A DNA stretch of 64,000 bases from NCBI GenBank assembly GCA_905178155.1, contig CAJINV010000006.1:2173700-2237699 (forward strand). The letters run 5' to 3'. Shown piece after piece: positions 1-64,000 of this stretch (position 1 is the stretch's first letter; every line of letters begins with the position of its first letter). Below the pieces are notes generated by a model, which was not told the DNA's origin, ran no database searches, and was given only the letters and a program-made list of their open reading frames with translations. The DNA comes from Amoebophrya sp. A120. Taxonomy: Eukaryota > Protista > Dinoflagellata. A program made the translations under genes and the position numbers.

Positions 1-337
1 GTTGTGCGATGGGCATTGCGCGATGGACATTGGACGGCGGACAGTGGGCGACTGGGCGATGGACATTGGGCGATGGGCGAACTCCCAGAAGCTTGTGAAA
101 GTTTGGAAATTACAAAAAAAGTTTCGACGTGGGCGGTTTTCTTTCCCGTCGCAAAGTTTTAACTTGCGCAGCTCAGCAATAGGAGTTATAAAAGCGCAGT
201 GGCAGTTTCTCATGCGGACTGCGCATGACATAGTGTTCGGCAAACTTGTCATGCTTGAATGCATCGGAAAATATTTCAGTCATCCACAGTTCAGCATCAC
301 AAGTTTATTCCAGACCCAGACATATTTGCAATGCCTA

Positions 338-2328
338 CATCTGCTCAAAGTACGACTTCGTCGCGTTCGCGAACGGGTCGACCAGATGGATCTCGAACAA
401 CTTGTCATGCGACTTTTCAGCATGAGAGGAGGAGGGGGCGCCGTCATCTTTGTCATGCTGGTCGTGCCCATCAGGAGCAATAGCTGCAAACACCTCGTTC
501 AACATATGCCAAACCGCAGCGGCGTTGTCCCCGTCCATGATGCCTATTTCTAGGTAGCGGAAAGGCCGACGGGTACTGGGGCTCGTTGTCGTGGTACTAG
601 AACGAGGACTTCTCTGTCCTTGACTTTGTACTATTGCAGGTTCTGCACGACGAGCACGTTCTTCGTGTTCCAGGATTTTGCGCCTGAGCAGATTCGGAAT
701 GATTTCGTTCCGGTGGACACCAAGGTCGGAGTGGAAGTGGACTTCGTACTGCTGCTGTTGCTCCTCCACGACGACCTGCGGGTGGTCGCCCGCTTCTACT
801 TGTCCACCAGGAGGTAATATCGTTGATGTAGCACTTCTTCTACTACGACCAGCTACAGCTTTACTTGCCTCTTTATTCACACCATCTCCAACCCTGTCGT
901 GGTCTTCATCCTGCTTCTCGTGCTTCTTATCAAGAAAGTGTAACTGCACCACGTGCAGGCGGGCTAGGCCAATTTGGGAAATTTCTGCTATGCGTTTCAT
1001 TGCCGCCTGAACCGATTCGGTGGGGTGGACGCAAAAATGTAAGGCATCATGGTCGTCTTGGGATATTGGCGAAGATTTGTAGTTGGCGCGGTCAGAGTTC
1101 TTGTTGAGGATGGCCTCCTCGTGGGGAACAAGTCCGGTGTGCCGCGAGATTTCCGCCAATAAGGGGTCTAAGACGCCCTCGGTAAACTCCCGGAGGAATA
1201 AAGTCCGCACCGCTTCCTCGAAGTAAGCGGCTCGGTTTCTTCTTGCGGAGGACTCATCTTCTTCGCTGGCGGTCGCTGCAAACTGGCTATCAATAGGCAA
1301 ATGCCAGACTGTAGGTGTAGTGCGATGCAGCCACAGCTCTACGTTATGATTTTCATCTTCCGGGGACCGGGACCACTTCTCCTCGAGCGGACCGTTGCTC
1401 TGTTGGTCCGGCTGGTGTTCTTGTTCCTCATCCCGAGTAGAGGAATCTCCGGAATCTTCGCCTTCTCGTGCAGTTGTTATCTCTAGTTCCTCCAGCGCTT
1501 TTCGCAACAGAAGTTTCAAATCCGTCACGACCTCTAGTAACTTCGACGTGTCACAAGTACAAGAAGAGGAGGACCGGCCTACAACTTGTTGCGCAGGCAG
1601 AGCGCTTGTTCGCTGGAGTGGGGCATCAACGTCATCTACTTCAGGACCAGTTGTAACTACATCCCCGTTCTTCGTCGTGCAAGCCTCAAAAGACCCGTGG
1701 TAATACCGCAGATTCAGTTCGGACACGACATCCGTATAAAATGCAATAGTATCGTACTCGTAGTCCTACTAATTGGGTTTATGCATGACAGGTCTTTTTC
1801 TTGAGGCAAATTCGCATCACAAATCCAATTTGTAATGCTAAGTCAATTTGTAATGCAATTTATACTAGCACGATACTTTTGCAATTCATAATCCGCTACA
1901 AACAGCAGTTTTTCCGAAAACGCCGCGCCATTTTCCGCTTGCAGCAGGCGGGGGCTGGTGAAACTTTTTTCCCAGTACTTCCGCGCGTCAGAATAGACCC
2001 AGTCGCGGGAGCGGAGGGCGGTGGTTTTTGCGTTATTTGCAAATCTCCCGGATATGCTCCTCTTGCTTCCGCGCGTTATTTGCGGCGGCGACACTACGCT
2101 GCCTCCCTGGCTTTCCTGTTCGGCTCGACAGGCCACAACTGCCGTAAACCAACTGAAAGATGAGAGGAACAGTGTCAGCACTGTGTGAAGCAGGAGGACG
2201 ACGAGAGCTTTATTTCGAAAACGTCGTGACTGACAATGATTCGGCGCGGCAGTTCCTTGTGACGAGCAGTGTTGATTGACGGAAATACGAGCAACATGAT
2301 TTTTTTGGAGCCTGGTTTGGGTGATCAT
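338..2328 (-). CDS. Class I SAM-dependent methyltransferase-like protein with N-terminal hydrophobic segment (multi-exon; 3' end not traceable past a partial introner ending at 337)
   Basis: ORFs 1843..2355 and 335..1726 join in frame (..LFVAD|VVSELNLRY..) when 1735-1890 plus one ATCCG is removed. C-terminal RYLEIGIMDG..FEIHLVDPF resembles methyltransferase motifs I/II. Start Met uncertain. Confidence 0.6.
1735..1890. mobile_element. Introner family A (156 bp)
   Basis: TATAAAATGCAATAGTATCG...CGATACTTTTGCAATTCATA; perfect 5-bp DR ATCCG; removal restores ORF. Confidence 0.9.
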
Positions 2329-2800
2329 ACTTAGTACTGTTGTATGACCACCCAAACCAGGCTTTGGATGAGATCAGAGTTACAATTGCACGCTAATAGG
2401 ATAGCGGGTGGGAGGTGGTGGGGCGTACTCGGGGCTGTAAGAGCTCCGGCGAGTGTTTTCATGGATAGGTGGGATCGAGAATAAACATAAAGTGACGTCG
2501 AAGGAGCCAGGATCTACAGGGCTAACACCTGGTTCTGTGCTGGAACGAACAGGAATAGGATGGCGAGCAGCATACTTCATCCCACGAAGCGTGCTGGAAA
2601 GTGCTTCATCCGATGCTATCTACTAGTTCAGCAGAGAACATTCTTCATCATCGTTGTACTTTTTTGCACTTGTCCTCTATCAATAAAGAGTTGAAGTTTC
2701 ATTTTTGATTTGCTCCAGAAAGACCGGAAGCAAGACAAACATAAACCAACAGTTTCAGTTTTACCCATTACACGACGACTGTGCTCGCCCCCTAGCACAA

Positions 2801-5800
2801 CTAGGATCCCCTCAACTGCCTTATCAACGCCGCTTGCCGCTCCACTTGCTCCAACAGTTTCGCTTTTTCCGGGTCAAAAGAACAACTCAGCAGTCCGTCC
2901 TTGTCCTTTTCCTTATCTGCTGCTTTGGATGTCCGGCTCGCCTTTGCTCCATCGGTTTTCTGTTTCAGTTCGTCAATCAAAACATCATCCCGCTCGGACT
3001 TCTCCATCAGCTTCTCTAAATGCTGCTTCAAAGTCGACTATCCACATCAAATTTCCCGGTTACTACACATAGGACACGTGCAAATTTTCACGCAGGTTCT
3101 GCATGTTCGCAAAACTTTCGTTTCCTTCAATCCTTCAGCATGACAAGTGGTATGCTATGATACGTTGGCAAAATTTGTGATGCATAATTTTGTAGGTGTT
3201 GTATTGGAAATTTGTGTTGCATATCGACACCTGCTTCTCCAACGTCGAAACCCGGCTTTGGCCCGCTTGTTTCTGCTATCAAATGCAAATATGTCTGGGT
3301 GTGGGAGACTCTGAGACTTGTCGTGCACGTTTTGCATGAGCCATGATGTCTGTAATGCATGCCCTAGCATCACAGATTTTTTGAGGGCTTCTTGATGCTT
3401 AATCCGCATGACAAATGACCTCTCCGCGTAACAAAAATTACATTCCCTCTGCTGCTCATGCAATACAGATTTTTTTGGAATCCAAACGCAGCATCACAAG
3501 TTGTATCCTTCCAGACCCAGACATATTTGCATGTGATATCTGCTGTTTCAGCTGCTTGTTCTGCAACAGAAGCTCCGAGTTGTCCTTTTCAAACTGCTAT
3601 GCAGTGCAAAAGTATCGCACTCGTACCTACTAATTGCAGCCACGCGTGACAAATCTCCTTTCCAAGGTAAAACAGCATGACAAATTCAATTTATCATGCT
3701 GAGATGAAAACTTGTAATGCAATTCATACTAGTACGGTATTAGTATTTTTGCAATGCATAACTGGCGGAGTCTCTGCCGCTTCTCGTCGGCTAATTTTTC
3801 GATCTTGTTCGTCACTTTTGTCTTCGAGGATGGGGGCTGCGCTGTATCCACAGTAAATTTCCCGTACACGTACAAATGCGGCCTCTGCATGACAACGCTT
3901 GACTTCGATCCTAGTTTAGCATGACAAGTTTTCCGCTCCAAATTGGTCGAACTTGTGATGCATCTTGTACATGTACGGGAAATTTGTGTTGCATATGCTG
4001 CTGGACCTGGGCCCACTGAATGCTCCCGCCCCTCTACTAGATGACTATTCCCGAGATGAAGTAGTTGTTGTGCCGCGCCGTGGTCCCCGGATAGTCTTGC
4101 CTCTTCCGGGACTATTTGTGCTGGTGGGGGGTCGACGAAGCTCGAAGAACTGTTCTGCAACTGGAGGCTCCTGTTTTCACTCTGCAACTGTTTTACTTCC
4201 TGTCTCAAATCGCTGATTTTCCTCTCCAATTCAGGTCGTGGGAGAGTTTTATTCACGCCAGCACTGGTTTGTTGTACCAAGATCCCTGTCGCCGCTGTTG
4301 TGCATCCTCGCACCAATTCGTCCACTCTCTCTTTATCGTTCCCGAATTCCCACAGCAACACCTTCTTCAACGTCGCGGCCAGCTGTTTCAGGTCCGACAG
4401 CTCCCGTCTATCAAATGCAAAAGTGTCTGGGTCTGGAAACCTGTGATGCTGCGTTGGGAAGAGGGAATGCTCTGTAATGCACAGCCAAGCATGAGAAATA
4501 TCTGCGCTTCTTTGTGTTGCGTTTTTCGCATGACAAACTGCGTTTTTGCATGACAGGCAAAAGGGTCTCTTCTTGGACACGCATCACAAACTTTTTGGTC
4601 ATCCTCGACAAGCATGACAAATCTGGCAGTCTACTTCCAGACCCGGACATTTTTGCATTTCATACCGTCTCGTTTCCTGCAATTGGTTGCTCGCCTGCAG
4701 AAACTTCGGGCGGAAGTCTTGGTTTGCAAGTTGCTGCTCGATGGTGAGTTGCTGGTTTTGCTGGGTCGCGTTGTAAAGATTACAACTTGAAGATGGGTTG
4801 CTGTTCGCCCCTCCAGGTGGCTGTTGTTTCATCACCTGCTGGTGATCCTTATGCCGTAGTTTCTCCAGTGCTTCAATTTTGGTTTTCTGCGACTCGATAG
4901 TGACTTGCTGTCTTCTGGATTTTTGGGCCATTTGGTACAGCTTTTTCTTCAAAATCTCCTCCAATGGGGCGTTCAGATCGTTTTCATCCATCTTTCCCCC
5001 TGCATCTTGCCCGAGGATCAATTTCGTGTCCTCCTTCAGCATTTCGCATTCTCGGGACTTGATTCCGAGCTGCCGCTGTAGCTGCAGGTTTTGTTTTTTC
5101 AGGGCCGATATCCTGTGCAAAAGTATCGTACTCGTAGTAGTCGCATTTATGCATCTTTTTTTCTAGGTAAATCAGCATGAAAAATTTCATTTGTCATGCT
5201 GAGCAAATTTGTAAATGCGATTACTACTAGTACGATGCTTTTGCAGTTCATAGCCGATTTTGAAGAAGGTTTATTTGAATTCCGCTTCGGAATGAACGTC
5301 GTCCCGTTGGGCGAAAGTTCGCCATCTTCTTCGTTGTCTTCGCTGTTTGTGTCTTCGTCTCCGCTGTCACTCTGATTTGTGCTGTTGCTTGCGATGATTT
5401 GAACGGTCTTACTCGGCGGTTTGTTATGGCTTTGTACAGCATGTACCGGGCCGGCGTTTGTCACGATGGGAATCCCGCCTCCTGTTGCAGCAGGAACTGG
5501 TGGCCCACCTTGGACCGCTGCTGGCTTCGGTTTAGGCTTCGGCTTACTTGCTGTAGTCGTCACAATCGACTTCGGTTTCACCGGGCCGCAGGTTGAAGCA
5601 CTGGAAGTAGTACGCTTGGTCGTCTTTACTTTCGCATCAACAGCCTCGTCGTCCGAGTCGTCGTCAAAGTTGGCGCTGTTTTGGCCAGGTTGACCTCCCC
5701 CCAAGTGCTTCTTCTCGAACGCAGCGATACCGAGGTTGTTGCTTTCCGCCGCGTCTTGACCTGCGGTTAACTCGTCGTAGTCTTCGTATTGCTCCTCTAC

Positions 5801-5809
5801 GGCGGCCAT
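2801..5809 (-). CDS. Uncharacterised coiled-coil protein, 7 exons separated by 6 introners
   Basis: MAAVEEQYEDY.. start; spliced frame reads e.g. KDNSELLLQNKQLKQQ|KQAGQSRVSTLEKQVS; ends ..LIRQLRGS*. Confidence 0.75.
3039..3223. mobile_element. Introner family D (diverged)
   Basis: TATCCACATCAAATTTCCC...GGAAATTTGTGTTGCATA; DR TCGAC. Confidence 0.85.
3277..3538. mobile_element. Introner family B
   Basis: TATCAAATGCAAATATGTCTGGGT...ACCCAGACATATTTGCATGTGATA; DR TCTGC; removal restores ORF. Confidence 0.92.
3598..3760. mobile_element. Introner family A
   Basis: TATGCAGTGCAAAAGTATCG...TTTTGCAATGCATA; DR ACTGC/ACTGG. Confidence 0.85.
3845..3995. mobile_element. Introner family D (151 bp)
   Basis: TATCCACAGTAAATTTCCCGTACACGTAC...GTACATGTACGGGAAATTTGTGTTGCATA; DR CGCTG/TGCTG; very similar to 12687-12837. 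Confidence 0.9.
4409..4664. mobile_element. Introner family B
   Basis: TATCAAATGCAAAAGTGTCTGGGTCTGGAA TIR; DR CCGTC; close copy at 26276-26539. Confidence 0.9.
5109..5252. mobile_element. Introner family A
   Basis: TATCCTGTGCAAAAGTATCGTACT...AGTACGATGCTTTTGCAGTTCATA; DR GCCGA. Confidence 0.9.
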
Positions 5810-6497
5810 CTTGGTAGTAGTCTTGGTCCACCTGTAGAGCAAGGACTTACTTACTTTTGCCTCAACACGGCACGCTTGCAAGAAACGCAAACGCTTCAAA
5901 CATTCCAGTTCTACTGAAGCAAAGAACGTCGCAAAATATCCCAAGCTTTCTCTGCCCGTCTAATGAGCGACTGAATTTTTCTAGAAAACCTCATGAAGTT
6001 TGGAGGTCTTGTGCAACATAGTGGTCTTCGTTTTTGTGGTATGCAATTCTCACTCCTGCTGCTTGTCTTTGTTCCACTCGATTTGCCAGCTCTCAGTTTC
6101 AGATGGATGAAAGTGCATTGTCCTTTTTGCTTTTTGTTTCACTCATCACTCCCAACGTTTTCTTTTTTTTCTCGTTCTGCTTGCAACGTGCAGAAACATC
6201 ACAAAAACCACGGCGCTCTTTTTCAAACATCGAACTTCATTCGTTGCCAAGCGCGCTCGCGAAACACGCCGAACAAATCAGCAGGAAAATTTCTTTGCCG
6301 CGGGGCATTTTACAGCCTGAATCCCAATTCATTTTTCGGGGGGCGACAGCGAGAATAATGTCGAGGTTTTTTTACTTTGACTTTGTTCATTCTGATTGTC
6401 ACTTCGATTATTACATTTTGGATATCAAGGTGCTGAGATGTAGCAGCATGGTGCATTCGCGCTTGTAATTCTATCACACCCGATTCCGACGTCCTCT

Positions 6498-9400
6498 TCA
6501 CTCGTACGGCAAGGTCGTTCCGAAGTAGAAGTGTTGAATCACGGGGAATTTTTCCAACACTTCTCCCACGTACATTTTTATCAACCCTAGGTACAATCTG
6601 TCCCAACTCGGAACCGTGTGCAAAATGTCGTTCAGCTGCGGGCTGGTTTCGTGAAACGGCGCGCCCCGCTTCGTGTCCAAGATGTTCCGGACCGCGGCGA
6701 CGAAGAGGTACGCGTGGTGCTGGGACGCCTGCGCCGCCTGCAAGACCATGTCTGGTTGAAGTAGCTGCTGTTGTTGCTGCTGAAGCTGTAGTGCTGTTCC
6801 CGCTTGGTTTGATATTGATGTTAGTGCTCCTACGCCCGCTGCTTGTTGCTGTCCTCTACTTCCTGCTAATGCACCGCCACCGCCCGGCTCGGCAATGTTG
6901 ATCTGGTTCACATTTGTCCTCACATTGTGCCTATCAAATGTAAAAGTGTCTGGGTCTGGAAGAATGTATGTTTGTCATGCTTGTCTGGCATGACTCTTAA
7001 ATCTGTCATGCACGTTACCCAAGAACTCCATTTTTCTGTGATGCAGAAACGCAGTTTGTCATGCAGAATAGGCAACACCTAGAAGCTCAAAAACTTGTCA
7101 TGCTGAGCCAGCACTTGTGGCCTCATCATGAGACGCCACCCAGCATCACAAGTTCTTTCCAGGCCCAGACATTTTTACAGTTCATAGTGCCGTCCATTCG
7201 TACTCCCGCCCGCCCCCGCCATGTCCATATCATCGTCGGCGTTATTGGTATCAACTGTAAATAAAATGTCTGGGTCTGGAAGAATCCAACTAGTCATGCA
7301 GATTTTGGATTCTAAAAAAATCTGAATTGCATGAGCAGCAAAGAGAGTCCAAGTTTTGCTACACGGAAAGAGCATTTGTCATGCGGTATAGGCATCAGGA
7401 AGCCCTCACAAAGTCTGTGATTCTAGGGCATGCATCACAGACATCAGGAGTCATGTAAAATATGCATGACAAGCCTGGCAATCTTCCAGACCCAGACATT
7501 TTTACATTTGATAATTGGCCGCGGCAAACAAACTCGCCTGCTTTCGCAGTTGGCTGGCACCGAAGATGTACACAACGTGGTGGAAGTCATCGAGGCCCCA
7601 GACACCGTGGGACCCCGCAGGTTCAAGGACGTAATGGGACTGGAGCTTGCGCATCAGGGTCATGTAGCTGTTTTGATAAAACAGATGAAAATAATAAACG
7701 TTGATGAAGCACTTAGTACACATCGCCGTCGTACACACAGACCAGACAAGATCAAATGAAGCCGAAATATGTATTCAAACAAGAAAGCAAAAACCGTAAA
7801 TCTTAATCTTCTTCTCTATACGCGGTAAACGCCGCCAGCACGAATTCCCCCCGTTCCGCCTGCGTAAAATAGCCGTACCCCTTTTCCAGACAGTACAAGC
7901 AGCAGATAAAGTTCAGCTCGTGCCCCGTGCCATAGTCGATTCTCGTTTTGTCGCCGAAAGAGTTGATCAAATAGCAGGAAAATTCCTGCCACGCGTTCCC
8001 GAACTTGTCCACGGGCAAAAGTCTCTCCCGCACCAGCTGCTCGCATTTCTCCTCGACTTGGGCTATACATTGCAAAAATGTCTGGGTCTGGATCTGGAAG
8101 ATTGCTGAGGCTTGTGATGCTGTGTCTGCTTGACACAGAAGGTGTGCCATGCAGGGCATAGCATCACAGGTTTTGAGACAGTTTCCCAATGCTTAATCCG
8201 CACGACAAACGAAAACACCTTCTTTCGGCGACAGGAAGAGGAGCTCCCTTTGCTGTCTAAGCATGACAGATTTTTGTGTGATCCAAGAATGCATCACAAG
8301 TTCGCATCCCTCCAGACCCAGACATAATTTTTGCATTTGATATGGGCAAACCACGTGCGGAACGTGCTGTTTCCAAACCGCATGTCCGTCCGCGGCTCCA
8401 GCGGGATTTCGTATCGTGAGTAAAAACGTCCCCACGCCAGAGTTGTAATGCAAATCTGCATGCTGAGAATGTTTCTCATGCGGAGACCCATGAGAAGCAG
8501 TCTCTAGTCGTGTTGTGGGATTTGTGATGCTAGAATCAGCACGATATGCTAGATCTGTGATGCTGCTGAACAAGCTAAACAGGATTACACTGCGAGGCCA
8601 AACTTGTCATGCGCAAGCAACAGCAAAAGCTGACAGATTTGTCTAGCAGATTTCCCAGCTTGACTCTGGTGTGGGGACGTTTTTACTCAGGATATTTCGT
8701 CCACGAGGTTCATGAATTGCTTCAAAATCGCGGCTATGCATTGCAAAAGTATCGCACGAGTATAATTAAAAAAGCATTACAAATTTCAATTTCTCCAAAA
8801 GTAGGAAAAAAGAAATTTGTGATGCTGACTCTGCAATGGAACGAGATCTGTCATGCAGTACTGCAATTAGTACGAGTACGACTTTTACTTTGCAATGCGT
8901 AGCAGTGAATTTTTCTATTCTCGTCACCAACGGGTAGTCCTCGTTTTCCCGCGCCTGGCCGCTTCCGTCGTATCCTGTGCAAAAGTATCGCGCTCGTAGT
9001 AATTGCATTTATGCATGACAAATCTCTTTCTCAAGGTACATCAGCATGACAAATTAAAGTTGTAATGCTGGGGGAATTTGTACTGCAATTTCTACTAGTA
9101 CGATGCTTTCGCATTGCATACGTCGCCCACGTCGGCGAATTCTCGCTGTCGATCTGCGACCACGTCGTGCGTGGAGTTATCGTCGGAAATTCTCTGTTGG
9201 CGGCGCGGCTGCTGCTGCCCGTTTTGGTTGCCTGCAGCGAGCCCGCCTGGGGTTTGTTTGATAAAGTGCCAGTGGAAATTGTAGTCGGCTTATAACATTT
9301 CTCACAGCTTCTAATTTATCATCACGAAGTTGTACGCTGAAGTTTTACTCTATTCATCACGAGAAACACCACCCAGCCACTAATTTCAGTACCTTGCGGC

Positions 9401-9816
9401 CCCCGAGAAGTTGGAACAACTACACCAGCGACAGCCCCCACAGCATTTACCCCCACTCCCGTGGCGATCGCGTTGCTAATCTCCACGTCGGTGGGCGCGC
9501 GAAAATCCTGCTTGCGTTCCCGGTTCACCGACAGGTCCGACGGGGAGAGCGCGCACTTCGACGGGTCGGTGGAGGACAACCCGCTGCCCAGGCCGAAACC
9601 GGGCAGCGGGCCCCCCGTGGTGGAGCTAGAACTTCCGTACAGCGTGGATTTCATGGGGATGTCACAGGTCTGCAGGTACTCGAGAATCCGTTTTTTTAGC
9701 GTTTTGTTGTTCTGCTTGAAACGTATCTCGAAGTCCTGTCGGTCCTTGATGCGCTTTTGCGGGACCTGGAAGCTGCTCGTGACGCAGCTGGACGAGGAAC
9801 TCGAGGTTGCTACCAT
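6498..9816 (-). CDS. PTPA: Serine/threonine-protein phosphatase 2A activator (PTPA/PPP2R4/Rrd1 family), multi-exon
   Basis: Hallmark motifs [58 protein letters not shown]. Six introners plus a canonical GT-AG intron at 7668-7821. Confidence 0.95.
6932..7186. mobile_element. Introner family B
   Basis: B-type TIR; DR GTGCC. Confidence 0.9.
7249..7513. mobile_element. Introner family B
   Basis: B-type TIR; DR ATTGG; close copy at 49566-49833; opposite orientation to related copy 3277-3538. Confidence 0.9.
8064..8342. mobile_element. Introner family B
   Basis: B-type TIR; DR TGGGC. Confidence 0.88.
8412..8694. mobile_element. Introner family C
   Basis: TATCGTGAGTAAAAACGTCCCCACGCCAGAGT...ACTCTGGTGTGGGGACGTTTTTACTCAGGATA; DR TTTCG. 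Confidence 0.92.
8735..8901. mobile_element. Introner family A (diverged)
   Basis: TATGCATTGCAAAAGTA...TACTTTGCAATGCGTA; DR GCGGC/GCAGT. Confidence 0.75.
8971..9120. mobile_element. Introner family A
   Basis: A-type TIR; DR CGTCG. Confidence 0.9.
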
Positions 9817-10972
9817 TTTTTTGCTACGTGGTTCTTTTTAAAATCTCAATCACCTACCGCTGTTAGAAGTACAACTACTATCGCAGACAGTTTCGCGAAA
9901 TCGGTGACAAAGAAGACCACCCGCGGCGAAAACTAGTAATCGCGGTGAACAAGGTCGTGGTGGCGGTCGTGGTCGATCTCGATCCAACATCAATCGGTTG
10001 GCTTATCTATTTTCTACTTGAGGTCCTGCGTTGCAAATTTCGTTTACTTCATCTAATATTGGAGCCGGAGGGATGAAAAGAAAAGCCGATAAAAACCGCA
10101 CCTACGACAAAAAAATGCGAAGACCACATGATCTTGATCCAGAAAGTTTGCGTGCCGTGTTGTACTTGCTCCTACTTTCAAAAACTTGTACCATTTTGCT
10201 TTTGACAGGCACTGCTACTTTGGTGCGAAGATCTGCTACATCTTAACATAATAGAGCCGCTCTCCCCGCATTTGATTCGCTTTGTTCTTGGAGCCGTTTC
10301 ATCTTGAGAGCAGGAGCGTCGAAAGACCGTTGTTGGGTACTACATGAACACGCGAAATTGATACTCACCTGCCCGAAGATGATAGGTAGCGCTGTACTTC
10401 ATCAGCATGCCCCGCAATGAAGACGCAGTTGCGCGGAAGAAACTTGTTTTGCAGTTCGTTGTACAAGGCTCTCGTCATACCATGGTGTGGTCACGACGAG
10501 CACTACTAGTTTGGTACAAAGTTGTCTCCTTCGCTACAAGTGGTCGCTGGTCAGCGTTTGCAATTTGTTCTCTCTTTCTAGGTCTAGGTGGTTCATCTGC
10601 TATAGACCAAAATCCTGAAGTAAAATCCTATCGCTTGGTTAGAAGCCATCGTTTCATATTGCAACCGAGATCTCTTTCTAATTTCTACCACAAGGGAACT
10701 TGCGCTTCCAGTCTGAGCGCGGCCAGGGCAGTGTCTAGGTCTACACTTCTTAAAAATACGATCGAATAGTTTAGTTAGATTCTACTTTGGTTTTGTTCAC
10801 AATCACAATTAGAAAGTAAGAGTAACAGCATTAGCCTTTTCACGTTTTAGTAATTACACAGACCAGTTCTTTCGATTCCTATTTAATTTGTTGTCCGTTG
10901 TTCCTCGCAACTTACTTGTCCTTTCGTCGATGTCCCGACTTTCTCAATAGAGGAGACCTCCGTTCCACTACG

Positions 10973-13900
10973 TTACTGCGGCAGCGGCGGTATGTTCGAG
11001 GAGTGGGTGAGCATATCGTGGGGAAAAAGTGCTTCACTGTAAGGATTCCGAGTTTGGATTCAGAAGGTTTGCATCGCAAACTTACTCTTGCTGTACTTCG
11101 GCAGGACAAAGCAAATCTCCTATGTGTGCTTCCGAAAACAAAACAAGGCGAAGAATTCTCGGCCGTGCATGTGTAGTGCGATAAAAACTTTTGTGCTGAC
11201 TACGTACACGCGGCATCACAAGTTCAATACAGTGAAACACGTCATCTTTTCATCCCGATAGAACAGGTACTCCGCCAGGTAGTCCACCGGATCCTCTGGC
11301 ATCACCTTGCACACCTCGATCAGTCCCTTCACGACCTGATAGTGTCGTGTGGATTTGTTGTTTCTGCATGACAGGTTCTGCTTTCTCGATTCCTCATACC
11401 ACGCTTACAACAGGTTATTTCTTGCACCAACACAGATTTAAATGCAACACGTTGCCGCGACTTTGACAGAAACACGATAGACAATAGTAAAACAATAAGT
11501 ACCTCCGGCACCACGTGTTCCTGCATGTAGTTCTTCAGCGGCAGGGACAAATTCTGCAATTCCTCCGCCGTCTTTGACTCAATCTCCGGTAATCCTGTCC
11601 AAAAGTACTTCCAATATCGCCTAACTCATACGAATATATTTTTTGCAGACTAGCATGACAGATACAGAAGATCTGGTTTCTTTATTCGAATTCGCATGAA
11701 AAATAACACAAACCTGTCATTTCTCGTCCTGCTTCCGGAAAAGAGCAAACGTAAACCTGTCATGCAACTTTTCTGTGTACTGATGCTGAATGCGATAGTT
11801 GAAAGTACTTTTATTCCAACCTCATACCGCCAATCTGGAGTTTGATTCGGTGTTCTGCATCTTCAACAATTTCTCTTCCTTCTCGTAGATGACACGCTTT
11901 TTTTCTTCCTCCTCCAATCGTTTCCTTTCCTCCTCTTCTAACCGCTTTTTCTCTTCTATCGCTTTCAATTCCTCTTCCGTTATCCCACGAAAAAACTGCT
12001 TCACTGTGATGATTTTGCACGATGTGCATCACAACAAGTTTGTATACGCATGACACTGAAAATCTGTCATGCGCGCTTCCCAAGGGAAGAAAACACGCTT
12101 GAAAATCCAATGTCTTGCAGGTGTAGCAAGACAAATAGCTGCTCTGTGTTCCATTTTCTGCATCACAAGTTCACAGTGAAACAGTTTTTTCGTGCGATAT
12201 CCGTTGGGAAAAAGTTGAAAATCTTGTCGTTCAACACCGATTCGAACGCGATTTTGAACTCGTTCAGCAGCAGCTCGTGTAATCTTTCCGGCGTGGTTTC
12301 ATCCGCCCCAAGAATGTAGTCCAACTCCAATTCGGGCACTCGGTTCGTCTTCGTCGTTGGCAACAGGCCGACTAACTCGATCTCGGTCGCTATGACAGAG
12401 CACAGCTCTCCCTCCCCCTCATTTGTCATGCAAAGTCCCCAATCCAGTGAGTCGCTCGCGCTGCCTTGTATTTGTAGCACTGCTTCTTGCATGACAAAAT
12501 CCGAAAGCCCAAGCAGTACTACATCAGGTACACAAAAAATTTGTCATGCGTAGCCTCCACGTGTACTGGTGTTTGTATTGCTGTTCATGCTATACAAATG
12601 AGGGGGAGGGCGGGTTGCGCAATCTCATAGTCCTGTTCCCGTCCAGAAACTTGTCGGAGGAGAAGAGATGCGATGCGGGAAACTGGTATCCACAGTAAAT
12701 TTCCCGTACACGTACAGAGGCGGTCTCTGCATGAAAAAACTTGGCTTCGATCCTAGTTTAGCATGACAAGTTTTACGCTCCAAATTGGTGAAATTTGTGA
12801 TGCATGTTGTACATGTACGGCAAATTTGTATTGCATAACTGGATGAAGCTCGGTTCTTCGTATTCCGGATACTCCGGCTCTTCTGGCGGCTCAATGGGCT
12901 TCGGCTCCACTTCCTCGCCCGTTTCTTCGCTTTGCTGCTTCGCTTCCAAAATCGCGGCCTGTTCTAACTTATGGATCGCAAAAGCATCGCGATCGCGCGA
13001 CTAGTACAAATTGCATGACAAACTGGCTCAGCATGACAAATTAAGTTTGTAATGCTGAGTTATTGATGCCTCAAAAGGAAACTTCAACTTGTAATGCAGA
13101 CTTGCGATTAGTACGAGTGAGTGCGATACTTTTGCAAGGGATATAACTCCTTGATTTGCGCTGCGTACTGCTCTTTCAGCTCGTTCGTCTTTTGTTGCCA
13201 CTCATCTACGTTAGAGAAAACTGTCCCCACTACCCCGGTTTTCCCCAAATCAAAATTTTTTTTATGAACTGATGCAACAACACGGCCACCGGCCGCGCAG
13301 CCCGCCCGGATAGTGTCCGCTAGTGGATCTTCTTCACGGATACTTTCTGAGGCTGTTACGTATGCAATGGAGCAAGCGGGATAGCGGCGCGCAAAAGTCG
13401 GCGCATGAGCTGACGGGGCAGCAAGCTTTGTGGATGTGTGTAGCTACTTCGGCCCCATCCGCGCGTAGGCTACTGCAACGCGGCCCCGCCACACTGGCCG
13501 CGCCCAACTTCTGAGGCTCCGGCCTCACCGTTTCCCTGGAGGTCGTGCATGCGTACCTTTTCGGGAGGTTTCTGGTGCTCGTTTTGGTGGCCGAAAGTGC
13601 GTAGATAGCTGCTTAGGGCCGAAATCCCCAGCATACGTTTTTTTTCTCGCCAGCGTGTCCGAACATGCACTCAGGGAAACGGTGCCGGCCAGCCTCAAGC
13701 GGAGAAGACAGGTTCGCGGCAAGGGGCATTGCGTTCAGCCTTAGGTGGCCGGGGGGCGGGTCTGGCATGGGCGCCTTGCCCAGGGCGCTGCCTCGCGGGG
13801 CCCGAGCTGCTTGCGCCCCAAAAAGCCGGGCAAGGCGTCCAGTGTCTTTGAGTCCAGCAACACACCTGGGGGAGCGGGTTTCGGTCTGGCCATTCGCGGC

Positions 13901-16900
13901 GCAGGTCGCTTGCGAAGGGCCCGCCCTGCTTACAATTGGATCGAAAAAAAAAAATTGTCTTTGGGGAAAACCGGGGTAGTGGGGACAGTTTTCCCTACCG
14001 TATCATCTTAGTATGACAGTCCACAACTACTTCTTTTCCTTCCCCATGCAGTTGCATCAAAATGGCACCATGCAGTTGCAGCTCGACAGCTACACAAGCG
14101 CTGGCGAGGTGGATTCAGGCGGTTCATCATGACAATACCACGTAAGATTCTACTACTGTAAAAATTTCGGTATTTTGCATGACAAGTGAGGGGAAGCAGC
14201 AGGGGTAGTTGTGCACAACTCTCATACGAAGGCCTTTTGCTGATCCTCCTGTGTCTTGTATGGTTGTCTGAACTTCGCTGCGAAGTCCTGCTTTTTCGCG
14301 TCAAAGTCGGCGGTCGGTCTGCCGTTCGCGGTGAGCTGCTTCTTCGCGTTGTCATCACTAGAGCTTGCCAGCACAAAGACGTCCGGAAAAAATTCTTTTA
14401 TGGGAGTGTCAGGATTGAAATCGACAGAGTTGAAATAACTCGCAATGCATAATTAAAATCGATACCAGCTCCTGGAAGCCCAATTTCTAAGCGGTGCGTA
14501 ACAAAGTTCGGCACCGTCTAAATCCAGTTTGTCATGCTGTTTGGCCACAGAAGACTGCTTTTTTCATGCTATTTTAGCAGCTCTAGTTCAACAAACCCTA
14601 AGCAGGCTCACAATCGGCCTCACTTGCCATCCCTGCAAGACAGTCACTTCGTGCCTTGCATGTTATGCATGGCGAATCATTTCACCTTTGTCGGTTTCAA
14701 GCCTGACGCTTCCATATCTTTCAGGGTGTATTTTGTCGCCTCCTTCACCGGCTCCGCAGCTTCTTCACCTGCAGAGTAGATACGACGAAGATGATGCTAA
14801 ATCAGCATGACAAATTGCTCGCCCTCTTCTGAGTGTGAAGGTGTTTGTCATGCGGAAGTAGTGCAGACAGAGGCGTCGTTTGTCATGCAAAAAAAGATAG
14901 AATGACCACCACAGTCGTACTTCTATACCTTCCTCCCCAGCCTCCTCCTCTTCTTTGACCACTTCTGGCACCTTGTCCGTGAATAAGTCGAGCGCGTCCT
15001 CGTATTTCAACGGAAAATCCCCTAACTCCACGAGGAACCCGCGGTACCGCGACTTGCTTGTCATGAGCTTTTTCTCGATCAGGCTGGAGAACAGAAGTTT
15101 CTTCTCCTCCTCGCTGATAATATCTTCCACCACTTCCTTGGTCACCGTCTCGCCCTCTTCCGCGCCCTCTTCTTCCACTATGAAAGTGCACAACTTCATC
15201 CCCTCCCCCTCATTATCATTTGTGTTGCATGAACAGCAATACAAACACCAGCACACGAGGAGCCTGTGCATGACAAATTCACGCGTCTAGTGTAGTACTG
15301 TTTGGGCTCCTTCCTGAATCTGTCATGCAAACAGTGCCAAAGGGAAGCACTTGGATTTGATGGGGTTTTGCATGGCAAACAGGGGGAGGGGGAGTTGTGC
15401 ACTGGTTTCATATCCACCGTGCTAGTTGTCGTTTTGAAGCTGTACGGTGCCTCAAAGTCCAACCTCTCCTGTAGATAGACCACCGCCTGCGGCAGCTCCA
15501 CGGGCTCTGGCTCCTCTTCCTCCGGCGGGGGCGCTATCCTGTGGAAAATAAACGTCCCCACTCCATAGTCAACAAGATGGGAAATCTCCTACACAAATCA
15601 ACCAGCTCAAGTTATTTCGCATGACAAGTTTGCCCTCGTAGTGTAATCCTGATTCGTCCTAGCTAGCTCAGCAGCATCACAGATCTAGCATTTCATACTG
15701 GCTCTAGCATCACAAATTCCCTAACACGAGTAGAAAATGCTTTTCATGGGGCTCCGCATGAGAAACTTCTTTGGCATGCAGATTTGCATGTTGACAACGA
15801 ACTCTGGGGTGGGTGCGCTTTTACTCAGAATAGGCGCCTCCTCTTCCCCATCCTCGGGTGGGGGCGGGGCGGGTTTTGGCTCCGGGGGTGGGGGGATTAG
15901 ACCTGATAATTTCATTTCCACAGAGAAACATGATTTTGCTTTTATTTATTGCGGTTTCGTACGTCTGAACGAGTGATCGAGAATTCATCCTGATCATGGT
16001 GCACAAAACGTAAGAAAGAAATGATAGAGAACCATCGACAAAATCCTTGAAGAACGACCCGTGCGAAATTATAGTAAGTACTTTTCGCCCACTCTGCCAG
16101 TTCCATTTGCATCTTCCCAGTTGAAATCACTTCGACCTCGAATTCCTTCGAGACACTGTTTATCATCTCCAGATAGCACCCGGGCGTGCCGGAGAACACG
16201 GAGCGGATGGGCTTCAGGTTGATCTCTTTCGAGTATCCTATGCAAAAGCATCGTAGTCGTTGTCGTACTAATCGCATTCATGCATTACAAATTTCTTTCT
16301 CAAGTTAGACCCGCACTACAAATTTCATTTCTCGTGCTGACAAAATTTATCATGCGATTTACACTAGTACGATGCTTTTGCAATCCATATGGAATACTCC
16401 TTCGCAATTTTTCGGACGTTGTTCGTGAAAAACAAACCCTTGGCGCAGTGCTTCTCCGGGATTCGGTACCAGGTCTGGCAGGGACTGACGCGGAGGTTAT
16501 GCATTGCAAATATGTCTGGGTCTGGAAACCTGTGATGCATGTCAGTGAATAGAAAGCACATTTCGATGCACCGCCAAGCACGACAGATTTTTCCGTGGCT
16601 TCGTGTTGCGTAATCCGCATGATAGATAAACAGCCTTCTTGCATGACAGACAAGAGGAGCTCTTGCTGGCCGCGCAATACAGAGCTCAGCGTCATGCCAG
16701 ACTAGCATGACAAATCTTGCACTCTTCCAGACCCAGACATATTTGCACTGGATAGAGGTTCATTTTAGTCAATTCCGGATAGAGGTCTAACGAGCAGGCG
16801 TCTCCTCCCGCCACAGGCACGTCCCGCAGCACGCTTTTTCGCAGGTCGGGATTTGGTTTCTCGCCCTCCTCTTCTCCCTCTTCTGCCGCTTCCCCGCCGA

Positions 16901-19900
16901 ATTTCGCTAACATGTCGTCCATGGTCGTAGATAACATTTTATCCTGTGCAAAAGTATCGTGTAATCGCATTCATGCATTACAACTGTCCATCCCAAGGGA
17001 AAACAGCATGACAAATTCCCTCTGTCATGCTGAGCCAATTTGTAATGCAATTCACTACTAGCTACTGCGATACTTTTGCAATTCATACATCGTTGTTAAC
17101 TCCGCCTCCCCCGGCTCGCCGCAAAACTCGGTCAGGATGATTTTCAGCAAGTCCGTAGAGCTCATGTCGGATTTATCACGGGAAAAAAAAGTGTTTTACA
17201 CTTACACATTTGTTGCAGTTTCAGCATCATAAAGTTCTTGCTCTGCATAGGAAAGAAAACTTGTGATGCGCAGACCATAAGGGAAAACATAAACAGCACT
17301 CACGAAATGAGGCTGGAAAGCATTTCCTGCATGATAGAGGTTGTCTTGCTGGTCTTGTTGCAGCAGGGTGTGTAAAACTGTACTAGCACTTTTTCCTCAC
17401 GATACGATTCGTCCACCGCACAGTACACGTACTTCGAGTTGTTCTTTGAGTTCTGCACGACGTACCCCACCACCCCCTTCTTTCCGATTTGCTTAAAGTC
17501 GAAGGTCGAGGGTTTCTGCATTTGGATCCTCTCTATCCTGTGCAAAAGTATCGCAGTCGTAGTAATCGCAGTCATGCATTACAAATTCTCTTTTTATGGT
17601 AAACCCGCATGAGAAAATCCCTCTGTCGTGCTAAGCTAATTTGTATTGCAATTACTGCTACTAGTACGATACTTTTGCAGTTCATACTCTCCATTTTCTC
17701 GGGCGAAATTTCCTCCTCGCCCTCGTCCGGCTCCTCCGGAATGAGGTCTGCCGGTGTTTTATGGATTGCAAATGTGTCTGGGTCATCTGGAAAGAACTTG
17801 GCATGCTAAAGTGTGGATGACAGCCAGACTCCAGTAGCGAACCCTGCGTGGCAAATTTTTCACCGACTACCTCGCGAGTAAACAGAATGACACATTCCGT
17901 TTTATTTGCATGACAACTTGACGTCGCTGTATCGGAACGCGCATAACAAGTTTTGATGTTCTCTTTTCCGAACAGCATCACAGGCTTTGTTGCAAGTTCC
18001 AGAAGACCCAAATCGATATTTGCAGTTGATATGTTTCCGGCAGCGCCAGCTTCGCTTCGTCATCGGGGAAAAAGGCAGCTTGTAATGCGAGTTTGCACGC
18101 GTCGTTGACGTGGACCGTGGGGAGAAAGTTTGGATTTTCCGCAGATGTTGTAGCGAAGAAGCCCTTATGCTCTGCAAAAGTATCGTACTCGTAGCAATTG
18201 CTGTTATGCATTACAAATCTTTTTCCTCAGGCAAATCCGCATTACAAATTTTGTTTCTCATCATGCTGAGAAAATTTGTAAATGCATTTATACAAATACG
18301 ATACCTTTGCAATTCATAGCTCTCGTTTCTCAGCCACGCCTCCTTCATCAGGTACGAAAACGAGGGAGCTATCAAATGCAAAAGTCTCTGGGTCTGGTAC
18401 AAAGCAACTTGTTATGCTAAATCTGAATCATGTAAAAATTTGTGTTGCATGATTACCAGAAGCTGTCCACTTTTGACCTAATCGAGAGGCAGTTTCCCAT
18501 GCAGGACGATAGGCATGATAGAATTCTCACAGAATCTGTCATGCTATGTCCTACATGCCAGACCTCATGGGTCATGGAGAACCTGCATGACAAGTCGGGC
18601 ACTCTTCCAGACCCTGACATTTTTGCAGTTGATAGGAACGGAGGTGAAACCACCCTCGCTGGCAGGTACGGTCAGCATGGCGGGCGGGACCGTGGAGTAG
18701 TTCGGCATTTCGCCCTATCAAATGTAAAAATGTCTGGGTCTGGAAGGTCACAACTTGTCATGCCAAATCTGCATCATGCAGAAAATCTGTGTTGCGTGAT
18801 TACCAACAGCCGCGCTTTTTTACCAAGTTGAGAGGGAATTTCTCATGCAGGACGGGTATGATAGAGGTCTTACAGAATTTGTCATGCTAGATGCTGCATT
18901 CTAAACCTTATGAGCCATAGCAAACCTGCATGACAAACCTGGCAATCTTCCAGACCTAGACATTTTTGCATTTCATACGCCCTTTCCGTAAAGCAAACCG
19001 GACGAAACGACGATCGACCGGATATTCGCTTTCACGTTCAACGACGTGACCAGCTGTCCTGAGTAAAAACGTCCCCACCCCAGAGTTGTCATGCAGATTT
19101 GCAATGACAGGAACATCTGTGATGCGCATCCCCAACATGATAGGCATTTGCAATCGTGGTTTGGGATTTGTAATGCTGTAAACAGGATAAGCGCATGGAT
19201 TTGTAATGCGGCTGGCCTTTCCAACTTACACTACACTACGTACTGCAACTTGTCATGCGTGACTGCCAAAGCTTTTGGATTTGTGTTGCGAGAGCCCTAT
19301 CTCGACTCTGGTGTGGGGACGTTTTTACTCAGGATACCAGCGTTTCTATCGTCTGCCATCTGCGGTATTTCGCCGTCGCCTGTCTTTTTGCGAAGTAACT
19401 TGCGGTCAGCTTCTTCGGCTGAAACTGCTTCGGTTTTGGGGGTTCACTTTCTGCTGGAGGTTTTTCCTCTCCATCTTCCTCTGCCGCAGCCTCGTCTTCC
19501 TCCCCTTCCGGTGCAGGTGGGACCTCTTCGACGATCTAGTGTGTTGCAGTCATGCATTACAAATCTTTTTCTTAAGGTAAATTCGCATTACAGATTTTAC
19601 AACTTCTCATGCTGAGGAAATTTGTAATGCATTTCTACTTACAGTCGTGTAGTATACCTCCTCCAGCTCCACCGCGGACTTATCCCAGGTATCCGGTGCA
19701 AAAGTAACGCACTCGTAGTGGGTAATCGCAATCTTATATGCAAGTGCAACACAAATCAGCATGACAAGTTCCATATCCATTGCATTTGTCGTGCTGAGGT
19801 GGTAAATAAAATTTGTATGGCAATTATACCACGTAGCACGTGACTTTTGCAATTCATACCAGGTCAGCACCGTTGAAATCAGCACAAAAATCACTGAATG

Positions 19901-20939
19901 GTCGGTGACTAATTTCAGCTTTGGATATGAGAGTGCACGACTCCCCCTGCTCCGCGTCGTGTGTCATGCAAAATACCAAATGCACCCTTTGCCTTTGCGT
20001 TGTCGTTGCCTCTTGGTAATCTTATTTGCATGACAGGTTCTGGAAGTCCAAACAACAATGCGTACAATTAGGGATGCATTTGCCATGCAAACCATGTCGG
20101 CATTTGTATTGCTGCTCATGCCTACAAAAACAAATGGGGGGGAGGGCGACCTGTGCACTCTCATATTTGAATCACCCGCTCTAGTTCCCCCAAGTCCGCC
20201 GTAAAGAGATCGTAGACAATGAGCTCCGACTTCACAATCGTATTCAGCAGTTCGTCGTCCTTGGGCACGATCGTCAACAAACTATTGTCGGGCAAGGCGG
20301 ACCATTTCGCGGCGGCTTTGTCTGCTGCGGAGATTGTGGTGGTGGGCACGACTGGGGCTGCGGGTGGTGCCGGGGCCGCTGTTGAGGAGTTTTCTCCGGA
20401 GGTTGGAGCCGCGGGGGCCGTTGTCTCGACGGTGGAACTGGGTTTAAAAGTTTTTGGTCCTCGATCTTGGTTTTTTATTTTTTGTTTTTCCTTATTTTGC
20501 AGGGGTTTTTTTTATCCAACGCCGAACTTCGAACCACGTAGCTCCTGTAGCTGTTGTACTATACGCATGACAAGTTGTGGGGCATTGCATTTTGTAAAAA
20601 CAAAAAATCAATCAGTATATGATCATATTCTTACGTGATCAAGGCAGACCCCGACAAGTTCAGCGCCAACTTATGCCGTTCTGCGAATGTCGTCAACTCG
20701 GCAACCGCATATGCATCGCAAAAGTGGTATGTCGCACTCGTACAACAAATAATGCTAGTCTCGCATGACAGATCCTTTTGCTTATACCTTATTTTGCATG
20801 ACACATTTCGTTTTTCCTTTTGGAAAAATTTCTAATGCTGTTTGTACTAGTCAAATAACAAGACTTTTGCAATGCATACCACACCGCGTCCGACGTATCC
20901 GTCGGCATTACTGACGAACGCGGAGAGGGACTGCGACAT
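10973..20939 (-). CDS. AK7: Adenylate kinase 7-like flagellar protein (N-terminal epimerase-like fold, C-terminal Dpy-30 motif), more than 20 introns
   Basis: N-terminal AFVSNADGYVG; FVLISTVLTW; MKEAW..NFLPTVHVNDAC; C-terminal SLPLKNYMQEHVVPE|VVKGLIEVCKVMPEDPVDYLAEYL (Dpy-30). Exon structure only partly traced. Confidence 0.8.
11014..11260. mobile_element. Introner family E
   Basis: TATCGTGGGGAAAAAGTGCTTCACTGT...ACAGTGAAACAC..CCCGATA; DR GAGCA/GAACA. Confidence 0.75.
11981..12199. mobile_element. Introner family E
   Basis: TATCCCACGAAAAAACTGCTTCACTGTGA...TCACAGTGAAACAGTTTTTTCGTGCGATA; DR TCCGT. Confidence 0.88.
12391..12629. mobile_element. Introner family G
   Basis: TATGACAGAGCAC..CCCTCCCCC / GGGGGAGGG..TCTCATA; DR GTCGC/GTCCT. 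Confidence 0.75.
12687..12837. mobile_element. Introner family D (151 bp)
   Basis: D-type TIR; DR ACTGG. Confidence 0.92.
12970..13143. mobile_element. Introner family A
   Basis: A-type TIR; DR TAACT. Confidence 0.85.
13207..14002. mobile_element. 796-bp non-autonomous TIR element with TAC...GTA ends and 5-bp TSD, inside AK7
   Basis: About 43-bp TIR TACG(T/G)TAG(A/G)GAAAACTGTCCCCACTACCCCGGTTTTCCCCAAA; TSD TCATC at 13202-13206 and 14003-14007; GC-rich interior with no recognisable ORF. Confidence 0.92.
14012..14226. mobile_element. Introner family G (diverged DR)
   Basis: TATGACAGTCCACAACTAC...GTAGTTGTGCACAACTCTCATA; DR CTTAG/CGAAG. Confidence 0.75.
15179..15412. mobile_element. Introner family G
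   Basis: TATGAAAGTGCACAACT...AGTTGTGCACTGGTTTCATA; DR TCCAC. Confidence 0.85.
15535..15832. mobile_element. Introner family C
   Basis: C-type TIR (AAACGTCCCCAC / GTGGGTGCGCTTTTACTCAGAATA); DR GGCGC. Confidence 0.85.
16234..16389. mobile_element. Introner family A
   Basis: A-type TIR; DR TCGAG/TGGAA (diverged). Confidence 0.8.
16498..16754. mobile_element. Introner family B
   Basis: B-type TIR; DR GAGGT. Confidence 0.9.
16940..17087. mobile_element. Introner family A
   Basis: A-type TIR; DR CATTT/CATCG. Confidence 0.82.
17174..17404. mobile_element. Introner family E
   Basis: TATCACGGGAAAAAAAAGTG...CACTTTTTCCTCACGATA; DR GGATT/CGATT. Confidence 0.78.
17534..17686. mobile_element. Introner family A
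   Basis: A-type TIR; DR CTCTC. Confidence 0.9.
17760..18031. mobile_element. Introner family B
   Basis: B-type TIR; DR TGTTT. Confidence 0.85.
18166..18318. mobile_element. Introner family A
   Basis: A-type TIR; DR GCCCT/GCTCT. Confidence 0.85.
18370..18634. mobile_element. Introner family B
   Basis: B-type TIR; DR GGAGC/GGAAC; same subfamily as 18716-18977 and 57594-57855. Confidence 0.88.
18716..18977. mobile_element. Introner family B
   Basis: B-type TIR; DR CGCCC. Confidence 0.9.
19055..19336. mobile_element. Introner family C
   Basis: TGTCCTGAGTAAAAACGTCCCCAC...GTGGGGACGTTTTTACTCAGGATA; DR CCAGC. Confidence 0.9.
19690..19858. mobile_element. Introner family A
   Basis: A-type TIR; DR CCAGG. 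Confidence 0.87.
19926..20165. mobile_element. Introner family G
   Basis: TATGAGAGTGCAC...GTGCACTCTCATA; DR TTGGA/TTTGA. Confidence 0.85.
20710..20878. mobile_element. Introner family A
   Basis: A-type TIR; DR CCGCA/CCACA. Confidence 0.8.
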
Positions 20940-22320
20940 TTTTTTCCGATCGAATTACTACTCTCTCAGCAACGGCATGAAGATCATTGTCACTACAGAT
21001 TATACATCACTTGTGAATAGCAATTCTACAGCTACACTGAAGTGAAGATGGGCGTGAGGACGAAGAGATACGATCCAGACTCTCGTCAAGTTCCAGTCAC
21101 CCAATAGATACAATCGCTCGTCATCTACGGCTCACTCAGACCACCGCTCTAAAAACAAGCGACAACTTCTTACTCACACCACTACGCAAAGCGACGTCTC
21201 ACTCACAGGCCCACCACTATAAAAACAAAAGCGACATCGAGCGCGAGCGAAGCCTGTGTTTTGCTTTCTTGAGCAGAATCCGCTCCTGCCGTTGCTCTGT
21301 GGCAGAACTTTTTCTCAAGATCAGCTTTCGCATTCATTCAATGAGTTCTTTTAGTCTTTCGCAGCTTCGCTTTCGTTGGAAGTAACGCCTCTTTCTTTGC
21401 ATTTTCGCAACAATCAGTTTCGATTACAACCGAGCGTTTTTTTCGCAGACGATAACGAATGAGAAGTACTAGTGAAGCAAGCACAAAAACAGGTGCCAGT
21501 GCCACAACTACAACTTCTAGAGCTAAAACAGAATTATAGTAAAATAAAGCGTGGTCAGTAACAAGTAACAACAGAAGAAACGTCAAGAAAAAGAAACCAG
21601 AAACGCAAATTTCGCAGACGAAAAAAGCCGTAAATCTAAGAAAGCACTTTGTATTCATTTCGCAGACAAAAGATAACAGTACAGAAGATTCCGGTGGCAC
21701 CTCGGAGGTTCATCTGGTCGTGGAGACAACCCTATCAGCCGTTCTTTATTTTTCCTTTCCCTGCATTTCTCTTCTCCTTTGCATTTCTGAAGTATTAACG
21801 GAAAGAACTTCTAGGTTGCGAGTAGTACCAGTCGACAGGGTATGTTGACAGCAAGTATTCACGCCTCATCATGTCAGTTACTAGCGCATAGTCTTCCTCC
21901 TTCGGAGGTCCTCGAGAGTGGGAATGCGACCGCTGCCCTAGAGTGGCAGGTCGCCCTCCAAAAGAATGGACCACGAGATAAAGGACTCAATTGAGATTTG
22001 TTGTCGGTCCACCGCCTGTGAATCTTTCTTCTACCACTACTTATCTCCGATCAATTTTTAATTTTTTCCTCTTCCTTTGAAGATAAAGATGGAGACAACA
22101 ACATGCTCATTTTCGTTTTCGTATTGCAGACCAGAAATGGACAGTAAGTAAAGCTAAAGGGTACTGTACAGAAAAAGAGGGGGGGGAGCGTGATTTGTCT
22201 TCGTGAGGCCACAACTGAGTAGAGCAAATACAGCGAATATTTTTTTTTTCGTAGTAACTACAGTTTGTTTTTGTAGCTGCAGCTGCTGCAAAAGGAAAGC
22301 GCACATCACCACCTTTAGTA

Positions 22321-25300
22321 CTACGTATTCGTATTGCATCGCCCGCCTCCCAAGAACAGTTGAAACGCCACTACCTGGACTAAGTACTTACATCTCACGC
22401 CTGTATACGACCCTCCTCCTTCCAGCTCCCCGGACAAAAGACCACCTGGGAGGGCGCTTTCAAAAAGATGCTTGTTTTCAGTCCCCGCTCCGGGTCCCGG
22501 ACCCGATTGCACACGTTCTGCATCCGCAGGGTTTCTTTCCCCATGGCGGGACAGACCGGTTGGTACTCCGGTGGTAGCAAGCTCGGTTTTGCACCGTGCT
22601 TCCCATTTGCCGGCTATGCGTTGCAAAAGTACCGTACTAGTAAGTAGAGATTTTCGCATGACAAATTGTCTCAGCATTACAAAGTAAATTCGTAATGCGG
22701 CTTTACCTTAAGCTTAACAACAAGATTTGTGATGCATAACTGCAACTAGTACGATAAACTTTGCGCTGGATACAACCTCCGGTGGTCCGACCAAATTACA
22801 CCATTGCAGGACGTAGTTGAAAGCGTGGGAGGTCTATTCACTGCAAAAGTATCGCACTCGTATAAATGCATTACAAATTTTCTCAGCATGAGAAGTCAAA
22901 TTTGTGATGCTGATTTACCTTGAGAAAAAGATTTGTAATGCATGATTACAATACGAGTACGGTACTTTCGCACTGGATAAGGTTTCGACAAATTCGTGCT
23001 TCAGAAATTTCATGGTCGACTCTAGAAAGGCATGCAATGCAAATTTCCCGTACATGTGCAAAATGCATGACAAATTTCGCTAACTTGCAGTGCTCAGCTT
23101 GTCATGCTAAAACTAGGATTGAAGGCAAGTTGTGTCAAGCATAAACTACATTTGTGCGTGTACGGGAAATTTACTGTGGATAAAACGACAGTTCAAAGTT
23201 TTCCTCCTGCTGATCCACGTTATAGTCCCCGTCTTCAGTACTTGTTTTCAACTTCCTTCCGTAGCAATTCACCACTTCGTCGTGCTGAAGCTCTTGTGCA
23301 TTGAAAAAATATCGCACTTGTAGAGGTACTTCTGGTAGAAATCGCATGACAGATGTTTTCCTCAGTTGTACATGAGAAGTGAGTCTCTCATCATGCTGAC
23401 TGATCTTGAGACCGAGATTTGTAATGCATGACAGCGATAAAAATCATAATATACTCCTAGTATTACGATACTTTTACCATGCATAAACCTAGCTCCTCGA
23501 CAATCTTGCGGTGCAGCAACACCGACTCCCGTTCTAGTAGTTCCATCCGGACGACGAAATTCGTTGCCGAATGCTTTTTAAAATCGTTGGAATTCGCTTC
23601 TTCGATGGCTGCGCGGACGCGTTCTTCCTTCCCCGCATTGAGAACTTCGAAAATGCTGGAGGCGAGAAATTCTCCTGTGCAAAAGCATCTTCGCACTCGT
23701 ATTTCTTCTACTAGCGTTGACGCATGAGAAATCTCTATCTCAAAGTAAATCAGCATGACAAAGTCCGTTTGTCATGCTGAGCACGTTTGTAATGCAAAAA
23801 TTTCAACTACTAGACAGAAGTGCGATACTTTGTTTTGCAAGTCATAGAAACTCCCCGAACGGCTTGGCTTCCGCGGCTTCATCCTGCTTCACGTCTGGAA
23901 TCAAAACGAACGACTCGTACAGGTTGCTAAACAGCGTTTTCGCTTCATCTGGGAAGTATTTCCGGATTTTTTTCCGGGTGGAAAGTGTCTCGTAGTAGTG
24001 ATCCGCAATTGGTTGCAAGTCCTGGACGGAGTTGATTTGTTTTCCGTTCACAACATGCGAGGAGGAGGAGGGCGCGGCCTGTTGTTCTACAACTTGTTGT
24101 GTAGAAGTGGGCATTTTGTACTGCAAACTCGGGTAGCGGCCGCCGAGCCACTTTTTGAACCGCCACTTCTATGAGGTGCAAAAGCATCGTACTAGTATAA
24201 ATCGCATGAGAAATCTCCTCAGCATGAAAAACCAAAATTTGTATTTGTAATGCGGATTTCACTTGAGAAAGAAATCTGCAATGCATGAACGCGATTACTA
24301 CGAGTGCGATACTTTGGCACAGGATAACTTTCCGCTCGCGCCAATCATGACGATAGAGAGGTAGGGCTTTGATGGCTTTCTCGAAGGTAGTTCTTGCTTG
24401 TTCGTTTTTTTGTTTATCATCTTCCCCAGGTGGCCGTCGTGGTCGAGACCCAGGATGTTCTGAAAGTAGACCTGCTTCAAGGTGTCTGATCCGCAGCGCT
24501 CGACGAATTTTCTGAAGTCGGCACCAATGTCCCAGATTATGCAATGCAAAAGCACTATCGCAGTCGTAGACTAGCTAGTAATCGCAGGCATGCATTACAA
24601 ATCTAGTTCCCGAACTCAATCCGCATTACAAATCACATTTGTTATGCTGACCCAAGAATTTGTATTGCAATTTCTACTAGTAGAGCGATACTTTTGCCAT
24701 GCATACAGATCTTGAAGCCGCTAAACACCTGGTCGGGGTCGTGCAGGGAACGAATTTTTTTCGTGGGGTCTTCGGCGGCGGACCCGATCTGTATGCCGCC
24801 GTGCTCGTAGTAAAAGGGCACGTAGTCGTAGGGGTTGTACTGGTCTCGCCGCATGTAAGCGTGATACAGTTCCGTGATAGCGTCTTGGTTCATTTTTTGG
24901 TTCTGCGCGGCCGCGGCCCGGTGAGTTCTTTATCCTGCGCAAAAGTATCGGATAGTCGTACTACCATACTAGTTATCGCAATCATGCAAGACAAATGGCC
25001 TGCCAGCATGACAAATCCCATTTGCACGACAAATTCCTGTTGCCATGCTGAGCAAACTTGTGTTGCAATTCCTACTGACAAGAAGTGCGATGCTTTTGCA
25101 ATTCATAGAGTTTTCATCCCGTTCCCTGTTCTTTCCGCTTGCTGGTCGCCGCCTCGTGGAACGATGTGTCGCTGCGGTTGGTGCTGTCCATGCTCCAGGC
25201 CTTTTCTAGTCATTCCCCCCGGGTTGCGCAGCTCCTCGCCCGCAGCTCCCTCTTCGCCCTCCGTCAGGTGGATTTGCGGTAGCGGCGAACCAGCCCCACC

Positions 25301-26716
25301 GCTAGAAGCTGTATGCATTATGCAAATATGTCCGGGCCCACATCTGGATAAAAGTCATACTAAGGCCTGTGTGCCGAGCAAGCAGCGTTTGACACGGTAT
25401 GACCGCATCACACACAAGCTTTTCGGGCCTTGGTTTTCCGAAAACTTCACAGGTATTTAGCATGGCAAACTGAGCTTCACAGCATGAGAAAAAAGCTCGC
25501 CAACCCTCGCAAACCCTTCATGCAATACAGATCATGGCGTGATGCAACTTCCGCATCACAAACCCAGGCCCAGACACTTCTAATTTGCAATGCATAAGCT
25601 CCGCTCGGTGAGAACAGGTCGTGTCCGTGAAACCCACCGCGTTCTGGTTGAAAATGGTCGCGTATCCTGTGCAAAAGTATTGTATCGCACTAGCAGAGCT
25701 TGCATCACAAATTTTTACGTATAGTGTGTTCAATGAAATTTTTTATCCTGCTTTCCCTATAGGAAGCAGATTTCTCATGCAGTATTGCAACTTGATTGTA
25801 CATAGTCGTAGCACGATATTTTAGCCGTGCATATTCAAGTCGGCGAACAGCGTTTTCGATCCTGCAGGCTTTCGAAGTTCCTGACCAGTGGACGAAATAA
25901 ACGGGTTCGACGATCCGAAACTTCCCTATCCACAGAAAAAAACCATTCCCATCCTTAGTTGGCATGACAACCGCTGGCCCTGATGCAGGTTTGGCATTAC
26001 AAATTGGATGGAAATTTATGTGTGTTTCTTTGTGGATATTCCCGCTGCCGCTGCCGCATATGCAATGTAAATTTGCCGCACATGTACAAAATGCATGACA
26101 AATTTTGCTAACTTGCAGTGTGCAACTTGTCATGCCAGACTAGGATTGAAGGCAAGTTTTGTCATGCAGAGACAGCATTTGTACGTGTACAGGAAATTTA
26201 CTGTGGATACCGCACCGTGTTGCATCATCAGCTCCACATCGGGGTGAACTGGGTGTAGTCCCTTGGATGTTCCGTCATCGAATGCAAACATGTCTCCTGG
26301 GTCTGGAAACTTGTAATGCTGAGTTGTGAATAGTGAGTGCTCTGTAATGCACAGCCAAGCATGAGAAATATTTGCGGGAATATAGTGTTGTGCTTTCGCT
26401 TTTCCGCATGACAAATTGCATTGTTGCATGACAAGCAAAAGGGTCTCTTCTTGGACACGCATCACAGACTTTTCATTCATGCCAGACAAGCATGACAAAC
26501 CTTGCATCCTTCCAGACCCAGACATATTTGCAATTCATATCCGTATTGGTGCGACAAATGCTGCAGGAGAACGTCCCCTACCTCGTCGGCCACGGCAGTG
26601 AAGGACAGGAGGAGATGGATGACCACGGGGAAAATAAAGCGGAAATGCAGTCGGTTGGGTAATTGAAACGGACGAAGCTGGAGTAGTAGATCAAGGGAAG
26701 CACCAAGGGACAGCAT
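22321..26716 (-). CDS. Uncharacterised multi-exon protein interrupted by about 12 introners
   Basis: Coding-like exons between introners (e.g. NQDAITELYHAYMRRDQYNPYDYVPFYYEHGG; QVYFQNILGLDHDGHLGKMINKK). Start and end approximate; no family recognised. Confidence 0.55.
22835..22979. mobile_element. Introner family A
   Basis: A-type TIR; DR AGGTC/AGGTT. Confidence 0.82.
23031..23182. mobile_element. Introner family D (opposite orientation to 3845-3995)
   Basis: CATGCAATGCAAATTTCCCGTAC...GTACGGGAAATTTACTGTGGATA; DR AAAGG/AAACG. Confidence 0.85.
24170..24326. mobile_element. Introner family A
   Basis: A-type TIR; DR ACTTC/ACTTT. Confidence 0.85.
24538..24705. mobile_element. Introner family A
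   Basis: A-type TIR; DR CAGAT. Confidence 0.87.
25312..25596. mobile_element. Introner family B (diverged)
   Basis: B-type TIR; DR AGCTG/AGCTC. Confidence 0.8.
25927..26038. mobile_element. Introner family F (112 bp)
   Basis: TATCCACAGAAA...TTTCTTTGTGGATA; DR TTCCC; similar to 48022-48136. Confidence 0.8.
26059..26209. mobile_element. Introner family D (opposite orientation, 151 bp)
   Basis: D-type TIR; DR CCGCA. Confidence 0.9.
26276..26539. mobile_element. Introner family B
   Basis: B-type TIR; DR TCCGT; close copy of 4409-4664. Confidence 0.88.
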
Positions 26717-29700
26717 CTTTATTACAGCGGTCGACGTGGCAGCTGCAACTGAAACGAAAAAAACGATCGCGGCGCCGGAACTACAACTGAATCGTTGTTC
26801 CTTGTCCACGTTTTAAGTACGCGTAGAGAATCTCAATCTGAATTGATTCAGCTTAGTCACTTCTCATCCATTCATATTCATTCTTGAAGACTTCTTTCAC
26901 GAAAGTTGATGTACAACTACGAATTATACCACCTGCTTCAACGCCCGGTGCTACGTAGTACCTACTAAACTTTACTTCCTTTCCCTGGTCGACGTCGACC
27001 TAGTAACTACGTATTACTATTTTTGAAAACGATGTTTTTTGATGAGGAGGAGCAAAAGCGCACTGTTACTTACTTTTCACAACACAACGTCTACAAACAC
27101 GAGGAAGCAATAACCATGACTCCGAGGTCGCTGGTGGATCAACGAAGCTGCACGACCACAGCCGAAAATGCAAGGCTCAGTAGATGGCAAGCAATGGTCA
27201 TGGACATGGTGTGATCTTCGACGTGATCTACTTTTAATTTTTCCTCGCGGTTGAATCTCTTCAATATCAATGGATCAACATGCTAGGAACGATGAAAACG
27301 AAGACAGCTCGTGAGGAACACGACTTTCACTCATACGAGGGCACAAGGCAGCAACTACTTGCAGTAGTGCGCCGCAGGGAACGTTTGCCCCTGTTTGGCA
27401 GCAAGAAGCGCTGTCCTTTGGATTTTTGTCTTTCACACCGGCGGGAAACAATCACGCGAAAGAAATGGTTCTAGTACTTGACACAAGCGTGCCAGGAAGC
27501 CAAGTTATTCGAGGTGCTGCAAAGTGTCAACTTATTCGAAAACAGTTTCGTCTACAGTTTCCACAAGCCAAGTTATTCGAGTGTCAACGTTATTCTTTTT
27601 TCTTCCGCATCTACAGTTTCGATGTAGTGGAGTTCACCTCACCTGTCTGATACAGTTAGCATAGACTTAGAATGTACGCTAATAGCGGTGTTGTTATAGG
27701 TGAATTTTGATTTTCCGCTCCAGGAGTTGCAGCTAGCTTCTACTTCTTGTCTCTGACTTTCGCTGTCGTTCTTGGCTCTGTCCTCTGTACTAGGGACAGT
27801 AGAAGAGTTACTTTCCATTTCCTTCCTTTGTTTTCTTTCTGTGAGAGTAAGTACCCTATTGCCCTCTCGGTGTATCTGTAATCTAAATGTAGGGATACTA
27901 CCTATCAAATCTGAGCTCGCTCTTTCAATTTCAATTTTCTTTGGAAATAGAAATTGAAAAAGAAATTGATTTTCTTAGGGATGGTAAAATCAATTATTGT
28001 TATTGACGAGTACGCATACAATCTTCAAAATTATCTCTTACTGTGCTGTATTCTCAAGGTAAACCCGTCCTCCGAGACAAATCTTGGCGTCTTTCTTCGA
28101 AAGGGATAAAAGACCGGGGATGCGGTCCTGTATCCTTCCACAACTAGCTTCCTTCGGGCACTACGGGTCGTACTTACATAAAAGAGTTTGGGTAGTTTCT
28201 GTTTTCTTCTTTATTGCTGAGTAGAAGTTTTTACAAGATGCATTTGCGTATTGCAGCATTTTAGATAGACGTGATTAATTTCTCCATAGTTCAACAAGCT
28301 CTACTCGGGAAGACAACAACATTCCAGCGGACTAGACATTTCGAATCGGACCTTCTGCACGAACGTGAATGCCACCTCCGCTTTATTTTGCTGCAAGTGC
28401 AACCACGAGTGAGATAAGCTGAAGAAAATTTTTTGCGAATGTTAAGATTAAAGAAACGAGAAACACAGGTCAAGATTAAAAGGAAACATCTGTATCCGGC
28501 TATTTTGTTGGTGCAATATTATTTGAGAAGTTCGAAACAAAGATGTAAACGTATCTGCAATATCAATTCGAATCAACAGGGAGGGCACGTACTACGAAAC
28601 AAAGTTTTAAACGCACGGTGGCTTGGTACATGAGACCCGCTGTGTTTTTCCACCGCTTCGAGTCTTCTAGAAAGTTGGGTTTCAAGGATTCGGAAAAGTA
28701 GGAGGGCGCACGTAAACAAAAACAAGGGAACCTATGCGGGTTGCTTGTTTGTTTGTGGTGCTAGTACAGGTGGTAGCTCTAACAAATACAAAACGATTGC
28801 TGAGGACTAAAGATGAGCTCAAGATGACCTGATCGTAGAGTGACCGCAACGAGCAGTGGCTTTGGCCACGTCAAACTACTTCTGTAAAAATCTCATAATT
28901 GAAACAACCTTTACTTTTTGGAAACTCAAACTCGAACCGCTTGATGGCAATATTGTAAATATAAAAATCGTATTCGGTATTTTCGTTGTAAAACAAATCT
29001 AACTCATCTGTGCACAAATGTAGTCGAGCGTACCCGTAGTTGCAGCTCCTGCTAGTATCTGTGTAAAACCAACAGGGCAATTTGGTTTCGCTGTGCGCAG
29101 GAGCGAATGGCTGTGCAAGATATTTCAAGTCAGAAAATCGTGAGTGTTGTGGAACTCCTGAATAGAATACCGTAACATGTAAATTTTTATTGTAAACTTT
29201 CTTGGAAAACGAATTTATAGAGTTACTAAGTGACCCAGAGAGGCAGGTACTTTGCAAGCTCTTAGTTGTCAAGCTCTCCTCTGGGAATACGAATATCCCA
29301 GTCAAGTTTTGTAAACCTTTAAGTATTTTTTTGTAGGGCTATTGTTGAACAACTGGAAACACATATCGAGCTCTCAGCTCTGAACCACCGTGGCATAATT
29401 GTTTTTCTAGAGTCGAGGATTTGTAGTTGAGACTAAACCTGAAGCTGAACAGACGAACCCTGTGTAAAGTAAACCTAAACGTGGTATCATATATAGCGCT
29501 GCGATTGCTATCTAGTGCTTGATCCTTAAATCTGCTACTCATCATCTGCCGGAAACTTTTCGAACCTCCGTCACTGCACGATCTAAATCAATCGATTATC
29601 GACCAGAAAACCAAAACTTGTCAGGGTCAAGAAAATTGCACACTTCGGTAATTTGCCGTGAAACTACGCAGGCGAATTTTTCAGTACTACTAATTTGCAG

Positions 29701-31320
29701 GCTATGACTGACATATAACATCATGTAGCATTACAAATGCAAATTTTATTTCAATTTTCTCGGACGCTGGCAAGTTGATATTTCTGGTCACACTGCATAT
29801 TAACATTCTGTCTTCGCCGACACCAAATTCACAACACCATCTCCTCATTGCATGTTCGAGAAACAGCCGCCTTTCTTGCTCTGTCCTAAACCGCCTACTG
29901 AGCCTATGGATTGCAACTATGTCGGCAGGTCTGGTGGAAATTTGTAACGGTTGCAGGTGGCTGGTGCCTTCGAAACGAGTAAACCACTTTCCAGCGGAAC
30001 CAAGCATGACAAGTCCTTTAAATGGTGTCCCATGCCTAGTTGTGCGCAATACAGCATGCGTTCTTGGACTACAGACCGATGCGGTGCTTTTGTCTGCTTC
30101 GCAGTACTAGAGGTTCTGGTTCTACAGCATCAATGCAAACCATGGAATACTTACAAGTTACAACATTCTATTGCACACAGACTCAGAGAACATAGTTGCA
30201 AAGGATACGAAAATTCAATTTTCGATTAACGTCCGCCGTACTTGATCTTGAAATTTTTGGAAGTCCACCGTACAATATAACTACCTGTAGAAGATTGTCA
30301 TTTTTGTTTTGAATTTTAATTAAGCATACTATATCATGCTTGTTCTAAATCTAGCATGTGATGTGCAAATACATTCATTGCGTTCTTTCCGTTTGAGATT
30401 CAGTAGTCGTTATGCATCACACGTAGGTAAATCCACTATCCACGGTGCAGCACATGACAAAGCTGTACCAGTATCGTTCCGTCCCACGACCGCATCAACA
30501 ACACCTCGCCCAGCTGGAACTCCAAGCTTGCCGATAAAAGTAAAATCTACTAAATCGTCTAACATCTTCCAGGTTCTTCAATAAGTTCGCTCCCGCAAGA
30601 GTACAGCAAGGTCGCTTGCTTGGAAAATTGAAATTCCAGTTACCTCCGCAACCGATCTATTCCTTCGTGCTGGTGGTCTCGTCTAAAACGTCGCTAATAC
30701 TGATACTCGATAAAATCTTCGATTGCCGGCACCGGGTCCTTGTTTTTATTGTGAAGATTGGTTTACTGAGTATCAGATATCACGTGTGCGCGTGGCTTAC
30801 TTCTTTTGCATGACAACGTCAAATTCCAATCATGCTGAAGTTGCTTATGTTATTGAAGACAGTGCAACAGATTTTGCAAGACAACAACAACTGCAACTCA
30901 GAATCAAAGTACCTTTCCTATAGATAAGTAACTTTTCCTTGCGGTCTCCCGACAACGATTCCGGATGTACACAAGCGAAAATTATCGGCTCAACAAAAAT
31001 CGATGCTTCGTCTCGAAAACTGGTGTACGGTTGGTGACGACAATGTCAATGTCGTCGACAATGTCAATGCCGTCATGATGAAAGATGGTGTACTAGCGGA
31101 AGTTCTTGTGAGCAGATGCGCCGAGGACTGCAGCTGAAGTGACTGAGTTCTTACAGGTGGAAGAAAACGGAGGAGAACGTGTAAGTGTATCCATTGTTGT
31201 AAATAATTCCCCGCGGTCGTACACGCACGTACAAATTCTTGCATGACAATTGATTATCTACATCTTTATTGTATTCGCGCATGACACGTGCCGGCTTCGT
31301 AATCAAAGTTGCAAAAAAGA

Positions 31321-31521
31321 TATGGCGGCGTTAACTACTTCACTTCTAACTATTTCAAATTTTTTGCTTGAGGTAAAAGCATCCCCTTTATATAGGTAGT
31401 TAAAGTAGCTACTTTAAATAGCTACTTTAAGTAGCTACATCATTAATTGTAGCTGATTTGTAGAGAAAAGCTCGAATCCGTCTCCACGACGCTGTGCTGC
31501 CACGGACTTGTCTCGGAACGC
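31321..31521 (+). repeat. Left terminal inverted repeat
   Basis: Reverse complement of 42558-42758; contains tandem TAGCTA-centred palindromes. Confidence 0.95.
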
Positions 31522-31899
31522 TTGCCGGAGATGTCCATGGTTCTGGAATACACGCACTAGACAAGCGAAAAAACCTCGGCTCCAGCCCTACTGTATCGGT
31601 ATAGAGGACAAGTTTGACACCTAAGACACAGACAGAAGACTACTACTCGGGGAGAGATGCTGGAGCTAAAATGGGGTCGGTTCTGCAGGGTGATATTGTG
31701 AATGGTACAGCCTATTGAGTACATAAATTGCGTGTTGAATTTAGTGCATTTTCAGGCCTATTATATCTTCTCACAGCATTGCTCTTGCCCCTCAAAAACC
31801 ATACTCATCATCCCGACTTATTCTGCGATTTTTGGATCTCGAAGATTGTTGCGAGTTGCCCTGTATTTGATTGGTTATCTTGATCTGAACACCCACAAA

Positions 31900-33195
31900 A
31901 TGGGGACCCGTCCTCACTCGATTGAAGGCAAAGGATTGACAAAATTTATAGAGCTTGTTTCTGATGACTTCGAGGTAATGCGTGGGCTCGAGCTTCGGGC
32001 GGACATTTTCATTCGTCAACGCGTTCCAGTATTTCGAGGTGGGCGGCAAACTGCAGAATGGATGGCGATTCAATTGAAGATCTGCAGCACAAGAGCCATG
32101 GCTTGGAAACGCAAGATGCGCATGATCTTGCGCGACGATCACGACGTTTTGCACAACATCATTCTGCTAGGTGTGCCACTTGATGGAGGAAAATGCTTCG
32201 TGCATTTGGTTCATCGACATTTGCCTTACGAGCAATTCGACATGGACAACGTCCGCCACAACTGCACCCCAGCCCACCACCTGGGCCGTCGGCTGCTGCA
32301 GATCCAGAACAGCGGCTCCACGCCGCTGATGATTGAGCCCTCCCGCCCACATGTTTATAGCCGGGCGACTTTGGTGGAGAATGATGCCCGCAAAGACTTT
32401 CACAGAATGCTCCAGAAGGCCGGAATTCGGTACGAAATGGGGCCGCGAGAGTACGGCGCTGTCGATGGATTACTTTCACTTGCCGACGCTCCAGACCGCA
32501 CATTTCGGGCGCAAGAGAAAGCTCTGTCTCTCCGTGCTGATGATGAAGGAGATGCAACTTTGGCGTTGCGTTGCAGTCTACGCAGGTACCAATGTTGTTG
32601 CTGTTTTGTCCTATTTGGCGTTGATCGGCTGAAGTTCCAATCACAAAGCAACAAACAACACCAACAGGTCCAGCGGAAACGTCTACACAGTAGAAGACGC
32701 GGACTACTTGCTCCTCCATGCCCTGGACCGCCATAGATGTGCATGCGATGATCCCCACATAGTCGGGCGCGCTTTGGTGTCCTTTGCAGATTTGGACGCC
32801 CACGGTTACTCGAAAAACAAGAGGAAAAGGCATAGTTGTAAAAAGGCTTCTGAGTATCATTGGCACTACATAATTCTAGGTGTGTAAGGCTAATATATGC
32901 TAGCACTGACATCTATGAAAAGAGGGGCAATTACACATACAGGACGGAGGGGATTTCGATGCTGTCAATCTATCCTGAAGTAGATGGCATTAAAGCCCCA
33001 CGATCAACATGGCTGGAAGACCGATATCACGACCGACGACATGTTGCTGCTGCTATCAAGACCGAGCTTCAGCGCGCGAACGAAATCAATACCCGACGAA
33101 GTCTACGTGAATCAGATGCGGACGAAGATGATGCACGAACCGACGAGTCGTGGCTTGGTAAACTGCTGGACATGTTTCCTTGGGTCTTCGAGTAG
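31900..33195 (+). CDS. Tandem (twin-domain) PD-(D/E)XK-type endonuclease, probably 3 exons
   Basis: Domain 1 ELRADIFIR..EWMAIQLK; domain 2 EYGAVDGLL..RAQEK; after a 49-bp GT-AG intron (32586-32634) YTVEDADYLLL..ALVSFADLDAHG; last exon GNYTYRTEGISMLSIYP. Second intron not precisely placed. Confidence 0.65.
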
Positions 33196-33689
33196 AGCGA
33201 CCAACTACAACTACCGAGCAGTGCATGTACAGCATCCGACTTCATCGGCGGTCGAACATCCCCACTACATGGACTAGAACACGCAGAAAGGCGACAGTGA
33301 CAAGCTTAGCATTTCAGTTTTTCAACGCGGTGATACGGCGGCACAGTGTTGCCAACACAAATTCTCGCTTTGATTACTGTGTGACTCTTTCTTTATTTTA
33401 TTTTACTTCTACTCCTATGTCTTTCGTTGTAGTCGGGCGCTGTACTAAACTGCGAGGTTGAAAGTTTTGCACTTCTTATTTTTGTTGTTTTGTAGCAGTT
33501 TTGATCCTTTTCCATCTACTATTAGTCACTATCACTTTTACTTTGTTAGTCATGCAGTCTGATGCTAGTTTCATTTGTTTTTCACAGAATAAAAATAGTG
33601 TAGTCGAACTGAATAATTAATAGTAAATTTTTGCAACACTCACTAGTAAAACGCGCGACAATTATTTCAACCAAAAATATTTTGACAAT

Positions 33690-36600
33690 TTAATCGATTT
33701 TGCGACTGGACGATGATGATGAAGAAGCCTGCTTTGATGTGTTAAAGGAGACGCTTTTATCGTTGTCTTTATTCACTTTTTTCATCACGGTAAGTCTCGG
33801 CACCTCCTTTCCCTTGACGATCAGTCTTTTCGCTCTGTTCGCCGCCTGCACCATCTTTCGTTTGCCGATGTTCAGATGCCACTGCGGATCAAACATCAGG
33901 ACGTCGGACATGTTGATACCGTTGGGATCGATCGCTTCCACGTACATGTGCTCCGCCGAAAACTTCCACTCGCGTTCGATGCGGGGGAAGAAGTTATCCG
34001 CGATGTTTTTCTTCGCATCCGGCTCAATATCACACTCCGGCGCGTACAGCTCGTGCGTCGGCTTGTACTTCCGGTGGTTCCACGTCAGCCGCAAGACGTC
34101 ATCGCACATGCCCTGATTGACGCGGTGGGATCGCACAACACCAACAACCATCGGCCGCTCACCCGGTTTCGCGTACTGGATGTGGAGCGCCAACTTGGCG
34201 GCTTCCTTCGTGCAGCCAGATTTGCGGGAGGCGGTGGACTGGCGGGATTTTTCCACGACCTTTGGCGCACTTTCCGCAAGCTTCGCTTTTTTCGCGTTTT
34301 TACGGTCCTGCGCCAGATGCTCGAACTCGTGGCCATCCATGACGACCTGACGCTTCTTCCGCTGGTCAACCTTGTCCTTCAAAATTTCGATTACCTCCGC
34401 TTCGGCGTCACCGGTTTCCAGCATCCGCTTGTAAATCCGAGCGCGGACGGAGGAGTTGATTGTCGTCAGCATTTCGAAGGTAGTCTCCGGGTGCAATTCC
34501 ATGAACTCCGCCAGCAATTTATGAATTGCAAAATGACACTGTAGTCGTGCTTGTTGTAGTTTTATTTTGTTCATGAAGCAACTTGCTACGCATGATATGC
34601 ATGACAAATTTATATGATGCAAGATCTGAAGAACTACAACAACGCCACTACAGAGTGTCATTTTGCACTGCGGTATTGATCCATCTGCGCGTCCTCCTTA
34701 GCATGCGGAAACCAAGCGCCGCAAATCACGTCCTTGCTGATCCACATGGCGTTGCACGGGATGTGCAGCACTGTTCCTTCCGGGTTGAGCACGGTGCCGT
34801 CGAAATAATCAAACATGCTGAGCGTGCCGCTTTTGATGTACTTGCTCAAGTCGACAAACGCCTCCTCCTGGAAATCGTAGTGGTCTGGTTTGTCGGTTCT
34901 CTTCAGCTGTATTCCAGTGGCGTACGCGCCGTTCTGCATCGGCACCGCAATCGGGGGGGAAAGCCGGTCCTTGCGGATGATCACAAAACCGCGCTCCTTG
35001 ATTTTCTCGCTGATTTTCTTCACGGTGGCGAAGTTTTTGCTCGCGCCTTCGTGGAACAAGCGCTGCAGCAACGGCCAGGCTTCATCCACCACGGTTTTGC
35101 ACTTGATTCCCCGGAAGCCAAGATTAGTAGCGGAACAGGTTGCAGTAGTTTCATCTCCGGCATAATCAACAGCAGCTTTGATTTTTTCCGGAGCCTTGCT
35201 CTTCTTGTAATCCGCGTACGCGTTGTCAAGATTGCCCTTGATGTCCAGAAGCTGTTTGATGTGCATCGTTTTGCCCTCCTTCTTCGCCTCGAGTTGTAGT
35301 TTCTCCTCGCGCTCCTTGAACGCGTCCTTCAGGCACTGATCAGTTGTATTTGGTTGACTCAACATCTCGATCTTGGTGACGGACAAAATATCCTCGACTG
35401 GGATGGACGGACACTTCTCAATGCTGGACAACCGCGGGGCCGGTGGATAATGCGGATGACACTGAGAAGCAAGTTCGCGATGGCGCTGCTTGCTGCCGAG
35501 GGAGCAATCGGGGTCGACGAACATGGCGTATTGTGTTCTCGTCTTCCATTGGGTTTCGGATTCTTTTTCGAAGATCGGCCTCCCCTCGTTCACGAGCCGC
35601 ACTTGCCGGGTCAGCAGATCGCGCCTGGTAGAGGGTTCGACACAGAGGCACCTCAGCGCCTTCTTCGCAAAAATCGGCAGATTGAAACTCAAGTCCTGCT
35701 GGAGGCACTGCAGATTCCGGGTCTGGGGCGCGTACCGGTTGTGGCAGATGGACTCCCAAAAGCCAAACACCGGATCCCAGCAATCGAACCAGTACGCGTT
35801 GAGACAGCGCGCGACCATCTTCCATCCGGTGGTGAAGTGGAGATCACTGCGATGCATCTTCTTCTGCACGTCGAAAATCATGTTCGTCCAGGTCTGCGGG
35901 CGCATTCTGGCAAACCGTTCATTGATCTCCGGCGTAGTCAAAGTGGTATCGGAAAGCATGACAACCAAAACTGCAATCTACTACACTAGAACCGAATTTG
36001 TCATGCAAGACACGTCATTAATTATGCACTTTGGTATCAGTAGTAGATGGCAGTTTTGTTTGATACGCTGCAAGTCTTCACCGAGGTACGTAGCGCCGCG
36101 CGCAGCGGAGCGTAGTTGCGTTCTGCAGCATTGTGGTATCGTTGCCGAGTCGCGAGCTCAGCGCTTCTAACAATCGCCAGTAGTTGTACATCGGCATGGT
36201 CATGTCTTTCTGCACCTCACGGTCCCAATACGTTACTTTCCGCAACAGCCCGTAGTATTGCCACGCGTAGCCCACAAAGGTCTTGCTCAGCAGCTTCTCA
36301 TCATTTTTGTCGTCTTCGAACTGCAGCTCCGCCGGAAGAGGTTGCGGCAATTCCTTATCCATCTCCGGCGACCACAGATCGTTGATTTTATGCATGACAA
36401 ACACTGCTATTGCCCTTGAAAGTTGACGAGTCAGACTGAAAAACGCATTTTATGGCTGCAAAGTTTCGGCATGAGCAGATGTTCCTGCGCATGACAAATC
36501 ATGCACATAGGCAATAGCAGGGTTTGCAAGCATAAATATTGTCTCCATCTTCGTCAATTTGCATCTTCGGATCCCACTTACCTGGTTTTTTGAATGGTTG

Positions 36601-38962
36601 CAGTACTCGAGTATCATCATGGATTATATATCAAAAAGCGCATGACAAATTCCAGGAGCTCCTGCTTTTTTGCATTGCAAATTGCTTGTTTACAACAGCA
36701 CTAGACTATGTCGCTTTGCATGACAAATTGAAAACGAGAAACAACATCAAACCTGCTTTGATGAGCTTCTGCTTCTCCTGCTGCATCAACATCCAGAGCA
36801 ACAACATCAGCTGGCACTGGTAGTTATCCAGCATGAAGGTGTGCTCCGTTGCTCTGAACCAACGGGCATCCGTACCGTGCAGGATTTTACAAACTGGTGA
36901 GATTTTATTTGTTGGAATTCATCAAAAAAACAAAAATGAAAATGACTACTTGAAGTGACTACCTTTTTTGGTGGGCAAAAGGGGGGAGCAAACCGCCGGC
37001 TTTTGAAACCATGAAAAAAATGAAATAGTTTTGTAGCCACGATGCTATGATGGATCAAAGCAAAAAACTTTTGCTTCGCTTTTGCTTCACTTTTGCTCTA
37101 GCAAAAGGAGGGGGAAAGAGGTAGTCACTTCGGAAGGACATTTTCCACCATTTCATAAAGCAAAATGTTAAAGATAGTATAATGATTATGCATGACAAAA
37201 CCAGCAGCAAGAAATGATAAAAGCAATACACTCCTCGAAGCACTCGCTGTAAGTTTCGGCTGTTTTATTCTTCTGGCTCAGCAGCTGCTTTGCATGTTTT
37301 CTTTGTATAGCTTCATCTTCCTTTTCGACAGCTTCTTCCTTTGCTTTTGTATTGCAGTTTTTCAACTTGCTCTGGTTCGTTCCTTTTCCTTTTGGGCCTT
37401 TGATTGTTCTCCTCCAGCCGGCAGCAGATGAGTATCCACATTCAAACACACGACCAACTACAAACCCGAAGCAATAATAAAAGAATACTCCGAGCAGTGT
37501 CATGCACATTGGTGGTACTTCAGGTTTGTAGTAGTCGCGTGTTTTGCTGACATACTTCTTCACAGGCCGCGTTCACATCCTTTGCGATATTGCTCGCTTT
37601 GTGCGCCGGAGGTTGTGCAAACACGGCGCACTGTTGCTCGCTCATCCGCAGGCACATTCGCAGCTCCGGCGCGCCTTGGTCCGGAAGAAGATGAAACTGC
37701 GTGCGGGGCTTGACTGGTTTCTTGCATTCGTCATCGAGCATCCAGGAGGTGATGTCGATATTATCAGCGCCGACATTCGGGTCGTACAGCATGCTCACCA
37801 CATGATCCGCGCCAAACATTTGCGTTTGCGTCATGAGAACTCCCATCGTGCTCTTCTTCGTCGCGGCATACGACTCGACATCTTCCCTGGGATCCTCCGT
37901 CGCAGTTGCCAGCGGAGTCGGGTAGTAGCAAACGTCGTCCTTCATCTCCACAACTCCGCTTGATTTGTTTTTGTGGGCAAACTCGTCGCACCAAAAGACC
38001 TGGGAATAGTTTGTGTGAGTTTATTTGTCATGCGTAGCTGTCCATATAACTGCAGTGCAGATCCACATCAAACACAGCAAATGAAAAATCCAATACGTTC
38101 ACGCCCCAAACGTGGTTCTTCATCACGTCACTGTAATCGTAGGAGCCCCCGTATTGGTTGGAAGCGGAGCCAGGTGAGTGGTGGAAAAACTTTGAAAGTC
38201 TTTTCAAGTACGGGCTCATGGTCTCGGCGAGTCGCATCTGCAGCTGAAACGCGGACCATTGGCGACAAAACCACTCCTGGACTGAGATGAGGTGTTTGTT
38301 TTGTTGTGTTTCAAAAGCCAGATCATGCATGAAAGACATTTTTTTTTTAACGTCTGCATTGAATCTCGAACAACATCTCCAGGCATTCCTGTACCTGTTC
38401 ACGCTCTTTCTGGCGGGTCTCCTTGTTCTTTCGGCGGGCGTTCATCTCCGTGTCGGTATAAGTAACCATTTTTTCGATCGTAGCGTAGTAGTTTGCTACC
38501 TCGACGCCCGACACTACATCCTTGAACGGACACACACTCATCATCTTGCCCCAATCTTGCGCAGAAGCTGTCGTCTTCCGGTACAAAAGCAGGGATACCT
38601 GATAGATTTCGTTTTATCGAATAACGCATAACGAACTACTTCGCTTTCTTTTCACATCCGCACTATTATGCATAACCCCAAATCGTATTAAAAGGCACCA
38701 ATCCATGCGGACGATCAAACGTCTTCGGCTCTGGGCAGACGATACCCAACGGCATGAGAGTATCGGGAGTTTTCGCGAGGTCCCGCACGTAGTTGTTCAA
38801 ATCTGAACACGCCGTCTTGAGGTAGTATTTCCCAACGCCGGTATCTTTGCACAGATACGGAATGTACCACTGACGAGTACGGTTCTTGCGCTGCGGTGAC
38901 GCGACGTCGTGCAGATCAGCAGCGACGTCATTCCGCTTGCCGCCACCAGGTGACGACCACAT
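33690..38962 (-). CDS. Large multi-exon element protein(s); N-terminal part has tyrosine-recombinase-like motifs
   Basis: GC3-rich exons with GT-AG introns in the 5' part: ..PHGL|VSLLLYRKTTAS..|..LSKFFHHSPGSASNQY..; further exons about 37555-38000, 36078-36390, 34676-35950, 33690-34514. May be one or two genes. Confidence 0.55.
34520..34675. mobile_element. Family-A-like introner inside the large element's gene
   Basis: TATGAATTGCAAAATGACAC...GTGTCATTTTGCACTGCGGTA; removing it plus 5 nt gives in-frame AQMDQ|LAEFM; DR decayed. Confidence 0.7.
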
Positions 38963-40038
38963 CTTGTCCTCCAATTATCTCTCTACGGATTTACAATTAT
39001 GTCGAACGCGCTTTACTAGATTCTGGAATGCGACGAAGTGATTGTGGCCCGGAAACCATCGACATTGCCTCGACACACTCTCGTAGAAGACGCTCAAGCA
39101 ACAAAACAGCTCTCATCTGACCCTGCCCAACATCAAACAAGACCGAACGCGTCAACAATAAGCCCAGGATCGCGCTTGTCTGCTGAACAACGCCACTATC
39201 TTCACACTACAACAAACCACATCCTTCATGGTATAGAAGCAACTTGCGCACATGATTTTTTACTTTTGTCCGGGAATATATCTTTATTTTTATAAGAACG
39301 TTCAAAATTTTTTGATTAGTACTTTTCGCAGACCTACTACATCGTCTTGCTAGCTCGCGAGCTTTTGCAGCTTCTTCTGTGTTGTGCTGTGTGTAGAATT
39401 TGTCACGTCTACTACTAAGTACCAATCAGAAGTCGTTGCTTTGTGAGTCGAAATGCAGTAGTCCTCTTCTGCTCAGAACTTTCGACTCTCACTGAAGATT
39501 TTGTCGCGAAAGTGGTAGAAAGTCATAGGCTTGCACGGAAGATGAAAGAGCGGGTGTTTCGACCAAGCAGTTAAGTTGTAGCAAAGCCTCACGATACAAG
39601 AAAAAGCGATGATCATGGACAACTACCGAGAACAACAGATGTCGACATCAAGCCTCCTGATATGAAAGAACAAATGCCACTACTTTTCACTATAAATGTG
39701 ATGTTTTTGGCGGAGGTAATACTATATGTAGAGACTCAAAACTGGTCACGTCAATACGAAGAACATGTAGCTCGTTAGCTCCGCACAAATAAGTGCCTGC
39801 TACGATATACTTTTACAGTAGTTGTAAGGTAAGAGCGTTAAGCTCAAAGCCTATCACTACGCATTTGTGCAATGGAGTTTACTTACGCTGCACTACGGCA
39901 AAAAAGGTCACTCTATATGCACTGTAATAAATAGACGCGTTGAAAAACTCTTATCTGGTAGCGTCACATGATCTGAAGAATCGATGAACCCTAACTACCC
40001 TACCTAAACCCACTACACCTCAATCTCACAGATCGAGC

Positions 40039-41762
40039 TCACTTCTTCTGCCGCTTCGAGGTCGGAGAGCACGACGGCAACGCCTTGGACTTGGCCTTCG
40101 CAGACGGCTTCGCGGAGGACGCGGCGTTCTTGGGGTTGGGCACCAACGGCGGGGTCTGGGTGCGGGCAGTGTTCTTCGCGGAGGCCTTCTCCTTCGCCAC
40201 CACCTTGGGTTCGGCCTTCGCTTTGGCCTGCGGCACCACAGACGGCGTGTCTAGCAGGTCGTTGGTGGTGGTGGACTGCTCCACGGCAGTGTTGTTGGCC
40301 ACCGGCGGGTTAGCAGCACCTGATAGTCGATAGAAGATGAAATTTGAACTATAACTACACGAGATTCGGGGCACAAGGAGATCGTCTTCGTAGGAAAGCA
40401 TACTACTACCAGAACCAAACCGAAATCGCAGTGTTGCTCTTGTGCAATCAGATCAAAAACGTACCCGTGACAGCATCGTCGTCAATCACCACCTGCGTCT
40501 CCTGGACCTGCTGCGGCGGATCATCCTCCTCCGGCGGCAACAAGGTCTCGATGGTGGTGACCGTGGTCTCGGTGGTCGGAGTGGGCGCGTTGGTGCTCGT
40601 CGTGGTGGACTCGATGTTGGCATTGTGGTTCGCGAGCGCCGACGCGGTCAGGCCGGACGAGGTGGCCTCGCAGGTGTTCGAGGAGGCCTGGTTGGGGACA
40701 AAGCCAGTGATGCCGAAGGTAGACGGCGGCGCCGGTCCGCGGTTGGCGGTGACCAGCCCGACCACGCTCGCGGCGGAGGAGTGCATCTGCAGGTGCCCGG
40801 CAGCCTGCATCTCGGACAAGGCACCGCACTAACTGGCAGAGGAGGGGATCAGCTGCTGTTTTAGTATATAAATCGCGATTGAAGAAGCAGCGATGGGTAC
40901 GAAGTGGTGATCTCATAACACCAATGCAATGTGAAATAAAACAACCATCATCTATACCGGCGCATTCCCGTTCGTGTGCGGCATCAAGTTCTGGGTGTTC
41001 TGCGTGGCCGCAACGTAGCTGGAGGAAGAGCTGCTCGACGACGACCCCTGGTTCGTGTTGGTGTTCACGGTGACGGCACCGACGGCGGAGCCGTGGGTGT
41101 TCAACTGCTGGGCCTCCACACCGAGTTGGGCACAGGTGGGCATCGAGCGGAACAACTCGCGGACGGTCTCGGTGGCCAGCTCGCTGCGCAACCAGCGGAC
41201 GGTGGCGCGGATGCTGCGCTGGCCGGATTCCGCCTTGGGCAACTGGTAGCTCATAGGTCGAGAGCATATCCGACGAATCATGTATAAAAGATTCATGCAT
41301 AACAGGCATGACCAAAAGGGATGTTCACAAAAGGGGTGCAAAAGTCTATGTGCTTTCCAGTCACTGGCCACGCCGGCCTTCTCGATGAGCCAGATAAACT
41401 GGCGGGGGTGGCGGAGCAGCCTGCAGACCTCGGTGTAGCGCAAGCGGCCCCACCCACTCACAATCATTTGGCACTCGCGCACGTGCAGTTGAAAAAATCC
41501 TGAATATTATGCTTTACTGCATCACGTGCGCATGAAAATACACCAAAAAATTTGCATTACAAAAATGAAGCTACATGGTTCATCGACAGTTGTAAAGTTC
41601 CAAGCTGCAACTCTATCAGAAACACTTGATCTCGGCCACTGAATACGGTCGGCGCCGGAATCGAACTGGTGGCTGGACAAGGCGGACAAGGACAACCATC
41701 CCTCCTGCAAGGCCTGCACCTGCTCCAACCGCTCCTCGATCGCCTCCATGACCAACTGCAGC
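40039..41762 (-). CDS. Uncharacterised multi-exon element protein with Ala/Thr/Lys-rich C-terminus
   Basis: GC3-rich exon blocks (about 41630-41760, 41350-41480, 40985-41250, 40470-40830, 40039-40320) separated by AT-rich introns; no family recognised. Confidence 0.55.
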
Positions 41763-42557
41763 TCGCTTATGGTATGAAACTGAAATATCGACCTTCGTGA
41801 TGCACGAACATCTTTATGAAAAGCATGACGCAATCATTGCACTTGAGCTTGCAAATCATTCTCATCACGAAGGTTGATTTCATATACATACTGACCGAAA
41901 TTCGCGAAAATTCCGGACCAGTAGTCCTTGGGGGAGGAGTGCTGGTTGTTGTTGGGCTTCTTGTTGCCGCCTCCAGATCCGGATCCGCCAGCGTGGACAA
42001 CAGTGTGGACGTGGTTGATGGCACCAAAGTTCACGGTCAACAGCACCGGAAGGCAGACCACACCGAAGCAGCAGCTAGCCAAAGAACGCATTTCCGAAAA
42101 GGATTCTCGTTGACCACAAAAGCAGTCGACAAAGCATTCACCCTACGGCTGTTGATTGGAAAAGAGGATTTTTGTAGTGCACATCACTCGACTATTGGTG
42201 AAAAAAAAACATTTGCAGCAATTGATTGGATTTCTACGTTGAGAGAGTGGAAGCTTCTTCACATCGTGTCACTTTTCAGCATTGTCGGACCACTCGTCTT
42301 CATTGGATCTTCACATCAACACACAGACACACAGGTGGACACACGAAACAATAACTGTCGTTGGCATTTGGGCACGCGCGATGCGGTGTATCATGGAAGA
42401 AACTAGACAACAGCGAGAGAGCATTTGTATACTATGCATCATCTCAAGCCAGCGTCATTGATCCGTTCTAGCCAAGCCTCAAAAGTCCTCTTTTTTCGCG
42501 GTTCAGATCACGTATTTGGTGGCGCAGGGCCCGAAGCTAACCGCGACGGTATGATGG

Positions 42558-42758
42558 GCGTTCCGAGACAAGTCCGTGGCAGCACAGCGTCGTGGAGACG
42601 GATTCGAGCTTTTCTCTACAAATCAGCTACAATTAATGATGTAGCTACTTAAAATAGCTATTTAAAGTAGCTACTTTAACTACCTATATAAAGGGGATGC
42701 TTTTACCTCAAGCAAAAAATTTGAAATAGTTAGAAACGAAGTAGTTAACGCCGCCATA
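42558..42758 (-). repeat. Right terminal inverted repeat
   Basis: Reverse complement of 31321-31521. Confidence 0.95.
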
Positions 42759-43179
42759 AAAGATGGCTGCCATATGCATTTCTTTTTGTTTTTCCTTTTC
42801 GTGGGTGGACGTGTACGGGAAATTTATTTTACATAATTAACGCGGTGGTCGTGGACACCTGCAACAAACAAACTTGCGGTGTTCGTCCTCGGCTTCGAGA
42901 AGTACTTGATGTTGTAGTCGATGAACTTACTTAATAACGTAAACCAGGTGCACTAAACGACAGCAAGCGCGGCAGTGGTAAGGTGTAGTAATACTGCTAA
43001 GAAAAAACAAAGCGCGGAAGCAGCTGTGGTGAAGCAGGTTGCAGCTGTTCTCGTAGTGCAGAAAGATGTGGCTGGTGCAGGAGCGACGAAAAATATGTAA
43101 AGAGAACCGGAGCAACAGCAAGTTCTGCTAACATGTCGATCAAATCTCGGTGCATGCGGTAGCTTCTCCAAGAAAACGG

Positions 43180-43464
43180 CTAGCCGTTGCCGTCGGGGGG
43201 AGTAGTATTAGTTGCTTCTGTAGCGGTCCCGGTCGCGGTGTAGCGGGGGTCGCTTTCAAACAGTTCCTGTAACTCGTCAGGGCCGCAAGAAGATGTCATT
43301 TTCGGGGGCAGCAATTTCTCAGGTGGTCGCAGGTTTGGGGGTGCGTTCACTTCGCCACAACACTTTGATTTCCAGGCTTCATCCTTTCCACCTCCTTCTC
43401 CTTCACCGCCAGCCGCGCCCCCATCTGGCGGCTGGTCCGCTCCTCCCGCAGCCGCCGAGGGCAA
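43180..43464 (-). CDS. Probable terminal coding exon of an unassigned gene
   Basis: Host-like low-complexity ORF (..GGKDEAWKSKCCGEVNAPP..DGNG*) without an ATG; upstream exon not identified. Confidence 0.35.
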   Translation of the reverse strand: MPSAAAGGADQPPDGGAAGGEGEGGGKDEAWKSKCCGEVNAPPNLRPPEKLLPPKMTSSCGPDELQELFESDPRYTATGTATEATNTTPPDGNG

Positions 43465-44695
43465 TAATATGCTGCATTCTCAAACGTTGCACCCCATCTG
43501 CTGCGGCCTAGCTTTCATCTGATACTTTGTCATGCACAGCCTTTACTTCATCTTCTGCATCACCGATCATCGTCATGGAAAAGACACCCGAAGCACCCCG
43601 AGCCACAGCCCAAGCAAGGACCGCCTCCCCGGGGGGTGGGCGAGGCATGCCTCTATTTGGCAACGTCACGCAAAGTCGAGCGCTACCACCACCACGACAA
43701 GTCGCGCACACGGTGCCCGTCACGTGGAAAACGCCCAAAGCCAATCAACAGAACCGCGCCACATAGCAAGGCGCGACGCCACTAACATGACAACTTTCAA
43801 GAACGCAACTCATTTTGCGCCAAAGTTTATTGCTTCAATGGAAGGGGAGCCTCTTTATTTGGCCAAGAACCGCCCCCCCCCTTGAGCCGCGAGCACGGCG
43901 GGACAGGGCAGGCTGGGCCTTTTGTGCCTAAATTGCTGCGCGAGCGGCGAAAGCTAACACGCAACCAAGCGCACAGGCCACAGGCACCAAACCGTAGACC
44001 AGCTGCTCGGCAATGCTGACCGACAGCCCGAGACCGGGCACCGCGACAGCGTAAAGCTAAAGGCTTCGCCTATGCGTAGCGGCAGTCGGAGCGCGTCGCG
44101 CTGAGTTGTTCTGCAACAAGAAAGACAAAAAAGGGCGGGAGGTGCGACTGGGGTCTTCTGCCGACTCCGTAAAAGAAAACTTCCCCCTGCCGGCACCACT
44201 TGGTCTTCTGTGTGCCCTTTTGTTGATGCGCTGTGCCGTTCGTCTGCCGCCACCATCGACGACCCACCCAGAATGGGGCGCGGCCCTTTTGCAGGTGTCG
44301 CCAGAGAATGCCTCAACCTGCCCAGCATTTCATCTGCAGGCGCCCACCTATGGAGGGGGCGGCCGGGCAGCCAGTAGCCCAAACCCCTATCAGTTTTTTC
44401 ACTTTTCTGATTTCGTTTTCTTGTCTTCGACTTTTCATCCGACGAAGCCGAAGAGCACGCGCTGCGTTTATCATTATTGCTCGGGCCTTTTGCTCCTGTT
44501 GCCAGTGAATCTCCTGCGCCCCTATGAACTCGAATTGGCGCCCCTGCTTGAGCCACATTGCAAATTTACTTACCACGCTTGAAGACTGCAGACGAGGTTT
44601 TACGTGACATCGGAGAGCTACTGGATGTCCCGGTGGCGCTTTGGCTCCTTACTTAGTAATATAAAAGGATACAGCCAAAGGAATAGGAAAACCAA

Positions 44696-44836
44696 TTTGC
44701 AGCTACTAGCTGCAAACTACTACTAACTACTTTATAGTATTTTACTAAGTAAAATACTATAAAATATAGTGGGTTATCAAATCAAAAGTAAAGGTTACCT
44801 GGTAACCTTTACTTTTGATTTATTGTTACCCCACTA
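44696..44836. repeat. Three adjacent perfect palindromes with 1-nt loops
   Basis: 44696-44716 (10-bp arms), 44731-44763 (16-bp arms), 44779-44821 (21-bp arms, enclosed by TAGTGGG/CCCACTA). Confidence 0.9.
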
Positions 44837-45364
44837 ATAGTAAATCTAATTGCCTTGCTTTTTACCTGTCGAGATATACCGACGGGGTATGGGGCCATGC
44901 GCAGCGGTAGGCGGCGGCAAGCAGCAGCGCAAGTGGTAAACCACTGAACAATCAGAACAAAATACGGCAACGATCACTGCCACGCGGGGCGCTAACGGTG
45001 CAAACCTACAAAAGCATGGGCCTACATGCAAAGCTTGTAGCAGACAGATGGGCCGCGCTCACATAGAGAGACGGTGGCCAAACCAAAACATAAAGAGACG
45101 CTGACACACAAGCCGAGGCTTTGAGTGACACATCACCATGCCCATACAGATCATGCCCATGCAGAAACAGAGAGGGAACTTGCTCACGGGCATGATCAAG
45201 CTGTTTTGCATGAGAGAGGGGCTGTGGCGCGGTAAATACTAGCATTGAAGAAAAATAAATGTGCAAAAAGGCACGAAACAGTATCTGCGACACGCGCAAA
45301 GCCCCACGTCGGGTGGTCGTGCCTTTATTCATCTTGTATGAAGAAGATAAACGTGATAGTGATA

Positions 45365-48300
45365 CTACAGAAAAAATGCATCAGTTGAGGATACAACGTT
45401 TGCGGAGCCCATACCAGCTGGGAGGCCACATTTCTTTTGCCATGTTGTCCAGAACAATGCCTTGATACACTCATTGACCGTCGGGGCCTCGTGTCGTTTG
45501 CTACCCGTCATCATAGAGCCCAATCGGTTCGCAGCGTTTGTCACTTTATGGCTGGTGCAGTTTGACGCTGGATCTGGTTCTGTTTGAAGCTGATTGTTGC
45601 CCGTGTACGGATGGTCTCCTTTCGAGCTGTTCGTTTTCTGCACTTTCGTGCTTTCCTGGCAGCACGTGTGAAAAGTGGGCATATCCCTAAATTGTAGATC
45701 TAAGTTGCTCCCTTGTTGTCGAGCCTTCCCCACTAGAAATTGCCAGTACTTTGAATCCCCACCAGCAGCTTCGTTGGTTTGCACGGTACCCTCCGCGGCG
45801 CCGTCGTCCGGTAGCCACCATTTGGATTTAACCGCTGCCTCGCCCGTAATCCGGCACAGTTCGTCCAGCTTCAGTTTTGCGTTAGAAGAGAATACTCTTC
45901 CCCCGCTTACTGAGTGCCCCACGGCCTGCATCTTGTTCCCAAGCCAGCCGAACCTGCCGAACGATGTCGCAGCTCCTGCGCCGGCTCCTCTCAAATTCCC
46001 CACCTGCGTCTTGCCGCGGTGTAGCCGTGCCGCGTTAATATTTTTCATCTCGTCGCCAAAAACAGTCCGACCTACTTCCAATTCGCGCATTCGAGGTGGC
46101 GGAGCAGGTACGGAGTGGAACAGGGTGCGCTTCACGACGCGTGGTCCATCATGATCATGAAGGTTACTCTCCCGCCGTCCTGTTGCCGAACTGGAGATGT
46201 GATTCCTGGTAGTTGTCCTAGAAGAAGACGAGTCCGTGTGGTCCCCCTGCTCCTGCATCAACGGCGACGACGACGACGCCGGTAGTTGCGGGCAATAAAC
46301 TCCTCTCGTCCTGGTCCGGGGTGCCGGTGAGTAGAAGAAGGAAGAACTCTTACCCCACGATCCAGAAGAACGGCGACTGCCGCTGGTCGCGAACAAACCA
46401 CTGACGGTGCTACTCTTTTTCATCGAGTAGGTGAGATTTTCGGTAGTTGCATTTTGGATCATGTTTTCATCCCGGAGAAAACTTGTGTCCCTATCCCCCG
46501 CCAAAGTGCCCGTGAAACTGACATTTCTCCTCCGCCAACCTCCTCCTCTCGTTCCCGGAAATGAGGGTGTCTTGGCCGTCCGGACCGAATCTCCATTCAC
46601 GGTCGTTGTGAAGGAAGTTGAAGTTCTTGAACTACCAAACCTGTTCTTCAGATTTACCGCAGACGCAAAGCAGGAGCTAGTACTACTGGAGGAGCAAGAA
46701 CTACCCCCGTTAGAACTGTTCTTGGTGAGGATCAAGTTCTGGTTCATTTGCCGTGGTCGTGCCGTTGAGAAAGTTGTCGTCCCGGATAAGTCATCCCCTC
46801 TTTCTGGTCCTGTCGCCGCGAGAAAACTGCTTGCCGTTGCAAATCCACCCGCTCGTCCTACACCACTGCCACGACCACCGTTCGAATCAGCATGATGAAC
46901 ACCTGCGTGTTGGAAGCGATTGTCGTTGTCCTGGACATGATCTGGTGGTCCTCCTCGAACCCGTACCCGACCAGAAGAAGCCGAGGAGGATGCTGATACA
47001 TTTACATCATCATCCGGTGCGATCATGCTAAACGAGGTCTTGTTGTTCATGTGCATGTTGTGCTGGGGAAACCCCGTCATCCTCCTCGAGGAATGTCCAG
47101 AAACAAGTGGTCCATCAACCGCCGGCACCAGGGGAAAGGCCTCGTCCCCGTGGTCGCCTCTTCCTCCCGTGACGTCGGTAAAACTAGTGCCATGATGGTT
47201 CGTCGTAACACCACCCCCGCTTCCCCCGGAAGTAGAGCTACTTGCAGATGAAAGCAGGGACGTGTGCTGGTGGACCGCGCCATGACCGCCGTACGTGCCG
47301 TTGTGAAAGATCTTGTCCTGATTTGGATACCCCAACACAGTATGCAGTGGAAATAGAGTATCTTTAGCTGTACAGCACAAGTCCTCCCAGTGTAAGTGGC
47401 ATTACAGATTTTTTTAAAAGGTTGCGGTTGGAAATCAGCATTACAAAATCAGTATTACCAACCTTTTGAAAAAATCTAATATAACTGTAATGCCATTTAC
47501 ACGATAAAACATAGTACGAGTCACAGATAGCACAACTTTTGCACACGATCATACACGGAGTGGTCGTGGAACTGGTGGTCGCCGTTCGTGTGTTACCCCG
47601 TGCAAACATGTCTGAGTTTGGAAGGGTGCTGATACAGCTTCAAGAACAACGCTGTCTGCATGACAAACTCCACTTTCGCGTGAAAAAAATGTTCTCATAC
47701 ATTTAGAGTCTCTTTCAATTATGACATGCAAGACAGATTCATCACATACACATTCACGACTTCAAGTTCTTTAAATTTCCCTTTCCCGACCCTGACGTAT
47801 AATTTGCAATCGCATATCGTGTATCCTGTGCAAAAGTATCGTATTCGTACTCGTAGTAATCGCAAACATCTATTACAAATTTCTTTCTCAAGTCAAATCC
47901 ACATTACAAATCTTATTTTTCATGCTGAGGAAACCTGTCATGCTCATGCGATTTATACTAGTACGATGCTTTTGCATTTCATATCGTGGAGGCTTCTCCC
48001 GTGGAGAGGTACTCCATCAACTATCCAGGAAAAAACAACAATCCCTATACATTCTATGCATGACAAACACATGATTTCAATTTCATACATGTTTTGTATG
48101 ACAAATTGGATGGGGATGGTTGTTTTCTCCTGGATATCAACCGCGTGCTGTACTCCACCAGTGCGGACTATCAAATGCAAATATGTCTGGGTCCCAAGAC
48201 TGCCCGGCTTGTCATGCATATAAAAATTCTGCATGACCATATGGCGTCCGTAACGCATGGCCGAGCATCGCAAATTTGTAGAAGACTTCCTGATGCCCAT

Positions 48301-48452
48301 TCCGCATGAGAAATGCCCTCCCCACGCAGCACAAACTGGCCTCCTCTTGCTGGTCATTATTTGCAATACAGATTTTATCTAGAATCCAAAAACAGCATCA
48401 CAATTCAGATCCTTCCAGACCCAGACATCTTTGCAGTTGATACGGACGGCAT
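45365..48452 (-). CDS. Uncharacterised Ser/Gly/Thr-rich protein (over 700 aa), multi-exon
   Basis: 671-aa ORF 45365..47380 plus upstream micro-exons that splice in frame (MPS|ALVEYSTRL|MEYLSTGEAST|ICDCKLYVRV) after introner removal; start uncertain. Confidence 0.65.
47822..47983. mobile_element. Introner family A
   Basis: A-type TIR; DR TCGTG. Confidence 0.9.
48022..48136. mobile_element. Introner family F
   Basis: TATCCAGGAAAAAACAACAATCCC...GGGATGGTTGTTTTCTCCTGGATA; DR TCAAC. Confidence 0.87.
48169..48442. mobile_element. Introner family B
   Basis: B-type TIR; DR CGGAC. Confidence 0.9.
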
Positions 48453-49233
48453 GGTGACTTCTTGTTGCCGTTGTAGAGGTGGAACAAGAAGTGAGTCAAG
48501 TCCTTCGATGAAAACCGCCCCAGACGCTCGCTCCTTGACCTTCCGCTCGTAAGTCGCTTAATACCTCCCAAAGCGCAACAACCTGAGATTCGGATTTTAC
48601 TCCACAAATCGTTCGAGAGGACGGCTGCTACAAGTAACAACGCAAAATTTTTTGCTCGACGTTGTGAGTTGTCAGTGGTAGGAGTAGCACCAGTTCCAGT
48701 ACAACGCAAGAAAAAATGTAGTACCTGCTCAAACAAGAACCCACTGGCAGAGAGATTTGCACCCCGCGATAGTTGAATACTAGTACGGCCTGCTTCGTGA
48801 AGTCGGTGGAACTGCTGGCTCTTGCGAACGTGGCGGAGGTGAAAAAAGTTGTGGATCAAGTTCTTCTGACACGGTTATTTTCCCAGAGACGTTTGGTCCT
48901 GCCGGTCTTGAAGTGGTGCTTTTTACCCCAATTTTTAGTGCAAGAACAAGCACCACGACCTGGGATTCGGGTTTCGTTTTACAAACGGAACGTTCGAAAG
49001 CCTGAGGAACAAAAGTGCTATACAATTACAACCCAAAAGTAGTTCCTGTACGTAGTTGAAACTAGAATTAGTGCCATTTTTACTCAAAAAAAAGTACCTG
49101 CTTGAACAGCCCCAGAATCACAGAGAGATTTTTTTCCGCGTGATACGTACCACTCCGCACCTAGCTGGTCGTCGCTGGAACTACAGCCTCTTGCGGTAGA
49201 AGTTGTTGTCGAGGAGAACAAGCCGCTACCGCA

Positions 49234-49518
49234 TGTCCTGAGTAAAAACGTACCCACACCAGAGTCAGGATGGGGATTTTGCAACACAAGCCTAGGGGTT
49301 TTGTGAGTCACGCATGACAAGTTGCACTCTGCAGTGTAGTGCAGGTTAGCAAGTGCAGCCGCGTCACAGATTCATCTGCTCATCCTGTTCACAGCATCAC
49401 AAATTCCAAAACACGATTGGAAATGGCTCCCAATCTCATGGGGATGCGCATTACAAGTCTTCCTGTCTTTGCAAATCTGCGCTACAACTCTGGTGTGGGT
49501 ACGTTTTTACTCAGGATA
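49234..49518. mobile_element. Introner family C with an empty-site paralog
   Basis: C-type TIR; DR CCGCA; the duplicated copy at 50341 has a single CCGCA and no element. Confidence 0.92.
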
Positions 49519-49565
49519 CCGCACAGACCAAGCGCAGGCGAAGCGTTCCAGTCGTACTGACGAAG

Positions 49566-49833
49566 TATCAACTGTAAAAGTGTCTGGGTCTGGAAGAATG
49601 CAACTTGTCATGCTGATTTTGGATTCTAAAAATATGAATTGCTGTTTTGCATGGGCAGCAAAGAGAATCCAAGTTTTGCTACACGGAAAGAACATTTGTC
49701 ACGCGGTAAAGGCATCAGGACGCCCTCACAAAATCTGTGATGCTAGGGCATGCATCACAGACATCAGAAGTCATGCAAAATGTGCATGACAAACCTGGCA
49801 ATCTTCCAGACCCAGACATTTTTACATTTGATA
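49566..49833. mobile_element. Introner family B
   Basis: B-type TIR; DR CGAAG; close copy of 7249-7513. Confidence 0.9.
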
Positions 49834-51490
49834 CGAAGGTCTTGATGACCAAACGGGGCTTGAAGTGGTTCTTGCGGAGAAGACGTTCGGTCCTGGCAGT
49901 CGGTTTTCCCAGAGACGTTCGGTCCTCCCAGTCTTGAAGCTTTTAGCGTTTTACCCCAAAAATTTTTAGCCCAAGAAGGACCACCACCCGGAATAATTAT
50001 TCGGATTTCATTTTGCAAACGGAACTTTCGAAAGCCTGGGGAACAGAACTCCTATCCTATACAATCACAACCCAAAAGTAGTTCTTGTACATAGTTGACA
50101 CTAGTTTTCATGGCATTTTTACGCAAAAAAAAGTACCTGCTTGAACAGCCCAATCGCAGAGATATTTTTTTTCCACGTGCTGGTGATATGTACCACTCCG
50201 CACCTAGCTGGTCGTCGCTGGAACTACAGGCTCTTATTGCGGTAGAAATTTCGGTCGAGAACAAGAAACAGCCTCTGCCGCACTGGAGGAGCAGGTTCTT
50301 GCGGTAAAAGTTGCTGTCGAGGTGCAGGAAAAGTCTGCCGCCGCACTGACCAAGCGCAAGCGAAGCGTTCCAGTCGTACTACTGACCAAGCGCAAGCCAA
50401 ACTTTCCAGTCGTATTTATTTTCTGTTTGATATAGGATCTGGCTCTTCGAGCGCCAATTCCTGCTTCCTAAAACAGATTGAGGTGCAGATTCATCATCAA
50501 CTTGGACAGCACAATTAGAACGCAACAAACAACAGCAAAAAAGTTTAGTACGTTTAAAACGTGCTTAACAGATCGTGCGAGCTTTTGAATGACATTTCGT
50601 GTGTGTAGAACACCCAAGAACCTCCTTCACTTCGCGCTCTCTCGCCCTCTCGCTCCTACTTCTGGTTTGGGCTAGTACCTTTGAATAGCCTATTATGAGA
50701 ATCGCATACGCGTTTGGGAATCAAATTTTCTACTTCCTGTACCTGTTGCAGTACTTCTCTCCTACAATCTACTTCTCGCCTCTTTCATCGCAATCTTTGA
50801 TGACATGTAAAGGGAAGTATCAGGAGAGCTTATTTGCAATAACCTACTGAAGTGATATACACCCTCAAGGAGCACTTTTGGTTAAGTAGAGCAATTTGAA
50901 AATCATAAATCATTATCATGGTGTGTGGAACTTTTGGTTGCGCATCGTGTAACACGAATTTTGAGTGATTGCCCTGATCTGCTCAACTTGGTATTGCTTC
51001 TATACCTCCAGTACGTCCACCGGGCTGTGGTCTTTAGTTTGCAAGGCAGAATCCGTTTCGCATTCACTATCAACACTTATGATCATCTCTGTTGCAGAAG
51101 CTCAGATTCGCACAGGTTTGTAATCTACACTAAAACCCCCGACGATGAACAACTAGGCCACAGAGGGAGCTCCACTTTGATTTCGACCTCGACACGACAG
51201 CTTCACTTTTGCTACATTTACACAGCACAATTTGCTATTTCAAACAAGACCACGCTTCAGAATCACGGCACCCCCGGCTGAAACGCTCCTGCATGCAAAT
51301 CTCTCTAACGACATCCTGCTCGTGGTCCAAACATCAGTGGACAGCGTATCATCGTAGACGTACTCACTTAAGCAAGAGTGCGAGGACGGCTAGTTGTGCC
51401 TAGTACGTGGTTTTCCCAAAAGAAGCCCCCCGGTTTGCAATGCACCATCGAATAAAGTAGGACAGTTTGCATGTCAACATGAGTAGAACT

Positions 51491-54400
51491 TCACTCCTTG
51501 TTCCTCCGCCCGCGACACACTTCGTACAAAGCCGGAAGCTTGAGCACCAACGGCGCCAGGGCGTACACGCAGCTACACAGCGCCAGCGTTTCCAAGTATC
51601 TCGTCGCATGCAGGAAAGAACTGCCGTCTGTTGCACCTGCGGCTCCGGTTGCATACCTCTTTCCGAAGTTCCTGTCAAAACCAGGACCGTTGAGTTGTTG
51701 CAGTCCCAGAAAGTTCGGGTCGTGTAGATGCACGTTTCTCAGTTCGAGGGGCAGGTCGAAACTCAGACCGGCACGTTCGGTATGCATGGGCAAAGTAGTG
51801 CCGGGGAGTCGTGGTTCTGGTCGGATAAAATCTGCATGTTGGCAACGACCGGTATTGGTATCTGACAACGCAAAGTCAAATCTGTAATGCTGAGACAGAA
51901 GCAGAATCAGAAGGTCAGGTGGAATACAAATCCGTCCTGCAAAACCCCGAGAACCGCCCGACACTTTTACCTAGCGTAGGAGAAAGACAACTGGAATTTT
52001 ATACTCCCCGTGTTCGCCTGCAGGCTCCAAGACAATCTTGACAGCTCGTCGGGCACGTTTTTCAGATCTATCTGGACCTTCGCAAAGCTGAAAACCGAGA
52101 GAAAGATCTGTAATGGTGCGAGGAATCTATTATTTGCGCGGCTAGGCATGCTGTTCTGCATGACGAACGTTTGTTCCGGTGGTCCATCGTCCTCCAATTG
52201 CTGCATGAGAAACTCCTTGTTTCCAAAATTCACGCCCAACACTGCGGAAAACGTTAAGGGATCCGGGATGTTGCCACTGCTGCTGGTTTTTCTTCCCCCG
52301 GACGATGACCTGGCGTTCCCATGATCAGCAGTGTCACCCTCTCCTGTCCCCGCAGAAGAAGAAAAGATCGGTATGAACTTCAGCTTCGAAGTGAACTCGA
52401 TGTTCTTCTGGTCGAGTTTGTATTGCGCGGAAAGGAAGTATCGGTTTTTGTTGCTCTTGCCAGAACTACCAGAAGGGCCGGAACTCGAGCTGCTGGCTCC
52501 TCCGCTTGAAAACGAAGTAGATGAACCGCCACTACTTCTCACTGTCGGAACGAATAACTCCCGGTCATAGCTCGCCTTCAGACGGATTTTCGCTTCTTCA
52601 GAGGGGGCGGAGAAACTTCTGCTACCTACAACCGGGCGCGCGGCTAAGGATGCTGCTGCGGGCGGCGCGGCTAACAACATTTCTCGTTGTTGAGAACCAC
52701 CTCCTGCGTCGCGCTTCCAGAAGTTGTTAAAAAGTCCGCTGCTGAAGAAGGACATGGAGCTAAAAAACCCTGATCCCCCTGTCTGATCCAAGGAGACCGA
52801 CAGGACGGATCTGTTGTCCAAACGGGAGACGACACTGCAACCAAAGTTCTGGACGTGTAAGTTGGGAACCAAGTTCACCAGTGCAGCGGCACCAGGAAAA
52901 TTTCCCGAGAGGACGGAGCAAAGCGACTGTGGCTGTGCGAAAGGAACGTGTATTGAGGGAAGAAGTCTATTCGCACTACTCGTACCTGCGCCGGGTTTGT
53001 CTCCGTCAGAACTGGTCGTGTTCTCCTCCTCTACGCCGGCGAATATTGCACCTGTCAGCGCTTCCTTCACTGCGACGTTGCAGTGGAGCCCGACGGTAAC
53101 ATTTTTCGCTACCTTCCGGGACGCCTGGAGAGATATGCTGTGGAAAAAATCCACGGTGGTCGTGACCGTAAACAATCTAAAACAGCATGCCGTCACGTTT
53201 CTGCACAAGCATGACAAATCACATTTCTATTGCGAGTACCGCATGACAAACCTGCACTTCTATTGTAGTTGAGTTCAGTCACGACCTGCAAAGATCTATT
53301 CCCCACCGATAACCTCGACACCATCCGTCAAAAACGAAGAAAACCCGGTCGTCCCCGTTGCAATTCTGACGCTTGTTTCGGAATCGGGGCGGATGGAAGA
53401 TTGCAGAACTGATTTGATCAAACCCGCACCGATCGTCGCGACGTAGGCCGTGGAGAAGAGGAGGTATGGAAAGCGAAAGGTGTGAAATTCTACATTCGTA
53501 GTTTGTCTTGCATGATATCAGCAGCAGCCTATTGAGCAGCAGTCTGAAAAACGAAAAGCTTTCATTTTTGACGATGTATTGATTTGTGATGCAATTTTCT
53601 GCACGAGCGATCGCAATACGCATGACACGATGTATTGATTTGTGATGCAATTTTCTGCACGAGCGAAGCTGCAGCTTCTCGCGAGATACGCATGACAAAC
53701 TCCTATGGTAGAGCATGATCCCTCTCCAATTCCATACTGACAGCGTCGTGAAATGGTCATTGTAGATGTGCACATTATGGTGAAACGAGGAGTACCTGAG
53801 GAGAAAATTGCACAATCAGTTGAATTTGTCATGCAGCCGACACGAAACAACAGCAACACAGATGTGAAAAACACAGTCATGCAACACAAATCATTTACTT
53901 CTCTGAAAAAATCTATGTTACTGGCGCGACGCAGTACTGCAAGTGCAGGATTTATGAAACCGGAAAGATGAACGAAGTTGACAGTTCCAGAACGACCCGT
54001 CCTTTTTGTGATATTCCCCACCCGCGCGAGAACCGCAGGAGAGGCAAGGCAAATGGAAATCAGCACTTCAAAAACAGCATCACAAAGAATCCGTCCGACG
54101 GGGTCTTGAACGAGCAAGTTAGTTTTTCGTCATTTTCATTTTCATAAATCCCTCGGCACCAGAATCCCTTCTCCGCGTTTTATCCTTCCACCATCCGCCG
54201 CAAAGCCGAACGTCGTTCCGCCCTGCAAGCCGCACCGACGGGGTATTTCCAACTCCTTCTGGTTCCGCATCAACTGTTTCACCGCCTGTTCCAACGCCTG
54301 CATCTCTTCAAACTCGATTTTTTCCCTTCGGATGATCTGCGAGTCCCGGGGTGGGAGGGACGGGATTTTCGTGTTATCCTCATCGTCATCGCTGTACATT

Positions 54401-54885
54401 ACGTGTGCATCTTCCTCATCACCGCTTCTTCTCCTGTATTTCTCCTTCGGAACCCGCACCGCCACTCGGATCCCCGCCTCGCCGTACTTATCGTAGAAAT
54501 TCCGGAGTGTCGGGTCCGACAAAATCCGGTATGCGCGGTCGAGCCGGAGGAAGCCGTCCTCTTCGGAGGTTTGATGTCCGTCATCGCCGCTAGCATTTTC
54601 GCTCGTACGAGGATTTGTGACGGACCTTGACGGCGATGACGCTGAGGCGCCGCTCCGTACGCCGGCAGAATCGTACTGCGCACCTCGTGTAGCATGTTTC
54701 TTATCCGGATGCAGCACCCGGGAGAGGTTGTGAAAGCTGTTCCGGATTTCTTCCGGGGACGCAGTCGGCTCCACACTGAGGACGCGGTAGAGGGTGTTGG
54801 ACGATTGGGAGGGGGGGTTTTTCGTGTGGCTGCCGTCATCCTCCCTGTCGAATTCGTCGGCGTCCTCGAAGAAAGAGTCCTCCAT
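51491..54885 (-). CDS. DnaJ/Hsp40 J-domain protein, DNAJC11-like, multi-exon
   Basis: J-domain LYRVLSVEPTASPEEIRNSFHNLSRVLHPDK..AYRILSDPTLRNFYDKYG followed by helical and beta-rich exons. The J-domain is clear; DNAJC11 affinity and the 3' end are inferred. Confidence 0.75.
53572..53666. repeat. Short direct duplication (about 39 bp x2) in a DnaJ intron
   Basis: CGATGTATTGATTTGTGATGCAATTTTCTGCACGAGCGA occurs twice. Confidence 0.8.
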
Positions 54886-56550
54886 GACAAACGTAGGGTC
54901 CTCGTGCGTTCAAATTCCGGCCCTGCTCTACTCACCTGTTCAGGGACACGACCTGCTCGGGACGGCCGCACGAGCAAGTAGACGTCTCACACGACTGAGG
55001 ACAGCAGGGTTTGCTCACGGTAGCAGCAGCACCACGGAGCGTGTATACGAAGGCTGCATCAATTACGAGGAAACAGCAAAACAATTACTTATTTCAAGAA
55101 TCACTGGAAGACAACACGACGATGCAGCACTCAGCGTTGCAGAAGCACCTTGTATGTAACACTTCTTCAACAAAATAGTAATCTGAATCTACTGGAGCTA
55201 GACGATCACCACGTACTAAGTGCGGCACATTCACATCAGGTGGTGACGAGAGAAAATTCACGACCGACGAAAGACCAAGTTGGGCACATTGCAATTGCAC
55301 CAGAGCCATGTCACAAGAGAGTCGTGAGTTCGACACAAGAATATTGCTGCATTCAAAAAACCGACGACTGAGGTACATCCAAATGAAACTACAAGAGTCG
55401 TGCGCAACTTCGACAGGACCAGCTATGGATTTTCTCACAAGGGAAGACGCACACCCATCTGGAGATGTCAGAAGAACTCGCCGTGTAGCTTGGGTGTCCT
55501 TGTTGGGAAGGTCGCGCGAGTGCCCGTCCTCACGCGTGCTCGAGTATTATATGTAGACAAGGCAAAAGGTTGATTGAAGAATCACGACCCGGCTCAGAAG
55601 TGTTCGCTTTGTTGCTTCGTGTTCAACATGAATCACCTTCACCCGTGCCTGCCCTTGCGATGAAACCTCCAGTGTCAGTTTTGCACTCGAAATGTTGGTC
55701 GCAGTGGGTCTTAGTGGCTTTGCATTGCTAGTACACCAGAAGATAGTACACCGGACTCGTCTCAGCGTAAGTCTTGCGCTGCCCGATTGCTCAAGAGCGG
55801 ATTTCAAAGGCTAGCACGAGCTGCGAGCCTTGTGTACTTCTCTCCACGGTGCGGTATTTTGACTTGACAATAAGTACCTACATAACTTGTGATAATGAAA
55901 TAAAACAAGGACTACGTTGACCGTAAAAAGTGAAATAAGCATGGACTTGTCTCTTCCATTTCTCCATCAAAGCTTACAAGTTACAACCCTGCCGTAGCGA
56001 CTTCGTACTACATCGAGGCTTCCTCGAGTATAGCACGAAGCGCGTAAGAGGTCTTACGGAAACTCGATGCTGTTCTGTGTTTTCAGACTGTGGTAAATAA
56101 ATGCTCACCTAGGCAGAAAAACACAACTACCGTATTTTCAAGGAAAGATGAAGTCTAAAGACGGACTGTCTTCAACAGTGTTTCTGCACGTAATCAAACT
56201 TTAAGCAGGAAGCGCGGTAGAAACTACTACACAAGGTTCACCTTTTCAGACGAATCTGTAAAGATTTTCTGCTCTAGCTTTACTCCATCCGAGTGCACAA
56301 ACAGCACCACGATGCGGACTACAAGCACGATTGATTTACGCAGCTAAACAATCTGCAGATGAAGAGTGTTGTCCTGGTGGAAGTTGCTAAAACTTCTCGA
56401 AAATACGTGGTGAAAAATTACTACTAGCTACATCATCAATTTGGAAAACTTGGGAAAGTCTATCATCATACAAGGTTCCTCTGCTGTCTGTAGTTTTCTT
56501 TTCCTATAAAACCTCGCTTTTTCATTTCCATTGTAACCAGAACCTCCTTT

Positions 56551-57978
56551 TTACTTCGGGACCAGCTCGCCGTTGGGGCCGTAGGTGTAGGTGGCGCCGG
56601 CGCCCGGCATGGCCGTGCCCAAGGCGGGAGTGGTGAACAGCTGACCGGCACCCTGGAACTTGCTCATCTCCTCCTGCTATGCATTGCGAACATGTCTGCA
56701 TCTGACAATGACAAAGTGAAACTTGTATTGTGGAACTTGTATCGCTTATCTGATACTCCGGGAAAATCTAAATCTGCACTACATGTTGACCGACAAGAGA
56801 GCACCTTCCCTGCTCTTGCGTGTAGAAGTCAATTAGTTTGTAGCCCAGCATGCGCATGACAGACTGTTGTCAAGGCTTAGCTGCACCTAAAAATGCTAAC
56901 GCCACGCCATACAATCCCGCATCAGTATTTTCTAGACACAGACACGCTTGCACTTAGTACCTGCATCTTCATCTGCATCTCCTGCTGTTTCTTCTCCATC
57001 TCAAACCTTGTAAATTTTGATTTTCATGTTACATCTGGATTTGGTTTGTCTTTGTCATGCGCCTTTGCCCATCTGGAATTGCGTTTCTCATTCAAAATCC
57101 CGCAAGACAAAAGCGAAAAAAATCACATTGTACTGTTGCTTCTGCATCTCCTCCTCGGCCTTCTTCTGCTGGTATTCCATGCTGAGCTGCATAGCCTGCT
57201 GCTCCAGAGCAGCCTTCTGCTGCGCCGCCTGCTGCTGCAGGGCCATCAGCTGTTCCATGCGCTGCTGGTCCAGGGCCATCTCCTGCTGCTTCACTTCCAT
57301 GTCGATCTGGCGAGGTTGGTATGGATTTTGATTTTCAAATGAGCTTGTCATGCACAAACTCCTATACTCAGAGATGCATCACAAACGCGAACAAGCCATC
57401 ATCTCGATATCCTAGAGATGAGGATGACCAAATTTAAAGCTGCATCTTTTAAAACCATAAGTAGTAGTAGGAATCGTTTCTCCAACAAATCAAACCTGCA
57501 TGATGAACTGCTTCTTTTGCTGATCCGCCTGGCCGAGCAGGTACTCCTTCTGGTGCTTCACCTGGGCCTCCAACACCTGGGTGCCCTGCTTCATATCAAA
57601 TGTAAAAATGTCTGTGTCTGGAAGATTGAAACTTGTCATGCTAAATCTGCAGCATGCAAAAATCTGTGTTGCATGATTACCAAAAGTCGCCCAGTTTTGA
57701 CCAAGTCGGGAGGGAGTTTCTCATGCAGGATAGACCTGAGAAAGGTCTCGCAGAATCTGTCATGCTAGGTCCTGCATTCCAGACCTCATGGGTCATGGAA
57801 AAGCAGCATGACAAGTCTGGCACTCTTCCAGAGCCAGACACTTTTGCACTTGATACTTCACCTGCTCGTCCAACATCTTCATGTAGGCGTCCTTCTGCTT
57901 GCCGATAGTGGAGGGGTCCGGCATGCCGGCAGTCAGAGACTGCGGCGGCATCTGCATCGGGGGCATAGCAGCCGACAT
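56551..57978 (-). CDS. Gln/Met-rich coiled-coil protein (dinoflagellate-type uncharacterised family), 5 exons
   Basis: MSAAMPPMQ..PDPSTIGKQKDAYMKMLDEQV|KQGTQVLEAQVKHQKEYL..|IDMEVKQQEMALDQQ..|..GPNGELVPK*; strong GC3 bias. Confidence 0.8.
56678..56959. mobile_element. Introner family B (diverged) forming a canonical GT-AG intron
   Basis: DR CCTGC (GCAGG in sense); sense junctions CAG|GTACT...ATAGCAG|GAG. Confidence 0.8.
57594..57855. mobile_element. Introner family B
   Basis: B-type TIR; DR CTTCA. Confidence 0.9.
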
Positions 57979-58947
57979 TTTTGAAAACGGAGGTTGGTGG
58001 TGTCAAGGAAAAAACTGATGAGTCCTCTCACTTTCCCCTACAGGTTTGAATTGGGAGCCAAATTAAATTTAGGATTTCCGCTCTTATTTCTACCTCCTCT
58101 CAGTCTCAGTCCCACGGACTCGGTGGATGTAGTAATTGCCAAGCCATAGTAATTCAGTTTTAGATTTTAAATCCCGCCGGAAAGCGCGAGTAAAAAAACT
58201 TAGAGTTAGACGTCATCTGTCACAAGAGGGCATTAACTTTTTCTGTTCGTCGCATAGTTGAAAACCGCGTGCAGGGTCACAATTCGCTTTCAATTCTTAA
58301 ATCATGTCAAATAAACACCGTCCTCGTACACGTGGCTTAGATGCTGGTGCAACTAGAACTAACATCGCAGCGGTTTTTAAGTTCACAGTGTGAAGGAGTC
58401 TACCCCAAAGTCAACAACACCCAGCAAACAAAAAAAAAACGAACACGACCGAACGCAAGCGTCGCGCCCGCCTGCAACCACACAACAAGGCGCGGCCACA
58501 GTAACGCTCTAGTAGCTTCATTTCTTTCACTGCCTAGTTAATTCCACCAAAATGAAGATATTTCCTCCTGAGTTGCGTCTTTTTCTCCTACAACATCGGC
58601 GCGGCACCACGTGTGCGAAGCTGTCAAACCGAAACGAAACAAATTGCAGGCACGCAGAAGAATGACAATGAACAGCTAATTTCCTCTAAAATCAAAGTTG
58701 TTCAGCATTGATTTTTTATTTTCATCCCTATGCTTCTTGAACGAATGATTTCATACTGGTATCGCGTGGCCTGTTTCTGCTTCACGTGCAATACAGTTGC
58801 CCTTCTGGCTCTAGGAATTCCTACTGTAGTTTTTTCACTCCGTCTTCAATGTCATCACCATCAGCCTTCTTATCCATCGTGATCTCGTCATGAGGAGTTT
58901 TGCTCAAGGTGGAAAAGAAATTTTGTAGTCTTCATTAGCAATAACCC

Positions 58948-61900
58948 CTACTGCTCCAGCTGCCGCCGCCTCCTCCTCCCACCCGTCTTCGACACCTTCT
59001 TAAATCGGAACGAAAAATCTAAATCATCTTCTTGCTGAGGCTGGCCCTGATAGTACGCACCACCGGTAGTTGTTCCCCGACTCACGAGATTCTTAGCTCC
59101 AAAACCCCCGCCTGCTCCATTCATCCCCCGTGGCGTTGGGGTCGCAGACGGGTTCTTTTGCTGAAATTCGAGTTCCTCTTTTAAAAACCTCGCTTCAAAC
59201 TCCCTGATTTTATTCCGCTTGTCCCATTTGATCCCCAAAGCATTGTCGTCCTCCGGAGGTTCGAATAATTGCACAGAGCCCGACGAGGACAACCCAGCAG
59301 ACCTCCGGGATCCTCCGCCGGTCAAGTAGCTCTGCGGCGACGTTGTTGTTGACAGGTCAATCGTCCCAGAATTTTTGCTATGATCCACTGCTAGCCCCTG
59401 CAGCTCGTATTCGAAATCATTCATCCGGGAGCTCTTCCTGCTACCACTTTTTAGCCGCTCGTCAAAACTGTGGTTATCTACATTCGAGTTCGCTGATTTT
59501 TGACTCCGGCTTAGCGTGCTGTTGTGACTGGCTTTCCGATCTTTTTTCGAGAGAAGATACTCTTCTTGTTCCTCTTCCGCGTCAACACTGGAGTTTTGCG
59601 AAGATGGTCCTTCTTCTTCTTCTTCGTCCAAAAACCCATTATTTCCTGCTCTCATCCGGCAGAATTCTTGAAATTTCTCCCCAAACCGTTCCTTCGGATT
59701 GGACGCATTGATGCTGTAATTGCTGTAATTCCCACTCTTCTGTACCATGTTCTGCCTCACCGACACCAGCTGCTTCGCAATCTGGTCGCATTTCGGCCTG
59801 ATACTCGGTTCCTTCTGCAAGCACTTTTTGAGCAATTTCAGCCACCACACGGGCAGTTTCTCCTGTAAATGCGGGTAGTTCGCTTGCAACAGCCGTTGTA
59901 GGTAGTTCTCTTCCGCGAAAATCTGAACCCCGAGGTGAATCAACTTTGCGGTCGGCGCACCATAAAAGCCGTCGCAGGACAAAGAGTTCTCCTGGTGCTC
60001 GCCGAACTTGTTATTGTTCTGCTGGAACATCAGCAGGTCTAGATTCTGTGCAGCTCGTGGGGAGAAGGTGAGGGAATCTGTGGTTCGAATCCCGCTGAAA
60101 CTCTCAGTGGTTTCTAAAAGAAGTTGCTGGTCGAGAAGAATCTTGTCGTCGTCGAAGTCATCCACTGATTTCAGCTTGTTTTTCATCTTCTTGTTTTGCT
60201 GACCGGTTTTGCGCCCCGTGGCTCTTGCTGTCGTCCCATCCCCTTTGTGTAGTTGACCCTCACGTGGCGAAGCGGTCGCTGGAGAAATTTTTTGCTCACC
60301 GTGGTTTTGCCAATAATCCACCGGCACCCGGCTTCTTCTCTGCTTAATATCCTGTAAATCCCAGAGGAAATCTCCGGTCAACAGCTCAAACAACACGCAC
60401 CCAATCCCCCAAACGTCAATTTCCCGGCCGTAGCTTGACCTGCCGAGCAGTTCTGGCGCTTTGTAACAGTCCGTTCCGACTTGCGAATGGAGCTGGGGCT
60501 GCTCGAGATTTTGAAATTGCGCAGCTGCAGGAACAGGACCTCCAGCAGGTCGTGGCAAGCTGTTCCCCATCGAGGAGGAGAGTCCAAAATCCCCAAGTTT
60601 CAAGGTCAACGGCCCGATTTTGTCCAAAAAAGTAGAGCCGGTATAAAATTTGTTAGAAGAGGACGTAGATGCACCCGGAGAAGAAGTCAAAAACACGTTC
60701 TGACTCTTCACGTCGCGGTGAATCACGTTTTTGGAATGGCAATACGCAAGAGCGGCAACGAGCTGCTGCAGGTAGTTGAACACCTCGAACTCCGTAAACC
60801 ACTCGTAGTAGTTGTCAATGTGGTCTTTCAAATCTCCCCGGTCGCAATATTCCATAATCAGGTAGTACTCGTAGCCGGAGTTACCACTGCCACGTGGTGA
60901 GAGAGAAGTCGCACTAGCGGTTGTGCCATTTTTGTTTTCACTGTCTTTGTTGTGCACGAAATCGTCAATGTACGCCACGTATGCATTGCAAATATGTCTG
61001 GGCCTCGAAGAATGCAAGTCTGTCATGCTTGGCTGACAAGACAGAAAAGTCTGTCATGCTTGGTGCGTTACAGTGCCACTTGTCTGTCATGCAAAAAGCC
61101 ACTTTTCATGCGATTCACGCTAGACATAGCCGCTCAGAAACTTGTCATGCGCGCCCCTCTACTACAGGTACAGGTTGCGTATCATTCGGACATTAGCATC
61201 ACAACTTTCCAGACCCAGACATATTTGCAATGCATACCACGACATTCGGGTGCTGCAGTCTCCGTAACTCTTTCGCCTCCTGTTGAATTCGCTGCAGGTG
61301 ATATCCACTGCAAAAGTATCGCACTCCTCGTAGTCTAAAAATCGCAATCATGCATTACACATCTTCATCCCAAGGCAAAACAGCATGACAAATTCCATTT
61401 GGATTTGAGCTATATTTGTAACGCAATTACAACTCAGCTGCACGATACGTTTGCAATTCGTAGGTGCGCGATGTTTTCGATTTTTGGAGTGCGTTTCGCG
61501 ACGATGTAGTTGGGTTTGTGTGATGTTGTTTTCGCCGCAGACGCCGGGCTGGCACTACCGCCACCAACGTTTTTGCCGTTCTTGTCGGTTGCACCCTTGT
61601 TCCCTCGGCTGCCGCTCCCTCTAGTTGCGCCTGGCGTCGTGCTCGTGGAGACCTGTGCTGCTGTAGTCCCAGCACTACCCGGAGTTCCACGTTCCCGGAT
61701 CAAAAACACTGACGCGTAGCCGCCTTTTCCCAACAACGTTTTCTCCTCATGTTCTTCCACATATTCATATTTCTTGGTACAAAACGGGCACTTGCAGCTG
61801 TGTGAATGGTCGTCGTGGTCATTGCCAAAGTCGTAGAACCGGAGGAGGTTGGTGTCCTTGCAGAGATAGTACACTCCGATGCAAGCAAGAATGGTGAGAA

Positions 61901-63050
61901 TCAAGGTGTTCCATAAAGGTAATTCGACGGATAAATGGGTCGAGTTCTTCAGAAGTAACAACAGGCTCATGAGGTTGGGCTTGACGAATTCTGTCGCGTC
62001 TTCCTCGAAGTTGTATCTTTCCGTTGCGGGTGGCGACGAGCGGCGGTTGTCTACTCCTGGTGGATGTCGATTGGACGAAGCGCCGACGTCTTTGCGCCCC
62101 GAAGACGCAATGTCAAAATGGTCCCTACTCCGGCTGGTCTTTTGCCTTTCGTGATTCTGCCCGGGGGCGTGGAGCGCGTCGTCGTCACGACCGTCGGACA
62201 CCGAAGCAAGAGTCGCTCTTGTTCTTATGCGGGGTTGAAGAACGGCGTCTGAATATTCTACCTCACCGCCATCCTGTACAGGTCCATCCTCTACCACCGT
62301 TGCCACATCCTCATCGCTTTGATCGGTACTTTTCGGCAAAATATTATCAGAAGGTGCTGAAGACGTAGAAGCCGCTGCGCCACTGACGTAAAACTGGTGC
62401 TCATGAAAATTCCGCGGCCCACCGGTCTGTTGTTCAGGCGGTGGTGCCGTTGCGTGCGTCGTGGTAAAAACCGTGGCTGTGCCTGTGTCAGCGTGCGGTG
62501 AGACGATCTTCTCGTGGTAGTTACCATCGAAGTTCCTCCCTCCTCCATCTCTCGCAGCTGCAGCATTTGGGTCGACATACAGCAGGCTTTCGAATGTTTG
62601 AGTTTGACCGCTTCCAAGATTACTAGGCAAATACACGTGGTTAAAAATTTGCTCTTCAGAGCCACTTCTGGGTCCCGCAAGCTGCTGTGCCCTGGATGTT
62701 GATGTAGTTCTAGCAGTAGCACTGGCTCCAGAGGAGCCGTTCCAACCTGTCTCGTGGCCGCCCAAGCACGGCCGCGGTACCAAAACGATGATCACGATCA
62801 GAAAGAAGGAGGACGGCGAGGTAGAGGTTGTTCCTGAGAAGTAGGTGGAGAAGAAATTTGTATTGCCGGAAGTGGTGGTGGAACTCGAACTGCAAGAATC
62901 GCTATAAGAAGAAGGAGGTGGCGGGGTCCCCTTTCTCCAAAGCAGATTTTTTCCAGTCGTGCTGGCCTCCGCATCTACTTCCAATGCAACGGTTCTTGGT
63001 TCGCCATCCGGAGAAGACGAGAAGCACTGCTGGTCTTTAAGCTGCAACAT
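58948..63050 (-). CDS. NEK/NIMA-like Ser/Thr protein kinase with N-terminal hydrophobic segments, 3 exons
   Basis: LGKGGYASV, IVAK, |QRIQQEAKELRRLQHPNVV|AYIDDF, LIMEYCDRGDL, HRDVKSQNVFL, LKLGDFGLS, VGTDCYKAPE, DVWGIGC. Confidence 0.9.
60980..61236. mobile_element. Introner family B
   Basis: B-type TIR; DR CCACG; removal restores kinase HPNVV|AY. Confidence 0.92.
61302..61462. mobile_element. Introner family A
   Basis: A-type TIR; DR GGTGA/GGTGC. Confidence 0.87.
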
Positions 63051-63945
63051 TATGATCAGGAGCAGGTAGACGTCTTTCGCTAGTACATAATTGTCGAACG
63101 ATCGAAAAAACCGAGCCGCTATTTCCAGGGTCTTCGGTGGACGTCGACGCTCCCAATTTGAATTTCTATACGCAGCCTCGTCATTAATGTGTCAACATTT
63201 GAGGGGGAGTTTCAGTTTTGAGTCGATCTCGCGGTTTAATGTGCCCTCAAACGGAAATTTTATGATCTGGGTAGAAATAATGACATCCTCATCACCAACG
63301 GAAAGGGTACAAAGTACTGTTCTATCTTCACGGCGAATAACCATATCCAAATTTTTTCGATTAGTTACAGAAACAGCACGGTGGGTAATACTACTTGTAC
63401 TTACTGTTACTACTGAATACGTCCTTTGCTTTTGCGTGGGAGCCGTTCGGGGAGGAAGGGAGGTTGGGTTTGGGTTTACACGTCGGGTCGTAACTGAGCG
63501 GAAAAGATGAAAAAAAGATCGCGTTTGACTGACAATGTCAGATCGTTTTTAGCTGTTGCAAGCTCGTCTCCGCCTGCTTGGTTCCTGCTAACAAGCTCTT
63601 CTCGTGTTCACAACAAAAAAAGTACCGATCCTTCCTGAGTCGTATCCACGCTCCTTGCGTCTGCGTAAAGTAAAGATCATCTATCGAAATCATCATATAG
63701 TGTGTGTGACGGCCGCTGCGACAGATCACGATCCTTGTCTCCGTCTGTACATGATCATTGCGAACTGCTAGTACTTATCCCGATCTGTGGGCGCCCCTTC
63801 CATCTCACTTGCTTTCGGTTGCCAGGGGTGCCAGTAGAAAAGAGACTGGAACAGATGTATCCAACAACTTCAGACCAGAAAGGTAATAGCCAGGACCTCC
63901 AGCTTCTTCATAGCCTCGTATTAACGCTGAGTGGCTTTTCCTGTT

Positions 63946-64000
63946 CTACTTTGTCCGCGCACAGAGATAGTACACTCCAATGCAAGCGAGAATGGTGAGG
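63946..64000 (-). other. Partial duplicate of the kinase transmembrane-coding segment (runs off window)
   Basis: CAGAGATAGTACACTCC.ATGCAAGC.AGAATGGTGAG matches about 61861-61898; encodes LTILACIGVYYLC then ARTK*. Confidence 0.7.

Follow-up and report, generated by a model that had tools for sequence, protein, structure and literature searches.

A probable single-copy 11.4-kb transposon with introner-like ends and a candidate DDE transposase gene in Amoebophrya sp. A120

Which enzyme moves the introners of Amoebophrya? Over 60% of introns in strains A25 and A120 are non-canonical according to the extracts consulted, and a share of these are introners bearing terminal inverted repeats (TIRs). 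Within the extracts consulted from Farhat et al. (PMC7789003), a search with known Repbase domains gave no transposase explaining the introners, and the authors argued against general mobilization by transposases; in the 30 of 60 A25 introner rows covered from a PNAS supplement, the superfamily column reads 'Unknown' (PMC12130899). The question is posed afresh by an 11.4-kb element in the window (the whole 64,000-nucleotide stretch of A120 DNA analyzed here) that a first-pass annotation had put forward as a candidate autonomous mobilizer. The reading we favor, and consider fairly probable, is that the element is a single-copy and probably recent TIR transposon, that its large gene likely encodes a DDE transposase from an Amoebophrya lineage not yet described, and that sister members of this lineage likely mobilize the TAT..ATA introners with their 5-bp duplications.

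The element is bounded by inverted arms of 201 nt with 3 mismatches (198/201 identical), the most complementary among the long inverted pairs listed for the window. Its ends read TATGG...CCATA and AAAGA stands on each flank, in agreement with the near-identical TATGG repeats of about 201 bp and the target-site duplication (TSD) of 5 bp that had been claimed. This site can equally well be read as ATGG...CCAT ends beside a duplication of 7 bp, AAAAGAT; we prefer the 5-bp reading because introner repeats are mostly 5 bp and because the TIR match at a second genomic locus begins at 31320. The combination of TIR and TSD at both ends is that of a cut-and-paste DNA transposon, and the element is a single-copy TIR transposon that probably inserted recently. 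Short GTAG(C/T)TA-type repeats and palindromes within the left TIR are possible transposase binding sites.

The DNA run contains the element in single copy, at a depth of ~40 against 43 in the flanks and within long, unbranched contigs; being single-copy, it showed neither a further TSD nor an empty site. The first-pass annotation had held that a single-copy element with no variable TSDs would count against its proposal; the DNA run agrees with the single-copy part of that clause. A second locus in the same genome has an end that is 85% like the element TIR, without adjoining element sequence, and 137 nt behind this end it repeats the element part 36937-37088 with 10 differences in 152 nt. This locus is probably a non-autonomous relative. 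The element as a whole is inserted within an old non-canonical host intron: with the element subtracted, what is left is a decayed TAT..ATA-type non-canonical intron of ~210 nt, and the host transcript runs on the minus strand without a long ORF. The probable-RNA contigs show introner-type introns spliced out. Inside the element they cover only two 151-nt pieces, so the exon models given here are predictions; the raw RNA runs X4-X6 place 1, 0 and 0 reads on the element, too little to bear on expression.

The element's terminal signature is that of the surrounding introners. Within the window, 22 of 56 TAY..RTA pairs anchored by inverted repeats have an exact direct repeat of 5 bp, none has one of 4 or 6 bp, and one has a repeat of 7 bp. 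A related metagenome assembly gave the same picture: from 136 loci bearing the same introner family, whose introners are mostly 110-340 bp and non-coding, 422 introner-like pairs were drawn, and 268 of these have a 5-bp repeat, compared with 4 at 4 bp, 2 at 6 bp and 1 at 7 bp. Both samples bear out the proposed common signature of TAY...RTA ends and a 5-bp repeat. The 796-bp element mentioned in the first-pass annotation is likewise present (13207-14002, TAC..GTA ends). Introners are indeed found in the window, and the figure of about 50 could not be matched exactly (18 by a strict scan, 22/56 by a relaxed one). Past the terminal letters the likeness fades. Of 518 introner ends, 67-93% have an A-tract at positions 11-15. 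It is absent from the element TIR, whose best match to an introner end is 16/24, a value equaled in 211 of 5000 shuffles (p about 0.04). TATGG opens 47 of the 536 ends of 5-bp-repeat introner-like pairs from the metagenome loci, and one introner family (9/413 distinct elements) opens TATGGCG, as does the element. Introner ends include the TATCAAATGCAAA-type and the TATCC-type. Since its TIR barely resembles those of the main introner families, the 11.4-kb copy itself is probably not their direct partner.

The element had been said to hold three or more intron-containing genes; there are three, all with introns, and most of the apparent ORFs belong to one of them (Table 1). This large gene is modeled with an approximate start codon and several approximate junctions. 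By sequence comparison, its predicted 1,326-aa product belongs to an unnamed family so far found only in Amoebophrya. A HMMER search with one exon against 1.84 billion representatives matched 8 proteins, six of them from Amoebophrya (five from strain AT5.2, one from A25), and the cluster of P0004 includes transcriptome-derived proteins. P0002 and P0003, which score best, were dropped as multi-stretch repeat proteins; one of the two is named as bacterial. The window protein is collinear with its homologues over 963-1167 aligned residues, stop-free and at 27-29% identity. Core identity among the Amoebophrya homologues is 25-47%, with five divergent paralogues within one genome, as would be expected for transposase families. 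HMMER alone reached the family: word-based homologue searches with exons of 432 aa and 148 aa returned no matches, and the ESM Atlas had no usable match.

Table 1. Features of the element and of the host intron around it (window positions)
Feature	Position	Strand	Basis or remark
Host intron enclosing entire element	31183..42835	-	joint 31182->42836 in probable-RNA contigs, runs X8 and X7
Left TSD, AAAGA	31316..31320	+	7-bp alternative, 31315-31321
Left TIR, 201 bp, TATGG start	31321..31521	+	inverted-arm pair in window
Gene E, 374 aa, 3 predicted exons	31900..33195 (31900-32585, 32668-32853, 32943-33195)	+	GT-AG introns, no internal stop
Putative DDE transposase gene, 10 predicted exons, 1,326 aa, no internal stop	33690..38962	-	homologue collinearity
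Large gene, exons 1-5	38962-38699, 38598-38352, 38281-38103, 37999-37556, 37428-37230	-	predicted
Large gene, exons 6-10	36893-36753, 36620-36536, 36384-36090, 35977-34677, 34515-33690	-	predicted
Candidate catalytic/motif residues	D219 (38138), D337 (37681), H363 (37603), RW456 (36861), E759 (35557)	-	
Large-gene intron, decayed TAC..ATA introner	34520..34675	-	
Large-gene intron, decayed TAT..ATA introner	36389..36534	-	
Large-gene intron, part 36937-37088 shared with second locus	36894..37229	-	
Large-gene intron just past conserved His motif, decayed TAT..ATA introner	37433..37554	-	sequence and best-scoring junction
Gene D, 489 aa, 6 exons, spliceable stop-free	40039..42091	-	predicted model
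Right TIR, 201 bp, CCATA end	42558..42758	-	inverted-arm pair in window
Right TSD, AAAGA	42759..42763	+	

The residues conserved in this family suggest what the protein does. The series D, D, H, RW, E is invariant across the homologues (for W and E, the columns comprise 4 full-length homologues plus the window protein) and all five are intact in the window protein. Their order is that of the Pfam-confirmed hAT transposases taken as comparators, and the ~400-aa gap that separates the second Asp from the Glu (D2-E) is of the long type; these are the features of an insertion-domain DDE enzyme. Both hAT motifs, RW and P-x6-E-x2-F, are present: with these anchors chosen from known hAT motifs, the flanks of the chosen Trp rank first of 19 Trp residues and those of the chosen Glu first of 91 Glu residues in likeness to hAT, and the sequences around D1, D2 and H come only 14/74, 15/74 and 7/29. 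Because 12 of the 75 invariant columns are acidic, the catalytic triad was picked by context. Pfam returned no matches to the large protein, including none to hAT, RAG1 or integrase-type domains, and PDB sequence profiles gave none; hhalign against four hAT proteins, which are shallow comparators, yielded a probability of 0.1, with 20 of 40 shuffles equaling the score. AlphaFold2 models were of low confidence (pLDDT 39.9 and 48.6, core below 50), and Foldseek against PDB and viral structures and VIA wide retrieved generic helical matches only, which speak neither for nor against an RNase H fold. A C-terminal beta domain is well predicted. The DDE assignment thus rests on motifs, the profile and fold searches being without significant match. 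Three readings made by eye were rejected because the homologues do not conserve them: the Asp in 'VFWCDE' as a Tc1/IS630-like first catalytic residue, Walker A/B motifs, and Asp and Glu spaced as D..39..E. Judged on its motifs, the 1,326-aa protein is likely a cut-and-paste DDE transposase, and the earlier remark that no canonical transposase is obvious needs revising: a family with invariant D, D, H, RW, E is a credible candidate, though of no family recognized by these searches.

The two smaller genes are probably cargo or accessory. The product of gene E has D..QxK motifs that by eye resemble those of a PD-(D/E)XK nuclease and are conserved in its one homologue, P0001 (36-37% identity, E 5e-34); Pfam, PHROG, PDB and Atlas gave no informative match. 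Gene E gave no support for a tandem-repeat structure, with 667 of 1000 shuffles scoring as high. The gene D protein has a long low-complexity half rich in S/T/A/P, and the first intron of the gene (41773-41890) is a decayed introner; Pfam had no match for 5 of its exon ORFs, nor PHROG for 3.

Taken together, these observations argue that the element probably is autonomous and belongs to a DDE lineage as yet undescribed. Its enzyme would be a transposase of RNase H fold in which a large helical insertion separates the second Asp from the Glu, the arrangement of hAT, Transib/RAG1, P and MULE. The enzyme would bind a family-specific subterminal sequence, cut at the common terminal TA(T/C) and integrate the element with a 5-nt stagger. 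Where short non-autonomous derivatives enter exons, their removal from the RNA along with one copy of the 5-nt duplication would restore the exon. On this proposal many introner families are alike only in terminal letters and TSD length because there are many divergent transposase paralogues. More tentatively, and with slightly more doubt than belief, we envisage insertion-domain DDE transposons, so far found only in Amoebophrya (TAY..RTA ends, 5-bp TSD, a ~1,300-aa transposase and an accessory nuclease), that form a new lineage at superfamily level and whose divergent members drive the introner explosion behind most non-canonical introns, with introners colonizing the lineage's own transposase gene. 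A simple link between family and introners is opposed by strain AT5, which holds five paralogues and almost no non-canonical introns (reportedly 99.98% canonical, PMC11453091); this suggests that whether such elements turn into introns depends on the host's tolerance of odd splice sites and not just on the enzyme. The 1,326-aa protein is a first concrete, intact and testable candidate for introner mobilization, from a family invisible to Pfam and PDB that a known-Repbase-domain search would probably miss. If the proposal is true, an extreme case of intron gain would be tied to a specific enzyme, and a new DDE lineage would be added. Our literature search found no description of the element or its protein family, though an earlier one may exist.

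Other explanations have to be weighed against the favored reading. The element could truly be an autonomous DDE transposon from a new lineage while the introners, alike in end letters and TSD length only, are moved by an unrelated enzyme. The weak similarity of TIR and introner ends past TAT would fit this, as would the presence of the family in AT5.2 without non-canonical introns and the assignment of A120 introners to several TE classes in the consulted part of Gozashti et al. (PMC12130899). However, TA(T/C) ends with an exact 5-bp TSD are a rare combination and are nevertheless found in the element and in 268/422 introner-like pairs, and the TATGGCG start is common to the element and one introner family. 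Moreover, the excerpted Transib data give TIRs that average 49% identity across 21 families and have only terminal letters and an A-rich tract in common (PMC1131882), so weak TIR similarity is normal inside one superfamily. We therefore regard a separate enzyme as unlikely, if still worth serious attention. A non-autonomous 'pack' element, whose TIRs captured three host genes and whose large protein is a host protein or a domesticated transposase, would account for three intron-rich genes with decayed introners, a large-gene GC3 of 0.69, the want of a statistical transposase match and the single copy; the nine introns of the large gene, several of them decayed introners, do also suit an old host gene. 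Against it, the DNA run has no near-identical parental copy, a single genome holds several highly divergent copies of the family, and the invariant residues come in the order of insertion-domain DDE enzymes, with W and E in hAT-like surroundings. Capture of host genes thus seems to us distinctly unlikely.

It is improbable that the element is virus-like or Polinton-like, or that the nuclease-like gene E rather than a DDE enzyme mobilizes it. Its 11-kb size, long TIRs and several genes could be so read, as could the motifs of gene E conserved in P0001 and the precedent of KolobokP, a transposon with an accessory nuclease (PMC9587614, in part). Yet the three genes fill the coding space with no Pfam or PHROG match to polymerase, capsid, ATPase or integrase models; relatives of the element were found neither in viral contigs nor in metagenome contigs, plasmids, phages, five MAGs or the 136 introner-bearing loci; Polinton ends and their 6-bp TSD differ in the consulted account (PMC6839031); and the nuclease assignment is by eye only. 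An IS3EU/GingerRoot element with an atypical TSD is largely refuted and very improbable. The TAYGG..CCRTA termini match exactly (PMC12730594, in part), and long TIRs, size range and extra genes are similar (GingerRoot TIRs of 100-150 bp, elements up to 12.9 kb, in the consulted part of PMC6839031). However, the TSD is 5 (or 7) and not 6 bp, with only 2/422 introner-like pairs at 6 bp; the compact integrase-like core motifs of the published supplementary alignment are absent by eye from all element proteins, none of which has an integrase-type Pfam match; and the ~400 aa between the candidate D2 and E contrast with about 35-50 in that group. The resemblance to IS3EU raised in the first-pass annotation therefore comes down to terminal letters. 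Its wider idea of an undescribed TA-ended group with 5-bp TSDs keeps the signature common to element and introners and gains a credible transposase candidate of unrecognized family, and loses the IS3EU link.

Among known systems, hAT elements (Hermes, Ac; hAT5) offer the residue order discussed above and differ from the element, whose protein has no Pfam hAT or significant profile match, is ~1,300 aa long with an extra C-terminal half and is encoded between TIRs of 201 bp. In place of the hAT C/DxxH motif, the family has an invariant His 26 aa after D2, and the residue three before it is variable, not C/D. The hAT TSD is 8 bp (5-7 in hAT5, hAT6 and hAT7), so the 5 bp of the element fits only the hAT5 exception in the account consulted (PMC12730594). 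Transib and RAG1-like elements are alike in their 5-bp TSD and insertion-domain DDE enzyme. The D1 region of the element protein may resemble RAG1. Transib and RAG1-like elements differ in having CAC..GTG and not TAT..ATA termini, in an SxxCxxC zinc motif after D2 that by eye the element protein lacks, and in a D2-E gap of 206-253 aa against ~400 (Transib 206-214, RAG1 253, with 325 for hAT, in the excerpt of PMC1131882); RAG1 gave no Pfam or PDB match to the element protein. KolobokP, as described in the consulted part of PMC9587614, is likewise a DDE transposon with a separate small nuclease gene, but combines a His-Me finger nuclease with long terminal direct repeats, where the element is bounded by TIRs and its gene may be of the PD-(D/E)XK type. 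The Amoebophrya introners themselves, in the accounts consulted (PMC7789003, PMC12130899), have TIRs with short direct repeats, TA(T/C)..(A/G)TA ends and a 5-bp repeat, and are removed as non-canonical introns; they are mostly non-coding and 110-340 bp long, whereas the element spans 11.4 kb, carries three genes and lies in an existing intron, not an exon.

The near-identical TIRs, the TATGG start and the AAAGA duplication described in the first-pass annotation were confirmed: the large element is bounded by 201-nt TIRs with three mismatches, ends with CCATA and has AAAGA on either side. Taken by itself, the site can equally well be read as ATGG..CCAT ends flanked by a 7-bp duplication. TSD length was counted on pairs anchored by their inverted repeats only, with the direct repeat scored afterwards. 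Among 56 TAY..RTA pairs in the window the exact direct repeat was 5 bp in 22, 7 bp in one and 4 or 6 bp in none. Metagenome contigs scanned with one introner end gave 136 loci (754,579 bases), all in a single assembly from a related organism, in which 268 of the 422 pairs had a 5-bp repeat, against four with 4 bp, two with 6 bp and one with 7 bp. These counts define the introner signature as TA(T/C) ends combined with a 5-bp TSD; the large element conforms to it, bearing out the common end signature claimed earlier. Two smaller window elements, each with an exact 5-bp duplication, have TIRs that differ from those of the large element (Table). In the related assembly, TAT..ATA elements of 1.1 kb (L011 505-1608) and 0.87 kb (L049 13016-13888) with 5-bp duplications are candidates for internally deleted derivatives.

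Table. Features of the window
Feature	Positions	Strand	Description
Large element	31321-42758		11.4 kb
TIRs of large element	31321-31521 / 42558-42758		201 nt
Gene E	31900-33195	plus	374 aa after splicing two GT-AG introns
Large-protein gene	38962-33690	minus	predicted 10-exon model, 1,326 aa, no stop; some junctions and start approximate
Gene D	42091-40039	minus	model; splicing can yield 489 aa
TAC..GTA element	13207-14002		796 bp
TATGG..CCATA element	14399-14716		318 bp
Possible nested element	43464-45414		1,951-nt intron

DNA contigs of one sample cover the large element at a depth of ~40, compared with 43 in the flanks. On both sides, unbranched contigs lead from flanking sequence into the TIR, whose collapsed contig is ~1.5-2.5 times deeper. 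The element is single-copy. At a different locus, a 562-nt contig has an end that differs at 9 positions from the TIR's first 60 nt, followed by 137 unrelated letters and a stretch like 36937-37088; it is probably a non-autonomous relative. On the further TIR copies for which the first-pass annotation proposed a search, the contigs of this sample show one related end elsewhere and no second copy of the element itself. In probable-RNA contigs of two runs on one sample (X7 and X8) position 31182 is joined to 42836, and the element therefore lies within an intron of a host transcript; minus the element, this intron is of a ~210-nt decayed TAT..ATA type. The joint may derive from an empty allele in the sampled cells. 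X8 also holds two 151-nt contigs matching the element interior, however, and their presence alongside the joint suggests that the cells carry the element and splice out the whole 11.65 kb. The host transcript (minus strand, 28500-45500) loses both canonical and introner-type introns by splicing and has no long ORF; it probably represents a non-coding RNA or a gene in decay. The remaining RNA joints are consistent with loss of the introner plus five duplication letters in total. We are highly confident that the large element is a genuine TIR element present in one copy, and probably of recent origin.

Two further observations concern the introns. One, skipped in an X7 contig, contains AT-rich palindromes, has TAT..ATA ends similar to the TATGGCG-type introner family and is possibly a nested element (Table). 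Counted in both orientations, the motif TGCATGACAA is present 32 times window-wide, commonly within introners of different families and introns of the element genes, and may act as a signal in the splicing of non-canonical introns.

The element ORFs gave no meaningful match to Pfam or PHROG. A HMMER search with exon 37556-37999 against 1.84 billion representatives returned eight matches, six of them Amoebophrya proteins 426-1306 aa long, of which five belong to AT5.2 and one to A25 (E values between 7e-7 and 6e-4), and the cluster of one homologue, P0004, also contains transcriptome-derived proteins. Judged from these homologues and the intron architecture, the host appears to be Amoebophrya-type. 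Mapped back, the homologues unite the minus-strand ORFs as one gene with an in-frame option, GT-AG or introner-type, at every junction, so that of the three or more intron-containing genes claimed earlier there are three, once these ORFs are merged. Aligned with four full-length homologues across 963-1167 residues, the model shows 27-29% identity. Decayed introners account for at least three of its introns, and the gene is thus a long-standing resident of an introner-rich genome; the present copy of the element probably moved recently. Gene E has one homologue (36-37% identity), and D..QxK motifs common to both, judged by eye only, make it look like a PD-(D/E)XK nuclease. In the large-protein family, residues ~1021-1110 of the homologue P0009 (window ~33950-34250) form a C-terminal domain that is conserved, beta-rich and predicted with confidence; it has an SHR motif, and no relative was identified for it.

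Of 75 invariant columns in the family alignment 12 are acidic, and the 75 include D109, D223, H249, R339-W340 and E623 (P0009 numbering), with D219, D337, H363, W456 and E759 as intact equivalents in the window model. This order is that of DDE transposases with a helical insertion domain, for which published work describes a conserved His after the second Asp (PMC7780238, PMC3706591, PMC4763223) and a long D2-E gap (PMC1131882). Compared with four Pfam-confirmed hAT proteins, the flanks of the chosen Glu and Trp were the most hAT-like of 91 and 19 such residues, while D1, D2 and H ranked 14/74, 15/74 and 7/29; choosing the anchors from known motifs makes the combined p (0.001) optimistic. Profile-profile comparison with these four proteins was not significant, Pfam and PDB profile searches gave no match, and AlphaFold2 left the core unresolved. 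The motif order, the location inside intact TIRs and the five AT5.2 paralogues (core identity 32-47% within one genome) make a novel DDE transposase the likely identity of the large protein. The earlier remark that no canonical transposase was obvious needs revising, as the minus-strand gene encodes a putative transposase. Separately, bacterial MAG contigs (L137-L142, L144, L145) carry hAT-like transposase frames, four Pfam-confirmed, that are probably eukaryotic contamination.

The large element and the introners share the terminal TA(T/C) and the 5-bp TSD. TATGG starts 47 of 536 introner ends in the related assembly, and the best TIR match, to a ~235-258-bp family starting TATGGCG, is 16/24, which 211 of 5000 shuffles reach. 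Most introner ends have an A-tract at positions 11-15 that the element TIR lacks, so a direct partnership between the present copy and the abundant families is improbable, and we consider it unlikely to drive the main ones. The more likely picture would be that autonomous elements have diverged within one lineage and that each has miniature families of its own. Transib offers a precedent, with a reported average identity of 49% among the TIRs of 21 families (PMC1131882), and the Amoebophrya lineage plausibly drives Amoebophrya introners. Counting against a simple causal link, the large-protein family is present in AT5, whose introns are given as 99.98% canonical (PMC11453091); the enzyme may therefore be necessary but not sufficient for intron gain, or unrelated. 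Farhat et al. (PMC7789003), whose search relied on domains known from Repbase, report no more than two putative transposases for A25 and none for A120 and argue against mobilisation by transposases in general. In the 30 A25 supplement rows covered here, Gozashti et al. (PMC12130899) give the superfamily of the introner families as unknown. The large-protein family was not described in the literature searched, which excluded Repbase and Roy et al. 2023. The large element and its candidate transposase make the open question of introner mobilisation directly testable.

Among known groups, IS3EU has matching ends (TAYGG..CCRTA; PMC12730594), and the first-pass annotation had named both this link and a 6-bp TSD. 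The latter is correct for IS3EU/GingerRoot (PMC10045372, PMC6839031), and IS3EU identity was rejected, as the large element has a 5-bp TSD and, compared by eye, lacks the compact-core motifs of the published supplement alignment. In Transib the TSD is likewise 5 bp, but the ends are CAC rather than TAT..ATA. hAT shares two motifs and includes a 5-bp subgroup, but the large protein has no significant similarity to it. The large element would behave as insertion-domain DDE transposons do, and it fits none of IS3EU, Transib and hAT.
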